This document shows positions 1 through 64,000 of a stretch of 64,000 nt of DNA, one piece after another. Within the stretch, counting starts at the first letter, position 1, and every line of letters starts with the position of its first letter. Under the pieces are notes generated by a model that was given only the letters and a program-made list of their open reading frames with translations, made no database searches and was not told where the DNA came from. Origin of the DNA: Thermomicrobiales bacterium (GTDB lineage: Bacteria > Chloroflexota > Chloroflexia > Thermomicrobiales > UBA6265); NCBI GenBank assembly GCA_023957115.1, contig JAMLHN010000012.1, positions 30,829-94,828 on the forward strand. The letters are read 5' to 3'. The position numbers and the translations under genes were made by a program.

Positions 1-161
1 CATGGCCCGGCCTCGGGAGGCTGGTCGTGCAAGCCACGCTCAATCGTGATTTCCCACTCATCGAGTCGTCCGTCATTCTGCTCGCCTCGGGTTTCGTGAT
101 CATCAATCTGATCGTCGACCTCCTCTATGGCGTGCTCGATCCGCGGATCAAGTTGAGCTGA
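1..161 (+). CDS. DppB/OppB-like ABC permease, C-terminal fragment cut by the window edge
   Basis: Frame 3 reads without stops: WPGLGRLVVQATLNRDFPLIESSVILLASGFVIINLIVDLLYGVLDPRIKLS*, the conserved C-terminus of peptide/nickel ABC permeases. Stop TGA at 159-161. The partner permease starts 22 nt later. Confidence 0.7.
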   Translation, partial: WPGLGRLVVQATLNRDFPLIESSVILLASGFVIINLIVDLLYGVLDPRIKLS

Positions 162-183
162 TGGGAGCCGGCACCATGCGCGT

Positions 184-1110
184 ATGGTATTCCCAATGAC
201 GTCGGTCCCATTGAGCCAACCGCTGAGCCCCGGCGCGCTCGAATCCAGCCGGAGCGTCTCGCGCTGGCAGCAAGTACGTCGCCGCCTGAATGGACGAGCC
301 TATATCGGCGGAACCCTGGTGGCGATTGCGATCCTGGCCGCCGTGTTCGCGCCCTTGCTGGCGCCGGCCGATCCTGAGTATGCCGATATCACCATTCGGC
401 TCAAGCCACCTGCGTGGCAGAGCGGCGGAAGCACGACGTATCTCCTGGGTACGGATGCACTGGGTCGCGATCTCCTGAGTCGAATCATCTATGGCGCGCG
501 AACCTCGTTGATGATCAGCGTGACCGCGGTAATTCTGGCGGCTCTGATTGGAGTCACCCTCGGGCTCATCGCTGGCTATTACGGCGGAACGATCGACCTG
601 GTCGTCATGCGCATGGTGGACATCATGTTCGCCTTTCCATTCTTGCTGCTGGCCATCACCTGGATGGCGATTTTCTCTCCCGGGCAGCGGAATGTGATTG
701 CGATTCTGGTGCTCACCGGCTGGGCAACCTTTGCCCGTCTGACCCGAGGACAGGTGCTGACGATGAAGGAACGCGAGTATGTCATTGCCGCGCGCGTCCT
801 CGGCGCGTCCAACGACCGGCTGATCCGGCGGCATGTGCTGCCAAATCTCATCCCGACGATCATCGTGATCGGCACCATGACCCTCGCCCAGTTCATTCTG
901 GCCGAAGCGGCCCTGTCGTTTCTCGGGCTCGGAGTGCCGCCACAAACCCCCACCTGGGGTGGTCTTGTCAATGAGGGACGGGACTACATCACGCAGGCCT
1001 GGTGGATCGAGACATTTCCCGGTATCGCAATTGTGCTGACCGTATCCGGTATCGGACTTCTGGGCGACTGGATGCGGGATGTGCTCGATCCCCGATTGCG
1101 CAGTCTCTGA
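184..1110 (+). CDS. DppC/OppC-like ABC permease
   Basis: 308-aa ORF with several hydrophobic segments. Conserved permease loop (LTRGQVLTMKEREYVIAARVLGASNDRLIRRHVLPN) and C-terminal DWMRDVLDPRL. Confidence 0.9.
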   Translation: MVFPMTSVPLSQPLSPGALESSRSVSRWQQVRRRLNGRAYIGGTLVAIAILAAVFAPLLAPADPEYADITIRLKPPAWQSGGSTTYLLGTDALGRDLLSRIIYGARTSLMISVTAVILAALIGVTLGLIAGYYGGTIDLVVMRMVDIMFAFPFLLLAITWMAIFSPGQRNVIAILVLTGWATFARLTRGQVLTMKEREYVIAARVLGASNDRLIRRHVLPNLIPTIIVIGTMTLAQFILAEAALSFLGLGVPPQTPTWGGLVNEGRDYITQAWWIETFPGIAIVLTVSGIGLLGDWMRDVLDPRLRSL

Positions 1111-1146
1111 TGTGCCATTTCGTTTGCAACGGTTGGGAGTGACTCT

Positions 1147-2595
1147 GTGACCAAGTCGAATACGGATTCTTGGCGTCTTGCGACGTTGCTTGAGATGGCT
1201 ACGCTGATCGAGCGTCGTGAGGTTTCGCCCGTCGAGGTGGTGACGGCCGCGTTGGAACGGGCGGAAACCGACGGTCCCTACTACAACACCTATATCACCG
1301 TCTTGGCCGAGCAGGCGATCGAAGAAGCGCGAACGGCCGAGCAAGAGATCCTGCAAGGCAACTATCGAGGGCCATTGCACGGGATTCCGCTCTCGATCAA
1401 GGATATCTATTGGACGAAGGGCGTGCGGACCACCGTCGGTTCCCGTGTCCTGTCAGATTTCGTTCCTGATGAAGATGCAACCGTCGTCGCGCGCTTGCGC
1501 GACGCGGGCGGCATCCTGATTGCAAAGGCGAACACCTATCAGTTCGCATGCTCTCCTCCAATTCGGGATTTCGGACCGTCCAGGAATCCGTGGAATGTCA
1601 CGCGCACCACCCGGGGATCGAGCTGCGGTTCGGCGGCATCCGTGGCGGCGGGTATCGACTACGGATCGTACGGGAGTGATACCGGCGGGTCGATCCGGGT
1701 GCCGAGCGCATTTACCGGAATTGTGGGCCTCAAGCCAAGTTATGGATTGGTTCCGCGATTCGGAATGAATCCGGTTTCCTGGACCATGGATTACAGCGGT
1801 CCAATGGCAAGAACGGTTGCAGATGCCAGGGCGCTCCTTCTGGCCGCCGCGGGTCCTGATGGGCGAGATCCCGCAACAGTCGGAACGCCCGCACTCCCAC
1901 CCGGATTGGCGAACGGGATGGGCCTCGCAGGAGTCCGGATTGGGCTGCTCGGCGAGGCGATCGGGAATCCAACCTTGCCGGAAGTTGCCGCCGCCGTGAA
2001 GAACGCGGCAACGAAACTGGAGCTGGCTGGAGCTGAGGTCTCGACCGTGGCAATGCCTGATTTCCTGAGCGATGCCGCCGATGCCCATGGGAACATCATG
2101 TGGCCCGAGATTCTCTTCTTGCACCGGCACTGGTATCCGTCGAAAAAAGAGCTCTACAGCGAGTTCTTGCGCGATCGACTCGAGGCATCGCAAACAATCT
2201 CCGCGCAGACGTATCTGTCGGCATTGGATACCCGAGCTCATCTCCAGGAGCAGATCGGCCGAACCCTGGCGGACGTAGACCTTCTGCTCCTACCGGTCGT
2301 TCCATTCCCTGCAACGCCGTTGGAGGGAGCAGAGGACGATTCCGAAATCGGTCGCGATGCCGAGTTCTTCGGACTTGGGTGGCTCAACTGTCCCTTCGAC
2401 ATTACTGGCAACCCGGCTATCTCGATGCCCGGAGGGCTGACCTCGGATCATCTTCCCATTGGCATTCAGCTTGTTGGACGGCCCTTCGAGGACCTCCTGG
2501 TTTTGGATGTCGCCGAGGCGCTTGAATCGCAGCTCGGTTTTCGATCTCAGCAAGACGCGTTGCTCCGGATGATCGCAGACCGACACCGGCAGTAA
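1147..2595 (+). CDS. Amidase (amidase-signature family, GatA-like)
   Basis: 482-aa ORF; GTG start 7 nt after GGGAG. Gly/Ser-rich amidase signature GGSSCGSAASVAAG...GSDTGGSIRVPSAF and SIKD lysine context. Confidence 0.9.
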   Translation: MTKSNTDSWRLATLLEMATLIERREVSPVEVVTAALERAETDGPYYNTYITVLAEQAIEEARTAEQEILQGNYRGPLHGIPLSIKDIYWTKGVRTTVGSRVLSDFVPDEDATVVARLRDAGGILIAKANTYQFACSPPIRDFGPSRNPWNVTRTTRGSSCGSAASVAAGIDYGSYGSDTGGSIRVPSAFTGIVGLKPSYGLVPRFGMNPVSWTMDYSGPMARTVADARALLLAAAGPDGRDPATVGTPALPPGLANGMGLAGVRIGLLGEAIGNPTLPEVAAAVKNAATKLELAGAEVSTVAMPDFLSDAADAHGNIMWPEILFLHRHWYPSKKELYSEFLRDRLEASQTISAQTYLSALDTRAHLQEQIGRTLADVDLLLLPVVPFPATPLEGAEDDSEIGRDAEFFGLGWLNCPFDITGNPAISMPGGLTSDHLPIGIQLVGRPFEDLLVLDVAEALESQLGFRSQQDALLRMIADRHRQ

Positions 2596-3148
2596 CGCGC
2601 CGGCGGCGCGATGCACAGGGGCAACGTGGGAATGCGCCGATCTCCAGAGCTGCGCACGCTCGATCTCATTCGGGGGGTGGGTGCGTGCCGGAGTGCCAGC
2701 GGAGCGTCTCCGAGCCGTTGTGGAGAGGCAGCCCAAGAGTAGTTCGGCAGAGGGGGATCCTGGTAAAGCTGCTGCTTGCATACGTGCGAGAGACACAGTG
2801 CTTCGTCGCTCCGGCTTATCCGGCCAGGTCTGACCGAGCATCCAGCCACGCAAGCCAAACACGAGAACTCCACGTCCCCTATGCATGTTCTTGTTCCCGA
2901 GAACCGGACAGTGTTTCCGGTCGTCATCGTGTCCCAACCCCATTTCCCAAAGGTCCGATCGTTCTCCCTTGTCGTTCGGACTGTTCGACGTGCGCGGATC
3001 ACGACGACCCGCTACGCCGTCATGCGTGCTCCTGATCTGGACAGGACCGAGCCAGGTCAGATGTTGGCGTCCATCCCAAATCTGCACGTGATCGTCCCAC
3101 CGAGGGGATTCCTGCAGCGAGAGTCGTGTTCGTCTTTGGGCGACATGT

Positions 3149-3197
3149 ATGAAATTTGTGTTGCGAATGCACCAATTATGAATGAAATGTTGCAAAT
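3149..3197. promoter_or_regulatory. Direct repeat ATGAAAT...GTTGCnAAT (2 copies) in an AT-rich patch upstream of the RpiR gene; candidate operator
   Basis: atgaaatttgtgttgcgaat at 3149-3168 and atgaaatgttgcaaat at 3182-3197. This is the only strongly AT-rich patch in the 2596-3267 gap. Confidence 0.3.
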
Positions 3198-3218
3198 ACT
3201 CAGGCTCCCTGCTAGAGT
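3190..3218 (+). promoter_or_regulatory. Sigma-70-like promoter candidate for the RpiR gene
   Basis: TTGCAA (3190-3195), 17-nt spacer, TAGAGT (3213-3218). Followed by GGGAG and a TTG start at 3268. Confidence 0.35.
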
Positions 3219-3267
3219 CCGGTTCAGCGAAGCATCAATCACGTACGAATGGATTCGGGAGCTCTCG

Positions 3268-4116
3268 TTGGACGGTTCACACCCACTCGTAGGGCATCAT
3301 CACTACGATCGACTGAGCCCCAAACAGCAGAAGTTGGCGCGTTTTGTTGCCGAGAATCCGTCATTTGCCGCATTTGCCACCGCGGCCAATCTGGCCGAGC
3401 GCGCCGGCACGAGCACCGCAACGGTGGTCCGGTTCGCGCAGGCGTTGGGCTTCGATGGCTACGAGGAATTCCAGCAAAACGTTCGTCACAACTATTTGCG
3501 GACACTCCGGCCGCTCGAGGCGCTGGAGAGCAAGCCGCATGTCGGTGAGAACCTCTTCGAAGTGCAGCTTTACCAGGACCTCGAGAATCTGCGGCTGGCG
3601 TTGCACTCGCTGCATGTCGACCTGTTGACCGAGATTGCGGAGCGCATCGACGCTGCACGACAGATCGTGATCGTCTCCGCAGGTAGCTACTCGGCGGTCG
3701 CGTTGGTGCTTGGGCATCTGCTGCGATTCATGGGCTACCCCGCCCTTGTCGAGGATCGGGGTGGTCCACATCTCACAGCCGCGATCTCTCCATTGGATGA
3801 CCGTGACCTCGTCATTGGCATCAGCTTCTGGAAAGGCGCCCGCGAGATCGTCGGGGTGCTGGAGTGGGCGTCGGGCAAGGGGATTCCGACCATTGCGCTC
3901 GCGGATACCGTCTACGCCCCACTTGCCCGCGCCGCCACCACCGCCGTCGTGCTGCCGACTGAGAGCCCATCGTTCTATCAGTCGATGGTCGCACCGCTTT
4001 CGATCGCTTACGGAATCGTCGCGTTTCTGGCCAATCGTGCGGATGCAGACCGCAAGCAGATCATGAGGGAGGCGGAACAAAGCTACGACCTATTGGATAT
4101 CTCGGTAAATCGTTAG
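3268..4116 (+). CDS. RpiR-family transcriptional regulator (HTH + SIS domain)
   Basis: HTH region LSPKQQKLARFVAENPSFAAFATAANLAERAGTSTATVVRFAQALGFDGYEEF, then a SIS-like IVIVSAGSYSAVA...DLVIGISF. The ORF-track start at 2776 is judged too early. TTG 3268 lies 6 nt after GGGAG and downstream of the promoter-like pair. ATG 3178 and 3187 are alternative starts. Confidence 0.85.
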   Translation: MDGSHPLVGHHHYDRLSPKQQKLARFVAENPSFAAFATAANLAERAGTSTATVVRFAQALGFDGYEEFQQNVRHNYLRTLRPLEALESKPHVGENLFEVQLYQDLENLRLALHSLHVDLLTEIAERIDAARQIVIVSAGSYSAVALVLGHLLRFMGYPALVEDRGGPHLTAAISPLDDRDLVIGISFWKGAREIVGVLEWASGKGIPTIALADTVYAPLARAATTAVVLPTESPSFYQSMVAPLSIAYGIVAFLANRADADRKQIMREAEQSYDLLDISVNR

Positions 4117-4172
4117 TTAGGTAAATATAAGCGCCGGGTCGATTGGCGTATCAACCAGTCAAGGGGAGATTC

Positions 4173-5315
4173 ATGTCAGGTGCGCGTGTTCAGCGAATTC
4201 AAGACCGTATTCGAGACGAGGGGCTCGATGCGCTCGTTTTGTACAAACCGGTCAATACGTACTACGCCAGTGGATTCACCAGCCTCGACACCGCTCGTCC
4301 GAACTCGTACACGCGGCCGATCGTCGTTGTCCTGACCCCGGAGCGGGGCACACTCGTCGTTCCACTGCTCGATGACGAGCCGGCTCGGGAAATGTCCTGG
4401 ATCGGGGACATCCGATCGTATCTCAAGCCACCTCCGTTCGAGAGTGGGCAGGAGTTGATCGCGGAATTCCTCAGCGAGCAGGGCGCCCGCCGCATCGGTG
4501 TCGAGCAGGATTACATCTCGCTCAGGGTGATGGACGATCTGCGTCGCCGCCTTCCAAACATCGAATTCGCTCCCGCCGCGCACATCATCGAATCACTGAG
4601 GCTCATCAAGGATGCCCAGGAGATCGAGTACCTGCGCGAGGCTTCGCGGCTGACCGACGTCGCCATGAAGACCAGCATCGACGCCATGATCGCCGGCCGG
4701 TCCGAGATCGAGGTCGAGGCCGAAGGTATCCGGGCCATTCGACTCTCCAACGGGAACGGCGGACTGAACCATCAGACCGCCATGATCGACGCCATGGCGA
4801 TCATTCTCGGCGGCGCCCGCGGTTCGATGCCGCACGAGTTTAGTTCCTATCGCCCGTTCGAAGACGGCGATCTCACCTGGCACTGCTGGCTGATTTCCTC
4901 GTGGGGGTACTGGTCGGAGAACGTTCGCTCCCTGGTGCTGGGCGAAACCAACGCAATCCATCAGCGGATGCTCGATGCCGCTCGGGTCTCGTTCGAGCTC
5001 GGCAAAGAGCAGGTTCGTCCTGGAAACGAAGTCCGGAACGTTTTTGCAGCCGTCCAGGGACACATTCAGAAGCAAGCCCCTGACGGCACCATGCTCATCT
5101 CGCGCAGCGGACATGGCTCAGGTCTCGAGTATCACGAGCCGCCGTTCGTCGAAGCGACAGACACCACGGTGCTCGAGCCGGGAATGGTGCTGACCGTCGA
5201 GCCAGGCGTATTCCTCCCTGGCGTCGGTGGCGCCACCTACTCTGACACGCTCGTCGTGACAGAAAACGGTCACGAGACCCTCACGCAATACCCGATCGAA
5301 GGCAGTCGCAACTAG
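4173..5315 (+). CDS. M24-family creatinase / Xaa-Pro peptidase-like hydrolase
   Basis: ATG preceded by AAGGGGAG (4161-4168). N-terminal creatinase/prolidase domain plus pita-bread motifs SGHGSGLEYHEPP and VLTVEPGVF. See the finding on metal-ligand substitutions. Confidence 0.85.
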   Translation: MSGARVQRIQDRIRDEGLDALVLYKPVNTYYASGFTSLDTARPNSYTRPIVVVLTPERGTLVVPLLDDEPAREMSWIGDIRSYLKPPPFESGQELIAEFLSEQGARRIGVEQDYISLRVMDDLRRRLPNIEFAPAAHIIESLRLIKDAQEIEYLREASRLTDVAMKTSIDAMIAGRSEIEVEAEGIRAIRLSNGNGGLNHQTAMIDAMAIILGGARGSMPHEFSSYRPFEDGDLTWHCWLISSWGYWSENVRSLVLGETNAIHQRMLDAARVSFELGKEQVRPGNEVRNVFAAVQGHIQKQAPDGTMLISRSGHGSGLEYHEPPFVEATDTTVLEPGMVLTVEPGVFLPGVGGATYSDTLVVTENGHETLTQYPIEGSRN

Positions 5316-5338
5316 CGGGTCGACTGGAGGAGCGTCAC

Positions 5339-7417
5339 ATGACAGTCCGGGTCGGGATCGACATCGGCGGCACATTTACCGACGTGGTGATGATCGACAG
5401 CGATGGCAACATCGTGGTCGACAAAGTGCCGTCGACGCCGCCGAATTTTGCAAACGGCGTGATGAACGGGCTGGGTAAGCTGCCAGTCCCGATCGAAGCA
5501 CTGTCGTACTTCTCCCACGGAACCACCGCGGCCACGAACGCCATCATCGAGAAGAAGGGCGCCAGGACTGGTCTGATCACGACCAGGGGCTTTCGGGATG
5601 TGCTGGAAATCCGGCGCGCGGATCGTGGCAAGTTGTACGACTACTGGTGGCGACCGCCTCAGCCATTGGTTCCACGGCCGTTCCGGCGCGAAGTAACCGA
5701 GCGTATTGCCTTTGACGGTTCTGTGCTCGATCCGCTATCTGAGTCCGAGGTGCTCGAAGCGGTCGATTTCCTGCGCGGACACGATGTCCAGGCGGTCGCC
5801 GTTTGCTTCCTAAACTCGTTCACGAACGCAGCACACGAGCAGCGAGTGAAAGAGCTGATCGTCGAGCGCTGGCCAGACGTTTTCGTTTGCACCTCGTTCG
5901 AGATTCTGCCGGAGCTGCTCGAATTCGAGCGGACCAGCACGACCGTCGCAAACGCCTATGTGGGGCCGATCATCAGCACGTATCTCGAGGATCTGGAGCG
6001 TCAGCTCCAGGCACAGGGTTTCGCCGAGGATGTCTACATTATGGGCTCCTCGGGCGGCATGATGACGGCGACGCAGGCAGAGCAGCTTCCGGTTTCCACC
6101 GCCGTGTCCGGGCTGGCCGCCGGTGTGATGGCTGGGGCGGAAATCGCGGCTCAGACCGGGCGCGAGAATGTCATCACCTTGGATGTGGGGGGAACCAGCA
6201 GCGATATTGCCCTCATCCACCGGTCCACACCACGCCTGACCAACGAATGGATGGTCGAATTTGGCGTTCCCATCCGGTTGCCAGCGGTCGATATTCACAC
6301 ACTCGGCGCCGGAGGGGGCTCGATCGCATGGATCGATGCCGGAGGCGCCCTCCAGGTCGGACCGCAAAGCGCCGGTGCGGTGCCCGGCCCTGTCTGCTAC
6401 GGCAAGGGGGGTGCCGAGCCGACCACCACAGACGCCCAGCTCTTGCTGGGGCGCCTGAATATGGAGCTTTGGCGCGAGCGATACGGGTGGGATCTCGATC
6501 TCGCGGCTGCTGAAGAAGCCCTCCGCGTGAAGATTGGCGACCCGCTCGGCTTGACCGCGGTCGAAGCGGCCGATGCGATTCTCAGGGTGACCGTCAACAA
6601 CCTGGTGCAGGGGATCCGGCTTGTCTCCATCGAACGTGGGTACGATCCGAGGGCATTCACCTTGTGTCCGTTTGGCGGCGCTGGCGCGATGTACGGCGTC
6701 GATGTCGCCGAGGCGCTTTCGATTCCCGAAGTCGTCGTGCCGCTTCACCCTGGAGTGACGTCAGCCCTGGGACTGCTCCAGGTCGACCTCAAACAGGACC
6801 TGATGCGGTCCGCATTGATGGTGCAGGGGGAGATCGACCTGGACCTCCTGACCGGGCTCTACGCAGAGCTGGAAGCCGAGGCCAACGATCTCCTGGAAGG
6901 AGCGGACGTTCCGGCAGAGCGTCGCATTCTTCGACGCCAGGCGGATGTTCGCTACTTCGGCCAGAGTAAGTACATGACCGTTTCGGTACCGGACGGTCCA
7001 GTCGACGACGCGCTCGTCGCGACGCTTATCGAGAACTTCAGCAGCGAGCATCAGCGCGAATACGGCTACACGATGCCTCCGCACATTGCCGAGATCGAGA
7101 TTGCCAACGTACGCCTCGCCGCCATCGGGCAGCTCGACCGGCCGTCGATCGTCAGCTCGGCAGATGCCACGGCGCACGGTTCGGCCACGTCGTGCCGTCC
7201 CGTCTACTTCACCGCAACAGGATCTGTCGAGACGCCCATTCTTGGCAGAGCCCAGATCGCGCAGGGACAGCCCGTGCTGGGACCGGTTGTGATCGAGCAA
7301 TCCGATGCCACGACCGTAGTGTCGCCTGGCTGGCAGGCAGTGGCCGATCACTTGGGGAATCTGATCGTCAGTCACGTTCATGTCGGATCGGACACGGGAG
7401 GCAGCCATGGCAATTGA
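5339..7417 (+). CDS. hyuA: Hydantoinase/oxoprolinase A subunit (HyuA family)
   Basis: 692 aa; N-terminal VGIDIGGTFTDVV ATPase motif; DVGGTSSDIAL. RBS GGAGGAG upstream. Confidence 0.92.
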   Translation: MTVRVGIDIGGTFTDVVMIDSDGNIVVDKVPSTPPNFANGVMNGLGKLPVPIEALSYFSHGTTAATNAIIEKKGARTGLITTRGFRDVLEIRRADRGKLYDYWWRPPQPLVPRPFRREVTERIAFDGSVLDPLSESEVLEAVDFLRGHDVQAVAVCFLNSFTNAAHEQRVKELIVERWPDVFVCTSFEILPELLEFERTSTTVANAYVGPIISTYLEDLERQLQAQGFAEDVYIMGSSGGMMTATQAEQLPVSTAVSGLAAGVMAGAEIAAQTGRENVITLDVGGTSSDIALIHRSTPRLTNEWMVEFGVPIRLPAVDIHTLGAGGGSIAWIDAGGALQVGPQSAGAVPGPVCYGKGGAEPTTTDAQLLLGRLNMELWRERYGWDLDLAAAEEALRVKIGDPLGLTAVEAADAILRVTVNNLVQGIRLVSIERGYDPRAFTLCPFGGAGAMYGVDVAEALSIPEVVVPLHPGVTSALGLLQVDLKQDLMRSALMVQGEIDLDLLTGLYAELEAEANDLLEGADVPAERRILRRQADVRYFGQSKYMTVSVPDGPVDDALVATLIENFSSEHQREYGYTMPPHIAEIEIANVRLAAIGQLDRPSIVSSADATAHGSATSCRPVYFTATGSVETPILGRAQIAQGQPVLGPVVIEQSDATTVVSPGWQAVADHLGNLIVSHVHVGSDTGGSHGN

Positions 7418-9179
7418 TCCAACGACGTTCGCGATTCTGCGCAGCTCATTCGTAAATATCGCCAATGAGATGGGGTTGACACTCGGGAAGGTTGCCTACT
7501 CTCCGGTTATTACCGAGGGCCGCGATTTCGCTGGAGCGGTCTATGACTCAAATGGCCATCTGGTTGCGTGTGGTGAGCACGATCTGACCGGACTCCTGGG
7601 CACCATGGAGCCAACCATCCAGTTGATTTTCGATTGGCTGGGGAAAGAGAACCTTCATGAGGGAGATGTTGTCTTTGTCAACTGCCCGCATGAAGCCGGA
7701 AGCCATCTGAACGATGTGCGAGCCGTCAAGCCCGTCTATTGGGAAGGTGAGCTGGTCGCCTTCGTCGCCGATGTCGGGCACTGGACTGACATTGGTGGAC
7801 CGGTTCCTGGTTCGATCAATCCGCTCGCGCGCGACAGCTATGGTGAGGGGCTGCGGATCACGCCCATCAAGGTGGTCGATCGGGGAGTCATCCGGGACGA
7901 CGTCATTCGGATGATTCTGGGCAACCTGCGGATCCCGTATGAAACCAATGGGGACATCTTCGCTCAGATCAAGGCGCTGGAATCGGGCGAGGCCCGGTTG
8001 CATGAAGTGCTTCGAACCTATGGAGCGGACACCTTGAGCGAAGCATTTGCTCAAATGAAGGTCCACGCCGCCGGCATCTTCCGCAACTACCTCGCTCAGA
8101 TACCGGACGCCGAAGTCGAGTTCACCGACTATATCGACCTCGATCCGCTCGATCTCGAGGCTGGGCCAGTACGCATCCATCTGAAGCTGATCAAGTCCGG
8201 TGATCGGTTGATCTTCGACTTCACTGGATCTGCGCCGGCGCCCAAGGGCGGGGTAGGAGCGTCTCGACCGCTCACCTGTTCAGGCGTCTATGTTCCGGTT
8301 CTCAATCTATTCCCGGACGTTCCGTTCAACCACGGATTCATCGAGTGTTGCGAGGTGCGTACGAAGCCGGGGACCGCGGTGCATGTCGAGTTTCCATCGC
8401 CGGTATCCGGGGCAGCCTCGGGCGGATTCGAGAAGGTGATCGCCTGCACGCTGGGCGTGCTGGGACAGCTGGTGCCAGAGAAGCAGGTCGGATCGACCTA
8501 CAACCTGATCAACGTCACGCTTGGCGGAATCGATCCTCGATTCAACAAGCCCTACGTGATGTACATGTGGAACGAAGGTGGGTTTGGGGGCGGTCCTCAC
8601 ATGGATGGCGGCGATGCCCCCACCATGGCGCTCTTTGCGACCGGGTCGCGCAACCAACCGGTGGAAGTGCATGAGCGCTTCTATCCCGTCGTCTACACCG
8701 AGCTCGTGATTGGCGAAGACACCTCCGGGGACGGTCGTTGGCGCGGCTGTCCCGGTATTCGGCACAGCTACCGGGTCGAGCATGGGCAGGGTGAGGTTGG
8801 CGTCTTCGGAGACCGTGCCAAACATGCGCCGTGGGGCGTCAAGGGCGGTCGTGCGGCTGCTCCCCAGGTCGTCTACGTGAATCGCGGCAGGCCGGACGAG
8901 CGTGTGCTCGGAATGTTCAGCTCCGGGGTCATTGTCAACGAAGGCGACATCGTCGAAGTGTGGTCCGCTGGCGGCGGCGGTTATGGCGAGCCGATGGACA
9001 GAGAGCCCGAGCGGGTGCTCGCGGATGTCCAGAGCGGAATTCTTTCAGTTGCACGCGCGAAGGAGGTGTACGGGGTCATCGTGCGGTGTGTCGACGAGAG
9101 ACTCGAGCAGTACGACGTCGACGAGAAGGAGACGTTGGAGACGCGCGAGTCCCTCAAGCAATCCGTAGCGACTGTCTAG
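7407..9179 (+). CDS. hyuB: Hydantoinase B/oxoprolinase subunit (HyuB family)
   Basis: Starts MAIDPTTFAILRSSF after GGAGG and overlaps the hyuA stop by 11 nt. HyuB-type C-terminus GGGGYGEPMDREPERVLADVQSG. Confidence 0.92.
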   Translation: MAIDPTTFAILRSSFVNIANEMGLTLGKVAYSPVITEGRDFAGAVYDSNGHLVACGEHDLTGLLGTMEPTIQLIFDWLGKENLHEGDVVFVNCPHEAGSHLNDVRAVKPVYWEGELVAFVADVGHWTDIGGPVPGSINPLARDSYGEGLRITPIKVVDRGVIRDDVIRMILGNLRIPYETNGDIFAQIKALESGEARLHEVLRTYGADTLSEAFAQMKVHAAGIFRNYLAQIPDAEVEFTDYIDLDPLDLEAGPVRIHLKLIKSGDRLIFDFTGSAPAPKGGVGASRPLTCSGVYVPVLNLFPDVPFNHGFIECCEVRTKPGTAVHVEFPSPVSGAASGGFEKVIACTLGVLGQLVPEKQVGSTYNLINVTLGGIDPRFNKPYVMYMWNEGGFGGGPHMDGGDAPTMALFATGSRNQPVEVHERFYPVVYTELVIGEDTSGDGRWRGCPGIRHSYRVEHGQGEVGVFGDRAKHAPWGVKGGRAAAPQVVYVNRGRPDERVLGMFSSGVIVNEGDIVEVWSAGGGGYGEPMDREPERVLADVQSGILSVARAKEVYGVIVRCVDERLEQYDVDEKETLETRESLKQSVATV

Positions 9180-9253
9180 AGCGGCAAATCAGGATTCTTG
9201 CACTGTCCAGCCAAAGCAAACGAGTCGTTCAACCCTCGAAAAGGAGAGCACCT

Positions 9254-10366
9254 ATGTCCACGATCAATGGTCCGAAACAGTTCGATCGGCGTCGCCTCCT
9301 CAAAGGGGCGGGTGCGGCCGGTCTGGCCCTTGGAGCGCCCATGACGCGCTCGATGCGCACCTCCGCGCAGAGCGGTGAGCTGGTCTTTCTCACCTATGCC
9401 GTTTACTCGGATCCGGTGTTGGTTGATGGATTCACCGACCAGACGAGTATCTCGATCGTTCCCGAGAATTATGGCGAGCTCGACGAGATGGTGACCAAGC
9501 TCCGGGCTCGGGGCGGCAGCGGTTACGACGTCGTCTCGGTGGCGAGCAACCTCACGAAGCAGCTCTTCGATGAGGGGCTGATTCTGCCAATCGACACCAG
9601 CCGTCTTTCGAATTGGTCCAGTCTCAATCCAGCGTTCGGTACGGCCGCCTATGTCCAAACTGGGACCGAGGGACAAGTCAGCGGTGTTCCGACAGTCTGG
9701 GGACCGGAAGGGCTCATCTACCGCACCGACCTGGTCGACGACCCGGTCGATTCGTGGGCGATTCTCTGGAACGAGAACTACAAGGGCCAGATTTCCGCGA
9801 TCGATTACGGCTACGAAATGATTCTGATCGCGGCGCTCTATCTGGGCTATCAGGATGAGCTTCGCGCGGATCCGATCGTCTTCTCGGACGAGCAGTTCGA
9901 CAATATCAAGAATGCGCTGATTGACCAAAAGCAGCTTGTCAATCGCTACTGGTCCGACGTCTCGGAAGCAGAAGCCGGGTTGGCGAGCGGCGAAACGGTA
10001 GCGACCATTGGACGAATCCTCTTCCAGACCGACCTGGAGAACGAGGGCATTCCGGTCCAGCTTGTCGCCCCCAAGGAAGGGACGCAGGGCTGGTGCACGA
10101 GCACCTGCATCGCTGCCGGGAGCCAGAATATCGATGCCGCGTACGAGTTCCTGAACTATGTCATTAGCCCCGACTATGGGCTGCCTCTGGCAGAGAGCAT
10201 GGGCTATCCATCCTCATCGAGCGTCGTTCTCTCAATGCTTCCGGAGGATGTGAGCGCTCGTATGACATTCAACGACCCGAATATCGTCGAGTCGATGATC
10301 TGGTGGCAGGCGGCTGGTGACGAACAGCGGTGGAATGACCTTTGGAACGAGGTCAAGGCGTCTTAA
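9254..10366 (+). CDS. PotD/PotF-like (polyamine-type) ABC substrate-binding protein with twin-arginine-like signal
   Basis: AAGGAGAG RBS at 9241-9248. N-terminus MSTINGPKQFDRRRLLKGAGAAGLALGAP. Followed by two permeases and a PotA-like ATPase. The ORF-track start at 8831 lies inside hyuB and is rejected. Confidence 0.85.
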   Translation: MSTINGPKQFDRRRLLKGAGAAGLALGAPMTRSMRTSAQSGELVFLTYAVYSDPVLVDGFTDQTSISIVPENYGELDEMVTKLRARGGSGYDVVSVASNLTKQLFDEGLILPIDTSRLSNWSSLNPAFGTAAYVQTGTEGQVSGVPTVWGPEGLIYRTDLVDDPVDSWAILWNENYKGQISAIDYGYEMILIAALYLGYQDELRADPIVFSDEQFDNIKNALIDQKQLVNRYWSDVSEAEAGLASGETVATIGRILFQTDLENEGIPVQLVAPKEGTQGWCTSTCIAAGSQNIDAAYEFLNYVISPDYGLPLAESMGYPSSSSVVLSMLPEDVSARMTFNDPNIVESMIWWQAAGDEQRWNDLWNEVKAS

Positions 10367-10369
10367 AGC

Positions 10370-11245
10370 GTGAAGCTATCAGGACTTGTTCCAAGGCGAC
10401 TACAGGGTCGGGCGCTTGCGCTCGGCCCAGTCGCCGCCTGGTACATCGTTTTCTTTCTCATACCGCTGGCGCTCATGCTGCGGTACAGCTTCGCATTCAC
10501 CGAGCAATCGCGTATCCAGTTCGTTTGGACGCTCGACAACTATCGCCAGGTTTTCGAAGACTCGATCTACCTCCGATTGCTCGTGAAGAGTCTGAGGCTG
10601 TCGCTTACCGTGACCGGTATTACATTGTTGATTGGCTATCCGGCTGCGTGGGCCATTGCCCGGATGCCCGATCGGCATAAGCCGAAGCTCCTGGCATTGT
10701 TAATCGTTCCCTGGTGGGCGTCGTACATCGTCCGCATCTTTGGAATGCGCATGGGGTTTGGCAACACGGGAATCATCAACTCGACGCTGAAATGGCTGGG
10801 GCTAACGGATAAACCGCTCGAATTCTTTCAATACAACTTCACTGCGGTTGCGCTGACCGAAGCCAATCTCTATCTACCGCTCATGATCATCCCGATCTAT
10901 ATGTCGGTCGAGCGGATGGACATGCGTATCGTGCAGGCGGCGTCCAGCCTTGGTTCAGGACCGATCAGAACGTTCTTCCGCGTCATTCTGCCGTTGAGCC
11001 TTCCCGGCGTGCTGACGGGATGTATTTTCGTCTTCCTTCCGGTGACTGGAACATTCATCGTTCCGTCACTCGTCGGGGGACCAAACGACATTGTCTATGG
11101 AAACCTGATCGCATCGCAGTTCGGTGAGTCCTACAACTGGCCACTGGGCTCGGCGCTCGCGATTGCCCTGTTGGCGCTTCTCGTTGTCATGCTTCGAGTT
11201 ATGACGTCGCTCGCCAGGTGGGCCTCAGGCGGAGTCGCACAGTGA
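10370..11245 (+). CDS. PotB-like ABC permease
   Basis: 291 aa; GTG 3 nt after the SBP stop; multi-TM with a permease EAA-type loop (VQAASSLGSGPIRTFFRVILPLSLPG). Confidence 0.88.
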   Translation: MKLSGLVPRRLQGRALALGPVAAWYIVFFLIPLALMLRYSFAFTEQSRIQFVWTLDNYRQVFEDSIYLRLLVKSLRLSLTVTGITLLIGYPAAWAIARMPDRHKPKLLALLIVPWWASYIVRIFGMRMGFGNTGIINSTLKWLGLTDKPLEFFQYNFTAVALTEANLYLPLMIIPIYMSVERMDMRIVQAASSLGSGPIRTFFRVILPLSLPGVLTGCIFVFLPVTGTFIVPSLVGGPNDIVYGNLIASQFGESYNWPLGSALAIALLALLVVMLRVMTSLARWASGGVAQ

Positions 11246-12126
11246 ACCTTCCCAAGCGTTTGACCAGTCTGGCGCGGGGGCTGTTCCTCGCACTCGTCTT
11301 CCTGTTTCTCTTCGCGCCCAGTGTGGTCGTCGTCGTCTTTTCGTTCAACGAATCGAGATTCTTCAGCCTGCCGATCAAGGGATACACCTTCGATTGGTAT
11401 CGGGAGATGATCCACCGCACGCCGCTGATCGACGCAACCAAGAACTCGTTCTACATCGCCACCCTCACGGTCGTAGTCTCCGTCGGGTTGGGAAGCATCA
11501 CCGGCGTGATTTTCAACCGGTGGCGCGCGAACAGGATCGTGAAGTCGATGATCTCGAGCGTGATTCCGATGCCGTTGCTGTTGCCGGGGCTCATCTGGGG
11601 ACTGGCGCTCCTTATCCTCTTTTCACGGTTCGATGTCAGGCTCTCTATCTGGACCGTACTGGCGGCCCATGTCCTGCTCACGTTACCGCTGGTCATTCTC
11701 ATCATTTCGACCCGGCTCCAGACCCTCGATCCCGCGGTGGAAGAAGCGGCCCTGTCGTTGGGCGCCACCTATCCGGAGACCCTCTATCGAGTCGTGCTTC
11801 CCCATATTGCGCCCGCCTTGCTGGCATCGGGGCTGATGACATTCACGATCTCGTTCAACGAATTCATCCTGTCGTTCTTCCTGACCGGCGGTGGTTTCAA
11901 CACACTCCCGATCTACATCTACTCGCTCATTCGCTGGGAGGCATCGCCAATCATCAATGCGATTGCCACGGTCATGCTCGTCTTCGCTGGGCTGCTCGTT
12001 CTCGCCATGTATTGGATCGAGGGAGCGCGGGCGTTGCGTGGAATCAGCCGGCAGTCAGGCGAGGGGGACCCGGCCGAGCCGGGGGCGCCGTCAGCGATCC
12101 AGGTCACGCAAGGAGCCACTTCGTAA
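11242..12126 (+). CDS. PotC-like ABC permease
   Basis: GTGA start/stop overlap with the upstream permease. VNLPKRLTSLARGLFLALVFLFLFAP...; EAA loop EEAALSLGATYPETLYRVVLPHIAP. Confidence 0.88.
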   Translation: MNLPKRLTSLARGLFLALVFLFLFAPSVVVVVFSFNESRFFSLPIKGYTFDWYREMIHRTPLIDATKNSFYIATLTVVVSVGLGSITGVIFNRWRANRIVKSMISSVIPMPLLLPGLIWGLALLILFSRFDVRLSIWTVLAAHVLLTLPLVILIISTRLQTLDPAVEEAALSLGATYPETLYRVVLPHIAPALLASGLMTFTISFNEFILSFFLTGGGFNTLPIYIYSLIRWEASPIINAIATVMLVFAGLLVLAMYWIEGARALRGISRQSGEGDPAEPGAPSAIQVTQGATS

Positions 12127-13215
12127 ATGGACCAGACAGTACAGGTCAGTCTCGAATCGGTGACCAAGACATATGACCAGGTCATCGGCGTCGAATCGCT
12201 CGATCTTCGCGTGAACAAGGGCGAGTTCTTTTCGCTTCTGGGCCCCAGTGGGTGCGGCAAGAGCACGACGCTGCGGCTGATCGCCGGGTTCGAGCAGCCC
12301 GACCGTGGGACCGTCACGATCGCTGGTCAACCGATGCAGGGCGTTCCTCCATATAAAAGGAACATTGGCATCGTTTTCCAGAGCTACGCGCTCTTTCCAC
12401 ACCTCGATGTTTTCGAGAATGTCGCGTTTGGGTTGCGGACGCGGCGGATCGCCAAGAACGAAATCCGAACGCGGGTTGCGCAGGCAATCGAAACGGTGGA
12501 GCTCACGGGGCTCGAGAAACGAAAACCACACCAGCTAAGTGGCGGCCAGCAGCAGCGTGTCGCCCTGGCCCGGGCGATCGTGATTCAACCCGATGTGCTT
12601 CTGCTGGACGAGCCACTGGGAGCGCTCGACAAGAAGCTGCGAGAAAACATGCAGGTCCGGCTGATCGAGCTTCATCGGGAGCTGGGAATCACGACCATCT
12701 ATGTCACGCACGATCAGGAAGAAGCCTTGACGATGTCCGATCGTATCGCCGTGATGAGCAGCGAAGCACACGGACTCGTTCAGCTCGACACGCCTGAGCT
12801 CCTCTACAAGAACCCCGGATCGCTCTTCGTCGCGAACTTCATCGGGACGTCGAGCGTGATCTTCGACACGCTTGCCGATGTCTCCAGTGGCTATGCCGTC
12901 ACCGATGGAGGGCTGCGTGCTCGGTGTCCTCAGGGATTCCGGGCCCAACGTGGAGCGCCGGTCGCGCTCTCCGTGCGGCCGGAGAAGATTGCCATTCGCG
13001 CAGATCTCGACGCCGAACCGGAAGCGCCCAATCGACTCCGGGGAATCGTCGAGACGATTGTCTTCCTGGGGGAGTCGACCACGTACCTGGTGCGCGCCAA
13101 AGATCGTGAATTCCGGGTCAAGCGATTTCATGACGCTGACCAACGTGTCATCCCGGAAGGCACCCCGGTGCTCCTGAGCTGGCATCCGGATGACACCAGC
13201 ATCTTCGTCCAGTAA
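12127..13215 (+). CDS. PotA-like ABC ATPase
   Basis: Walker A GPSGCGKST, signature LSGGQQQRVALARA, Walker B LLLDEP; C-terminal TOBE-like region. Confidence 0.93.
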   Translation: MDQTVQVSLESVTKTYDQVIGVESLDLRVNKGEFFSLLGPSGCGKSTTLRLIAGFEQPDRGTVTIAGQPMQGVPPYKRNIGIVFQSYALFPHLDVFENVAFGLRTRRIAKNEIRTRVAQAIETVELTGLEKRKPHQLSGGQQQRVALARAIVIQPDVLLLDEPLGALDKKLRENMQVRLIELHRELGITTIYVTHDQEEALTMSDRIAVMSSEAHGLVQLDTPELLYKNPGSLFVANFIGTSSVIFDTLADVSSGYAVTDGGLRARCPQGFRAQRGAPVALSVRPEKIAIRADLDAEPEAPNRLRGIVETIVFLGESTTYLVRAKDREFRVKRFHDADQRVIPEGTPVLLSWHPDDTSIFVQ

Positions 13216-13355
13216 ATCAATCGACGGCGCAGCCGTCACGATGCCGCGCAGGTTTGCTGGTGGTGCCATCCCGTTCGAATGGTGAATCTGAGAATCCGGC
13301 GCTCTACCCGCGCGAAGCAATTGGACGTTCGCAGGAGACATGAGGAAGGCACAAC

Positions 13356-14267
13356 GTGATCATCGATACTGAAACGCACATCATGCAATTCGCCAGACCG
13401 GCGCGGCTCAATCCGCACATGTCCATGACGAAGCACTACACCTGGCACGAGCATCCGGCGGAGCTGCTGATTGCCGAAATGGATGCCGCCGGGGTGGATA
13501 CGGTGTTTTGCATCAGTTACGACGCCGAGGACATCTGGTGGGGAATGCGGCAACGGGGATTTTCCATCGAGGATTTCGCCGGTGGACGGAAATACACACA
13601 GTTGGGCGTGCGGGATTTCCCGGATCGGTTGCTCTGGTTCAACACGCTGAAAGATCCGCGCAAATACGATCTTCCGGCTCTGATCGAGCAAGACAAGAAA
13701 GATGGCGTCACCGGACTCAAGATCTTCCCGGGCTTCATGGGGATCGATCTCGATGACCCGAAGCTCATCGAAAGTCTCGAGGTTGCCACGCAACTCGGTT
13801 TGCCACTCCTCATCTCGTTCGAGGTGCTGCGTCCGCCCGCGACCCGGAGCCTGTCAGAGTATTGCGAGCAGCTGCCTCGACTTCTCGATCGACTACCAAA
13901 TCTTCAGGTCTGTTTGCTGCATGCCGGGTGTGCGGATCCGATGACCCCGGCAATCGAGCCAATTGCCGCCCTCACGCGCCAATACCCGCAGCTCTACCTT
14001 TCGACCGCCTATCCGGGCGAGGTTTGGGACGACGGCACCGAATATCCCTTTGCTAACTATCTCGGCCGCATGAAGCGACTGGTCGAGCTGGTGGGACCGG
14101 ACAAGATGATGTGGGGAACCGACTGGCCCTGGTTCGAGCATCAATTCAAGTATCCCCAGGCCGTCGACGCGATTCGACTTCACGCCGATTTCTTCGATGC
14201 TGCCGGCCGCCAGGCCTTCCTGGGCGGGACGGCCGCAACGTACCTGCGCAAAGCGAGCGAGTCGTAA
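13356..14267 (+). CDS. Amidohydrolase-2 family (TIM-barrel metal-dependent hydrolase)
   Basis: 303 aa; N-terminal IIDTETHI metal motif, WGTDWPW near the C-terminus; GAGGAAGG RBS before the GTG. Confidence 0.8.
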   Translation: MIIDTETHIMQFARPARLNPHMSMTKHYTWHEHPAELLIAEMDAAGVDTVFCISYDAEDIWWGMRQRGFSIEDFAGGRKYTQLGVRDFPDRLLWFNTLKDPRKYDLPALIEQDKKDGVTGLKIFPGFMGIDLDDPKLIESLEVATQLGLPLLISFEVLRPPATRSLSEYCEQLPRLLDRLPNLQVCLLHAGCADPMTPAIEPIAALTRQYPQLYLSTAYPGEVWDDGTEYPFANYLGRMKRLVELVGPDKMMWGTDWPWFEHQFKYPQAVDAIRLHADFFDAAGRQAFLGGTAATYLRKASES

Positions 14268-15428
14268 ATGACACTCGTCGGGATCGGAACCGATCTGCTG
14301 GTCAGCTCGGCGATCGATGAACCTATCGAGGACGGTGTACTGATCGTCGACGATGGCCGCATCGTTTGGTCTGGCCCGTTGAGCGAACTGCCAGGGTTCC
14401 CGTGCGTCTGGAGCTCCTGGCATCCGCCGGTCCTGGCGCCGGCATTGATCGATGCGCATACGCATCTGTCGATCGAGACCCCTGGACGCGAGTTCGAGCA
14501 GCTCGAAGCGCCCGATGCCGTCATTGCCACGCGCGCTGCCCGGTTCGCGTCTGAGATTGTTCGTTCGGGGGTGGGGGGAGTGCGTTTGCTGGGCGAGCCG
14601 GGAGATCTCAGTACGCAATTCGCCGATGCGGCGGAGCACGATCCGCACGGTTGGCCATCGATCGTCTCATGTGGTCGGGGAATTCGTCCGTCGCATGCGA
14701 TCGTCTCGGTTGCTGACATTGTGGTCGATACCGAGGATGACGCCCGGCGCGGGGTCGAGCTCGTCGCGTCGAGTGGCGCGGATTGGCTTAAGCTGCATGC
14801 AACTCCGTCGAGCCTGCGCGGCGATCCCATCGAACCGCTCTTTTCGGCATCATTGCTTCGCTTGCTGATCGAGCTGGGGCATGATGCCAAGATGCGCATC
14901 GCTGTGCATTGTCACGGTGGACCGGCCGCTGATATCTGCATCGACGCGGGCGTTGATACTATCGAGCATGGTCGATTTCTGTCGGACGAGCAGCTGAAAC
15001 GAATGGCGGACTCCGGGACGACATTGGTCAGCACCGTTGGCATCGGGGCGATCGCCCGTCATCGACAGAGTGGAGAGCCGCTCCTCGCGCTTCTTTCTGA
15101 GCTGGCCGAGCCGGTCCGGCGCGCCAAACGTGCCGGCGTACAGGTGATTCCAGGTTCTGATGCCATCCACGGCCGGTTTTCGCTCGAGTTGCATGCGCTC
15201 GAATTGGCTGGGTTCACTCCCAAGGAGGTGTTCACGCAATCGACGCGTGTGGCGGCCGATATCTGCGGCTTTGCATCGTTGGGCAGCCTCGAAATCGGGA
15301 AGGTCGCCCGCGCAGTTGGCTTACGATCGAACCCATTGGACGACGTATCCGTATGGGATCGTGTGGTCGGCCTCGTTGGTCCCGGCGGCCTGCTCATACC
15401 CCATTCCGATGCGGTTGCGATGGCGTGA
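14268..15428 (+). CDS. Amidohydrolase-1 family (imidazolonepropionase / prolidase-like)
   Basis: ATG directly abuts the upstream stop. LIDAHTHL metal motif, later HCHG and GSDA motifs. Confidence 0.82.
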   Translation: MTLVGIGTDLLVSSAIDEPIEDGVLIVDDGRIVWSGPLSELPGFPCVWSSWHPPVLAPALIDAHTHLSIETPGREFEQLEAPDAVIATRAARFASEIVRSGVGGVRLLGEPGDLSTQFADAAEHDPHGWPSIVSCGRGIRPSHAIVSVADIVVDTEDDARRGVELVASSGADWLKLHATPSSLRGDPIEPLFSASLLRLLIELGHDAKMRIAVHCHGGPAADICIDAGVDTIEHGRFLSDEQLKRMADSGTTLVSTVGIGAIARHRQSGEPLLALLSELAEPVRRAKRAGVQVIPGSDAIHGRFSLELHALELAGFTPKEVFTQSTRVAADICGFASLGSLEIGKVARAVGLRSNPLDDVSVWDRVVGLVGPGGLLIPHSDAVAMA

Positions 15429-15579
15429 CGGTTGCTTCGCGCATGCGCGGCTGTGATCAGAGTTGCGCCCATCTGGGGGATGGACAGCGCGCAACCTATA
15501 CTGCTCCGAACAGCCAATCCTTCGTGCTGCCCACGTCGCTGCGCACCGGGTTCGGGTTGTGACAGGAGCACATGACATC

Positions 15580-15933
15580 ATGCAGAAGAAACACCGAATC
15601 TACACCATGCCGTTTGCTCGTGTCTATCCCGAGTATGTGGCCAAAGCGGAGCGGAAGGGCAGGAGCAAAGCCGAGGTAGACGAGATCATCTCGTGGTTGA
15701 CCGGATACGATCAGCAGGGATTGGAGACTCAGCTGGAGAAGGAGACGGATATCGAAACCTTCCTGGCCGAGGCTCCTCAGCTCAACTCGTCGCGATCCCT
15801 CATCAAGGGCGTCGTTTGTGGCGTTCGCGTCGAAGATATCGAAGAAGAGACCATGCGGGAGATCCGTTATCTCGACAAACTGATCGACGAGCTGGCTAAG
15901 GGCAAGTCGATGGAGAAGATCCTGCGGTCGTAA
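15580..15933 (+). CDS. DUF2200-family protein
   Basis: 117 aa, [43 protein letters not shown]...[23 protein letters not shown], matching my memory of DUF2200. The ORF-track start at 15463 is judged too early. Confidence 0.75.
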
Positions 15934-16144
15934 CCGCGAGCTCGTGCGAAAGCGCCGCTGGCGCCAGCAGCCCACCCACACTCCGTAGCCGCCGGCCCGG
16001 TGCTTCCGGAGTGCGGTAGATCTCCAGGTAATTACCCGGATTCCATATCAGCCCCGTAGCTCATGTCCGGCGCCCCGAACATGCGTGAATCCAGTCCGCA
16101 CCGGGACGCTGAAAGCCGCGAATCCTCGGTTGTCTTTCTGCCCT

Positions 16145-16804
16145 TTACGCGGGTCTGGGAATGACGACGTGCTCCTTCAGCACCCAGAACGTGCCATCGG
16201 TGCGGGCATAGTTGGCGACATCCGCCCATGCGGCGGCAACTTCGGGCGTCGTGCGAGAGTATTCGAACGCCTCTTCGTTCTCGTACCACTGCTGGACGAA
16301 CGCCTCCGATTCGAGTTCACCTCGTACCCGGCGAATGACTTCGTTGACCACATAGCCCTTCAGCCCCGGTGCTTTGGATGAAATTCCGGCATGGACATCG
16401 AGCCAGTACTCCATAAATGCGTCCGCGGTGAAGTCATCGCGTTTGTAGGCCGTCCCCATTGTTTTCAGGTATCCCGGTTCGGTGGGAGGCGGAATGATCA
16501 CATGCTCTTTCACCAGCCAGAAGGTCCCGTCGGTGCGCGCGTAATTGCCGACGTCCTCCCAGGCGGCTTCGAGCTCCGGTGTGCCGCCCGTCGCCTCGAA
16601 GCTCGCTTCGTCGTCGAACCATTGCTCGACAAATGCCTCGGTGACGAACTCCCCCATCAACCGCCGGACGACTTCGTTCACAACATAGCCGCGCAATCCC
16701 GGAATCTTTTGCGAGATCGGTGCGTGGACGTCGATCCAATACTGGAAGAACTCCTCTGTTGTGAAATCATCCCGCTTGTAGGCGGTTCCGACACATTTGA
16801 TCAT
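16145..16804 (-). CDS. Tandem double EthD-domain protein
   Basis: Two colinear ~105-aa halves (GTAYKRDDFT...YWxDVHAxIS...GYVVNEVxRR...YARTDGTFW). ATG at 16804 is 8 nt after AGGAG. Confidence 0.8.
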   Translation of the reverse strand: MIKCVGTAYKRDDFTTEEFFQYWIDVHAPISQKIPGLRGYVVNEVVRRLMGEFVTEAFVEQWFDDEASFEATGGTPELEAAWEDVGNYARTDGTFWLVKEHVIIPPPTEPGYLKTMGTAYKRDDFTADAFMEYWLDVHAGISSKAPGLKGYVVNEVIRRVRGELESEAFVQQWYENEEAFEYSRTTPEVAAAWADVANYARTDGTFWVLKEHVVIPRPA

Positions 16805-16856
16805 GACTTCCACTCCTGTAGTTCAACGTTGGCACGTTCGATTTCTCTGATCTCGA

Positions 16857-17519
16857 TCAGGATGCGCTCGCTCGCCGGCCAGGTAGCGCATGCCTCGCCA
16901 GCATCCGTTGCTCGGCCAGAAACGAGACGATGCGTTCGACCAGTTGACTGCTGTACGGTCCGGTCAGGAGATCGACGCCCTGTGCGTCGGTCGGCATCGA
17001 CACCAGCATGGCCCAGCCGATCGAGCGATTCCGGGCCTTCCGAATCTCTTCGCTCAGCTGCTCCGACCGGCTGCCTACGGCGAAGAGCTTCGCTTCGCCC
17101 CGACCGCGCAGCGCATCGGCCTGGCCGCCGCGGAACACGGGAGACAGCAGGATCGATGCGTCGATCGGCGTGGTCGACGAGAACTCCAGGATCTGCGTCG
17201 CTGAATCGCCGGCGCCAGCCAGCGCAACCCAAGCGGCTCCGTTCGTCCGCGCAAACGCCAGGAGCACCGCAATATCTGCGCCGCACAGCGTGTCATCCCA
17301 CGCGCCATCGGAGGCGCCATGACCTCGCAGATCGACGGTCAGCACGGTTCGCTCGGGCGTCACAATGGCTGGCAACAGTGGACGCCAACCGTCGAGATCC
17401 CGCTCTGCGCCGGGCTCGTGCAACAGGATGATCCAGTCAGGACCGTTTCCCCATTGTTGTCCGCGAAGGACAGCGCCATCCTCCGCTGGTATCTCTACTG
17501 GAAGCACCCGGATGTCCAT
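16857..17519 (-). CDS. Alpha/beta-hydrolase-fold protein
   Basis: MDIRVLPVE... start shares 1 nt with the upstream stop (TGATG). WIILLHEPG, then a GAGDSAT nucleophile-elbow-like segment (non-canonical GxSxG). Confidence 0.7.
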   Translation of the reverse strand: MDIRVLPVEIPAEDGAVLRGQQWGNGPDWIILLHEPGAERDLDGWRPLLPAIVTPERTVLTVDLRGHGASDGAWDDTLCGADIAVLLAFARTNGAAWVALAGAGDSATQILEFSSTTPIDASILLSPVFRGGQADALRGRGEAKLFAVGSRSEQLSEEIRKARNRSIGWAMLVSMPTDAQGVDLLTGPYSSQLVERIVSFLAEQRMLARHALPGRRASAS

Positions 17520-18469
17520 CACATGCGACCCCGATGACGCACCCATGCGTCTTCGCCGAAACATGCCACCATGTGATCCGGCTGCCCCGAAACCGCCTGC
17601 AAACTCCCACTCCCGGTGCATGCGCCAATCGCTGCCCGTGCTGCTTCATAGTCGAGCAGTGTCGGGGGCGTTCCTCCAACGATCAGCGACGGTACGGCCG
17701 AAAGAAGCGTCTGCGTGTAGGGATGCACGGGATTGGAAAAAACCTCGACCGCTGGACCGATTTCCACGATCTGCCCCAAATACATGACAGCCACCCGGTC
17801 TGCCATATGCCGGATGACGCTCATGTCATGGCTGATGAAGAGATAGGTGAGACCAAGTCTGTCCTGCAAGTCGCGCATCAGATTGAGAATCTGGCTCTGC
17901 ATCGATACGTCGAGCGCGCTGACCGGCTCATCCGCCACGACGAAGATCGGATCGACGGCCAACGCCCGCGCGATGCTGAGCCGCTGTCGTTGACCGCCTG
18001 AGAACTCGTGCGGAAATCGCCGGGCTGCATCGGCGGGGAGCTGGACGAGATCGAGCAGCTCCGCGACCCGTGCCTTTCGCTCTGACTTCGATCGTCCGGA
18101 GTCGGGCATGCCCTCGGCGACGATGACTTCGCCTTTCATGCGTGGGTCGAGCGATTCGAAGGGATCCTGAAAGATGATTTGCGCCTTGCGGCGGAACTCC
18201 TGCATCTGACCCTTGTTTGAGCCCAGCACGTCCTGTCCGTCAAAACGCACGGAGCCGGATGTTGGCTCGATGAGCCGCAGAACCAGCCGGGCGAGGGTCG
18301 ATTTGCCCGAGCCTGACTCCCCCACCAATGCCAGGGTTTCCCCTCGCTGCACCTGCAAGCTCACATCGTCAACGGCAGAGACGAAGGCGGTGGATCTCCC
18401 GAAAAAATCGGTGGCCACCGGGAATCGCTTCACGAGATTGTTGACGGTCAGCAGCGGCTCAGTCGACAT
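17519..18469 (-). CDS. DppF/OppF-like ABC ATPase
   Basis: Starts [17 protein letters not shown]. Walker [10 protein letters not shown], signature [14 protein letters not shown], Walker B VVADEP; oligopeptide C-terminal domain. Overlaps the upstream ATPase by 11 nt. Confidence 0.92.
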
Positions 18470-19478
18470 AGGGCGTTGGGTTGAAGCAGCGCAACGCGTG
18501 CCGAGGCTCATTCTCGACGAGCTGTGGATGGCGTTGCGTGCAAATCGGAATCCGGTTTCGACATCTGGCAGCAAAGCGGCATCCGCTGGGCATCGCGCGA
18601 AGCTCGGGCACACGCCCCGGAATGACATAGAGACGATCCTGCCGGTCTGTCAGGTAGGGCATGCTGCGAAGCAATCCCTGGGTGTAGGGGTGTTGTGGAT
18701 TGGCAAAAATCTGCTGCACCGGGCCAATCTCGACCACCTCGCCCGCGTACATCACCGCAACTCGGTCGGCAATCTCGTGAACCACGCCCAGGTTGTGCGT
18801 GATCAGCAACACGCTCAACCCCATATCGCGGCGAAGCTCAGCAATGAGATCGAGAATTTGCGCCTGAATGGTGACATCGAGTGCGGTCGTCGGCTCGTCG
18901 GCAATCAGGAGCTGGGGATTCATCACCAGCGCCAGCGCCATCATGACTCGCTGTCGCATTCCGCCGGAGAACTGGTGCGGGTAACTGTCCAGACGGGACG
19001 CGGCATTCGTAATACCGAGCCGGTCGAGCATCTGAGCCGCTCGTTCGCGCGCTTCGGCTTTCGACACATTCGAATGCGCGTGGATGACTTCGGTAATCTG
19101 CGTGCCGACGGTGAACGACGGGTCCAGCGCGGTCATCGGTTCCTGGAAGACCATGGAAATCCGGTTGCCGCGAATGCTCCGCATGGCACGCTCGTTCAGC
19201 GTCGTCAAATCGACACCATCGAAGAGAATAGCCCCGCCGGTGATTGCGGCATTGACTGGTATCAACCGTAGAATAGACAGGGCCGTCATCGACTTCCCGC
19301 AGCCACTCTCACCCACCACGCCGAAGATCTCGCCGCGGCTGACCGAGAACGACACATGGTCGACCGCGGCAACGTCGCTCTTGCGGCCCTTGATCGACGT
19401 GACGAGATCACGAACCTGGAGCAGCGGCGCCGTGCCCGAGCCAGAATCGATGTCAGCGGTGGGAACCATCGCAGTCAT
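18459..19478 (-). CDS. DppD/OppD-like ABC ATPase
   Basis: ATG 8 nt after GGAG. Walker [10 protein letters not shown], signature [20 protein letters not shown]; C-terminal CRFAARC motif. Confidence 0.92.
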
Positions 19479-19697
19479 GCGCGTCGCTCCGCCGCAACAC
19501 ACGTAGACATCCTGGGACAACGCGACGTAACGCGCATCGGCAGTCGCTGCAGCTCAACATGAAGCGGCCGGCGCGGCCAGAAGAACCGCAGCCTCGACTC
19601 CTCCGATCCGCCACGGGGAAGGAGACATGCGCTGACTGCGATTGCCGCGAGGTCGTGCGGGGCGTTCTGGCGTTGGCAGGACTGCGGAATCATGGAT

Positions 19698-20627
19698 TCA
19701 AGACCGCCTCAGGTGCGGGTCGAAGATGTCCCGCAACCCGTCGCCGAGCGTATTCAGCCCCAATACGATCAGCGCAATGGTCATACCGGGCAGGATTGCG
19801 ACCCAGGGGTTGACATAGAGAAAGTTGCGTCCTTCCGAGATCATCTGGCCGAGACTCGGGGTCGGCGGTTGCGCACCGAGCCCGATGAACGCAAGCCCGG
19901 CTTCGGCAATGACCGTGACGGCGATGTAATACGAGGCCATCACCAGCGAGGTGCCGAGCATATTGGGAACCAGATGCCGGACGATTATTTTCCAGGAGGG
20001 GACGCCGAGCGCCCGGGCCGCTTCGATGAACGCCCGCTCCTTCAGTGAGATGACCTGGGCTCGTACGATGCGGGCAAAACCTGCCCAGTTGACGACGCTG
20101 ATCGCGAGGATCACCGCGGTGAGTCCGGGCTTGAGCGCGCCGACAAAGATCACCGCCACGAGGATTACCGGGAAACCCCAGACGAGATCGATAAAGGCAG
20201 AGATCACCCGGTCGACGATCCCGCCCGCGTATCCGGCCAAGGCGCCCAGGATCATCCCAAAGAACATCGAGATGATGGTGACCGCCAAACCGGTGAAGAG
20301 TGACACCGCGGTGCCGGCTGCGATGCGCCACATCATGTCACGACCGAACTGATCGGTGCCCAACGGAAATCCGGGAGACAGTGGCCGAAGCAATGTCTCT
20401 CGCAGGCGCTGATCGATATAGAGGTCGCTCCATCCCGGTACGAACATGATTGCCGCGCCGATGCATGCGACGACCAGGAAGAAGAACGTCAGGAATGCGC
20501 CCAGGACTGCCAGTTTATTGGCCAGAAACGGGGCCAACCGTTCTCCCCACGTCAAGCCGGGTGCGACCGCAACGACCGCTTCGATTGGAGCCTCGGGGGG
20601 GAGAGAGGAACTGTCGAACGCCGTCAT
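19698..20627 (-). CDS. DppC-like ABC permease
   Basis: MTAFDSSSLPPE... start shares 1 nt with the upstream stop (TGATG). Loop LKERAFIEAARALGVPSWKIIVRHLVPN. Confidence 0.9.
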   Translation of the reverse strand: MTAFDSSSLPPEAPIEAVVAVAPGLTWGERLAPFLANKLAVLGAFLTFFFLVVACIGAAIMFVPGWSDLYIDQRLRETLLRPLSPGFPLGTDQFGRDMMWRIAAGTAVSLFTGLAVTIISMFFGMILGALAGYAGGIVDRVISAFIDLVWGFPVILVAVIFVGALKPGLTAVILAISVVNWAGFARIVRAQVISLKERAFIEAARALGVPSWKIIVRHLVPNMLGTSLVMASYYIAVTVIAEAGLAFIGLGAQPPTPSLGQMISEGRNFLYVNPWVAILPGMTIALIVLGLNTLGDGLRDIFDPHLRRS

Positions 20628-21556
20628 CAGGCTCCTGCCTTCCCGCGTGTCCGTGGGTCGGCCCACTGCTGGAGCAGGTCGGCCAGCGCGTTGAAGATGA
20701 TGACTGCGGCGGTCAGCAGGATTGCCAGCGTTTGCGCCACCGTATAGTCACGCTTGAGAACCGCGTTGACCAATTGATACCCGAGCCCTGGCCAGCGGAA
20801 AATCGTCTCCACGATCAGGGTATACCCGAGCAAGGTCCGCATCATGATCCCGGCGAGCGCAATCACGGGCGGCAGCGAGTTGCGCAGAACATGCAACCAG
20901 AGAATACGCCGGTTGGACAGTCCCTTGGCTTTGAGGGTGCGAACATAGTCGCGGCCGAGCTCCTCGAGAACCGACGAGCGAACAACGCGGAGATTGATCG
21001 CCAGCGCCTCTGCGGCAAGGACCAGGGCCGGCATGATGATGTGTTTCGGAGTTTCGTACCCGGCCACCGGCAACCAGCCCAGCCGAACGGTAAAGAGCTG
21101 GATAAGGAGCACCGCCAGGAAGAAATTGGGAATACCCATACCAATGACGGCGATGAGCATCGTCCCTTGATCGAAGAGTGAATTGCGTTTCCACGCGGCC
21201 AACGCGCCGAGCGGAATGGCCAGTCCGATACTCAACAAGAAGGCAAGGACCGCGAGCCTGAGGGTATAGCTTGCCGACGTTCGAAGAATCTCCGATATCG
21301 GTTCGCCGGTAACCAGAGACACTCCGAGGTTGCCCGAGAGCAACTCCCGCATGTAGGTGCCGTACTGCACGAAAACAGGGCGATTGAGGCCGAGGTCTTC
21401 CCGGATTCGCTCGACCGTCATTTGCCCGGTCGGATGGCTGGCCAGAACTTCTGCGACGTCCCCGGGCGCCAGCCGCATGCCATAGAAGACAAGAAACGAC
21501 GCCGCGATCAGCAGCAGGACCGCATAGAGGCTGCGATAGACAATGGTTCTGGCCAT
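20627..21556 (-). CDS. DppB-like ABC permease
   Basis: 309 aa, MARTIVYRSLYAVLLLIAASFLVFYGMRLAPGD..., C-terminal ALADLLQQWADPR. Confidence 0.9.
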   Translation of the reverse strand: MARTIVYRSLYAVLLLIAASFLVFYGMRLAPGDVAEVLASHPTGQMTVERIREDLGLNRPVFVQYGTYMRELLSGNLGVSLVTGEPISEILRTSASYTLRLAVLAFLLSIGLAIPLGALAAWKRNSLFDQGTMLIAVIGMGIPNFFLAVLLIQLFTVRLGWLPVAGYETPKHIIMPALVLAAEALAINLRVVRSSVLEELGRDYVRTLKAKGLSNRRILWLHVLRNSLPPVIALAGIMMRTLLGYTLIVETIFRWPGLGYQLVNAVLKRDYTVAQTLAILLTAAVIIFNALADLLQQWADPRTRGKAGA

Positions 21557-21643
21557 AGATCAATGTGCCCCTGCGTCCGGGACGATAAACGCGAGCGTGC
21601 CCGGCGGTCGCCAGTTGGGCGGCCGGGCACGCTCGATAGTCTG

Positions 21644-23326
21644 CTACTGCTCGATCCAGACGTCGTTGAAGAGCGGGTAGAGCATCGACTGTGACGGGGT
21701 AAATCCGTGCACATTGGTCCGGTTGACCCAGACGCCATTCGCCGTTACGACCGGAATCTTGGTCAACTGCTCAGCCCATTCCAGCTGCGCGCGGCTGGCG
21801 GCGTCGATCAGCTCTTCCTCGGAGGCAGCTGTCTGCCAATCGGTAAAGGCCTGGTCGAGCTCCGGCGTCACCCCGTTGTACGCGGCGCTGGGCAGAATGC
21901 GGCCGAAGATAATGAGCACGTCCATTGGTGATGACCAAAGCCATTCCTGGCTCCAGGACGCCGGCTCCGCCGATCGCGCCTCGCCGAACGCGGCGAGCTC
22001 GAGATTCTCGTTGAGCATCTCGGCGCCGATCTCCCGCAGATTCTCGGAAATGATCTCCATGATCGGCTGATTGAACGGCTGATTCGCAAAGTTGATGTTG
22101 GTCCAGGAGAGCTTGACGCCATCCTTCTCACGAATGCCGTCGGATCCTTCGGTCCAACCGGCTTCATCGAGCAATGACTTTGACAGCTCCGGATCGAATG
22201 CGTTGAACTCCTCGACCCCTGGCTCGTACCATTTCCAGTTCGAGGCAATCGGTCCTTGCGTTGGCGTCGCGTGCCCGAAGTAAACCGCCTGAGCGATGCC
22301 TTCGCGGTCGATCGCATGCGAGATCGCCTGGCGAACGCGAATGTCGTCGAAGCCGAGGCTCGTGTCCTGGTGGTTGAGCGAAAGGATCACGTTGGACGGC
22401 TGCGGGATCTCGACCACGACCAGGTCGGGATTCGCCGCCAGCCGGTCGACGTCCTGTCCGCCGGGATTCGTGACCACGTCGACATTGCCCGACTCGATTT
22501 CGATCGCCCGGTTGCCCGCTTCCAGAATCGGAACGAAACGAACTTCGTCGACGTAGGCTGGCCCGTTGTTCTGCAGGAACTCGATATTGCTCCCGTGGTA
22601 CTCGGGCCACTTGGTCAGCAGGCACTCCTGCCCAGGAGCAAAATTGGTCAACGTGAAGGGGCCGGTCCCATCGGCCCCGGTGGCTCCGAAGGAATCGCCC
22701 AGCTCTTCACGGACGGCCGGGTTGTATGGCATCGAGTATTCGGTCGCCAGTGTCTCCGGAAATGCCGCAAAGGGTGCGGACGTCGTCACCACGACGACAT
22801 TGCCGTCGGCTGCCTGTACGTCTGTGACAGTGGCCCAGAAGATCGCATTCTGACCCTGCTCGGGATCGCGGAAAACATTGAAATTCGCCGCGACAATCTC
22901 CGCTGTCAGCGGCTCGCCGGACTGAAAGGTGAGACCTTCACGGATATTGAGGCGCCACTCCAGGCCATCCTCGGAGACTTCCCAGGATTCAGCCAGCGCA
23001 GCGACCGGAAGGCCGGTTTCCGGATGACGAATCATCGTGTACTCATAAAGGGCGTTATACCCCGGATCGGCCCAGCCGCTCGCCACCGGATCGAGTTTGT
23101 TCACGTCGCGGTCGTAACCCCAAGTGAAGCGTCCCCCCATCTGGGGTTCGGCGTCCTGGGCCGCGGCCATCTGCGGAGTTGCGGCTGCCAGCATGCCTGC
23201 CGCAGCAGAAGCGCCAACCCCGAGTGCAGCTGCCCGGGTGAGAAACTGCCTCCTGCTTACGCGCGAACGAGCAAAATCCTCCACGAGTACTGCGAGCGCA
23301 CGCTCATTCCGTAGATCTGCTGTCAC
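21644..23326 (-). CDS. Family-5 (peptide/nickel) ABC substrate-binding protein, Tat-type signal
   Basis: GTG at 23326 is 6 nt after GAGAGGAG. SRRQFLTRAAALGVGASAAAGMLAA twin-arginine leader; SBP_bac_5-like body. Confidence 0.9.
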   Translation of the reverse strand: MTADLRNERALAVLVEDFARSRVSRRQFLTRAAALGVGASAAAGMLAAATPQMAAAQDAEPQMGGRFTWGYDRDVNKLDPVASGWADPGYNALYEYTMIRHPETGLPVAALAESWEVSEDGLEWRLNIREGLTFQSGEPLTAEIVAANFNVFRDPEQGQNAIFWATVTDVQAADGNVVVVTTSAPFAAFPETLATEYSMPYNPAVREELGDSFGATGADGTGPFTLTNFAPGQECLLTKWPEYHGSNIEFLQNNGPAYVDEVRFVPILEAGNRAIEIESGNVDVVTNPGGQDVDRLAANPDLVVVEIPQPSNVILSLNHQDTSLGFDDIRVRQAISHAIDREGIAQAVYFGHATPTQGPIASNWKWYEPGVEEFNAFDPELSKSLLDEAGWTEGSDGIREKDGVKLSWTNINFANQPFNQPIMEIISENLREIGAEMLNENLELAAFGEARSAEPASWSQEWLWSSPMDVLIIFGRILPSAAYNGVTPELDQAFTDWQTAASEEELIDAASRAQLEWAEQLTKIPVVTANGVWVNRTNVHGFTPSQSMLYPLFNDVWIEQ

Positions 23327-23416
23327 CGAAGACTCCTCTCTGATCCACAGTGACCGAGCACCTGCCGGCCACACTGCAACGAACCCGGAATCCAATACCG
23401 TACGATGTGATCTTGT

Positions 23417-23427
23417 TATAAATTATA
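23417..23427 (-). promoter_or_regulatory. AT-rich 5-1-5 palindrome TATAA-A-TTATA overlapping a perfect TATAAT -10 (minus strand); candidate GntR operator/promoter for the dpp-like operon
   Basis: Minus strand reads GTATAATTTATAAC. It lies in the 150-nt gap between the GntR stop and the SBP start. A similar palindrome occurs at 24259-24269. Confidence 0.4.
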
Positions 23428-23476
23428 CGGACCGCGCGAAAAACACAACTCCACGCGAACTCGGACTTTGGTGCGG

Positions 23477-24148
23477 TTACCCGGGTTGCGCGGCCCGTTC
23501 GACCATTTCATCGAAATCGAGCGACATGATGGCCATCGAACTCTCAAGATGATCGCGGAGCGCCGTGGCCGCCCCGTCGGCGTCTCCTCGTTCCATGGCC
23601 GCCAGTATCCGTTCATGCTCGGCGACGACCTCTCGATGAGTCACGCGCGTCTCGACCTGCCGCCGGTAGCGGTCGGTATGGTCCCAAACGCTGGAGATAA
23701 GTCTCATGAGCCAGCGCGAGCCGGACGGCTCATAGAGCATCAGATGAAAACGGCGATGGTCGTCATAAAGCACCACCCCCTTCTTGGCTTTTTGCCGGCC
23801 GAGCTTCTCGTTGATCTTGCGTGCTGTCGCGATCACCTGCGGCGTGGTATTGGGCACCGCCTGCCGGAGGGCCTCTGTTTCGAGAATGAGCCGGGTGCGG
23901 TAGACGTCGAGCATGTCCTCCTTGGAGAACGGAGCGACCCTGGCGCCCTTGTTCTGAAGGATGTCCACGAACCCCTCCGCTTCGAGCAGGCGAAGGGCCT
24001 CTCGAACGGGGATCATGCTGACCCCATTTCGCGCGGCCAGATCCTGCAAGCGAAGCGGAACGCCAGGCGCAAGCTCTCCAGAGACGATGTCGTGACGAGT
24101 TTGCCGATAAACGAGCTCGACGGAACTGGTCAGGTCACTTCCCGGCAT
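23477..24148 (-). CDS. GntR-family regulator (FadR/FCD subfamily)
   Basis: 223 aa; wHTH LRLQDLAARNGVSMIPVREALRLLEAEGFV plus a C-terminal all-helical FCD-like domain. Confidence 0.9.
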   Translation of the reverse strand: MPGSDLTSSVELVYRQTRHDIVSGELAPGVPLRLQDLAARNGVSMIPVREALRLLEAEGFVDILQNKGARVAPFSKEDMLDVYRTRLILETEALRQAVPNTTPQVIATARKINEKLGRQKAKKGVVLYDDHRRFHLMLYEPSGSRWLMRLISSVWDHTDRYRRQVETRVTHREVVAEHERILAAMERGDADGAATALRDHLESSMAIMSLDFDEMVERAAQPG

Positions 24149-24239
24149 GATTCACCCCTTCGAGCGCCGGTGCTTCGATCCGGCCAGGTGTCAGCATTCC
24201 GATACGAGCGCACCCCAAAACGGGAAGCTCCAGGGTGAC

Positions 24240-24269
24240 TTGAATTCAGAATGCTGCTATATATTATAT
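24240..24269 (+). promoter_or_regulatory. Promoter candidate (TTGAAT-N16-TATTAT) with overlapping palindrome ATATA-T-TATAT; candidate GntR operator in the divergent intergenic region
   Basis: -35 at 24240-24245, -10 at 24262-24267, palindrome at 24259-24269. It is an AT island in GC-rich DNA between the divergent GntR and MBL genes. Confidence 0.4.
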
Positions 24270-24324
24270 CATTGCACACTTGGTCCATTTGCCGGGACCA
24301 ACGGACGTCGCCGGCAAATCCACT

Positions 24325-25113
24325 ATGCCACGAACGCTGGTCATTCGGCAGGGGAGAAACACCGTGCGCCTGACACCAGATGTCTGTCTTGTTGGCGGAG
24401 GTCGATTTGGGTTCAGCTTGACTTCCCCGGGAGACTGCCACGTCTACCTCCTGGATGGAGGAGACGATCTTGCCCTGATCGATGCCGGTATCGGCGGCGT
24501 AGCGGGCGATCCCGAGCTGATCCTGCGGGAGATCCGGCGGGATGGCTACGACCCTGCGCGCATCGCCCATCTCTTCCTCACCCATTACCATACCGATCAT
24601 ATGGGCGGCGCGGCTCAGTTGCGAGCGTTGCTCGGTTGCGAGGTGCATGGATCGCCGTTGACGGCACGAACCCTGCAGGCGGGAGACGAGCGCCAGATCA
24701 GCCTTCCCGAGGCGAAGCGAGCAGGGTACTTCCCCGAAGACTATGTCCTGCATTCCTGCCCGTGCGCCGGGGACCTGACTGAGGGGGATACCCTCGCCGT
24801 CGGCAATCTCAGCTTGCGTGTGATCGAAACCCCCGGTCACGCCGCCGGCCATGTCTCATTCCTGGTCGAGGGGGGCGCCAAGACGTACCTGCTCCAAGGG
24901 GATGTCATTTTCTTTGGTGGCACGGTCTTCCTGCAGAACACACACGACTGCTCGATCCAGGAGTACGCTCAGAGTGTCGACAAGCTTGCGGAGCTCGATT
25001 TCGACGCCCACTTGCCCGGTCACCTGGGAATTTCGCTCGACGACGGCAAGCGCCACATCATGGCAGCCAAAGCCACCTTCGATGCGCTCGGCGTGCCGAA
25101 AAATCTCGTGTAG
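24325..25113 (+). CDS. MBL-fold metallo-hydrolase
   Basis: HxHxDH motif (LTHYHTDHMGG), later TPGHAAGH. Start MPRTLVIRQG preferred over the TTG at 24280. Confidence 0.85.
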   Translation: MPRTLVIRQGRNTVRLTPDVCLVGGGRFGFSLTSPGDCHVYLLDGGDDLALIDAGIGGVAGDPELILREIRRDGYDPARIAHLFLTHYHTDHMGGAAQLRALLGCEVHGSPLTARTLQAGDERQISLPEAKRAGYFPEDYVLHSCPCAGDLTEGDTLAVGNLSLRVIETPGHAAGHVSFLVEGGAKTYLLQGDVIFFGGTVFLQNTHDCSIQEYAQSVDKLAELDFDAHLPGHLGISLDDGKRHIMAAKATFDALGVPKNLV

Positions 25114-25182
25114 CGAAAACGCGATTGCTGATATTGTCCCGCAGGATCTGCCAGGAACTGCGCCGTGCGCAGGAGGAACGAG

Positions 25183-25677
25183 ATGTCGGAGAACGAAAAG
25201 AACAACGTCGATTGGCGCGGCAAAATCGGAGGGATGGACCCGGACGAGGTCACCTCGTTCCTGAACGAGGGTATTCTGGCGCGGCTGGCGACGCTTGACG
25301 CCAATGGCTATCCCTACATCGTGCCGATCTGGTTCGAGTGGGAACCGGAAGAGGGCATCTTCTGGATCATTGCCCGTGAAAAGAGCAAGTGGGCAAAGAT
25401 GATTCTCGACAACCCAAAGGTCGCGCTCAGCATCGACGAGGACTCTTCGCCGCTACGCAAGGTCTTCCTCCAGGGCCGGGCCGAGCTGGTCGAGGAGCCG
25501 AACGTAGGCGGAGCCTGGGTTCCGATCGCGCAGCGGATGTCGGTTCGGTACTTGGGGGAGCGTGGTCCCGACTACCTCGTTCCGAAGCTTGGGAACAACC
25601 GCTGGCTCTTTCGGATTGTTCCGGACAACTTTGTCACCTGGTCTGGCGTCGACTGGCACGATCGCTACAAGTCGTGA
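25183..25677 (+). CDS. Pyridoxamine 5-phosphate oxidase (PPOX)-class flavin/deazaflavin-binding protein
   Basis: AGGAGGA RBS. ILARLATLDANGYPYIVPIWFEW...VALSID split-barrel pattern. Confidence 0.75.
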   Translation: MSENEKNNVDWRGKIGGMDPDEVTSFLNEGILARLATLDANGYPYIVPIWFEWEPEEGIFWIIAREKSKWAKMILDNPKVALSIDEDSSPLRKVFLQGRAELVEEPNVGGAWVPIAQRMSVRYLGERGPDYLVPKLGNNRWLFRIVPDNFVTWSGVDWHDRYKS

Positions 25678-25844
25678 TGTGGGGAGGGGTGTCGACGGAT
25701 GATCCCCGCTCGTTGATGGTACGGCGTTATGGAATGCGACAGAACAACAGCGGCGCCGCGCGAAGCGCCATATCGCCCAATCCTGTCCGGCGGCCTTAGA
25801 TCGTTGAGCCGCGCATGATTTCTCGGTCTCTCGCCTCATCGTAA

Positions 25845-27377
25845 ATGGATACTTCCATGATCTTGCACGAAGGGTTCGACTATCCATTCAGTCGTCTCGA
25901 CCCGCACGGCGCTCACATCGATCCGCCGAGCGTGGCGATTTACGAGACTGTGGTGGCAAAGGGGCCGGATGGTCAGGCGCATCCGGCCCTTGCCGATCGC
26001 TGGGAGATCTCCGAGGACAAGCTCACCTGGCGCTTCCACATTCGGGACGGGCTTCGTTTTCATTCTGGCGATCCCTGCGACGCGCCCGCCATCCTTCGCG
26101 CGCTTGAAGGACTGCGCTGGGGCTTTCATGGTGGCCGTCAGCTCTGGTATTGGGATGCGGTCGACAAGGTCTTCGCAGACGGCCAGGACACACTCGTCTT
26201 CACCTTGCACCATCCCTACGTCCGGCTCCCATCCCTCCTTTGGGGAACGCACACGGCGATCTATAACGAGGCTCGCCGTGCCGCGGATCCCGACGGCTCG
26301 GGATACACCTTCGCCGATGGAACCGGACCCTTCCGCCTCGTGAGTCACAGCGATGACAAAGTCGTCGCCAAGCGCTGGGTTGATTATCCAACCCCACCGG
26401 CTCGCTTCCTGCACGCCTCGGCCAGGTCGGGCGCCCTCGTCGACCGGATCGAATGGACCAAGGTGCTGGAACCCGCGGAACGGGTGGCGGCACTCGAACG
26501 GGGCGAGCTCGATTGTATTCATGGACCGGATTACGAGGATGTGGCCCGGCTCGAGGCCGACGATCGCTTTCGCGTGATCCGGTTCAGCCAGGCGTCGAAT
26601 GCCTATCTTGGCCTGAACTGGGATCGCACCGATCTCGGTTTTGACGATATTCGCGTTCGACGGGCGATTGCGTCCGCTATCGACCGTGACGAGCTGGTTC
26701 GCAAAGCGGTGCTCGGGTATGGCAGTGGAACGTGGGGGCCGATTTCTCCGGGTGGCGAGTTTTACGATCCCATCGTCGAGCAGGGGCGCCGCTTTGACCC
26801 TGTGGAAGCCGCGGCATTGCTCGATGCGGCTGGCTGGACGCTCGGCGAAGACGGAATCCGGATCAAGAACGACGTTCGCCTGGCCTTCGAATGTGTCATT
26901 CAGGATGACACCATCCACAGGCGCATCGCTGAAGGGCTCCGTGACCAGCTTCGCGCCATCGGCGTACTTCTCCAGCTCAAACCCGTCATCAGTTTCAAGG
27001 GCTTCTACGAAACGGTGCTGTCTGGACCGGCCAGCTTCATCAACAAGTGGCTGTGGCAGGATCCGGTCGATGCGGCCATCGGGTTCACCGCCTCGTGGGG
27101 TGCTCCGCGTCCAAACTGGCAGCATGCGTCGATCCCTGAGCTCGATGACGCCTATCGCGAGTGGCTTCGGGCCGAAGCCGATGATCTTCAACGCGCTGCG
27201 ACCAGAATCCAGCTCATCTGTGCCGACCAGCTTCCCTATATTCCACTGCTCGTTCCTCAGGATGTCTATGTTCGTCGGGTCGGCGTACACGGTTGGAATC
27301 CGGCGCAGGCAATGCTCTACCCCTTCTACCATCGAGTTTCGATCGAATCCTCATTCGAAGCGAAAGGACGCGACTGA
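25845..27377 (+). CDS. Family-5 solute-binding-protein homolog lacking any signal peptide
   Basis: 510 aa with an SBP_bac_5-like body (ALADRWEISEDKLTWRFHIRDGLRFHSGDP...). An in-frame TAA lies immediately upstream of the ATG, so no leader is possible. No adjacent permeases. Confidence 0.8.
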   Translation: MDTSMILHEGFDYPFSRLDPHGAHIDPPSVAIYETVVAKGPDGQAHPALADRWEISEDKLTWRFHIRDGLRFHSGDPCDAPAILRALEGLRWGFHGGRQLWYWDAVDKVFADGQDTLVFTLHHPYVRLPSLLWGTHTAIYNEARRAADPDGSGYTFADGTGPFRLVSHSDDKVVAKRWVDYPTPPARFLHASARSGALVDRIEWTKVLEPAERVAALERGELDCIHGPDYEDVARLEADDRFRVIRFSQASNAYLGLNWDRTDLGFDDIRVRRAIASAIDRDELVRKAVLGYGSGTWGPISPGGEFYDPIVEQGRRFDPVEAAALLDAAGWTLGEDGIRIKNDVRLAFECVIQDDTIHRRIAEGLRDQLRAIGVLLQLKPVISFKGFYETVLSGPASFINKWLWQDPVDAAIGFTASWGAPRPNWQHASIPELDDAYREWLRAEADDLQRAATRIQLICADQLPYIPLLVPQDVYVRRVGVHGWNPAQAMLYPFYHRVSIESSFEAKGRD

Positions 27378-28171
27378 TGACAGGACCAAGACTGGCGGGA
27401 CGAACCGCCCTGATCACCGGCGGCGGCAGCGGATTCGGCCGGGCAACCGCTCGCCGATTCGTCGAGGAAGGCGCAACCAAAATCGTTCTGGCAGACATCC
27501 GGCTCGAATCGGCCGAGGCGGTGAAAGCCGAGATCGAGGCGCTTGGCGCCGAGGCGTTGGCGCTGCAATGTGACGTTGGGACGAAGGAAAACTGCGACAA
27601 GCTGATGGACGATACGCTGGCTTGGCTGGACGACAAGCTGGACATTCTGGTCAGCAATGCCGCTCCATTCCACGGTCCGCAGCCCTTTCTCGAATTCACG
27701 GATGACTTCTGGTTCTCGGATATCAACGTCCAGCTCAATGCTGCGTTTTTCCTCGGTCGCCGGGCCGCACGGGCCATGGTCGCCTCGGGCGGAGGATCGA
27801 TTCTCTATACGACATCGATCAACGCCGAAGGAGCGGGCGCCCAATTCGCCTCCTACGTCGCGGCGAAGTCAGGTATCGCCGGATTGATCAAGGTGATGGC
27901 GGTCGAGCTTGCGGAACACAACATTCGGGTCAACGGCGTCGGCCCAGGCCCCGCCGATACGCCGCGCTCCGTGCAATTGGTTGGTGAAGAGACGATGGAC
28001 GAGTTTCGCAAGAAGTTCCCGATCGTGCCGATGAATCGGTTGGCCGCCGCTGACGATATCGCCAACGCTTTTCTCTTCCTCGCGTCTGACGAAGCGTCCT
28101 ATATCACCGGTCAGAATCTGATGGTATGCGGAGGCGTTACGGCCTACGTCTACAACGTTCCAAAGGAATAG
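27377..28171 (+). CDS. Short-chain dehydrogenase/reductase (SDR)
   Basis: The ATG shares 1 nt with the upstream stop (TGATGA). TALITGGGSGFGRA Rossmann motif, YVAAK catalytic motif. Confidence 0.9.
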   Translation: MTGPRLAGRTALITGGGSGFGRATARRFVEEGATKIVLADIRLESAEAVKAEIEALGAEALALQCDVGTKENCDKLMDDTLAWLDDKLDILVSNAAPFHGPQPFLEFTDDFWFSDINVQLNAAFFLGRRAARAMVASGGGSILYTTSINAEGAGAQFASYVAAKSGIAGLIKVMAVELAEHNIRVNGVGPGPADTPRSVQLVGEETMDEFRKKFPIVPMNRLAAADDIANAFLFLASDEASYITGQNLMVCGGVTAYVYNVPKE

Positions 28172-28177
28172 CCAGCC

Positions 28178-28999
28178 ATGCCTCACGCAGACGTAAACGG
28201 CGCAAAGATCTACTACGAGATCAACGGCAGCGGCCCGCCAGTTATCCAGATTGGCGGCGCCGTCAATGGGCACGAGGGGTATGGTCTGATTACCCCATTG
28301 CTCACCGACACGTTCACGGTCATCGACTTCGACCACCGCGGCTACGGGCTGAGTGACCGTCCCGACCAGAAATACGGCATGGACGTCTGGGTTGATGATA
28401 TGGCGGGTCTGATCGACGCCCTCGGCTACGAGAAGCTGCACGTCCATGGCGGGTCGATGGGAGGGTTCATCGCGGTGCTCTTTGCCGCGAAATATCCAGA
28501 GAAAGTGGACAGACTCGTTTTCAACGGAGCGGTCGCCAAATGTGACTGGCTGGCGCGAACCAACTTCGATCTTTGGAAGCGAGTGGCGCACACGTTTGGG
28601 CTGGGTTCCGAAGAGCTGGCGCTGATGCTCCTGACGCACGCATTCAGCCGTGCCTACCTGGACGAGATGGTCACCAGCGGCAATCTGCATTCGCTTTCGT
28701 GGATGCAGGAATCGATTCTGCGTAATACCTCGCTCGAGGTCTTCAGCGATGCCTGTGATGCAATGATCACGACTGACGTGCGAGGTCTGCTGGGCAACAT
28801 CACCGCTCCAACCCTCGTTCTCCATGGCGACGAGGACTGGCTCACCCCGCTCGATTGCGGGCCAGACGGAGCTGGCGCTCGAGTCATTCACGAGGGCATC
28901 AACGGTTCTGAGCTGTACATCTTGAAGGGTTGCGGCCATGGCGTGTTGTTCGAGCGGCCGGAGGAAGCGGTGCGAGAGGTGGTCAGGTTTCTCTCGTAG
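28178..28999 (+). CDS. Alpha/beta hydrolase
   Basis: 273 aa; HGGSMGG nucleophile elbow; C-terminal GCGHGVLFERPEE. Confidence 0.88.
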   Translation: MPHADVNGAKIYYEINGSGPPVIQIGGAVNGHEGYGLITPLLTDTFTVIDFDHRGYGLSDRPDQKYGMDVWVDDMAGLIDALGYEKLHVHGGSMGGFIAVLFAAKYPEKVDRLVFNGAVAKCDWLARTNFDLWKRVAHTFGLGSEELALMLLTHAFSRAYLDEMVTSGNLHSLSWMQESILRNTSLEVFSDACDAMITTDVRGLLGNITAPTLVLHGDEDWLTPLDCGPDGAGARVIHEGINGSELYILKGCGHGVLFERPEEAVREVVRFLS

Positions 29000-29399
29000 A
29001 GTCCGACGCATTGCAATAGAGTGGCGAGAAAGAAACCCGGGTCGTGAAAGCGCCGCAGTCCTCGGTGAGCTTCTTCCTATAGGATTGAACGCATGCGCCG
29101 TTCGTCCGTCCGGCGATACGGTTCGTGCAAGATATGGCGCTGCTGCTGCTGAGAAACCCCGGTAGACTGCTCTGGTCTCAAGTGGAGTAGAATCTGCTCC
29201 CCCCTCATCTCAGACCACTTCAGGCAAGAGAGCCAGATCGCTTTCTCCGCTTGCCAGGTGAGGTTGAGTCCGGCCCTCGCGGTAACAGGGGCCCGTACGT
29301 TGCTTCATGAAAGGCGTACCTGCCGGTCACCAACCTGGGCCAGTAGTCTGGAAGTCGACTCGGGCCAGCGTAATTCCCCAGCGTTTCCCAGATCTTGGC

Positions 29400-29730
29400 G
29401 AGACTGATGCGACTTCGAATCTCTCGACGGGGTCGAATTTCATCTCGCCGAGCCTCTGAACTGACGCGAAAGGCTGGAATCCCGTTTCTGTGCTGGCTGA
29501 ACGTACCGTGGGTGCGCTGCAGCAAACGCCGAACATCACCACCTGCGGACTTTGGATCAAGGACTTGAGGCTTGGCTGGTCCGCCGACCGGCTCTCCTGA
29601 AAGCCATCCACGCCAAGTGCCGGCATCGTGGTCAGCTAATCGGAACATGCGACGTCCATGGATCCCCCATTGCCGCGTCGACGAGAAAGGGGGCGAGACC
29701 AGGACGATCGCTCGACCTTTGGCGATGTCT
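29400..29730 (-). pseudogene. Possible decayed tyrosine-recombinase (integrase) C-terminal remnant
   Basis: Minus strand reads ...IAKGRAIVLVSPPF...KSAGGDVRRLLQRTHGTFSQHRNGIPAFRV. After a 1-nt shift near 29462 it continues VQRLGEMKFDPVERFEVAS. Joined, this resembles the integrase box II region (NGVPLRVVQELLGHSSIxxTERYAH) with the catalytic His and Tyr positions replaced by Glu and Phe. There is no intact ORF. Confidence 0.3.
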
Positions 29731-29738
29731 TTTGAACA

Positions 29739-29807
29739 CCTGATCCAGCGAGGGGCCGCTCCCTTCTGTTTGTAAGGAAAAAAGAGCGGCCCCCTCGCTG
29801 GATCAGG
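29739..29807. terminator. Long inverted repeat / hairpin overlapping the stop codon of the multicopper oxidase gene
   Basis: Arms at 29739-29761 (cctgatccagcgaggggccgctc) and 29784-29807 (gagcggccccctcgctggatcagg) are complementary except for one bulged C. The 22-nt loop is A/T-rich. No canonical U-tail on either strand. Confidence 0.6.
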
Positions 29808-32775
29808 AAGCCGGCGGCGAGCCGACCGGAAATCCTGGGTACATTTGCCCGGTGGTGTGATTCGAGTCAAGAAACTCGATGTTCTGGCGCCACGCTTCGG
29901 CCGGCGTCAGTCGCGGATAGACGGCTGAAACCTGGTCGGCCGTATCATCGCTCGTGGTGACGGTGTCGGCCAGATCGTAGTTGGACTGGTCCGCAAACGG
30001 AGTGATCTCAAGGGTCTGCATCATGCCATTGTCTTCGTGCAAGAGAATGTGGCAATGGTCGACAAAGACGCCGATATAGTCAGGGAAGCGCGATCGCACG
30101 ATGGCGCGGCCACCCGCTCGCGGAATCCAGACGACATCTTGCCACCGTGGCTCGTCGAGAATGTTGACAAGATTGCCGTTCTCATCCGGAACCTCGATCC
30201 GGAGGACCCACACAGGATTCTGATGAATATGGAACGGGTGATCGACACCTTTCGAGGTGATCACCCACGTCTTGCCGTCATTAGGTTGGGCAGCAAATCG
30301 GGCCTGACCTTCTGCTCGTGACAGCGGCTCACCGGGAAAGTGGCCGCCATCTTGTCCAACTGGACTCTGACCCGTATCCGCCCAGAGCGGCATCGAGTAG
30401 TTGTAGAGTGCCCACTCCTCCGCTGTTCCTTCGAGCATCCGTGGGCGCAGCGGATCGTTCGGGTTGAATTTTCGAGACATGCTCGCGCGAACGGGAAGCG
30501 AGCCATCACTTTCCGGGAGGACTGGCGCCGGCTCTGACGAAGCAGAGGATGCAATAGCCATTGTGCGAATGTTCGGCGCCAACAGGACATAATCATCTGT
30601 ATCGGGAATCGATGCGTACCGCAGTAGCTCCAGGACTCCGCCGTTCGCTTGGTCGCGCTCGACGAACGCACGGAAATTCGTAGAGGTCTCGTCGTCGCCT
30701 GCGGTGGTGATGAGCGGGAAGTCGGCGGCGCCCCAGCCCGAGTAGGTGATAGTTCGGCTGCGGAACTTGCCGGCTCGCCCGTCCAGTCCGCTGTCCGGAT
30801 CGGCCGGAATGTCGCCCTCCGCTTCCTTGATACGCACCTCGTGATGATCGATCGGGAGGTGATATTCCGGAGTCTCCGGCAACACATCTACAAGAGACAT
30901 CACATCGAAAGCAGGAATCGGCGTTGCCGATTGATCCTCCGTGTTCGCGCCATTGCTCACCACGACGTACCCGACGACCACGTCTTCCGGTTGCGGGACG
31001 AGGTTGGGCTTGTTGTAGTTGGACTGCAACGCGGATTGGTAGTTATCCGATTGAACCACCGATGCTCTGCCGAGGATCGTGTAGTAGTCCGCTTCACTTC
31101 CAGGCGAAAGCGCCGGCGCCTGGAAGAACAGGTCCGTTCGGTTGGCCGGAGCCAGGTAGACCTCGTTTGGCCGGACATACGTGTTCGTGATGCTGCTGGC
31201 GTCTGCGTATGCCGCTTGTATATTCGCGAGCATCGCTTGGTTCGGCTTCCCAGAGAGCGGTTGATCTATCGGGTTTTCGGTTCCGGGGTTCTGTTGCGAT
31301 AGGTCCTTGATGGTGTATCTCGCGTTCTCGCCCTCTCCGGCAACGAGCGTCACGCCATCGAACGCGAGCTGATAGAGCGTTTGCTTGTCTGCTTCGAGTT
31401 CGTCCGAAGTTACCGGTGCGAAGGCCTGGTTTACCGGATCTGTCGACTTCATCAGCTGGATCGACTCGTTCCCCGCTTGGCTGCTTTCGTCTACGGCATA
31501 CTGGCCCTTGACGACCATAAAGCGCATGTACCCTTGGCCATCCACGCTTCCGTTCAGAACCCGCCATCGCTCGATGGCACCAGGACGCATGGTGATGGTG
31601 TCTGGGCGCTGGTCACCGTTGACGAGCGGGACCGCATTTCCACCTTGCTTGAGCTCCTGAGTTGGGGCATCAGGATCGACGGAGAGATTGAACACACGCT
31701 GAATGAACATCACGCGTTCCATATAGTCGTAGGCTCCGGCCCGCAGCTGCGGATCCGGGAATCGCTCGCCAGTCAACGCCAGGTTGATCGCTTCGTCGAC
31801 ATCGCCTTCGATGATAAGGAAGCCCGCCATGCCGCTCGCCACCTGATTGTGTGTCGCTCCATGGCAATGCGGGTGATACCAGTGCGTGCCGGGCGGATGT
31901 GCTTGCGGCGGAAGTCCGAGTCGCTCCGTCAGCTTGGATTGCACATTTCCGAGTCGAAACTCGTAGTCGGCAAACCCCGTGACCTCATCTTCTTGCAGAT
32001 AGGTGGTCTGGTTAGGATCTTGCAACCAGGCGCAATAGGGACTGTCGCGGTTGGCTTCCCGCTCTTCGAGATCGGCTTCGTCGATCAGCCGCAGGATGAT
32101 GTTGTCGGAATGCGTTCCGTCCGAGTTCTTTCCTGGTCGAACGTGCAATCCATGTGTGTGAAGATTAGTTACCCGCAACGAATGCACGCCGTTCACATGC
32201 TCGCCGATGCAAAAATCGCTGCGGATGAGGCCAACCTCCCGGGCCCTCTCCGTGACCTGCGATGGCTTCATCCAGGACGGCAGCGCCTTGGGGTCGGGGT
32301 AGGGGCCGACCGTCGTGGTGCCGTAGTTTTGCCCGAGCAAATTTCGCAGCCGAACGAAGAGCGTTTCGTCTCCGCGCATGCGAATCGTCGGACCGGGCGT
32401 CATACCGCCATATGAGAAGAGGATGGCGCTCGGATTGCCGTAGCCGACGATCGCCCCGGGGTTCTCGTTTTCGACGACATTTAGCTCGAGCGCCTGACCC
32501 GGCCAGTCTGACGGACGCCAGATCCATGGCTCACCCCACGTTTCGACCGATGTGGCAGAGAGCGAAATGGGCGTCTCGATTGGCACCGGGCTCGCGGCCG
32601 GTGTCTGTCGCGCTTCAGCAATCGATGTATCAGCGACGAGATTGAGTCCGACCGCGCCCGCTGCCGTCTTCAAGAGCGTTCGCCGGCTGACGAATTTTGA
32701 TGGAGAAGGCAGCGCTGCGTCATCGTCTCGTGCCGGTGTTGAAGGGGCATTCGTCGGGACGTTGCTCTGAGACAC
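29803..32775 (-). CDS. Large Tat-exported multicopper oxidase (990 aa)
   Basis: GTG 7 nt after AAGGAG. Tat motif SRRTLLKTAAGAVGL. Four Cu motifs: LHTHGLHV (~206), HWYHPHCHG (~301), HPFHIHQNP (~846), HCHILLHEDNGMM (~907). Confidence 0.92.
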   Translation of the reverse strand: MSQSNVPTNAPSTPARDDDAALPSPSKFVSRRTLLKTAAGAVGLNLVADTSIAEARQTPAASPVPIETPISLSATSVETWGEPWIWRPSDWPGQALELNVVENENPGAIVGYGNPSAILFSYGGMTPGPTIRMRGDETLFVRLRNLLGQNYGTTTVGPYPDPKALPSWMKPSQVTERAREVGLIRSDFCIGEHVNGVHSLRVTNLHTHGLHVRPGKNSDGTHSDNIILRLIDEADLEEREANRDSPYCAWLQDPNQTTYLQEDEVTGFADYEFRLGNVQSKLTERLGLPPQAHPPGTHWYHPHCHGATHNQVASGMAGFLIIEGDVDEAINLALTGERFPDPQLRAGAYDYMERVMFIQRVFNLSVDPDAPTQELKQGGNAVPLVNGDQRPDTITMRPGAIERWRVLNGSVDGQGYMRFMVVKGQYAVDESSQAGNESIQLMKSTDPVNQAFAPVTSDELEADKQTLYQLAFDGVTLVAGEGENARYTIKDLSQQNPGTENPIDQPLSGKPNQAMLANIQAAYADASSITNTYVRPNEVYLAPANRTDLFFQAPALSPGSEADYYTILGRASVVQSDNYQSALQSNYNKPNLVPQPEDVVVGYVVVSNGANTEDQSATPIPAFDVMSLVDVLPETPEYHLPIDHHEVRIKEAEGDIPADPDSGLDGRAGKFRSRTITYSGWGAADFPLITTAGDDETSTNFRAFVERDQANGGVLELLRYASIPDTDDYVLLAPNIRTMAIASSASSEPAPVLPESDGSLPVRASMSRKFNPNDPLRPRMLEGTAEEWALYNYSMPLWADTGQSPVGQDGGHFPGEPLSRAEGQARFAAQPNDGKTWVITSKGVDHPFHIHQNPVWVLRIEVPDENGNLVNILDEPRWQDVVWIPRAGGRAIVRSRFPDYIGVFVDHCHILLHEDNGMMQTLEITPFADQSNYDLADTVTTSDDTADQVSAVYPRLTPAEAWRQNIEFLDSNHTTGQMYPGFPVGSPPAS

Positions 32776-32846
32776 GAAGGTACTCCTTTCGCTTTGGGGG
32801 TTGTGTTTGTACCTAACGCTCGGTTGTGCGCGATCAAGAGTGAATC

Positions 32847-32862
32847 ATCAGAAGATTCTGAT
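32847..32862. promoter_or_regulatory. Palindrome ATCAGAA-GA-TTCTGAT upstream of the multicopper oxidase gene; candidate operator
   Basis: 7-bp arms with a 2-nt spacer, about 70-90 nt upstream of the GTG at 32775. Also nested in GAATC...GATTC. Confidence 0.25.
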
Positions 32863-33021
32863 CCATGCTCGAAAAGATGGATACTCCCTCAGCGCGAAAC
32901 GAGCACAAGCAGGCAGTTGGTGGGTATTCGAGTCTAACACTCGATGGGTTCGCTCGTTGACCATCTCATGTTCCTCAAAGCTGAGGGGTCGATCTCCAGC
33001 AACGGCCTGGAAGCGCTGGAG

Positions 33022-33097
33022 GTCTTGGTGCTGGTGCCCCAGGTCAGACTCGAACTGACGACCCTTCGCTTAGAAGGCGAATGCTCTATCCACTGAG
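33022..33097 (-). tRNA. tRNA-Arg (anticodon TCT), CCA encoded
   Basis: Reverse complement GCCCCAGTAGCTCAGTGGATAGAGCATTCGCCTTCTAAGCGAAGGGTCGTCAGTTCGAGTCTGACCTGGGGCACCA folds as a cloverleaf (7-bp acceptor, GCTC/GAGC D stem, TTCGC/GCGAA anticodon stem with loop CTTCTAA, GTCAG/CTGAC T stem). Confidence 0.93.
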
Positions 33098-33423
33098 CTA
33101 CTGGGGCCTACGGACAGTATACCGTCGCCCCGAGGACCGAAGCGTCGCGACCAGCTGACGTGACATCGACTGCGTTGTCGCCCGCACGTGAACGTCCGCA
33201 CCCTCCACAAAAATAAGCCTGCGAAACAGCATGCGGTATAGTGAATGCGAAGCTGTTAGGTAGAACTTGGAATCGCGTCGTCGTTTGCGCGGCCGGCATG
33301 AACTTCGTGTTTGCCGTTCGCGTTGCCGGCGGTTCGATTCGGTCGAACGGCGACAGCGAGCATTGAGGCGGAAGAATCGGCGGATCTGTCGATTCGTGCG
33401 AAAGCACCATGAATGGAGGGGCT

Positions 33424-35025
33424 ATGACTCACAGACGTACGCGCACGATCTCGTTCTTGAGCGTCATCCTGCTGGCGCTCACGGCGATTGGACCACTCTT
33501 CGGCTCGGTCTCCGCTCAGGATGACCGGCCGGTGCTGGTTCATGCAACGAACTCGGGGGATAAGGCGACCTTCGATCCGCACCTGGCTTCGGGAACGCAG
33601 GACCGCACGGTCGTGGACATGGTTTTCAATGGTTTGCTTCGGTTCAAACCGGGCGATGCCAGTGTCATCGAGGCCGACCTCGCGACCGAAGTCCCAGAAC
33701 CTGTCGCGGAAGCAGACGGAACCCAATCATGGACATTCGCCCTGAGGACCGACGCAACCTGCCATGCAAGCAGCGCAACCGAGGCCTATCCGCTGACCGC
33801 GGATGATGTGGTCTTCTCGCTGCAGAAGTCCGCGAATTCCGATACGTCCGGCGTCGCAGGCGATTATGCCGGATTCGAGTTCGTCAAGGTCGACGATGCC
33901 ACCGTCAAGGTGGTCGTGCCCACACCACTTGGCCCGGCAGTCTTCCTGCCGAAGTTCGCGAATTACGGCGGCGGCTATATCATCTGCCAGCAGGCCTATG
34001 AGGCGCTCGGCGCGGATGGCTTCGCCAACGAGCCGATTGGCACCGGCCCATTCAAGTTCTCCTCCTACACGCCACAAACCAGCACAACCCTTGTTGCCAA
34101 CGACGACTACTTCCGGGGCGCGCCGAAGCTTGGTGGGGTTGAGGTTCGCTACATCGCGGACAACACCGCACGCGACCTCGGCCTGGAGTCGGGCGAGCTC
34201 GATGTCATCAATGGCCTGCCGGAAGCGCAGTATGTCGAGCGCATCAATCAGGCAGGTAATCAGATTGCCGATGTCTTTGGCGTCGGTGAAGCAGTTTGGC
34301 TGAACCTCGACATCACCAACGAATATCTGCAAGACCCGCTGGTGCGTGAGGCCATCATCCTGGCGGTTTCGCGTGAGAATCATCTCGCGCTTGCAGGAGA
34401 ACCGGTGGCCCAGGGGATCTTTTCGATCGTGCCGACCGGCATCGTTCCGGGCGCGCTGACGCAGGAAGAGGCCCAGGCCGCCGAGGTCGACTTTAGCCAG
34501 GACATCGAGCGGGCGAATGAGCTTATGGCCGAAGCCGGCTATGCCGATGGCTTCAGCCTGACCCTTGTGACCTCTGAGCAGGCCGCTTACCAGACGCAGT
34601 ACACGGTGTTGCAGGAAGAGCTGGCACAGATCGGCATCGATGTCGAGCTCGAGGTTGTCCAGCATGCGGTGATGCACGAGCAGATTCGCGCCGGATCCAA
34701 CGCGATCACGATCTATATCGCGTATCGACCGAGCGCGGATACCTATCTGACCCAGTTCTTCACCTCTACCGGTGGATCGACCAACTTCTCGCAGTTCCAG
34801 CTCGACGATCAGGTGGCGGCGGCGCGTGCCGAGACGGACGCCGAAGCACAGATCGAAGCCTGGCAGCAGCTCAATATCGAGATTCTGCAAAACTTCGCGG
34901 GCTTTGGTCTCCTGTACACCAATCAGGTTTACGTTCGCCAGCCCAACGTCGACTACGGTCATGAGCTGATCTCGGTGCCGCAGCTCTATCCGGGTTACAA
35001 CGAGACCACAACGATTACCGAGTAG
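33424..35025 (+). CDS. Family-5 (peptide/nickel) ABC substrate-binding protein with Sec-type signal
   Basis: ATG after GGAGG. MTHRRTRTISFLSVILLALTAIGPLFGSVSAQ leader; SBP_bac_5-like body. ATG 33409 is an alternative start. Confidence 0.9.
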   Translation: MTHRRTRTISFLSVILLALTAIGPLFGSVSAQDDRPVLVHATNSGDKATFDPHLASGTQDRTVVDMVFNGLLRFKPGDASVIEADLATEVPEPVAEADGTQSWTFALRTDATCHASSATEAYPLTADDVVFSLQKSANSDTSGVAGDYAGFEFVKVDDATVKVVVPTPLGPAVFLPKFANYGGGYIICQQAYEALGADGFANEPIGTGPFKFSSYTPQTSTTLVANDDYFRGAPKLGGVEVRYIADNTARDLGLESGELDVINGLPEAQYVERINQAGNQIADVFGVGEAVWLNLDITNEYLQDPLVREAIILAVSRENHLALAGEPVAQGIFSIVPTGIVPGALTQEEAQAAEVDFSQDIERANELMAEAGYADGFSLTLVTSEQAAYQTQYTVLQEELAQIGIDVELEVVQHAVMHEQIRAGSNAITIYIAYRPSADTYLTQFFTSTGGSTNFSQFQLDDQVAAARAETDAEAQIEAWQQLNIEILQNFAGFGLLYTNQVYVRQPNVDYGHELISVPQLYPGYNETTTITE

Positions 35026-35143
35026 CTCGGCTCAGGGAACAGTTGTCTCGAGCCTAAACGTATACATATCCAGATGGCAGGTGGCGCAGTTCGGCGCCAC
35101 CTGCCATGCGCCATTGATTCCGGGTGAGAGGATGTAGCGGCGC

Positions 35144-36085
35144 ATGCTCAGATTCATCTTCAAGCGGCTGCTGCTGGGCATCCCCACCCTGTTCGCGGTC
35201 CTGACCATTATCTTCTTGCTCATGCGGGTGGCGCCCGGCGATCCTGCCTATGCAGTGCTGGGTGACTACGCCACCGATGATGCAGTGGCAGCACTTCGCA
35301 CGCAGATGGGTTTGGACAAACCGGTCTGGCAGCAATATCTCGACTATCTCGGGGGGATCTTGCAGGGTGACCTGGGCGATTCGCTGGTTACGCGCCAACC
35401 GGCGTGGATTCAGATCCGTACGGTACTTCCATACACATTGGAGCTCACCGCCGCGGCGATCGTCATTGCCCTGGCGATCGGCATTCCCGCTGGCATGCTC
35501 AGCGCGGTCCGCCGCAATACCTTCGTCGATTACTTCGTTCGCGTGATCTCCCTCGCTGGGCTCTCGGCGCCCGCGTTCTACATCGGCTTGCTGTTGATGT
35601 ATTTCCTCTCGGCCAAGGCCGGTTGGTTCCCGGCCATCAGCACCGCCGGTTTCGACGATCCGCTCGAGAATCTGCATGCCCTCGTCCTGCCGGCCATCAC
35701 CCTGGGATTGGTCGAAACCGCGTATGTCACCCGCATGACCCGATCGGTCATGCTGAACGTGCTTTCGGACGACTATGTCCGCACGGCCAGGGCCAAGGGA
35801 TTGCCGAGCCGAATGGTGATGGTGCGGCATGCGCTGCGGCCAGGTTTGGTGCCCATCGTTGCGCTGACCGGAGTCTTCGTGATCGGTTTGATCGGTGGTT
35901 CCGTGTTGACCGAAGAGGTCTTCGCCCGGCCAGGACTCGGCAAGCTGATGGTCGGCGCCACCACTCGCCGCGACTACACATTGTTGCAGGCAATCATGGT
36001 GGTCTATGCGCTGATCATCGTGCTCGTCAACATCCTCGTGGACATCATCTACACGCTGGTCGATCCGCGGATGAGGAAACGGTAA
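35144..36085 (+). CDS. DppB-like ABC permease
   Basis: MLRFIFKRLLLGIPTLFAVLTIIFLLMRVAPGDP..., C-terminal NILVDIIYTLVDPRM. Confidence 0.9.
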   Translation: MLRFIFKRLLLGIPTLFAVLTIIFLLMRVAPGDPAYAVLGDYATDDAVAALRTQMGLDKPVWQQYLDYLGGILQGDLGDSLVTRQPAWIQIRTVLPYTLELTAAAIVIALAIGIPAGMLSAVRRNTFVDYFVRVISLAGLSAPAFYIGLLLMYFLSAKAGWFPAISTAGFDDPLENLHALVLPAITLGLVETAYVTRMTRSVMLNVLSDDYVRTARAKGLPSRMVMVRHALRPGLVPIVALTGVFVIGLIGGSVLTEEVFARPGLGKLMVGATTRRDYTLLQAIMVVYALIIVLVNILVDIIYTLVDPRMRKR

Positions 36086-36975
36086 TGACAGCGACCCCGT
36101 CCGTCACGATGGCGCCCACTGCGCCGATTGCGGTCATTTCCGAACGACGACGCGCCTGGAGGGCGTTCGCTCGCAACCGATCGGCCGTCGTCGGCTTGAT
36201 GCTCGTGATCCTCATCATTCTGGTTGCCGTCTTTGCGCCGGTTCTGGCGCCACACAACCCATTGACCCAAAGTGTCCCAAACAGGCTCGAAGGCCCGTCG
36301 CGCGACTATCTGCTCGGTCGCGATGCATACGGCCGCGACGTGCTGTCGCGCATCATCTATGGCACCCGAATCGCACTCCAGGTCGGTATTTTTTCGGTGC
36401 TGCTCGGTGGATTCGCTGGCACCGCCATCGGCGTCGTTGCTGGCTATTTCGGTGGCAAGACCGAAGCCGTGCTGATGCGTCTGGTCGACGTTTTGTTAGC
36501 ATTTCCAGATTTGATCATGGGGCTGCTCGTGATGGCGGTGCTCGGTCCCGGCCTGGGCAAGTTGATCCTCGCAATTGCCTTCACCATGATTCCGCGCTTT
36601 GCCCGCATCGCCTACGGTCAGACACTGGTGCTCAAGGAACGTGAGTTTGTCGAAGCCTCGCACGCGCTGGGGCAACGCACGGGGGTGATCCTCTATCGCC
36701 ATATCGCACCGAATATCGCTGGGGAGCTCGTCGTACTGGCGAGCCTCTGGACTGCTTCTGCAATTCGCCTCGAAGCCAGCCTGAGCTTCATCGGACTCGG
36801 TGTTCCCCCGCCAACGCCCACTTGGGGGCAAATGATTCGGGAAGGAACCGTCTACCTGTCATCGCTCCCGTTGCTGAGTCTGGCGCCGGGCGTCGCGCTG
36901 CTGCTTACCGTGTTTGCATTCAATCTTGTAGGGGATGGATTGCGGGACGTTCTCGACCCGCGCTCAGGCAAGTAG
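36085..36975 (+). CDS. DppC-like ABC permease
   Basis: TAATG stop/start overlap. MTATPSVTM...; loop LKEREFVEASHALGQRTGVILYRHIAPN. The ORF-track start at 35404 lies inside the previous gene and is rejected. Confidence 0.9.
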   Translation: MTATPSVTMAPTAPIAVISERRRAWRAFARNRSAVVGLMLVILIILVAVFAPVLAPHNPLTQSVPNRLEGPSRDYLLGRDAYGRDVLSRIIYGTRIALQVGIFSVLLGGFAGTAIGVVAGYFGGKTEAVLMRLVDVLLAFPDLIMGLLVMAVLGPGLGKLILAIAFTMIPRFARIAYGQTLVLKEREFVEASHALGQRTGVILYRHIAPNIAGELVVLASLWTASAIRLEASLSFIGLGVPPPTPTWGQMIREGTVYLSSLPLLSLAPGVALLLTVFAFNLVGDGLRDVLDPRSGK

Positions 36976-36999
36976 TCACGAGAGATCGGAGCAAGCGTC

Positions 37000-38154
37000 G
37001 TGCAGGATCGCGTTATCATCGTCGGCGGTGGCATCAGCGGAACCGCGACCGCATATGAGCTGGCACGCAACGGCGTCAACGTGACGTTGCTCGAGCGCGG
37101 CGAGCTTGCCAGCATGGCATCCGGCTGGACATTGGCCGGTGTTCGCCAATCTGGCCGTCACCCGTCGGAGCTTCCCCTTGCCGCGGCGGCGGTGGCCCGC
37201 TGGCCGAATCTTGCCGCCGAACTCGAAGCGGATACCGAGTACCGGCAACAAGGAAATCTGCGGCTTGCGCTCTCGGAGTCCGATGTTCCCATCATTCGCG
37301 GCGTTGTCGACGCGTCGGCAACGGCCGGGATTCCGATCGAGTATCTCGACTCCATCGACGACGTTCACGCCATCGCTCCCGCGCTGACCGACCAAATCTT
37401 CGGCGCGTCCTATTGCCCTTCGGACGGTCATGCGAATCCCTCCAAAACGGTCCTGGCGTTCGCCGCGGCGGCGACACGGCATGGGGCGGTCATACGGACC
37501 GGCGTCGACGTGACCGCCATCGCAACCGCGAGCGGTAAGGTCACCGGCGTCGAAACGACCGAAGGACCGCTTGCGGCCGACGTCGTGATTGTGGCGGCTG
37601 GTATCTACACGCCACGACTCTTGGGGACGCTCGGCCTCAACCTTCCGCTGGACATTCGCCACGTACCAGCAGTGCAAAGCGTTCCCCTTCCTCCGATGCT
37701 CGCTCCGGTCATTGGGGTTGCGTCGGGCATGTTCGCTGGTCGCCAGCAGGTCGATGGACGACTCCGTCTGACGCTGAACGGAACCGCATGGAACGGCGGC
37801 GAGTGGCATGATCAGTACAGCGTGCAACCGACCCTGGAGCAGGTGCGGGACACGATTGAGTTCGCGGTCGGCATCTTGCCGGCGGTTCGAGATCTGCGTG
37901 TCGCTCAAGTTTGGGGCGGTCTGCTCGATCTCACCCCGGACGCGCTTCCAGTCATCGAACGATCGCCGGATGTCGATGGCCTCATCATTGCTGCCGGGTT
38001 CAGCGGGCATGGATTTTGCCTTGGCCCGATCACCGGCCAGATTCTGGCGGACCTGGCGGTCGTCGGATCGACCGAGCTTCCCATCGAACCGTTCCAGCTC
38101 ACGCGGTTTGCGAACCAGACAGCGCCATCCGAATCGTTGACGCTGCACGGGTGA
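37000..38154 (+). CDS. FAD-dependent oxidoreductase (DAO family; sarcosine/D-amino-acid oxidase-like)
   Basis: GTG start. VIIVGGGISGTATAYELARNG dinucleotide-binding motif; C-terminal GFSGHGF. Confidence 0.88.
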   Translation: MQDRVIIVGGGISGTATAYELARNGVNVTLLERGELASMASGWTLAGVRQSGRHPSELPLAAAAVARWPNLAAELEADTEYRQQGNLRLALSESDVPIIRGVVDASATAGIPIEYLDSIDDVHAIAPALTDQIFGASYCPSDGHANPSKTVLAFAAAATRHGAVIRTGVDVTAIATASGKVTGVETTEGPLAADVVIVAAGIYTPRLLGTLGLNLPLDIRHVPAVQSVPLPPMLAPVIGVASGMFAGRQQVDGRLRLTLNGTAWNGGEWHDQYSVQPTLEQVRDTIEFAVGILPAVRDLRVAQVWGGLLDLTPDALPVIERSPDVDGLIIAAGFSGHGFCLGPITGQILADLAVVGSTELPIEPFQLTRFANQTAPSESLTLHG

Positions 38155-38341
38155 TCTCCTTCTGCGAGCCGCAAGCGAATCCGGGCACATACGTGCGATA
38201 GTCCGATTGAAGCCGGGATTCGAGCGGATTCCGCTCTTGGGCCAGACACGATACCGTTCGGCGTATCTTGCAGCCCTCGGAGATAATTTCGCCGGACTCG
38301 ACGAAACGCACAACCTGAAGTGAAGGGGCTGAGATCAAGCA

Positions 38342-39130
38342 ATGGCGGAATCGACATCTGGCGGCGTTCGCCGTCGCGCACTCGTCACCGGGGCCGGACT
38401 TGGCATTGGGCAGGGAGTCGCTATCGAGCTTGCGCGCGCCGGGTACGACGTGGCCGTCCACTATGCGCACAGCCGAGACGGGGCGGACCGGACCGTGGCC
38501 GAATGCGAGAAGCTGGGTGCTCGGGCAGTGGCCGTTGGTGGCAATCTCCGCGAGGTCGAGACCTGTTTCCGCGTCGTCGAGGAAGCTGTCGAGTTTCTCG
38601 GAGGTCTCGACGGTCTGGTCAACAACTCGGGGGTTACCCGCGCCGTCAACTTCTTCGATACCGACCAGGTGTTGTTCGACGAGCAATTCGAGATCAATAT
38701 CCGCGGCTACTTCTTCTGTGCGCAACGCGCGGCTCGGTTCATGGCCGAAGAAGGCGGCGGCGCAATTCTGAACATCTCATCCGTGCATGGAGGTGGGGGA
38801 GCGCCGAATCACGTTGCCTATGCCGCGACCAAAGGAGCGGTTGTTGCATTCACTCGTACGCTCGCCATCGAACTGGCCGACAAGCACATTCGGGTGAACT
38901 GCATCGCTCCTGGCCTCATCGAAGTGCCCCGGTACTTCGACATGCCGGGGTACACGAGGGATTTCGGAGGCCAGATGGTTCCCTGGGGTCGGGTCGGGCT
39001 GCCGGACGATCTCGGCAAGCCGGCCGTCTTCTTCCTTTCGGACAATGCCGATTTCATCACCGGGCAGACTATCTACGTCGACGGCGGCACCAACGCGCGT
39101 ATGGGGGTGAGCTGGAAGCAGGGCGATTAG
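38342..39130 (+). CDS. Short-chain dehydrogenase/reductase (SDR)
   Basis: ALVTGAGLGIGQG Rossmann motif, NNSG, YAATKGAV catalytic motif. Confidence 0.9.
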   Translation: MAESTSGGVRRRALVTGAGLGIGQGVAIELARAGYDVAVHYAHSRDGADRTVAECEKLGARAVAVGGNLREVETCFRVVEEAVEFLGGLDGLVNNSGVTRAVNFFDTDQVLFDEQFEINIRGYFFCAQRAARFMAEEGGGAILNISSVHGGGGAPNHVAYAATKGAVVAFTRTLAIELADKHIRVNCIAPGLIEVPRYFDMPGYTRDFGGQMVPWGRVGLPDDLGKPAVFFLSDNADFITGQTIYVDGGTNARMGVSWKQGD

Positions 39131-39211
39131 CGGCCGCTCACAGCGTGTCCGGGTCCCGGGACAAACGCGGACAATCGTCTCCGTGGACCCTGGACCCGGC
39201 TCAACCGCGTC

Positions 39212-39562
39212 CTATCGGGTAACGCTACTCCTGGCTTTACTCTCGGCACGCAACCAGGCCAGAAATGCCTTCATTTCCGCTCCCAGTCGCTCACCAGCGG
39301 CGTCGACCGTAACCAGGGTCGTTCCCGCTTTGCCGACGTTCTGCCGGACGGCAATCTCTGCCGTCGTTCTCGGCAAGATCCCTTCCGCGCCACCCATGAC
39401 AAGGAGGTGCCCGGGCCGGCCGGTTGTCGTGGCGCGATACCCGTGGTCGGCGAAGTACGCTCGGGCAAGCTCCATCACATCATTGTTGCTGAGCTTGACG
39501 ACCGCCTTCTTCTGAAAAGCGGTCCGCTTGAGCTCTGTGTTGATCTCTTCGATGGTCGGCAT
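39212..39562 (-). CDS. Hypothetical 116-aa protein, no family recognised
   Basis: The ATG is 3 nt downstream of the preceding gene's stop (coupled). Codon usage looks native. No motif recognised. Confidence 0.55.
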   Translation of the reverse strand: MPTIEEINTELKRTAFQKKAVVKLSNNDVMELARAYFADHGYRATTTGRPGHLLVMGGAEGILPRTTAEIAVRQNVGKAGTTLVTVDAAGERLGAEMKAFLAWLRAESKARSSVTR

Positions 39563-39565
39563 TGG

Positions 39566-40264
39566 CTAATTGTCCGTGAGCTCGATCGATTCCCCGGGAG
39601 CCAGTGGTTCGCAGCGCACTCCGGTCCGCTCTTCGACGTCCCGTTTGAAACGGGCGCTGTCCTGCTGGATTGGCGGGAAGGTGTTGTAGTGGCAGGGAAT
39701 GACGATCTTGGGATTCAGGAACTCGACGGCACGTTGCGCATCCGCCGGCCCCATTGTGAACGCGTCGCCGATCGGGATGATGCCGACGTCCAGACCTTCC
39801 TCACCGATCAGCTTCATATCGCTGAAGAGACATGTGTCTCCGGCGAAATAGATGGTCTTGCCACCGAACCGAACGACCAATCCCGCCGGCGGCGTGGCGG
39901 CATGAACCCCATGCTCATCCTCGTATGAAGACGTGTGCCAGGCCGGCGTGAACTTGACCGTTCCGCCATCGAACGCGATCGTGCCGCCCATATTCCCACC
40001 GGTTGCCTGCTCGACGCCTGCCCGCCCGATGTAATTTGCCAGCTCGAAGAGGGCAATCACGTGACTTCCTGCACGTTTCGCAATCGCAATCGTATCTCCC
40101 ACGTGATCGTTGTGGGCATGTGTCAGCAAGATCGCGTTCGGGGAGAACTCGCCGGCGGAGACGGTCGCGGTCGGGTTACCGGTGATGAACGGATCGACCA
40201 ACACTGAATTCGAGCCGTCCGAAAGATGGAACGCCGAATGTCCAATGTACGTCAAGGTCAGCAT
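39566..40264 (-). CDS. UPF0173-type metal-dependent hydrolase (MBL fold)
   Basis: MLTLTYIGHSAFHL..., LLTHAHNDHVGD motif; about 232 aa, as is typical. Confidence 0.85.
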   Translation of the reverse strand: MLTLTYIGHSAFHLSDGSNSVLVDPFITGNPTATVSAGEFSPNAILLTHAHNDHVGDTIAIAKRAGSHVIALFELANYIGRAGVEQATGGNMGGTIAFDGGTVKFTPAWHTSSYEDEHGVHAATPPAGLVVRFGGKTIYFAGDTCLFSDMKLIGEEGLDVGIIPIGDAFTMGPADAQRAVEFLNPKIVIPCHYNTFPPIQQDSARFKRDVEERTGVRCEPLAPGESIELTDN

Positions 40265-40287
40265 CGAGGAAAGGCCTTTCTTCACCC

Positions 40288-41883
40288 TTAGGAGGAACAG
40301 ACGATCGTGCCGTCAATAATGGTGTGATCGACCCGTACTTGGCCAATCTCACCGGCGGCCACGGTGTCCAGGTCGGTGTCGAAAACGGTCACGTCCCCGA
40401 GCTTACCCGGTTCGAGTGTTCCCTTGATCCCTTCCTCGAACGATGCCCAGGCTCCATTGACGGTGTATGCCCGCAATGCCTCGTCCAGGCCGATTGCTTC
40501 TTCTGGCCAGGTTGGATGCCCGTCCTGGTCGGTGCGCGTCATCATCGTTTGAATCCCGGTCATGGGATTGGGTGGGACGACGGGCGCATCGGTACTGGCC
40601 GCGGCGACAACCCCATGGTCTGCGAACGTTCGCATTCCGTAGGTGTGGCGGATCCGCTCCATCCCGAGATTCTGGAGATAGGCATCCCGAAAATAGTAAA
40701 GGAACGACGTTCCAGGTATCGGCACCACACCGAGCCGAGCGATGCGGTCGATGATCTCTACATCGACGATCGAGCAATGTTCGATCCGGTGCCGTGGATC
40801 GGGACGCGGATCGGCGGTTTGCGCCTCCTCATAAGCATCCAGAATCAGATCGATGGCCGCATCTCCGATGGCATGGATGCCGACCTGGAATCCGGCTGAG
40901 TGCGCTTTCCGCACCAGCCGCTTCATCTCATTCGGCTCCTGCATCCAGAGCCCGACATTGTCCGCTTGTCTGGCATATGGCGTCCGCATACGGGCTGTCC
41001 GGCCACCGATGCTTCCATCGCTGAAAAGCTTCGCTGGCCCGATCCGGAGCCACGGGTCGCCGAATCCGGTCTGAATCCCGAGTTCGATCATCTCGTCGAG
41101 TGTCTCCGCGATGATCATCATGAGATAGGTGCGGATCGGGAGCGATCCCGCTCGCCAAAGCGACTGATAGGCGCGGAGCTCTTCAGGCCGATCGATACCC
41201 GCTTCGACCGTGCTCGTAACGCCGGCCGTCTGAAACGCCCGCAATCCCCGTTCGATGTAGCGCTCAAGATCGGATCCGGTAGGCTCGGCAATCGCCTCTT
41301 GCACCAATCCCAATGCTGTTTCGCGCACGACACCGGTGGGCATGCCGGCCTCATCGCGATCGATCTGACCCCCATCCGGATCCCCCGTCGATTCGTCGAT
41401 CCCGGCAAGCGCCAGCGCCGCGCTATTGGCGACGCCGATGTGATGACATGCCCGGAAGAGCAAGACAGGATGATGGGGGGAAACGGCGTCCAGGTCTGCC
41501 CGGGTCGGATGACGTTGATCCCGCAATCGCGCCTGATCGTACCCTCTCCCGATGATCCAACGTCCGTTCGGGCGACGCTCGGCTGCCCCGGCCACCATCG
41601 AGACGATTTGAGCGATCGATTCGACCGGCGGGGATGCGATCGGCAAGTCGTCCAACGACATCCCGAGCATCATTGGATGGGCGTGCGCATCGTTGAGACC
41701 CGGGGTCGCTGTCCGGCCGCCAAGATCGAGCACGTCCGAATTGCGATCAGCGACAGCCCGGGCGTCGTCGTTGCTTCCGACCGCAATGATGATGCCGTTC
41801 TGCATGGCGACCGCCTCGGCGGTCGGTTGCGCGGGATTCATTGTCTTGAAGCGCCCGTTCACGAGCAAGAGATTGTTCGACAT
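40288..41883 (-). CDS. Amidohydrolase-3 family (YtcJ-like TIM-barrel metal hydrolase)
   Basis: MSNNLLLVNGRF...; GLNDAHAHP metal motif, HAIGDAA, and ASTDAPV near the C-terminus. Confidence 0.85.
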   Translation of the reverse strand: MSNNLLLVNGRFKTMNPAQPTAEAVAMQNGIIIAVGSNDDARAVADRNSDVLDLGGRTATPGLNDAHAHPMMLGMSLDDLPIASPPVESIAQIVSMVAGAAERRPNGRWIIGRGYDQARLRDQRHPTRADLDAVSPHHPVLLFRACHHIGVANSAALALAGIDESTGDPDGGQIDRDEAGMPTGVVRETALGLVQEAIAEPTGSDLERYIERGLRAFQTAGVTSTVEAGIDRPEELRAYQSLWRAGSLPIRTYLMMIIAETLDEMIELGIQTGFGDPWLRIGPAKLFSDGSIGGRTARMRTPYARQADNVGLWMQEPNEMKRLVRKAHSAGFQVGIHAIGDAAIDLILDAYEEAQTADPRPDPRHRIEHCSIVDVEIIDRIARLGVVPIPGTSFLYYFRDAYLQNLGMERIRHTYGMRTFADHGVVAAASTDAPVVPPNPMTGIQTMMTRTDQDGHPTWPEEAIGLDEALRAYTVNGAWASFEEGIKGTLEPGKLGDVTVFDTDLDTVAAGEIGQVRVDHTIIDGTIVCSS

Positions 41884-41905
41884 CGTGTCGGCTCCCGGAT
41901 GTTGG

Positions 41906-43102
41906 TCAGGCGGCATTCGCCGCGACGATCAGGGCGATCTCGTCGACCACGCCGTCGACTTCGTCCTCGGTCAGCCACCACCCGCAGGAGATGCGCGCAA
42001 CCAGCGGCGATGGCTTCTGTTCGACATAACGGATCGTATAGCCGCGCTCGGCTAGGGTCGCGGTCAACTCCTGCGGGGTCATCCCATCGATCTGGAAGCA
42101 GATCAGCCCCGCCTTCTGCCCACGTGGCGTGACGAGGTGAATCCCCGGGATGGTTGCCAGTCCGTCGTAGCATCGTTCGCCAAGCTGCCGGATTCGATCG
42201 TATGCCCAGTCGAGACCGACCTCATCGACGATCCATTGGAGCCCTGCCCGGAACCCGGCGCCGGTGAGGGGATTGACCTCGGCCGTTTCGTAACGGGACG
42301 CCCCGGGCGATGGCACGACGAACCCATTGACATCGAACGAGCCGCCGCGCAGGTAGGTCGGCAACACGTCGCCCATGCTTTCGCGGCGCACATAGACCGC
42401 GCCGGTGCCGACTGGACCGCAGAGCCATTTTTGGCCCGGAATTGCATAGATATCGACTCCGAATGCATGCATGTCCATGGGGACGTGGCCGCCGGATTGG
42501 GCGCCATCGATGATCGTCAGAATGCCTCGCTCGCGGCAGGCGCCGGCGAGATCGGTCATATCGAGCACCGCTCCGGTCGACCACTGCACATGTGAGGTCA
42601 CCACCGCCCTCGTGCGGGAGGTGCACGCGGCCATCAACCGGGCCGTCACGTCGCCGTCACCATTGCCGATATCGACCGTGCGTACCGTAATGCCGTGGCG
42701 ATGCGCCGCAAGTCCGATCAGGTTGAACAGGCAGACATGCTCGAGCTGGGTCGTGACCAGCTCGTCACCGGGACGCCAGTTGATCCCCATGACGCCGATA
42801 TTCATACCTTCGATTGCATTGCGGGTCAGCGCAACTTCATCCGCATCGCATCCCATGATGCTGGCAAGCATCGTGCGGATTTCGGCTGCCTCCTGCATGA
42901 CCGATGGATAGAAGTCGGATCCAATGCGGCCCAGCTCGAAGTCCGAAGTCAGCTTCGCAACGGTTGCATCGAGCAGCGCGCGCGAGTGCGGCCCGTTCGT
43001 CCCTGAATTCAGATAGACCGTTTCGCTCGTGGCGGGCAATGCCACGCGCAATGCGGCCAGCTTTGCTGCCTTTGCGGATTCCGATGTGTCGTTCGCCATC
43101 AT
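41906..43102 (-). CDS. Class-V aminotransferase / cysteine-desulfurase-like PLP enzyme
   Basis: ATG after GAAGGGG. VYLNSGTNGP, SHVQWSTG, IDGAQSGGH, PLP-lysine context PGQKWLCGP. Confidence 0.85.
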   Translation of the reverse strand: MMANDTSESAKAAKLAALRVALPATSETVYLNSGTNGPHSRALLDATVAKLTSDFELGRIGSDFYPSVMQEAAEIRTMLASIMGCDADEVALTRNAIEGMNIGVMGINWRPGDELVTTQLEHVCLFNLIGLAAHRHGITVRTVDIGNGDGDVTARLMAACTSRTRAVVTSHVQWSTGAVLDMTDLAGACRERGILTIIDGAQSGGHVPMDMHAFGVDIYAIPGQKWLCGPVGTGAVYVRRESMGDVLPTYLRGGSFDVNGFVVPSPGASRYETAEVNPLTGAGFRAGLQWIVDEVGLDWAYDRIRQLGERCYDGLATIPGIHLVTPRGQKAGLICFQIDGMTPQELTATLAERGYTIRYVEQKPSPLVARISCGWWLTEDEVDGVVDEIALIVAANAA

Positions 43103-43226
43103 GGCCCCTTCGTCGATCGATATTGCCAAACTCGGGCGTCACCAATCAGTCTATTGCAGGGCGACGAGCGGCAAATACGACTATCCTCGATCGGGGAGAA
43201 CGAACGTCAAAGGAGAACGAGCAATC

Positions 43227-44204
43227 ATGGCCGGGCGAGCAACACAGGAACGGACGCTGGGGGCGATTCTAGGACTCGGAATCGGCGACGCGCTTGGCAT
43301 GCCCGTGGCGGGACTCGATCCGGCAACGATCCGGCAACGGTTCGGTCGAATCGAGGAGTATCACGGCCTTGACTTCGAAGAGGGAGTCTCGCTTGCGCCC
43401 GGTGAATTCACGGATGAAACCGAGATTGCCCTTTGCATCATGGAGACCTATACCTCTGCCAATGGTGTACTCGACCCCGAGCTCATCCGTGCCCGGATGC
43501 AGTTCCTCTCCCGGGGCGAATCTCGTCGCTGGATGAGCCCGGAGACGCGTCGATCGCTCGAAGACGAGTCCGAGCCGCCCTACCGCTCCGATGCTATCGA
43601 CGATCCAGAGGTCGCGCTGCGGGGCATTGCCATTGGGCTCATCCATGCCGCCCCGGAATACGATCGCGTGCGTCTCCAGGACGATGTCGCACAGGTCGTT
43701 GGCCTCACGCATGGTCGCCGCGAGGTGGTCGAGCTGGCGACGGTCGTGGCCGAGGCGATGGTACGCACCCTGGCCGATACTGGAGACCGGCAGGTTCTTC
43801 TGGGAGAGCTGGGCAGATCGACCGACTATCGCGTGCTTCGCGAAGCGCTTGGCTCGACACAACGCTTGATCGACAGCAGCGCAACGATCGAGGATCTGAT
43901 TGCTCGGGTCCACACGGACAACCGCGCAGTCGATGCTGTGGTCACTGGTATCGCTGCGTTCGTGACCGCGGTGCGCTTCGAGGACGCAGTCTTTGCGGCA
44001 GCGACGGGAGGAGGAGAGACCGACAGCCGGGCGGCGCTGTCCGGGGCGCTTTCCGGAGCTCATTTTGGCGCCGGGGGCATACCGCAACTGTTGATCGATC
44101 GGCTCGAGGGCCGGATCTATCTCACATTGGCAGCGCCCTGGTTTTATCGCACCATTCAGCTCATGACCGGCCGTGGAATCTCCATGGGGCGCGATGACGG
44201 TTAG
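43227..44204 (+). CDS. ADP-ribosylglycohydrolase-family protein
   Basis: AGGAGAA RBS. GAILGLGIGDALGMP N-terminal motif and C-terminal GGETDSRAALSGALSGA. Confidence 0.82.
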   Translation: MAGRATQERTLGAILGLGIGDALGMPVAGLDPATIRQRFGRIEEYHGLDFEEGVSLAPGEFTDETEIALCIMETYTSANGVLDPELIRARMQFLSRGESRRWMSPETRRSLEDESEPPYRSDAIDDPEVALRGIAIGLIHAAPEYDRVRLQDDVAQVVGLTHGRREVVELATVVAEAMVRTLADTGDRQVLLGELGRSTDYRVLREALGSTQRLIDSSATIEDLIARVHTDNRAVDAVVTGIAAFVTAVRFEDAVFAAATGGGETDSRAALSGALSGAHFGAGGIPQLLIDRLEGRIYLTLAAPWFYRTIQLMTGRGISMGRDDG

Positions 44205-44227
44205 CACTCGTATTAGGTGAGTGCTAA
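44201..44227 (+). promoter_or_regulatory. CIRCE element (HrcA operator), perfect consensus
   Basis: TTAGCACTC-gtattaggt-GAGTGCTAA exactly matches TTAGCACTC-N9-GAGTGCTAA. It overlaps the TAG stop (44202-44204) of the upstream gene and lies about 130 nt upstream of dnaJ. Confidence 0.9.
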
Positions 44228-44232
44228 AATCC

Positions 44233-44261
44233 TTGGCTGAGAGGGGCCTGAGCCCTATACT
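44233..44261 (+). promoter_or_regulatory. Sigma-70-like promoter candidate for dnaJ
   Basis: TTGGCT (44233-44238), 17-nt spacer, TATACT (44256-44261), immediately downstream of CIRCE. Confidence 0.4.
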
Positions 44262-44359
44262 TCCGGCATATCTGGGATGTCGCCCGCGCTCGTCCGTTCG
44301 TTTTCGCGGTGTGCGCTCCCTCCGTTCGATTTCGACAAAGTACGAAACCACACCCATCC

Positions 44360-45481
44360 ATGGCTGAAAAACGCGACTATTACGAGGTCCTTGGCGTATC
44401 TCGCACCGCTTCCGATGACGACCTGCGCAAGGCGTATCGGCGCTTGGCGCGCAGATATCATCCCGACGTCAACCGCGAGGACGGCGCCGAAGAGAAATTC
44501 AAAGAGGTCAACGAAGCGTACGAGTGCCTGTCGGACCCGAACCGGCGCGCCGCCTATGACCGGTACGGTCATGCGGCCGCCAACGGCGGTCCGGGCGCCA
44601 ATCCGTTCGACTTCGGATCGTCCTTCTCGGACATCTTCGAAACTTTTTTCGGCGGGGCGGCGCAGGGACGCCGCCGCCCAACCAGCAACCGGGGGCAGGA
44701 TCTTCAGGTAACGGTCGAGATCGACTTCGAGGAAGCCGTCTTTGGCGCCGAGAAGGAAGTCGAAGTGACCCGTTTGGAGACATGCGAAGGTTGCAACGGC
44801 ACGCGTATGCGGGATGGCAAGCAGCCGCCAAGATGCGAGACCTGTGGCGGGACCGGTGAAGTCCGCCGCGTCCAGCAAACCATTCTCGGGCAATTCATGA
44901 GCTCCGCGCCATGCGCATCCTGTAACGGGGAAGGGGTACAGATTACCGATCCGTGTCCACGGTGCCGCGGCAAGGGACGCGTGACCTTTGCGCGCCGCAT
45001 CTCGGTCACCATTCCTCCCGGAATCGACGAAACGGCCACACTTCGGCTCTCAGGACAGGGCGAAGCCGGTCCCGCCGGTGGACAAGCCGGCAACCTTTTC
45101 GTCAAGGTTCGTATCCGGCCGCATCAGTATTTCACCCGCCATGGAAAAACCATCCAGTTGCAGGTCGGCGTCAACGTGGCGCAGGCAATCCTGGGCGATG
45201 AGATCGAGCTGGAGACCGTCGATGGGGCGGTTGCGTTCAAGCTCCCGCAGGCAACCCAATCGGGTCAGCAGTTCCGGCTTCGTGGCAAGGGCGTCCCTGA
45301 TATGCACGGCGGCGACCGTGGGGACCAGATCGTGACCATTCACGTGATCATTCCCAAGGAGTTGACGACCGAGCAGCGGGAGCTGGTCGAAAAGCTGGGA
45401 CAAACCCTGGGGCGCGATCTCGCTCCACAGCCGACGCACAAGGGATTCTTCGACAAAGTGAAGGACGCGCTGGGCGTTTGA
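44360..45481 (+). CDS. dnaJ: Molecular chaperone DnaJ
   Basis: MAEKRDYYEVLGV J-domain with HPD, G/F region, and four CxxCxGxG zinc-finger repeats. Confidence 0.95.
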   Translation: MAEKRDYYEVLGVSRTASDDDLRKAYRRLARRYHPDVNREDGAEEKFKEVNEAYECLSDPNRRAAYDRYGHAAANGGPGANPFDFGSSFSDIFETFFGGAAQGRRRPTSNRGQDLQVTVEIDFEEAVFGAEKEVEVTRLETCEGCNGTRMRDGKQPPRCETCGGTGEVRRVQQTILGQFMSSAPCASCNGEGVQITDPCPRCRGKGRVTFARRISVTIPPGIDETATLRLSGQGEAGPAGGQAGNLFVKVRIRPHQYFTRHGKTIQLQVGVNVAQAILGDEIELETVDGAVAFKLPQATQSGQQFRLRGKGVPDMHGGDRGDQIVTIHVIIPKELTTEQRELVEKLGQTLGRDLAPQPTHKGFFDKVKDALGV

Positions 45482-45599
45482 CGCAACAGAAACCGCGGCG
45501 AGTGGCGCCGGATGCCGGCCAGGGGCAGTCCAGTGCTATCATTTCGGTCGCGATTTCGACTGTTCGGCTGAGCAAGTCTGCAGCGGCGCGTGCACCTAT

Positions 45600-45673
45600 T
45601 CGCGGGTGGTGAAAAGGTATCACATGGGTTTTTGGCACCTATATTCCAGGTTCGAATCCTGGCCCGCGAGCCA
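45600..45673 (+). tRNA. tRNA-Gln (anticodon TTG), CCA encoded
   Basis: TCGCGGGTGGTGAAAAGGTATCACATGGGTTTTTGGCACCTATATTCCAGGTTCGAATCCTGGCCCGCGAGCCA: U1-A72 acceptor, anticodon loop TTTTGGC, T arm CCAGG-TTCGAAT-CCTGG. Confidence 0.85.
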
Positions 45674-45715
45674 TCCGAGCGCTGTGCGATACGCCCTGCC
45701 GAGCGTCCCGGCACG

Positions 45716-47122
45716 ATGACCTTTCCGGCGATCCCAGCGACGCTCTCCATCGTTGTGCTCGCCGCGGGCGCGGGTTCGCGCATGAAGTCGTCCCTCCCCA
45801 AGCCTTTGCATGCCGCGGCGGGGAAGCCGATGCTGGCGCACGTGCTTTCGGCCGCTCGCTCCCTTGCTCCGGCTGACATTACCGTTGTGGGAAGTCCTGG
45901 AATTGCATCCCATCTGGCGACTGCGGATTGGATGGATGGCGTCACGCTGGCCATTCAGGATCCGCCGCTCGGAACCGCCGACGCCGTTCGCACAGGACTC
46001 GGCGCACATCAGTCGGGGGAGATCGTCCTCGTTCTCTACGCAGACCATCCGCTTGTCACCGGCGAGATTCTTGCTGGCTTGCTCTCAGAAATCGATTGGA
46101 CGACCCACCGGCTGGCCGTGCTGACCTGCAACGTCGACGATGCGGCCGGCTATGGGCGTATCGATCGAGACGATGAGCGTCGTGTCCGTGCCATCGTCGA
46201 GAAAGTCGCCGACGAACCGTCCATGCGACGCGGCGTGACGGAAATCAACAGCGGAGTCATGGTCCTCAACCGTCGCTGGGCGGTCGATGCGCTGGCGCGG
46301 TTGGCGCCCAATTCCCAGAAGGGCGAGTATTTCCTTACCGACCTCGTGGCGTTGGCGTACGATGAGAACCCCAACTCCGTCGCCGGTATCGCCGGCCCCC
46401 GGGATGTATTGATTGGCGTCAACGATCGAATCGAGCTCGCAGTCGCGGATGCGCATTTGCGGCAGCGAAAGCGGCTCCAGCTCCAACGGGATGGGGTCAC
46501 GCTGATCGATCCCACCTCCAACCTCATCGACCTCGATGTTCAGATCGGTCCCGACACGACGGTCGGACCCGGTTGCGTTCTGGAGGGGGCGACCCGAATT
46601 GGGGAGGGCTGCCGTATCGGACCGTATGCGGTCGTCCGATCCAGCACGGTTGCGGACGAAGTCCGTATCGAATCGTCGACGATCGAGGATTCGACCATCG
46701 ATTCGAATTCTGACGTTGGCCCCTATTCCCACCTGCGCGGTCACACGAACATCGGCAAGGGCGTTCACATCGGCAACTTCGCCGAGCTCAAGAACGCAAC
46801 CCTCGGTGACGCCGTCCGGGTCGGCCATTTCAGCTATCTGGGCGATGCCTCGGTTGGCGCCGAGGTCAATATCGGCGCCGGCAGCATCACCTGCAACTAT
46901 GATGGCGCCGGAAAGCACCGTCCGAGATCGGCGCCGGGGCGTTCATTGGGTGACACCATGTTGATCGCTCCGATCTCGGTCGGCGCTGGCGCCCGAACGG
47001 GGGCAGGCGCTGTCGTGACCAGGAACGTAGCCGATGGCGCCACCGTGGTGGGAATGCCCGCGCGCCAGATTCGTCGCAAACGCGAAGACGACTCCGATGC
47101 AGCAGATGGAGGGGAGCAATAA
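45716..47122 (+). CDS. glmU: Bifunctional GlcNAc-1-P uridyltransferase / GlcN-1-P acetyltransferase
   Basis: LAAGAGSRMKSSLPKPLH nucleotidyltransferase motif plus C-terminal hexapeptide repeats. The ORF-track start at 45590 runs through the tRNA and is rejected. Confidence 0.93.
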   Translation: MTFPAIPATLSIVVLAAGAGSRMKSSLPKPLHAAAGKPMLAHVLSAARSLAPADITVVGSPGIASHLATADWMDGVTLAIQDPPLGTADAVRTGLGAHQSGEIVLVLYADHPLVTGEILAGLLSEIDWTTHRLAVLTCNVDDAAGYGRIDRDDERRVRAIVEKVADEPSMRRGVTEINSGVMVLNRRWAVDALARLAPNSQKGEYFLTDLVALAYDENPNSVAGIAGPRDVLIGVNDRIELAVADAHLRQRKRLQLQRDGVTLIDPTSNLIDLDVQIGPDTTVGPGCVLEGATRIGEGCRIGPYAVVRSSTVADEVRIESSTIEDSTIDSNSDVGPYSHLRGHTNIGKGVHIGNFAELKNATLGDAVRVGHFSYLGDASVGAEVNIGAGSITCNYDGAGKHRPRSAPGRSLGDTMLIAPISVGAGARTGAGAVVTRNVADGATVVGMPARQIRRKREDDSDAADGGEQ

Positions 47123-47136
47123 CGATGGAAGGCCGT

Positions 47137-48063
47137 ATGCAGGTATTTGCTGGGACCTCTCATCCTGCTCTGGTTGCCGACATCATGACGGAGCTCAACG
47201 CTCCGCTCGGCCGCGCCGTCGTCTCCACTTGGAAAAACGGTGAAACCCGCGTCAAGCTCGACGAAAACGTCCGTGGATCCGATGTCTTCGTCATCCAGTC
47301 GTTGTGCGATCCGGTGAACCACAACATCATGGAGCTGTTGTTGATCATCGATGCGTTGCGACGCGCCTCGGCCGACCGGATCACGGCCGTCATTCCCTAT
47401 TTCGGATACGCCCGGCAAGAGAAAAAGACGACCGGACGCGAACCGATCTCCGCCAAGCTGGTTGCCAACCTCATCGTCACGGCCGGAGCGCATCGTGTGC
47501 TCGCGATCGATCTCCACGCTCCTGCGATCGAAGGCTTCTTTGACATTCCGGTCGATCATCTGCGCGCGACCCCACTGCTGGCACGCCGGTACGGTCGTGA
47601 GCATCAGGGACCGATCGTCGCGGTCAGTCCCGACGCCGGCGGCGTGACCCGGGCCGAGGACTTTCGGGCCCGTGTGGGTGGCTCGCTTGCGATCATCTCA
47701 AAGCAGCGGCCCGATGCCGATGCCACCGAGGTGATCGAGATGGTCGGCGATGTCGATGGCAAGACATCGGTCATCATCGATGACATGATCTCGACCGCCA
47801 GCACGCTCGCCGTGGCGGCTGATCTGCTCACTGACCGGGGAGCGCAGGCGGTGCATGCCGCGGCGACGCATGGGGTCTTTGCCGGCGAGGCGATCGAGCG
47901 GATTCTCTCCTCGTCCATCTCGAAGGTCTACGTGACGGACACGATTCCGTTCCCCCATGACGAGCTCGGTGATCGCCTGGAGGTCGTTACCGTAGCTCCG
48001 CTTCTGGCGGAAGCCATGATGCGCATCCACAAGGATCTGTCGGTCAGCGCGCTCTTCACCTAA
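47137..48063 (+). CDS. prs: Ribose-phosphate pyrophosphokinase
   Basis: MQVFAGTSHPALV..., YFGYARQEKK, and PRPP-binding DDMISTAST. ATG 47125 is an alternative start. Confidence 0.93.
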   Translation: MQVFAGTSHPALVADIMTELNAPLGRAVVSTWKNGETRVKLDENVRGSDVFVIQSLCDPVNHNIMELLLIIDALRRASADRITAVIPYFGYARQEKKTTGREPISAKLVANLIVTAGAHRVLAIDLHAPAIEGFFDIPVDHLRATPLLARRYGREHQGPIVAVSPDAGGVTRAEDFRARVGGSLAIISKQRPDADATEVIEMVGDVDGKTSVIIDDMISTASTLAVAADLLTDRGAQAVHAAATHGVFAGEAIERILSSSISKVYVTDTIPFPHDELGDRLEVVTVAPLLAEAMMRIHKDLSVSALFT

Positions 48064-48079
48064 CCACCGTCTTCCCAAA

Positions 48080-48862
48080 ATGTGCTCCCCAGACTCAGCC
48101 CGACTTGTCCCACAGCGCCCGAGACTCGGGGTTCCCTTGATCCGGCTTGGGGCGGTCACCTCGACCATGGACATCGCCGCCAGGTTGCTCGAGCTCGGGA
48201 CACCCGAAGGGACCGCGATCGTAGCGCAGAGTCAGATGGCCGGGCGCGGGCGGGGCGGCCGCACCTGGCAATCTCCGCCCGGCGTGGGTCTCTACTGCTC
48301 GCTCGTCTTTCGTCCCCTCATTGCTCCGGATCGGTTCCAGCCGTTTTCGGTGATGGTCGGGCTCGCGCTGTGCGAGGTACTCGATCCCTTGGAGGATGCC
48401 GGTATCCATTTGAAATGGCCAAACGACCTGGTTATCGGCGAGCGGAAGCTGGCGGGCATTCTAGTGACCGCCTCGATTCAGAACGCGACTGTCGAGCGTG
48501 CGGTCGCGGGATTGGGTATCAATCTACGATGTGATCCAAGCGGGTTGTCCTCGGCCGTCTCGCTGGAAGAGATGGGCCGGCTCCCCGAGATCGATGACGC
48601 AACGCTGGTTGCCGAGATTGCGGAAGCCGTTGCCCGGCGGTACGACCAGCTCTTGGGCGGAAACGGCGATATGGCATTGGCGGGATGGGAGCACAGGCTG
48701 GCGGATCTTGGCGAGCAGGTGATCGTTCGGGATGGAGAGCGTCAACGCGAGGGAAGATTGGTCGGAATCGAACCCTCAGGTGCGATGCTCCTCGACACGA
48801 GCGAAGGCGTGCTTTCCATTCATATGGGAGAGCTGACCCGAGGTCCAGTAAAGCGCACCTGA
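48080..48862 (+). CDS. birA: Biotin--[acetyl-CoA-carboxylase] ligase (no N-terminal HTH evident)
   Basis: GRGRGGRTWQSPPG motif, KWPNDL, and a C-terminal SH3-like region. The start is uncertain. Confidence 0.82.
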   Translation: MCSPDSARLVPQRPRLGVPLIRLGAVTSTMDIAARLLELGTPEGTAIVAQSQMAGRGRGGRTWQSPPGVGLYCSLVFRPLIAPDRFQPFSVMVGLALCEVLDPLEDAGIHLKWPNDLVIGERKLAGILVTASIQNATVERAVAGLGINLRCDPSGLSSAVSLEEMGRLPEIDDATLVAEIAEAVARRYDQLLGGNGDMALAGWEHRLADLGEQVIVRDGERQREGRLVGIEPSGAMLLDTSEGVLSIHMGELTRGPVKRT

Positions 48863-48998
48863 TTCGCTTTTTCCATCGCCAATCCGCCGTTTCCTCGTGC
48901 GCTCATTCTTCTCCTCCCTTTATACTCGCTGATTGGCAAGGGCGCGTCGTCCAGTGACCACGGCGCAGGGCATTCCAGTGAAGGGCGTACGACCAGCG

Positions 48999-50219
48999 AT
49001 GGATTTTAGTCTGACCGAGGAACAAATTCAGGTTCGCGACATGGTTCGCGAGTTCGCTCAGCGCGAGGTTGCTCCATACATCCAGGAATGGGACGCCAAA
49101 GTTGAGTTTCATCGCGAAGTTCTGACCAAGATGGGCGAGCTCGGGATCCTCGGTCTGCCGGTTCCGGAAGCGTACGGTGGGCTCGGACTCGACTACGTCT
49201 CGCTTGCGCTGGCTTGCGATGAGCTGGAGTATGTCGATACCTTCCTTCGGGTCATCATGAGTGTCCACGTTGGGCTCAACAGTCTGGCGCTGTTGCAATG
49301 GGGGACGGAAGCGCAGAAGCAACGCTGGCTGGTCCCGCAGGCGCAGGGGACGAAGATCGCGACTTTCGGGCTGACCGAGCCGAACGCCGGATCCGATGCC
49401 GGTTCGATCGAATCGACCGTGGTTCGTGATGGCGATCACTACATTCTGAACGGCGCCAAGATGTGGATCTCGCTTGCCGATGTTGCGGACCATTTCCTCG
49501 TCTTCGCCAGCATTGACCGGTCCAAGAAGCACCATGGCCTCTGCGCGTTCATGATTGAGCGCGGTATGGATGGGTTCACCACTGGCACCATCAAGGGCAA
49601 GCTGGGTGTGCGGGCCGGAAACACCGGTGAGCTCGCCTTCAACAACGTTCGCGTTCCGGTCGAAAACCGGATCGGTGAAGAAGGTGAAGGCTTCAAGATC
49701 GCGATGAGCTGCATCGACCAGGGCCGTTTCACGGTCGGCGCCGGGGCGGTTGGATTGATCCGCGCATCGCTCGATGCCAGTGTCAAATACGCCAACGAGC
49801 GCGAGGCATTCGGCGAGCCGATTGGCAAGTTCCAGCTCGTGCAGCAGATGATCGCCAAGATGGTTGCCGGGCACGAGGCTTCGTACCTGCTGACCATGAA
49901 GGCAGCCGAGCTCAAGAACCGCGGTATCCGCAACACGCGTGAGACGTCGTTGATGAAATGGTTCTCCTGCGATCAGGCGTTGCAGGCCGCCGACGACGCC
50001 ATTCAGATCCACGGATCGTATGGATTCTCAAACGAGTATCCCGTCGAGCGCTTCTGGCGCAATTCACGCGGCGCGGTCATCTATGAGGGAACGCGCGAGG
50101 TCCACACGCTCCTGCAGGCCGAGTACGCGCTGGGCTATCGCAAGGACAAGCCGCTGTCGCACCCGCAGCCGCCAGCCCAGGGCTACGATGCCGAAGAGCT
50201 GCTGGCGATGACCCGATAG
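48999..50219 (+). CDS. Acyl-CoA dehydrogenase
   Basis: MDFSLTEEQIQVRDMVREFA..., GLTEPNAGSD, IYEGTREV. A C-terminal tail of about 25 aa extends beyond the usual end. Confidence 0.92.
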   Translation: MDFSLTEEQIQVRDMVREFAQREVAPYIQEWDAKVEFHREVLTKMGELGILGLPVPEAYGGLGLDYVSLALACDELEYVDTFLRVIMSVHVGLNSLALLQWGTEAQKQRWLVPQAQGTKIATFGLTEPNAGSDAGSIESTVVRDGDHYILNGAKMWISLADVADHFLVFASIDRSKKHHGLCAFMIERGMDGFTTGTIKGKLGVRAGNTGELAFNNVRVPVENRIGEEGEGFKIAMSCIDQGRFTVGAGAVGLIRASLDASVKYANEREAFGEPIGKFQLVQQMIAKMVAGHEASYLLTMKAAELKNRGIRNTRETSLMKWFSCDQALQAADDAIQIHGSYGFSNEYPVERFWRNSRGAVIYEGTREVHTLLQAEYALGYRKDKPLSHPQPPAQGYDAEELLAMTR

Positions 50220-50237
50220 CGAAACGAGGTTTACCCG

Positions 50238-51431
50238 ATGACGAAATCGGTCATATTGGGGGGCACACGAACCCCCGTCACGAAAATCAACGGTTCCCTG
50301 GCCAGCAAGACCGCGGTCGAGCTTGGCGCGGTCGCCATGGAAGGCGCGCTCGACCGCGCCGGAGTCAAACCGGAGGAGGTCGAGCACGTCATCATGGGGC
50401 AGGTGCTTCAGGGAGGCGCCGGTCAGATCCCATCTCGCCAGGCGCAGCTGCTGGCCGGGATCCCACGGACGGTCACGTCCGAAACCATCAACCGGGTTTG
50501 TGGATCCGGTCTTCGCGCCGTCACCCTGGCCGACACCCTGATCAAGGCAGAGGGCTATGACGTGATCGTCGCCGGTGGAATGGAGTCGATGTCCCAGGCG
50601 CCCTATATCGTGCGCAACGCCCGTGGCGGCATGCGCATGGGGAACGGCGTTTTCGAGGACATGATGATGACCGACGGGCTCTTCTGCGCGCTCGACCATG
50701 TCCAGATGGGCCTGCACGGAGACAACGTGGCTGCAGAGAACGACGTCACCCGCGAGGAGCAGGACGCATGGGCGTTGCGGTCGCACCAACGTGCGGTCGC
50801 CGCGCAGGATGCCTGCCGTCTCTCGGCCGAGATCGTTCCGGTCGAAGTCAAGACGAAGAAGGAAACCATCGTCGTCGACAAAGACGAGCAGCCGCGCCGC
50901 GATACTTCGCTCGAAGCGCTGGCGAAACTCAAACCGGCCTTCAAGGAAGGCGGAACCGTCACCGCCGGCAATGCGCCCAGCGTCAATGACGGCGCCGGCG
51001 CGTTCGTCATCACGAGCGAGACCTGGGCTGCCGAGCATGGACACGAGCCGATCGCGCGCATCCTGGCGCATGGTTGTGCTGCCTGGGATCCGCCGTATCT
51101 GGCGTACACCCCGCAAATGGCCGCTGAGATTGCCTTGAAGAAGGCCGGCCTCACCGTCGCAGATCTGGATCTGGTGGAAATCAACGAGGCGTTTTCGAAC
51201 GTTGCGCTGATCGCCTCACGCCGGCTGGGAGTCTCCGACGAGATCGTAAACGTCAACGGCGGCGCGGTGGCGCTGGGCCATCCACTGGCCGGAAGCGGTC
51301 CGCGTATTCTGCTCTCGCTCATCTACGAGCTCCGCCGCCGTGGCGGCGGGATCGGACTCGCGGCAATCTGCTCCGGGGGTGGCCAGGGCGATGCGGTCAT
51401 CGTCGAGGTTCCGGGCGTGAGCAATGTCTGA
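50238..51431 (+). CDS. Acetyl-CoA acetyltransferase (thiolase II)
   Basis: NRVCGSGLRA active-site Cys, NEAFS, and GGGQGDAVIVE at the C-terminus. Confidence 0.93.
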   Translation: MTKSVILGGTRTPVTKINGSLASKTAVELGAVAMEGALDRAGVKPEEVEHVIMGQVLQGGAGQIPSRQAQLLAGIPRTVTSETINRVCGSGLRAVTLADTLIKAEGYDVIVAGGMESMSQAPYIVRNARGGMRMGNGVFEDMMMTDGLFCALDHVQMGLHGDNVAAENDVTREEQDAWALRSHQRAVAAQDACRLSAEIVPVEVKTKKETIVVDKDEQPRRDTSLEALAKLKPAFKEGGTVTAGNAPSVNDGAGAFVITSETWAAEHGHEPIARILAHGCAAWDPPYLAYTPQMAAEIALKKAGLTVADLDLVEINEAFSNVALIASRRLGVSDEIVNVNGGAVALGHPLAGSGPRILLSLIYELRRRGGGIGLAAICSGGGQGDAVIVEVPGVSNV

Positions 51432-51957
51432 TACGACACTCCTGAAACTACCCGATTCCGAGCCGTCGATCGACGGCTCGGTTTTTCGCGCTCCCGGGTC
51501 GGTCGTCGTGGGCGACGTACAGATCGGCCCTGAATCGAGCATTTGGTACAACGTCGTCGTTCGGGCCGACGTCTCCCCGGTGCGGATCGGCGCGCGCACC
51601 AATATTCAGGACGGCTCGATTCTTCATGCCGATCCCGGGTTTCCCTGCCTGATCGGTGACAATGTCACCGTCGGTCACAAGGCGATCGTCCACGGCGCCA
51701 AAATCGGCAACGGCGCGCTCATTGGTATGGGCGCCATCTTGTTGAATGGAGCGGAGATCGGCGAGGAGGCCATCGTTGCCGCGGGTGCGGTGGTTACCGA
51801 GGGCACGGTCGTTGCTCCCGGCACCCTGGTCGCCGGAATACCGGCCAAAGAGAAACGCCAGCTGGATGACGACGCCCGCCGAATGGGGCGCGCCGGGGCC
51901 GCTGGATATGTCGAAAACGCCCGTCGCCACCGGGGCGCCGTCTCGATAGGAGAGTAA
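51424..51957 (+). CDS. Gamma-carbonic-anhydrase-like / hexapeptide-repeat protein (YrdA/PaaY type)
   Basis: 177 aa; left-handed beta-helix repeats; overlaps the thiolase stop by 8 nt. Confidence 0.85.
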   Translation: MSDTTLLKLPDSEPSIDGSVFRAPGSVVVGDVQIGPESSIWYNVVVRADVSPVRIGARTNIQDGSILHADPGFPCLIGDNVTVGHKAIVHGAKIGNGALIGMGAILLNGAEIGEEAIVAAGAVVTEGTVVAPGTLVAGIPAKEKRQLDDDARRMGRAGAAGYVENARRHRGAVSIGE

Positions 51958-51962
51958 TCTGC

Positions 51963-52739
51963 ATGGCAATCGATCTGGAACGACGCGGCTCGATCGCGGT
52001 CGTCACCATGAACCGGCCGGAAGCGCTCAACGCCTTCAACAACGAACAGCTTCGCGTGCTCGCCGAGACGTTCGACGAAATCGGCAATGATGGATCCATC
52101 CGCTGCGTGATTCTGACCGGCGCCGGTGAGCGAGCATTTGCAGCCGGCGCGGATATCAAGGAGATGAAGGATCTCGACGGCGCCGGCGGCCTGACCTTCG
52201 GTCGTCTCGGGCATCGAGCGACCCGTTCGGTGGAAGAGTTGCCCCAACCGGTAATCGCCGCGGTCAACGGGTTTGCGCTCGGCGGTGGGTGCGAGTTGGC
52301 TTTGGCGTCCGATATCCGCTTGGCGTCCGAGAACGCCGTATTCGCTCAACCCGAAGTCACCCTCGGAATCCCTCCGGGGTGGGGTGGCACACAGCGGCTA
52401 ACCCGCCTGGTCGGGCCCGGTTTGGCGTCCGAGCTGATTCTGTCGGGTCGACGCGTGAAGGCAGACGAGGCATTGCGGATCGGCCTCGTGAATTCTGTTT
52501 GGCCACTCGACCAGCTCATGGGCGAAGCAACCAAATTGGCCGAGGTGATCGCCGCCAACAGCCCACTGGCGGTTCGCTCGGCGAAGCAGCTGGTCCGATT
52601 GGCGTTCAACGGTCAGACGATCGATGGACTCGATTCGGAAGCCCGCGCCTTCGGTGAAGCGTTTACGATGGCGGATCAGAAAGAAGGCATGACGGCATTT
52701 GTCGAGAAGCGCGCGGCCGTTTTTGCCGATCCAGCCTAA
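51963..52739 (+). CDS. Enoyl-CoA hydratase (crotonase family)
   Basis: FAAGADIKEM and VNGFALGGGCELALASD motifs. Confidence 0.92.
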   Translation: MAIDLERRGSIAVVTMNRPEALNAFNNEQLRVLAETFDEIGNDGSIRCVILTGAGERAFAAGADIKEMKDLDGAGGLTFGRLGHRATRSVEELPQPVIAAVNGFALGGGCELALASDIRLASENAVFAQPEVTLGIPPGWGGTQRLTRLVGPGLASELILSGRRVKADEALRIGLVNSVWPLDQLMGEATKLAEVIAANSPLAVRSAKQLVRLAFNGQTIDGLDSEARAFGEAFTMADQKEGMTAFVEKRAAVFADPA

Positions 52740-52750
52740 AAGGACGATCG

Positions 52751-53506
52751 ATGACATACCAAATAGCTGTGCTGGTCAAACAGGTCCCCGATCTCAATGC
52801 CATGCGAATCGATTCCGCGACGGGCAAACCGATCTACGGTGGGCAGATGGTCATCAGCTCGTACGATGACTACGCCATCGAGGAAGCAATCAAGCTGAAG
52901 GAAGTGCACGGCGCCGATGTGACCGTCATCGCGGCAGGACCGGCAGGCGCCAAGGACGCGGTGAGCCGCGCACTGGCCATGGGGGCCGACAAGGGTATCC
53001 TGATCGAAGTCGCTGCCAACGATGTCGATACGCGAGTTCTGGCCCGCGTATTGGCCGATGAGCTGGCAGGCGCCGGATTCGACCTGATCCTTACGGGCCA
53101 GAGCTCAGATGATACGGGCACCGGGCAGATCGGTCCTCAGGTCGCCGAGTATCTCGGACTGCCAAGCGTGTCATCGGTGATCGGACTCGAAGCGAGCGGC
53201 TCGACGCTTTCGATGGTGCGTGACACCGAGGACGGGAAGCAGAAGGTCTCGGTCGACACGCCCGTTTTGGTTATGGCGTCCAGTGGTCTGAACGAGCCGC
53301 GGTACCCGTCACTGAAGGGGATCATGGCCGCCAAGAAGAAGCCGCTCGAAACCAGGCCGGTCGACGTGGCCCAGGCCCAGGACATCGCCTGGGGTGAACC
53401 GTTCCGCGAGGAGCGCGTGGCGACCGGCACCATCATTGCCGATGTTCCAGCCGCCGATGCCGCAGCCCAGCTTGCCGCGTGGCTCAAGGAGAAGAAACTC
53501 GTCTAG
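52751..53506 (+). CDS. etfB: Electron transfer flavoprotein beta subunit
   Basis: 251 aa; VLVKQVPD N-terminus; typical EtfB length and layout. Confidence 0.9.
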   Translation: MTYQIAVLVKQVPDLNAMRIDSATGKPIYGGQMVISSYDDYAIEEAIKLKEVHGADVTVIAAGPAGAKDAVSRALAMGADKGILIEVAANDVDTRVLARVLADELAGAGFDLILTGQSSDDTGTGQIGPQVAEYLGLPSVSSVIGLEASGSTLSMVRDTEDGKQKVSVDTPVLVMASSGLNEPRYPSLKGIMAAKKKPLETRPVDVAQAQDIAWGEPFREERVATGTIIADVPAADAAAQLAAWLKEKKLV

Positions 53507-53578
53507 TTGTCTGAACGCCGATTCTGCCGCCCAGCGAGAATCCAATTGCCACACGGCAGCGATCTGGAAAGTACGTCG

Positions 53579-54379
53579 ATGGTGAAGCTCTATTCCTGGA
53601 ATGTAAACGGACTGCGTGCGGTCATTCGCAAGGACGCGTTTCAGCCGTTCATTGCTGAATGCAACCCGGACATTCTCTGTTTGCAGGAAACGAAAGCAAA
53701 ACAGGGACAAGCCGAAGTCGACCTTCCCGACTATCGGGAATACTGGTTCTCGGCAGTCAAACCCGGCTACAGCGGGACGGCCATCTTTACTCGGACCGAA
53801 CCAATTCAGGTCGTCAATGGGTTGCCAGCAGATATCATCGAGCAATACGCCCTTACCGGAGACGGCTACGGCAATCCGAATGATGAGGGCCGCGTCATGG
53901 CGGCCGAGTTCGATCGGTTCTGGCTGGCCACCGTTTACACCCCCAATGCAAAGGACGATTTGAGCCGCATCCCCCTGCGGCAGTCATGGGATCCGGCCTT
54001 CCTGGCCTACATGCTGCGACTCGAACAGCAGAAACCGGTGGTCTTTTGTGGCGATCTCAACGTCGCGCATACGGAGATCGATCTTGCCCGGCCGAAACCA
54101 AACATGGGTAAGAAGGGGTTCACGATCGAGGAACGTACCGGTTTTCAGGCGTTCGTCGATGCTGGCTTGATCGATACATTCCGCACACTCCATCCTGATC
54201 GAACCGATGCCTACACCTGGTGGAGCCAGATGGCGAACGCACGTGCACGGAATGTCGGCTGGCGTATCGACTACTTCCTGACCTCGACATCGTTGCGGCC
54301 GAATATCGTCTCGGCAGACATTCACGCGAACATCATGGGATCGGATCACTGCCCGATTTCGCTCGATCTTCAGTTTTAG
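53579..54379 (+). CDS. xth: Exodeoxyribonuclease III (ExoIII/APE1 family)
   Basis: MVKLYSWNVNGLRA, LCLQETK, GDLNVAH, WRIDY and GSDHCP motifs. The ORF-track TTG start at 53507 is judged too early. Confidence 0.92.
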   Translation: MVKLYSWNVNGLRAVIRKDAFQPFIAECNPDILCLQETKAKQGQAEVDLPDYREYWFSAVKPGYSGTAIFTRTEPIQVVNGLPADIIEQYALTGDGYGNPNDEGRVMAAEFDRFWLATVYTPNAKDDLSRIPLRQSWDPAFLAYMLRLEQQKPVVFCGDLNVAHTEIDLARPKPNMGKKGFTIEERTGFQAFVDAGLIDTFRTLHPDRTDAYTWWSQMANARARNVGWRIDYFLTSTSLRPNIVSADIHANIMGSDHCPISLDLQF

Positions 54380-54425
54380 GCCGCGGTCGAGCCCAGGGTG
54401 ATCGACAGTCGCGCAGGAGTTGCAC

Positions 54426-55400
54426 ATGGGATTCAAGAAGATTCTGGTCGTCGGTGAATCGGGACCGAATGGGCTCAGACCCGAGTCGCTGGAAGCGGTA
54501 ACCGCGGCTCATGAGCTGGCTCACGCGAGCGGAGCCGAGCTCGCCGGAGCGGTGATCGGCGCCGAAGCGGACGGGGCAGCGCAAACGATGGCGGCGACCG
54601 GGCTTTCGACGGTCTATCTGTCCAATGACGCTCGGTTGACGACCGATCTGCCGATCACCAAAGCGCTGGCCATTGTCGTAGAAACGTCCGGTGCGGATGT
54701 TGTCATCCTTGCCGGCACCACGACGGGGCGCGACGTCGCGGCTCGCTTGGGCGCACGCCTGAATGCTGCGGTCGCCTCCGATGTTGTCGGGCTTGACACC
54801 GACGGGACGGACGTCATCGCGCAACGGTCGGTTCTCGGTGGCAAGGCCCAGGTCGCGGTCACCCTCAAGGGTGATCCTGCGCGCATCATCAGTCTTCGGC
54901 CTGGATCCTGGGCCAAAGCACCGGACGATCAGGGTGCGGGAGCTGTTGTGCCAGTTGCGGTCGAGCTCAACGACAACGATACCCGAGTTCGTGTCGAAGG
55001 CTTCGAAACGAGCGGCGAAACCGGCGGGGTCAAGCTTCAGGACGCCGATACGATCGTGGCCGGTGGACGCGGCCTGAAGGAAGCGCAGAACTTCGAGATC
55101 ATCGAGAGACTGGCCGAAGCGCTGGGTGGCGCCGTCGCGGCATCGCGTGCTGTGGTCGATGCCGGTTGGCGCCCGCATCATGAACAGATCGGTCAAACCG
55201 GTCAGTCCGTGACCCCCAGGCTCTACATAGCTATCGGCATTTCAGGTGCCGTACAGCACAATGTCGGTATGCAAGGGTCGGAATATATCGTAGCCATCAA
55301 TCGCGATCCGGACGCTCCCATCTTCAAGCTCGCCTCGTTCGGTATCGTCGGCGATCTCTTCGATGTCATTCCTGCATTGACCGCCGAGCTGGCCAGCTAG
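54426..55400 (+). CDS. etfA: Electron transfer flavoprotein alpha subunit
   Basis: MGFKKILVVGE...; C-terminal FAD-binding region IAIGISGAVQHNVGM...IVAINRDPDAPIF. Confidence 0.92.
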   Translation: MGFKKILVVGESGPNGLRPESLEAVTAAHELAHASGAELAGAVIGAEADGAAQTMAATGLSTVYLSNDARLTTDLPITKALAIVVETSGADVVILAGTTTGRDVAARLGARLNAAVASDVVGLDTDGTDVIAQRSVLGGKAQVAVTLKGDPARIISLRPGSWAKAPDDQGAGAVVPVAVELNDNDTRVRVEGFETSGETGGVKLQDADTIVAGGRGLKEAQNFEIIERLAEALGGAVAASRAVVDAGWRPHHEQIGQTGQSVTPRLYIAIGISGAVQHNVGMQGSEYIVAINRDPDAPIFKLASFGIVGDLFDVIPALTAELAS

Positions 55401-55405
55401 GATGG

Positions 55406-55475
55406 GTCCTGAGTCCTGAGTCCTGAGTCCTGAGTCCTGAGTCCTGAGTCCTGAGTCCTGAGTCCTGAGTCCTGA
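55406..55475. repeat. Perfect heptanucleotide tandem repeat (GTCCTGA)x10
   Basis: Ten uninterrupted copies counted directly from 55406 to 55475, beginning 6 nt after the etfA stop codon. Confidence 0.97.
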
Positions 55476-55636
55476 GCAGACCGACTGCGCGATTGCGGGA
55501 TTGGAATACGCCGGTGGGCCATGCGGTCGCGCAAAGGGGTAATAGAGCGGCTAGCCGATGGGTTCGGACATCGGTCTCTGGACGCTCCAGGAGCATTACG
55601 CCGCCTTGCCGCGTCCGTACACAAAAGGGGTGTTAG

Positions 55637-55714
55637 CCCAAGGTTTCAACCTTGGGGGATCGAGTCCAAACGCTTCCGCAACTCGCGCGATCCCAGCGTT
55701 TCAACGATGGGATC
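55637..55714 (+). promoter_or_regulatory. Twin stem-loops presenting a shared GTTTCAAC motif in the fixC upstream region
   Basis: CCCAAGG-tttcaa-CCTTGGG at 55637-55656 and GATCCCA-gcgtttcaacga-TGGGATC at 55689-55714. Both have 7-bp stems. The gtttcaac motif starts at 55643 and 55698. Confidence 0.4.
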
Positions 55715-55769
55715 GGAAGTCTTTCAAGAATTGCTCTAGTTCGACTAAAGGATAGAACGGAGAGAACCG

Positions 55770-57065
55770 GTGGATGACGATCGATTTGACGCGATAGTCG
55801 TCGGAGCAGGGCCCGCGGGTATCACCGCTGCGCGGACACTTGCCGAGGCCGGGCTTTCTGTCGTTGTCCTCGAACGGGGGCAATATCCGGGAGCGAAGAA
55901 CGTCTCGGGGGGAATCCTCTATCGCCACCCCACCGAGCAATTTGCGCCCGGTTTCGAAGAGGACGCCCCGCTCGAACGGCCGATCATCGAACAACGCTAT
56001 CTCGCGTTGACCGAAGACGCCATGCTCGGGGGCATCTTCCGCTCGATGAAGCTGGCACAGCGGCCCTACAACGCGTACAGCGTGCTCCGTTCCGAATTCG
56101 ACCAGTGGTACGCGTCGACCGCCGAAGCGGCCGGGGCGGAGGTCTATCCCGAGTTCACGATCGTCGATCTCATTTGGGAGCATGGCAAGGTCGCCGGGGT
56201 CACCACCGGCGATGAAGACGGCGAGTTACTCGCGCACTGCGTCGTCCTGGCAGATGGCGCCAATTCGCTGCTTGCCAAGGCCGCCGGGCTCCATCGCGAA
56301 TGGCACCCGTCCGAGCAAGCCTTGATTGCCAAGGAGCTCATCACGCTTCCCGCGGAGAAGATCGATGACCGCTTTGCATTGCCGGAGGGCCTGGGAGCCG
56401 CGTACGAGATCTTCGGCGAATCGACCTGGGGACTCCTGGGATATGGGTTCATCTATACGAACAAGGAATCGATCTCGATCGGCACCGGTGCGCTGCTGCA
56501 GGATCTGATCGAAAGCGGCCGGAATGTCAACGACATGCTCGATCGATTCAAGAAGCATCCGGCTATTGCTCCGCTCATCGCCGGTGGAGAAACGATCGAG
56601 TATGCGGCTCATCTCATTCCCGAGCTCGACTACGATCGCCTGCCGCAGGTCTACGCCGATGGCGTCGTCGTCGTCGGGGACGCGGCCGGGCTGCTCAATC
56701 CGGTCAACCGCGAAGGCGCCAATCTCTCGATGCTCTCTGGCAAGCTCGCCGCCGATACCATCGTCGAGGCGAAAGAGAAGGGCGACTTTTCGGCACGCAC
56801 GCTTGCTGGATACAAGAAGCGGCTGGATGAGAGCATCATCCTCGAAGACATGAAGAAAGTTTCGAAGATGGCGCCATTTGCGCACGATCGTCCCCACCTC
56901 TTCACCGAGTACCCCAAGCTGGCCGCCGGTGCCGCGTTGGAATATCTCACCGTCGACGGCGTCTCCAAGAAGGAAAAACAGAAGAAGATTCTCTCGATGA
57001 TGAGGGGACTTCCCAAACGGCGGCTCATCGGCGACGCGCTCGGGACTCTCAAGACCCAACGGTAG
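55770..57065 (+). CDS. fixC: FixC-like FAD-dependent oxidoreductase (ETF-quinone oxidoreductase type)
   Basis: GTG start. FDAIVVGAGPAGITAARTLAEAG Rossmann motif; 431 aa; directly downstream of etfBA. Confidence 0.85.
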   Translation: MDDDRFDAIVVGAGPAGITAARTLAEAGLSVVVLERGQYPGAKNVSGGILYRHPTEQFAPGFEEDAPLERPIIEQRYLALTEDAMLGGIFRSMKLAQRPYNAYSVLRSEFDQWYASTAEAAGAEVYPEFTIVDLIWEHGKVAGVTTGDEDGELLAHCVVLADGANSLLAKAAGLHREWHPSEQALIAKELITLPAEKIDDRFALPEGLGAAYEIFGESTWGLLGYGFIYTNKESISIGTGALLQDLIESGRNVNDMLDRFKKHPAIAPLIAGGETIEYAAHLIPELDYDRLPQVYADGVVVVGDAAGLLNPVNREGANLSMLSGKLAADTIVEAKEKGDFSARTLAGYKKRLDESIILEDMKKVSKMAPFAHDRPHLFTEYPKLAAGAALEYLTVDGVSKKEKQKKILSMMRGLPKRRLIGDALGTLKTQR

Positions 57066-57084
57066 AGCCCCGACCGCTGCGAGA

Positions 57085-57110
57085 ACATGCGTCCAGTTGA
57101 GGACGCATGT
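57085..57110 (+). terminator. Hairpin downstream of fixC
   Basis: ACATGCGTCC-agttga-GGACGCATGT, a perfect 10-bp stem. There is no U-tract, so intrinsic-terminator status is uncertain. Confidence 0.45.
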
Positions 57111-57181
57111 GAAGTCAGACCGTAACGCGGGTCATGGCGTCACTTCCACGGCACTGATTGGAATATGCCGGCAATGAGCGA

Positions 57182-57205
57182 GGCCGGAAGCGATCGCTTC
57201 CGGCC
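57182..57205. terminator. Perfect 24-nt palindrome between the convergent fixC and hyuB genes
   Basis: GGCCGGAAGCGATCGCTTCCGGCC is its own reverse complement. It lies 33 nt past the hyuB stop at 57238. Confidence 0.5.
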
Positions 57206-57237
57206 CCTTCACGATGTCCGTAGAGCGAATAGCCGCG

Positions 57238-58986
57238 CTACGCGGCAGCCATGCGCGTCGCGCGAACGCGGGCGGTGTCTTCGTAGTCGATATTGCCCTG
57301 ATCGTCGAAGACCACGCCGTAGAGCTCCTGCGCCGCTTCGATCGAAACGAGCTCCTCCAGGACGTCTTCGAGCACTTTATCCGGATCGCGTTCGAGCGGA
57401 TTGCCGAAACCACCGCCGCCACCACTGCGAATCGAGAGGAGATCTCCCTTGGCAATCGGCTGGTCGGGGGTCTTGATGATCTCGAATCCCTGACCATAGA
57501 TCGACGAATCGAGTACGCCGTACGTGCGGCCGCCAGGCAGACCGCCCGCGACGCCCGCATGGGGGGCAATGCATCGCTCCAACACCGAGATCATGCGACC
57601 ATCGGCCAGCAGCCGGTAGTCACGCTGGATCCCGAGGCCGCCGCGGAACTTGCCCGCTCCACCGCTATCCTGGCGCAGCTCGTACCGCTCGATGATCTCG
57701 GGATCCTTCGCCTCTTCGAGCTCGACCGGCAAATTGCGGCTACATGCTTCGAGGATATGCACCATCGCGCTTTCGCCGTCAGCGGATGCGCTCGCCCCCA
57801 TTCCGATGCCATCGATGTTGGCTTCCACCCACATCTCACTGGTGACGGGATCGAATCCGTATCGGAACACGGCGCAAAGATCGCCACCCGATTGCGCCGG
57901 AAAGCGATCCGGGAAGTCGGGCGCCATGGCCGACATGGTGGCTTCGATAGCGGTCATTCCGGGCCAGCCGTACAAATTGGTCGGCGCGGCATCATGGGGA
58001 TTGAAGAGTGATCCCTTGGGAGCCACGATCTTGATCGGCCGGAACGAGCCTTCACAGGCAGCCGAGTCGGGCGCCGACAGAATCTTCCCAAGCATGCGCG
58101 AGACCGAGATCGCGGTGATCAACGGCACATTCATCGGTCCCCGCTGTTGCTCGGCCGATTCCGAGTAATCGAAGGTGACTTCTGCGGCCACCGGATCGAT
58201 GGTGACCGCCACGCCGACTTTCAGCGGGACGCCCCGGTCGATTCCGTTGTCATCGCAATAGTCGATGCCGGTCCAGGTGCCCGCGGGCATCTGCCGAATT
58301 GCGTCACGTGCCATCCGCTCGGCGTGATCGTAGATCTCGTTGATACAACCGTAGACGGTATCGAACCCGTACTTGTCGAGGAGGCGAATCACGCTCTGTT
58401 CACCCGATCGGAAACAGGCAATCTGGGAATGGATGTCACCCCAGATGATCTCGGGCGCGCGGGAATTCGACTTGATGACGGACGCCAGCGTTTCATCGAG
58501 CTTGCCGGCCCGATAGAGCTTAATCGGCGGGAGACGTAATCCCTCCTGAAAGGCATCGGTCGAGTCGGTCGGATAGGGATCCTTCGCGCCGACGTCCACC
58601 AGATGCGCCTTGCTGGCGGCGAAGCCGAAGAGCCGGTCGCCATAGTAGATCGGCATCCAGAGCATCATGTCGGCCGGGTGCGATCCGGTGAACGCGGGCA
58701 TCGACGTGATGTAGATGTCGCCCGGTTCGAGATCGTCCATCCCGCGTTCCTCGAATGACTTCTTGATGCCTGGGCTGAGGGTGCCCATGAATGCAGTCAG
58801 CCCGGGTGACTCGGCCAGCGTATTGGCTTCGGCGTCGAGCAAGCCACAGGCAAAGTCACGGTCCTCATAGATGATTGGCGAAAACGACGTCCGCTGAATC
58901 GTGTCGCGCATCTCGCGCGCCGCTGCCAGAAGTGTGTTGTGCACGACCGCCGTCGTGATTGGATCAACCGTTTGAGTTTGATTCAT
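57238..58986 (-). CDS. hyuB: Hydantoinase B/oxoprolinase subunit, paralog 1
   Basis: 582 aa, MNQTQTVDPITTAVVHNTLL..., GGGGGFGNPLERDPDKVLEDV. Own RBS GGAG in the 57-nt spacer. Confidence 0.92.
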   Translation of the reverse strand: MNQTQTVDPITTAVVHNTLLAAAREMRDTIQRTSFSPIIYEDRDFACGLLDAEANTLAESPGLTAFMGTLSPGIKKSFEERGMDDLEPGDIYITSMPAFTGSHPADMMLWMPIYYGDRLFGFAASKAHLVDVGAKDPYPTDSTDAFQEGLRLPPIKLYRAGKLDETLASVIKSNSRAPEIIWGDIHSQIACFRSGEQSVIRLLDKYGFDTVYGCINEIYDHAERMARDAIRQMPAGTWTGIDYCDDNGIDRGVPLKVGVAVTIDPVAAEVTFDYSESAEQQRGPMNVPLITAISVSRMLGKILSAPDSAACEGSFRPIKIVAPKGSLFNPHDAAPTNLYGWPGMTAIEATMSAMAPDFPDRFPAQSGGDLCAVFRYGFDPVTSEMWVEANIDGIGMGASASADGESAMVHILEACSRNLPVELEEAKDPEIIERYELRQDSGGAGKFRGGLGIQRDYRLLADGRMISVLERCIAPHAGVAGGLPGGRTYGVLDSSIYGQGFEIIKTPDQPIAKGDLLSIRSGGGGGFGNPLERDPDKVLEDVLEELVSIEAAQELYGVVFDDQGNIDYEDTARVRATRMAAA

Positions 58987-59043
58987 AGCTCCAACCTTTC
59001 AGACTCGACCAGGGAGTCCGGGGATTCCATCGTACCGAATCGT

Positions 59044-60789
59044 TCAGACATGCATGCGCGATGCTCTGAGTGCATCGGTCCCGGCGCCATCGAGATTGCC
59101 GTCATCTGCAAAGACCACACCATAGAGCTCGTGAGCCGCCTCGACCGAAACGAGCCCTTCGAGCACATCCTCCAGAACTCGTTCCGGGTCCCGTTCCAGC
59201 GGGTTGCCGTAGCCGCCACCACCCCCGGTCACGATGGTCATGAGATCCCCCTTGGCAATCGGCTGATCCGGTGTCTTGATAAACTCGACTCCCTCGCCAT
59301 AGATGGACGAGTCGAGAATGCCGATCGTCCGTCCGCCGGGAAGACCACCGGCAACTCCGGCGTGCGGAGAGGTGCATCGTTCCAGGGTGGAGATCATACG
59401 GCCATCGGCCAGCAGCCGGTAAGCCCGCCGCACGCCCAGACCACCTCGGAACTTGCCGGCGCCGCCACTGTCGGTCACCAGCTCGTAACATTCGATGATC
59501 TCCGGATCCTTGGTTTCTTCCAGTTCGACCGGCAGGTTGCGGCTGCACGCTTCCTCGATGTGAACGACGGCGCTCTCACCATCGGCGAACGCGCTGGCTC
59601 CTTGCCCGATACCTTCGATATTGGCTTCGACCCACATCTCGCCGGTGACCTGGTCGAATCCATACCGGAAACAACCACAGAGGTCTCCTCCCGATTGGGC
59701 AGGAAAGCGGTCCGGAAAGTCCGCCGCCAGCGCCTTGAGAATTGTCTCCACAGCCGTCATCGAGGGCCAGCCGTAGAGATTGGTTGGTGCTGAGTCATGG
59801 GCATTGAAGATCGACCCCAATGGGGCGATCACCTTGATTGGGCGGAACGACCCCTCGCAGGCGACCGAGTCGGGCGCGGAGAGGATCTTGCCCATCATGC
59901 GGGCGCAGGAAATCGCGGTGATGATCGGCGCGTTCATCGGTCCGCGCTGTTGCTCGGCCGATTCGGAAAAATCGAACGTGACCTCTCCGGCTTCGGGATC
60001 GATGGTGATGGCGACGCCGACTTTCACGGGAACGCCACGGTCGATTCCATTGTCGTCGCAGTAGTCGACGGCGGACCACGTCCCCGCCGGCATCTGGCGA
60101 ATCGCGTCGCGCGCCATCCGCTCGGCGTGATCGTAGATCTCCTGCACGCAGTCGTTCACCGTCTCGAATCCGTATTTATCGAGCAAGCGTTGAACGCTCT
60201 GCTCGCCGGTCCGGAAACAGGCAATCTGGGAATGGATGTCACCCCAGATGGTCTCCGGCGCGCGGGAATTCGACTTGATGACCGCCGCCAGCGTCTCGTC
60301 CAGCACCCCGCCTCGATAGAGCTTGACCGGCGGGATGCGCAGGCCCTCCTGAAAGGCATCGGTCGAGTCGGTCGGATAGGGGTCCTTGGCGCCGACGTCG
60401 ACCAGATGCGCCTTGCTGGCGGCAAACCCGAAGAGCCGCCCCTCATGGAAGATCGGCATCCAAAGCATCATGTCAGCCGGATGCGAACCAGTGAAGGCTG
60501 GAATCGAGGTGCAGTAGATATCGCCCGGCTCGATCTCGTCCTTGCCGCGCTCCTCGATAGAGCGCTTGATGCCAGGACTCAACGTGCCCATGAAGGCAGT
60601 CAATCCGGGCGCTTCCGCCAGCGTGTTGGCATCCGCGTCCAACAACCCGCAGGCGAAGTCACGGTCCTCATAGATGATTGGCGAGAACGACGTTCGCTGG
60701 ATTGTCTCGCGCATCTCTTTTGCGGCGGTCAGCAGCGTGTTATGCACGACCGCCGTTGTGATTGGATCGACCGTACGCGTCTCCGGCAT
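59044..60789 (-). CDS. hyuB: Hydantoinase B/oxoprolinase subunit, paralog 2
   Basis: 581 aa, colinear with paralog 1 and identical at most positions by eye (MPETRTVDPITTAVVHNTLL...). Confidence 0.92.
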   Translation of the reverse strand: MPETRTVDPITTAVVHNTLLTAAKEMRETIQRTSFSPIIYEDRDFACGLLDADANTLAEAPGLTAFMGTLSPGIKRSIEERGKDEIEPGDIYCTSIPAFTGSHPADMMLWMPIFHEGRLFGFAASKAHLVDVGAKDPYPTDSTDAFQEGLRIPPVKLYRGGVLDETLAAVIKSNSRAPETIWGDIHSQIACFRTGEQSVQRLLDKYGFETVNDCVQEIYDHAERMARDAIRQMPAGTWSAVDYCDDNGIDRGVPVKVGVAITIDPEAGEVTFDFSESAEQQRGPMNAPIITAISCARMMGKILSAPDSVACEGSFRPIKVIAPLGSIFNAHDSAPTNLYGWPSMTAVETILKALAADFPDRFPAQSGGDLCGCFRYGFDQVTGEMWVEANIEGIGQGASAFADGESAVVHIEEACSRNLPVELEETKDPEIIECYELVTDSGGAGKFRGGLGVRRAYRLLADGRMISTLERCTSPHAGVAGGLPGGRTIGILDSSIYGEGVEFIKTPDQPIAKGDLMTIVTGGGGGYGNPLERDPERVLEDVLEGLVSVEAAHELYGVVFADDGNLDGAGTDALRASRMHV

Positions 60790-60791
60790 GC

Positions 60792-62834
60792 TTATTCGTT
60801 CCCGACTGCAATCCGCAGCGCTCCGAACGTGTCGACGGTTGCGACATCGCCGGGCATCAGCACCGTGACATGGCTCGGTTCCTGAATGAGCGCCGGTCCC
60901 GAGATCGTCGCGCCCGCGAGCAGCTTGGAACGGTCGTAAATCCCGGCATCGCGCCAGGCGCGATTGACGAAGACCTGCTTCGTGCTGACGAGTGCATCGT
61001 CGGCCGACTCGGCCCCGTCCTCGATTTCCACCAGCGGCAGCCGGTGCATCGATCCAAAGACGCGCAGGCGGAAGGTCACCGTCTCCTGTTTGGACGGCAT
61101 CTTGTGACCGTATCGCACCTCGTGGACCTCATCGAAAAGCTCTGGCAGGATCTCGACCAGCTTTTCGTCGATCGCGATCTCACCCAGCGGTACCTCGACC
61201 TCGTGCCCCTGTCCGGTGTACCGGCAGTCGATCGACCGGTGGAAGGTGACCTGATCGCGCGCCACGCCGGCTTCATCGGTCAGCCCGTACGCTTCGGATT
61301 CCATCTCAGCAAAGAGTCGCTTGACATAGTCGATGTCGAGCTGGGGCATCTGCCGGAGGTAGCTGCGTGCGAAGCTGCCAACGATATCCGCGCTCAACAT
61401 ACCCCATGCCGAGAAGGTCGAAGGATGGCGCGGAATGATGACGTTGGGAATATCGAGCGTGCGTGCAACCTCACTGGCAAACAGACCGCCTCCACCGCCG
61501 AAGGCCAGCAACGCGAAATCGCGTGGGTCATGTCCTTGCCCGACCAGGGTTTGCCGCGTAACGTTCGCCATATTGTTGCGCGCCACGGTCAAAATGCCCT
61601 CGGCGGTCTCGTCGGTCGAGAGACCGAGCTGCTCCGCAATGACCGCGATGCCGGTTTTCGCAAGCTCCGGTTTGAGTTTCATCTCACCGCCGGCAAAAAG
61701 CGATGGGTCGATCAAGCCGGTCACCACGGCGGCATCCGTTACGGTCGGCGCATCGCCGCCACGGTCGTAGCACATGGGACCGGGATCCGCGCCGGCGCTG
61801 GACGGACCGACATGCAAGCGCCCGCCGGTATCCACGCGGGCAATGCTGCCTCCGCCGGCACCGACGCTCCGAACGTCGATGCTGGAAACCTTGGCGGTAT
61901 ACCCCAGGAGATCGTGCTCGGTGGCCAGTAGGGTCTTGCCGTCCACCACGATCGAAACATCGTAGCTCGTTCCGCCGACGTCGCCCGTCACCAGGTTCGG
62001 CGTGCCCAGCTTCTCGGCAAGATAGGCGGCGCCGATCGCGCCACCGGCCGGCCCCGATTCCATCATCTGAATCGGAGCGCGGCCGATTGCCTCGACGGTC
62101 GAAACGCCGCCGGTCGAATTTGCGATCAGCGGCGAGTTGGCCAGTCCGGCGTCCTCTTGCAACGTCTTGTCTAGCCGCTCGAGATAGCTAACCACGGGTT
62201 TCTTGACGTATGCGTCGATGACGGTCGAGCTGGTGCGCTCGTACTCTCGAATCTCGCGGGCCACCTCGTGGCTCATGGAAACATAGATGCCCGGATCCAT
62301 TTCCCGGATGATGCTGCGGACCGCAAGCTCGTGACTCGGATCGGCGTAGGCATGCAACAGGCAAACGGCGATCGATTCGACTCCCGCCTCGAGCAGCTTC
62401 TCGGTCACCACGCGGACTTCGGCTTCGTCGACCGGTTCCAGCACCGTGCCATCGAACATCATGCGAGCCGAGATCTCGAGCCGCCGCCGCCGGGGCACCA
62501 GCGGTTTCGGTTTTTCCCAGAAGATGTTGTAGATATGCTCGTCGGGCCGGTCGATACGGCGGATCTCGAGAATATCCCGAAATCCCTTGGTGGTGATCAG
62601 ACCTGTGACGGCTCCCCGCTGGGTCACCAGCGCGTTTGTAGCCACGGTCGACCCATGGATGAACTGGCCGATCGCTTCGGCTGGCACACCGGTCTTGGCG
62701 TAGGCCGCCATGACACCCTGCACCACGTCTGACGGCGTGGTGGCAGCCTTGTCGGCTTTGATCTCACCGGTCTGGTCATCGACCCAGACGATATCGGTGA
62801 ACGTTCCTCCGATGTCGGTTCCAATACGGATCAT
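60792..62834 (-). CDS. hyuA: Hydantoinase/oxoprolinase A subunit
   Basis: MIRIGTDIGGTFTDIV start preferred over 62909; DVGGTSYDVSIV; about 680 aa. Confidence 0.92.
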   Translation of the reverse strand: MIRIGTDIGGTFTDIVWVDDQTGEIKADKAATTPSDVVQGVMAAYAKTGVPAEAIGQFIHGSTVATNALVTQRGAVTGLITTKGFRDILEIRRIDRPDEHIYNIFWEKPKPLVPRRRRLEISARMMFDGTVLEPVDEAEVRVVTEKLLEAGVESIAVCLLHAYADPSHELAVRSIIREMDPGIYVSMSHEVAREIREYERTSSTVIDAYVKKPVVSYLERLDKTLQEDAGLANSPLIANSTGGVSTVEAIGRAPIQMMESGPAGGAIGAAYLAEKLGTPNLVTGDVGGTSYDVSIVVDGKTLLATEHDLLGYTAKVSSIDVRSVGAGGGSIARVDTGGRLHVGPSSAGADPGPMCYDRGGDAPTVTDAAVVTGLIDPSLFAGGEMKLKPELAKTGIAVIAEQLGLSTDETAEGILTVARNNMANVTRQTLVGQGHDPRDFALLAFGGGGGLFASEVARTLDIPNVIIPRHPSTFSAWGMLSADIVGSFARSYLRQMPQLDIDYVKRLFAEMESEAYGLTDEAGVARDQVTFHRSIDCRYTGQGHEVEVPLGEIAIDEKLVEILPELFDEVHEVRYGHKMPSKQETVTFRLRVFGSMHRLPLVEIEDGAESADDALVSTKQVFVNRAWRDAGIYDRSKLLAGATISGPALIQEPSHVTVLMPGDVATVDTFGALRIAVGNE

Positions 62835-62854
62835 AAGCGTTTGTGTACCTCTCT

Positions 62855-63853
62855 CTAGACTGCCATCGGCTGGTAGTCCATATCGATTCCAAAGTGCCTG
62901 GGACCCCAAACCGCCAGGGCTTCCGGAGTCCGCATGATGTCTGGAACTTGCACGGCCATGACTTTGACGCGCTGGCCGTATCTGAGCTCCTCGGTCGTGA
63001 TCGGCTCGGCGGTGTCGCTATCGAGCACACAGATCAGATCCGGTACGACCGCGAGTACGTGGTCGCCTTGTTTGGCGATGATATTTTCGTTTTGGAAGCT
63101 GATAAAGAGCTCTTCGTCGGAGCTGGCATCCGCGTGCGGCGCGATCCGCACCGAGCCCATGGCCCACCCCTGTTCGGTCCGGCGATTTACCTCGGTGACC
63201 TTGCCTTCGAAGATGACCTTCGCAGGGGTGTACTCCGTAGAAGCGAACGTCTCGCTTATCGCATCGAACGGGTCGCGGTGCGCCTCTCGCGCCTCGCGAA
63301 TAGCTCGGCCGACCCGCAGCCCCAGACCGATGGTTCCGGACACGGAAACGCGCTTGGCCGTTGCCCCATCCATGGGGAACTCTGCGATATAGCCGACACC
63401 GCCCATGCGAATCGTCAAACCGCGCGCGAACCATTCGAGCGCAAAATTATCGTGCGCCTCGATGACGCAGGTGTCCAGGTGGTCGTTCGTGAGCACCAGC
63501 GGCGAACCGCTCACACCGTAGATGTGAAACGTCTCGTGAAAGAGCTCGGGGAAGGCTCGTCCCATCCCGTCGCCGTCCACCACCGGGATTCCCAAGCGTA
63601 ACCCGACCACGAGCGGCATCATCGAATTCATGCCGCCCGCCTCGATGGGCATGGTGGCGAATCCCTTCTTGCCAAGGTGCCCTTCGAGGCGCTGGAACGA
63701 AGAAACCAGCTCACTTCCGTTCGGTAGCTTCTCCACGATGCAGGTCGGCGCACCCATCATCGCGGTCGGAATAACCAGCGCATCGTCCGGTACTTCCGAG
63801 AGATCGAGCAGCTCGATCTCTCGGCCGGTTTCATCGAGCGCCCGCTCGACCAT
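62855..63853 (-). CDS. DUF917-family protein (hydantoinase-associated), main reading frame
   Basis: VVDGDGMGRAFPE and PIEAGGMNS motifs typical of DUF917. The family's N-terminal GTGGGG motif is encoded upstream in another frame (see next feature). Confidence 0.85.
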   Translation of the reverse strand: MVERALDETGREIELLDLSEVPDDALVIPTAMMGAPTCIVEKLPNGSELVSSFQRLEGHLGKKGFATMPIEAGGMNSMMPLVVGLRLGIPVVDGDGMGRAFPELFHETFHIYGVSGSPLVLTNDHLDTCVIEAHDNFALEWFARGLTIRMGGVGYIAEFPMDGATAKRVSVSGTIGLGLRVGRAIREAREAHRDPFDAISETFASTEYTPAKVIFEGKVTEVNRRTEQGWAMGSVRIAPHADASSDEELFISFQNENIIAKQGDHVLAVVPDLICVLDSDTAEPITTEELRYGQRVKVMAVQVPDIMRTPEALAVWGPRHFGIDMDYQPMAV

Positions 63854-63954
63854 CCAGCAAATCCCACGTAGGGGTTGCCGCCGCCGCCCGTTCCGAGAAA
63901 TGCCGCTCCGCGTGCAGGGTCCTTCAGATCTTCGCGACTCACCTTCAAACCCAA
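63757..63954 (-). other. Out-of-frame N-terminal segment of the DUF917 gene
   Basis: TTG at 63954 lies 7 nt after GAAAGGA. It encodes MGLKVSREDLKDPARGAAFLGTGGGGNPYVG, the DUF917 N-terminal motif, then runs out of frame relative to 62855-63853 near 63861-63866. Confidence 0.6.
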
Positions 63955-64000
63955 TGCTATGTCCTTTCAGACAGACGCTCAGCGGTCGTGGTTCCCGAAG

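Follow-up and report, generated by a model that had tools for sequence, protein, structure and literature searches.

A Thermomicrobiales hyu operon with one HyuA and two long-maintained HyuB paralogues, possibly alternative hydrolytic subunits

Hydantoins, oxoproline and lactams are very stable cyclic amides whose rings are opened by HyuAB enzymes with the help of ATP; these enzymes are of relevance for biocatalysis and for the recycling of nylon monomers. Among them, N-methylhydantoinase opens the hydantoin ring in an ATP-dependent manner. The caprolactamase CapAB of Pseudomonas jessenii (PDB 6YRA) constitutes an A-B-B-A heterotetramer, in which residues 129-174 of CapB form the B-B interface and helices of its N-terminal domain carry the A interface (PMC8453981). 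In acetophenone carboxylase (Apc), a member of the same superfamily, paralogous subunits divide roles within one complex and the B-type subunits form a central dimer; the authors of this structure were unable to derive specificity signatures (PMC5214803). The same paper describes a hydantoinase class, which consists of hydA-hydB only and lacks gamma. In this class, the alpha subunit is more than 100 aa shorter than Acx-alpha and the beta subunit is about 150 aa shorter than Acx-beta (~720 aa). A literature search on hyuA/hyuB paralogues yielded no description of a duplicated hyuB.

The window (the whole stretch of 64,000 nucleotides analyzed here) originates from a metagenome-assembled genome of a soil-type Thermomicrobiales bacterium and carries the following features:

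57182-57205, no strand: GGCCGGAAGCGATCGCTTCCGGCC, a perfect palindrome of 24 nt read from the letters, located where hyuB2 and a fixC-like gene converge
57238-58986, minus strand: hyuB2, hydrolytic (metal-site) subunit, paralogue 2, 582 aa (ORF; Pfam PF02538 over the full length, E 1e-144)
58987-59043, minus strand: B1-B2 spacer of 57 nt, in which the RBS-like GAAAGGTTGGAG closely precedes the ATG of B2
59044-60789, minus strand: hyuB1, hydrolytic (metal-site) subunit, paralogue 1, 581 aa (ORF; PF02538 over the full length, E 9e-152)
60792-62834, minus strand: hyuA, ATP-binding (ASKHA-type) activating subunit, 680 aa (Pfam Hydant_A_N, Hydantoinase_A and Hydant_A_C)
62855-63954, minus strand: DUF917b (Pfam S-Me-THD_N/C, formerly DUF917), with a +2 nt frameshift near 63854-63864 that breaks the gene
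63979-64000, minus strand: 3' end of CDOA (nitroreductase family), last 6 codons plus stop (FGNHDR*), recognized by comparison with relatives

These ORF and Pfam data agree with the sequence-only reading of this region, which had described DUF917, one hyuA and two full-length hyuB genes (581 and 582 aa) on the minus strand. The open reading frame of hyuA spans 60792-62909, and the ATG at 62834 (MIRIGTDIGG), which is preceded by AGAGAGG, is its likely start. HyuA is the sole full-length A protein of the window operon and shares 84-89% identity with the A proteins of relatives. Since the ATG of hyuB1 is located 2 nt past the hyuA stop, B1 is translationally coupled to hyuA; upstream of this ATG only a weak GGGA is found. 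The B2 protein is 100% identical to P0020 ('MAG: Thermomicrobiales bacterium'). In a spacer alignment across relatives, the distance between B1 and B2 varied from overlap (about 0 nt) to 63 nt and no conserved element was seen beyond the RBS. The palindrome downstream of hyuB2 is likely a bidirectional terminator hairpin as judged from its letters; no T-run follows it, a consensus terminator scan did not report it, and promoter and terminator consensus scans of the region remained at background level. When a plasmid collection was queried with the 6.7-kb region, no match was obtained. The window contains a further hyuAB pair (5339-7417 and 7380-9179), which had been noticed as dissimilar and is only 28% identical to B1.

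Both B proteins cover positions 1-519 of the 519-position PF02538 profile (507 bits for B1, 483 bits for B2, cut-off 26.8). Among PDB sequences, B1 matched 7hk5_A (N-methylhydantoinase) with an E-value of 1.7e-79 and 6yra_B (CapB) with 1e-69. An AF2 model of B1 (pTM 0.81, confident overall fold) gave TMq values of 0.83 to 9h03_A, 0.82 to 6yra_B and 0.80-0.81 to 5m45_A and 5l9w_A. According to this model, B1 has the HyuB fold, including a barrel domain with glycine-rich polyproline-II-like segments. N-methylhydantoinase (PDB 9H03/7HK5 series) is the best match of B1 in both sequence and fold (32% identity), but it is a 1288-aa A-B fusion with a fixed 1:1 ratio and no second B, whereas A and B of the window are separate proteins. 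With CapB, B1 aligns over the full length (30% identity, TM 0.82) and shares the glycine-rich motif, the D-H-D-H metal tetrad and Tyr136 (Y138 in B1). CapAB differs by its single B gene and by the order capB-capA. Moreover, the CapB pocket is hydrophobic (L38, V386, P408, L415), whereas that of the window B is polar (E41, N390, H410, S416), which suggests that the substrate is not caprolactam-like. With the NCBIfam caprolactamase equivalogs (NF050156/NF050157, cut-off 1000 bits), A scored 516, B1 264 and B2 254 bits.

The comparison with the carboxylases reveals further differences. Apc duplicates the A type (alpha/alpha'), whereas the window operon duplicates the B type. Apc is a carboxylase that needs gamma and epsilon subunits and its B comprises about 680 aa, compared with 581 aa in the window; no gamma-type gene was found in the window operon or in the operon of the relatives. 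The window proteins reached 111-304 bits with the NCBIfam ApcA/ApcC/ApcD equivalogs, which is below the cut-offs of 1250-1500. The hydantoinase class of PMC5214803 fits in gene order (A-B), subunit size (680/581 aa) and lack of gamma, but the second hydB departs from it.

The upstream context of the operon was read from relatives, and the window ends inside CDOA. The gene order of the relatives is Opp/Dpp-type ABC importer, short HyuA, DUF917a, CDOB, CDOA, DUF917b, HyuA, HyuB1, HyuB2, with CDOB and CDOA forming a pair that resembles cyclodipeptide oxidase (CDO). The four window genes thus represent the 3' end of a larger operon conserved in Thermomicrobiales. The CDOA genes of five of them (L002, L003, L004, L081, L082) end with ...TSWE.FGNHDR(G/D)*, and positions 63979-64000 match this end, which shows that the operon extends past the edge of the window. 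The genes assigned to an operon at 57238-63954 were confirmed, but the operon does not begin at 63954. Adjacent PF00881 (CDOA) and PF19585 (CDOB) together with DUF917 and an ABC transporter were found in L080, L081, L082, L084 and L099. According to the available part of the study of Andreas and Giessen (10.1101/2023.09.25.559410), CDO clusters without a CDPS gene make up 88% of the CDO clusters, Chloroflexota are among the listed phyla, and such clusters are enriched in DUF917 and ABC dipeptide/oligopeptide transporters. The CDOB, CDOA, DUF917 and transporter genes of the relatives match these reported neighbors. The genes for 'hydantoin or allantoin modification' named there are DUF917, hydantoin racemases and AroM homologues; within the same available part (10.1101/2023.09.25.559410), HyuA/HyuB are not among the enriched genes, a duplicated HyuB is unmentioned and the clusters are left without assigned function.

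In a survey of hyu clusters, one A with two B in one cluster was frequent (28 of 79 loci). The exact synteny A-B1-B2 plus DUF917 occurred in a small Thermomicrobiales clade, for which there is no functional assignment. Tandem B-B arrangements arose independently at least twice more. A different layout was seen at 26 alphaproteobacterial loci, which read A, B, Asp/Glu/hydantoin racemase, M24 peptidase, Zn-ADH and B'. Here, the second B is distal (2-5 kb) and anciently diverged rather than a recent tandem copy, each B is about 31-35% identical to the window B, and most loci have no adjacent CDO or DUF917 module. L001, one of the relatives, has a single B, which was considered as a B1(5')/B2(3') crossover hybrid. 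We dropped this idea because, compared with P0029, most of its 'B2-like' C-terminal states are ancestral and its derived states are mosaic. The species tree placed L001 and L081 with respect to each other at a bootstrap value of only 49%.

Both Pfam domains of the DUF917b gene were recovered (PF06032 and PF20906, 143 and 219 bits), but its reading frame is broken. The interval 62855-63954 comprises 1100 nt, which is not divisible by 3. Four orthologues lack 2 bases that the window carries around 63854-63864, after the GTGGGGNPYVG motif, and that split the gene: the intact orthologues (L002, L003, L080, L081) read YVGRLMVERAL, whereas the window reads YVGFA+gg+MVERAL. The N-terminal frame begins with TTG at 63954, includes the GTGGGGNP motif and stops after 65 codons; for the remainder, the only restart is the ATG at 63853. 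Because of this frameshift, the pathway may be impaired in this genome, or the assembly may be wrong at this position. With the NCBIfam thiohydantoin-desulfurase equivalogs, DUF917b scored 65-78 bits (cut-offs 440-450) and it is therefore not a thiohydantoin desulfurase of those models.

When B1 and B2 were aligned, 475 of 579 residues were identical (82%, no gaps, E = 0), and both proteins keep the GGGGG[YF]GNPLERDP motif. At the DNA level, the identity was 77.3% (dN 0.12, dS 1.15). This is what had been seen by eye: colinear proteins that share most residues and the C-terminal motif, and DNA that has diverged further. The tandem is present in seven independent assemblies (window, L002, L080, L081, L082, L098, L099), and in trees B1 and B2 form separate orthologous clades across them. 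The dN/dS ratios were 0.07-0.12 between the paralogues and 0.03-0.07 between orthologues, with dS above 1, and synonymous sites between B1 and B2 are saturated or near saturation. These sequence comparisons support an old duplication of hyuB with both copies maintained under purifying selection, as the sequence-only reading had suspected, and not decay. A nucleotide tree of the N-terminal part mixed B1 and B2, and only the window and L002 had a pS that was smaller within the genome than across genomes (0.50-0.54 vs 0.67), at sites near saturation. This pattern is only suggestive of gene conversion in the N-terminal third of hyuB.

The differences between the copies are unevenly distributed. 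For residues 1-240, pN was 0.10 between paralogues and 0.08-0.10 between orthologues, whereas for residues 241 to the end it was 0.16-0.17 and 0.09-0.11, respectively. We found 26 clade-diagnostic B1/B2 positions, all of them within residues 240-527, so that fixed differences are confined to the two C-terminal domains and the N-terminal domain has none. The region 133-176, which is equivalent to the B-B interface of CapB, is likewise free of them. Placing the differences on CapB showed that they are not restricted to non-pocket positions: 4 of the 14 positions homologous to the CapB pocket are clade-diagnostic (hypergeometric p = 0.002, or 0.008 within residues 240-527), with S343, C373, E412 and T468 in B1 and G343, V373, L412 and V468 in B2. 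The E412/L412 pair is a charge change and is 100% conserved within each clade. Nine further pocket-homologous positions are invariant in both clades, and the metal ligands D44, H103, D106 and H128, present in both B proteins, vary neither within the two clades nor in the outgroups. The pocket assignment was carried over from CapB, a 30%-identical enzyme. For this purpose, the CapB numbering was reconstructed; it reproduces all 19 residues named in PMC8453981, and the mapping was identical by pairwise HMMER and in a 127-sequence L-INS-i alignment. Which copy looks derived in the pocket varies with the outgroup chosen: against distant outgroups it is B1, and against P0029, the closest outgroup (S, V, E, T), it is B2 at 343, 412 and 468. 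In the AF2 model of B1, pLDDT was below 50 in the metal and pocket loops (37-43, 99-105, 129-151, 406-428), and thus pocket geometry cannot be compared from AF2.

The reading that we prefer, with a probability of about 0.5, is that this single A may pair with either of two alternative hydrolytic subunits that differ in substrate preference. The distribution of the fixed differences (none N-terminal, four in the pocket) agrees with the earlier suggestion that the B subunits widen or switch specificity, and it is from this distribution that we infer it. A less probable but serious explanation is partial redundancy or gene dosage. Here, B1 and B2 would be functionally equivalent, an extra B would be mildly useful (e.g. 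for assembly or stability) and the fixed differences would be near-neutral drift at loosely constrained positions. Some relatives behave accordingly: B1 is lost in L003 and L004 (nested beside L080, 98% bootstrap) and decaying in L091, where a remnant carries K126T and G133D, whereas L001 and L085 manage with one mosaic B. These cases suggest that a second specificity is dispensable in some lineages, and they also fit partial redundancy. Furthermore, the four pocket positions that distinguish the clades rank high in variability within the family (70th-94th percentile of entropy), so that the pocket enrichment may partly reflect general variability. The supply of B could also matter, since CapB co-expressed with CapA in E. 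coli was overproduced relative to CapA and partly insoluble (PMC8453981). Equivalent copies are, however, difficult to reconcile with retention of both in at least seven assemblies past synonymous saturation at dN/dS of about 0.1, with 26 differences conserved per clade outside the N-terminal domain, and with the fully conserved charge change at 412. In addition, the tandem duplication recurred independently, and these pairs (P0046/P0061 and P0059/P0064) again differ at variable pocket positions.

A differentiated heteromer, in which B1-B2 forms the core of A-B1-B2-A with divided roles as in alpha/alpha' of acetophenone carboxylase, appears improbable to us. B-type subunits do form the dimeric core in CapAB, Acx and Apc (PMC8453981, PMC5214803), the two genes are adjacent and co-transcribed, and the undifferentiated interface region makes heterodimers sterically plausible; the same lack of interface differentiation means, however, that nothing there would enforce B1-B2 pairing. 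Both B proteins keep the four metal ligands and the invariant pocket residues, so neither looks degenerate or regulatory. The loss of B1 in some relatives makes it unlikely that B1 and B2 form an obligate heteromer; L003 and L004 carry one B-type gene beside an A that is 88-89% identical. Two separate A:B enzymes, in which the full-length HyuA and the short upstream HyuA-like protein (516 aa) would each take one of the B proteins, would account for the two A-type and two B-type proteins encoded by the operon of the relatives, but we regard this as very unlikely. The short HyuA has no Hydant_A_C domain, shares only 27% identity with A and always adjoins DUF917a, also in the single-B genomes L084, L086, L005 and L097, and it therefore looks like a partner of DUF917 rather than of B. 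Moreover, the A-docking N-terminal domain is not differentiated between B1 and B2. Finally, the assembler might have collapsed or duplicated a strain variant and placed it in tandem, a concern raised by the metagenomic source and by the indel in the neighboring DUF917. Such an artefact is refuted by the DNA identity of only 77% between the copies and by six other assemblies, independent and from different projects, in which each copy has its orthologues, all in the order A-B1-B2.

Gene content, the age of the duplication, selection, the divergence by domain, the conserved catalytic residues and the context in relatives come directly from the comparisons above. For the preferred reading of one A with two alternative B subunits, the assembly of the subunits, the function of the pocket residues and the class of substrate are inferred as follows. 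Most likely, the operon would import and then degrade or modify a stable cyclic amide related to hydantoins or diketopiperazines. If HyuA acts like its homologues in caprolactamase and N-methylhydantoinase, it would activate the ring amide at the expense of ATP, and the activated intermediate would pass to HyuB, where the metal site D44/H103/D106/H128 would hydrolyze it. The tandem duplication predates the radiation of the clade, and the N-terminal domain, which in CapB provides A docking and the B-B core, has stayed undifferentiated between the copies. The single A could thus form A2(B1)2 and A2(B2)2, possibly also mixed A-B1-B2-A, and the outcome would be two hydrolytic sites with differing preferences behind one activating subunit. 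A more specific and rather speculative proposal, which we consider doubtful, is that HyuA-HyuB1-HyuB2 hydrolyzes imported cyclic dipeptides (2,5-diketopiperazines) or their CDO-oxidized dehydro forms in an ATP-dependent manner, the Opp/Dpp-type transporter of the operon being the importer, with the B subunits specialized by side-chain class or by the two non-equivalent ring amide bonds.

A B pair sharing one A represents a compact natural experiment on specificity determinants and subunit exchange, and both are directly testable because just 26 fixed differences separate B1 from B2, including the four at pocket-homologous residues. The operon context links HyuAB to the uncharacterized DUF917 and to CDO clusters without a CDPS gene. 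If the cyclic dipeptide proposal were true, it would give a catabolic role to the majority of CDO clusters that lack a CDPS gene, and HyuAB specificity would be changed in a modular way, by swapping the hydrolytic subunit behind a common activator.

The minus strand at 57238-63954 carries the four genes that the sequence-only reading had described there (DUF917, hyuA and two hyuB genes). Together with the truncated gene at the window edge, the layout is as follows.

57238-58986, minus strand, hyuB2 (582 aa)
59044-60789, minus strand, hyuB1 (581 aa)
60792-62834, minus strand, hyuA (680 aa counted from the ATG giving MIRIGTDIGG)
62855-63954, minus strand, DUF917 gene (DUF917b; Pfam now S-Me-THD_N/C)
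63979-64000, minus strand, C-terminus of CDOA (coding FGNHDR*), a nitroreductase-family gene cut by the window edge

The two hyuB products (B1, B2) share 82% identity across 579 residues with zero gaps, and both contain the GGGGGxGNPLERDP motif; the DNA identity of the genes is 77.3%. Only 2 nt separate the hyuA stop from the hyuB1 ATG, and hyuB2 has its own ribosome-binding site (GAAAGG..GGAG) inside the 57-nt spacer after hyuB1. Between hyuB2 and the convergent fixC/ETF genes, we found a perfect 24-nt palindrome (GGCCGGAAGCGATCGCTTCCGGCC, 57182-57205), which is not followed by a T-run and was not called by the terminator scan. An Exo_endo_phos (exonuclease III-like) gene lies on the plus strand between the two ETF subunit genes (53507-54379). 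This unusual insertion is kept in gene-bearing relatives (genome loci L080, L081, L082, L099), and nothing separates the two ETF genes of L084. The third, dissimilar hyuAB pair noted at 5339-9179 is real, and its HyuB is only 28% identical to B1. It belongs to a separate plus-strand cluster (2776-10366) that encodes an RpiR-type regulator (HTH_6 + SIS), an M24 creatinase/prolidase-like peptidase, a HyuA of 692 aa, this HyuB and a solute-binding protein.

To define the age of the hyuB duplication, we compared both genes with their relatives. In a tree of the 75 closest homologues, B1 and B2 formed separate clades, and on codons 241-540 the split was clean. Seven independent assemblies share the tandem arrangement (the window, L002, L080, L081, L082, L098, L099), and the nearest outgroups (L084 with its HyuB P0029, L086, L005, L006) carry one B only. 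Synonymous sites were saturated (dS 1.2-2.2), and dN/dS was 0.07-0.12 for the paralogues and 0.03-0.07 for orthologues. Taken together, these data exclude an assembly artefact as well as decay, and they support the maintained duplication that had been proposed.

The divergence of the two proteins is unevenly distributed. Positions were considered clade-diagnostic if at least 85% of the members of each clade shared a residue specific to that clade, and we obtained 26 such positions, all of them within residues 240-527 and none within residues 1-239. For residues 1-240, pN between B1 and B2 was 0.10 (orthologues 0.08-0.10), but from residue 241 to the end it was 0.16-0.17 (orthologues 0.09-0.11). 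In the nucleotide tree of the N-terminal third, B1 and B2 were not separated, and in the window and L002 the pS of same-genome paralogues was below that of cross-genome pairs (0.50-0.54 vs. 0.67). These sequence patterns hint at gene conversion between hyuB1 and hyuB2 in the N-terminal third. Caprolactamase, which consists of CapA and CapB subunits, is an A-B-B-A heterotetramer (PMC8453981). In CapB, the metal ligands lie in the N-terminal Greek-key domain, as do the interface between the two CapB subunits (residues 129-174) and the CapA-contacting helices, and most pocket residues come from later domains (PMC8453981).

For pocket mapping, the CapB sequence was rebuilt from the printed alignment, and 19 of the 19 residues named in PMC8453981 fell at the right numbers. 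Pairwise HMMER mapping onto B1 and B2 agreed with a 127-sequence L-INS-i alignment. The metal tetrad (D44, H103, D106, H128) is invariant. The pocket assignment is transferred from an enzyme of 30% identity. Of the pocket positions, 14 were alignable and nine of them are invariant in the family (E41, L63, Y138, G340, L370, N390, G393, H410, S416), with rare exceptions for H410. Of the other five, four are clade-diagnostic, namely 343 (Ser in B1, Gly in B2), 373 (Cys, Val), 412 (Glu, Leu) and 468 (Thr, Val), and each residue is 93-100% conserved in its own clade. Diagnostic positions are enriched in the pocket (hypergeometric p = 0.002 overall, 0.008 within residues 240-527), although these positions are among the family's most variable. 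Two independent tandem pairs seen elsewhere (P0059/P0064 and P0046/P0061, the latter from L083) also differ at these variable pocket positions. Compared with CapB, the predicted B1 and B2 pockets are more polar. An AF2 model of B1 (pTM 0.81) gave the right fold (TM 0.82-0.83 to N-methylhydantoinase 9h03 and CapB 6yra) but was unreliable precisely in the metal and pocket loops.

The best-supported reading of these comparisons is that one HyuA, the ATP-dependent activating subunit, may serve two alternative hydrolytic subunits with different predicted substrate pockets. B1 and B2 would keep a common docking and dimerising domain and the catalytic residues, while their substrate pockets diverge. 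Alternatively, B1 and B2 might form a differentiated heteromeric core, the two genes might be partially redundant or provide dosage, or one B might pair with the short HyuA-like protein encoded in the operon of relatives (516 aa, without the C-terminal domain). Loci with a single B bear on the first two of these. L003 and L004 carry only a B2-type gene after a spacer of about 60 nt, and in a concatenated tree they group beside the two-B genome L080 (98% bootstrap). In L091 (1212-2621), a degenerate B1 remnant of 177 codons lies directly 5' of an intact B2-type gene and is damaged at conserved residues (K126T, G133D, HPAD to HSAD), as if B1 had been caught in the course of being lost. Thus, B1 is dispensable in some lineages, which speaks against an obligate B1:B2 heteromer and would still allow partial redundancy. 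The single B of L001 and L085 combines B1 and B2 states as a mosaic.

The operon does not start at 63954, since the final 22 bases of the window encode the CDOA C-terminus, and a CDOA gene lies upstream of DUF917b in all relatives. The DUF917b interval measures 1100 nt and, compared with four orthologues (L002, L003, L080, L081), contains two extra bases at about 63854-63864. Its N-terminal frame, with the conserved GTGGGGNPYVG motif, ends after 65 codons. The split falls just 3' of this motif, and the sole restart for the remainder is the ATG at 63853. Either the gene is truly a pseudogene, or the frameshift arose as an error in assembling this metagenome-assembled genome.

In L080, L081, L082, L084 and L099, the gene order is Opp/Dpp-type ABC transporter, short HyuA-like protein, DUF917a, PF19585, PF00881 (nitroreductase family), DUF917b, HyuA and HyuB(s), followed 3', just like the window operon, by convergent fixC/ETF/enoyl-CoA hydratase/thiolase genes. 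PF19585 and PF00881 constitute the CDOB/CDOA pair of cyclodipeptide oxidases (CDO). According to Andreas and Giessen (10.1101/2023.09.25.559410), a cyclodipeptide synthase is missing from 88% of CDO clusters. In such clusters DUF917, hydantoin racemases and ABC dipeptide transporters are enriched, and Chloroflexota is one of their main phyla. The gene order of the relatives and this published composition indicate that the window holds the tail of this cluster type. None of the proteins reached any NCBIfam equivalog threshold (caprolactamase, acetophenone carboxylase, thiohydantoin desulfurase). Hydantoin-like rings or cyclic dipeptides are the putative substrates suggested by the operon context.

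Further irregularities were seen among the relatives. In L082 (6173-8214, on a 1.3-Mb contig), hyuA is broken into two ORFs (479 + 202 aa), through a frameshift or else an error in sequencing, with B1 and B2 intact. Shortened matches were also obtained for the short HyuA in L003 and DUF917b in L004. The single-HyuB outgroups L084 (2255-6492) and L086 (1238-5408) each carry three DUF917 paralogues, including one tandem pair, and thus different genes of one operon were duplicated in different lineages.

Hydantoinase clusters have been described as two genes, hydA followed by hydB, and the sole documented subunit paralogy within a complex is that of alpha and alpha' of acetophenone carboxylase (PMC5214803). 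There the paralogous subunit is of the A type, whereas in the window operon it is of the B type. In the literature on hyuA/hyuB paralogues, we found no account of a duplicated hyuB. Among 79 genome loci surveyed, 28 combine a single A with two B-family genes in a span of 10 kb. Alphaproteobacterial clusters make up most of them, and the cluster is conserved in 26 alphaproteobacterial loci (L034:7900-16511 and 25 more, e.g. L010, L014, L018, L026, L032) in the order HyuA, HyuB, Asp/Glu/hydantoin racemase, M24 creatinase-like peptidase, Zn-dependent dehydrogenase (ADH), second HyuB and ABC ATPase. Unlike in the window, the second HyuB (526 aa) is an orphan there and the two B genes are very divergent. 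An M24 peptidase next to HyuAB is shared with the 2776-10366 cluster. The P0059/P0064 contig (JGI 3300059473) carries an independent A-B-B arrangement followed by BNR/sortilin-like, creatininase-family (PF02633) and luciferase-like monooxygenase genes; the BNR/sortilin gene also lies 3' of the single B in L084. Judged from these sequences, tandem B-B has arisen repeatedly. Its recurrence and the frequency of one-A-two-B loci indicate that HyuA-B1-B2 is not a new kind of system. It is a variant of an enzyme type already known, and a real, maintained and informative one, in which two B subunits behind one A would widen the substrate range of a cyclic amide pathway.
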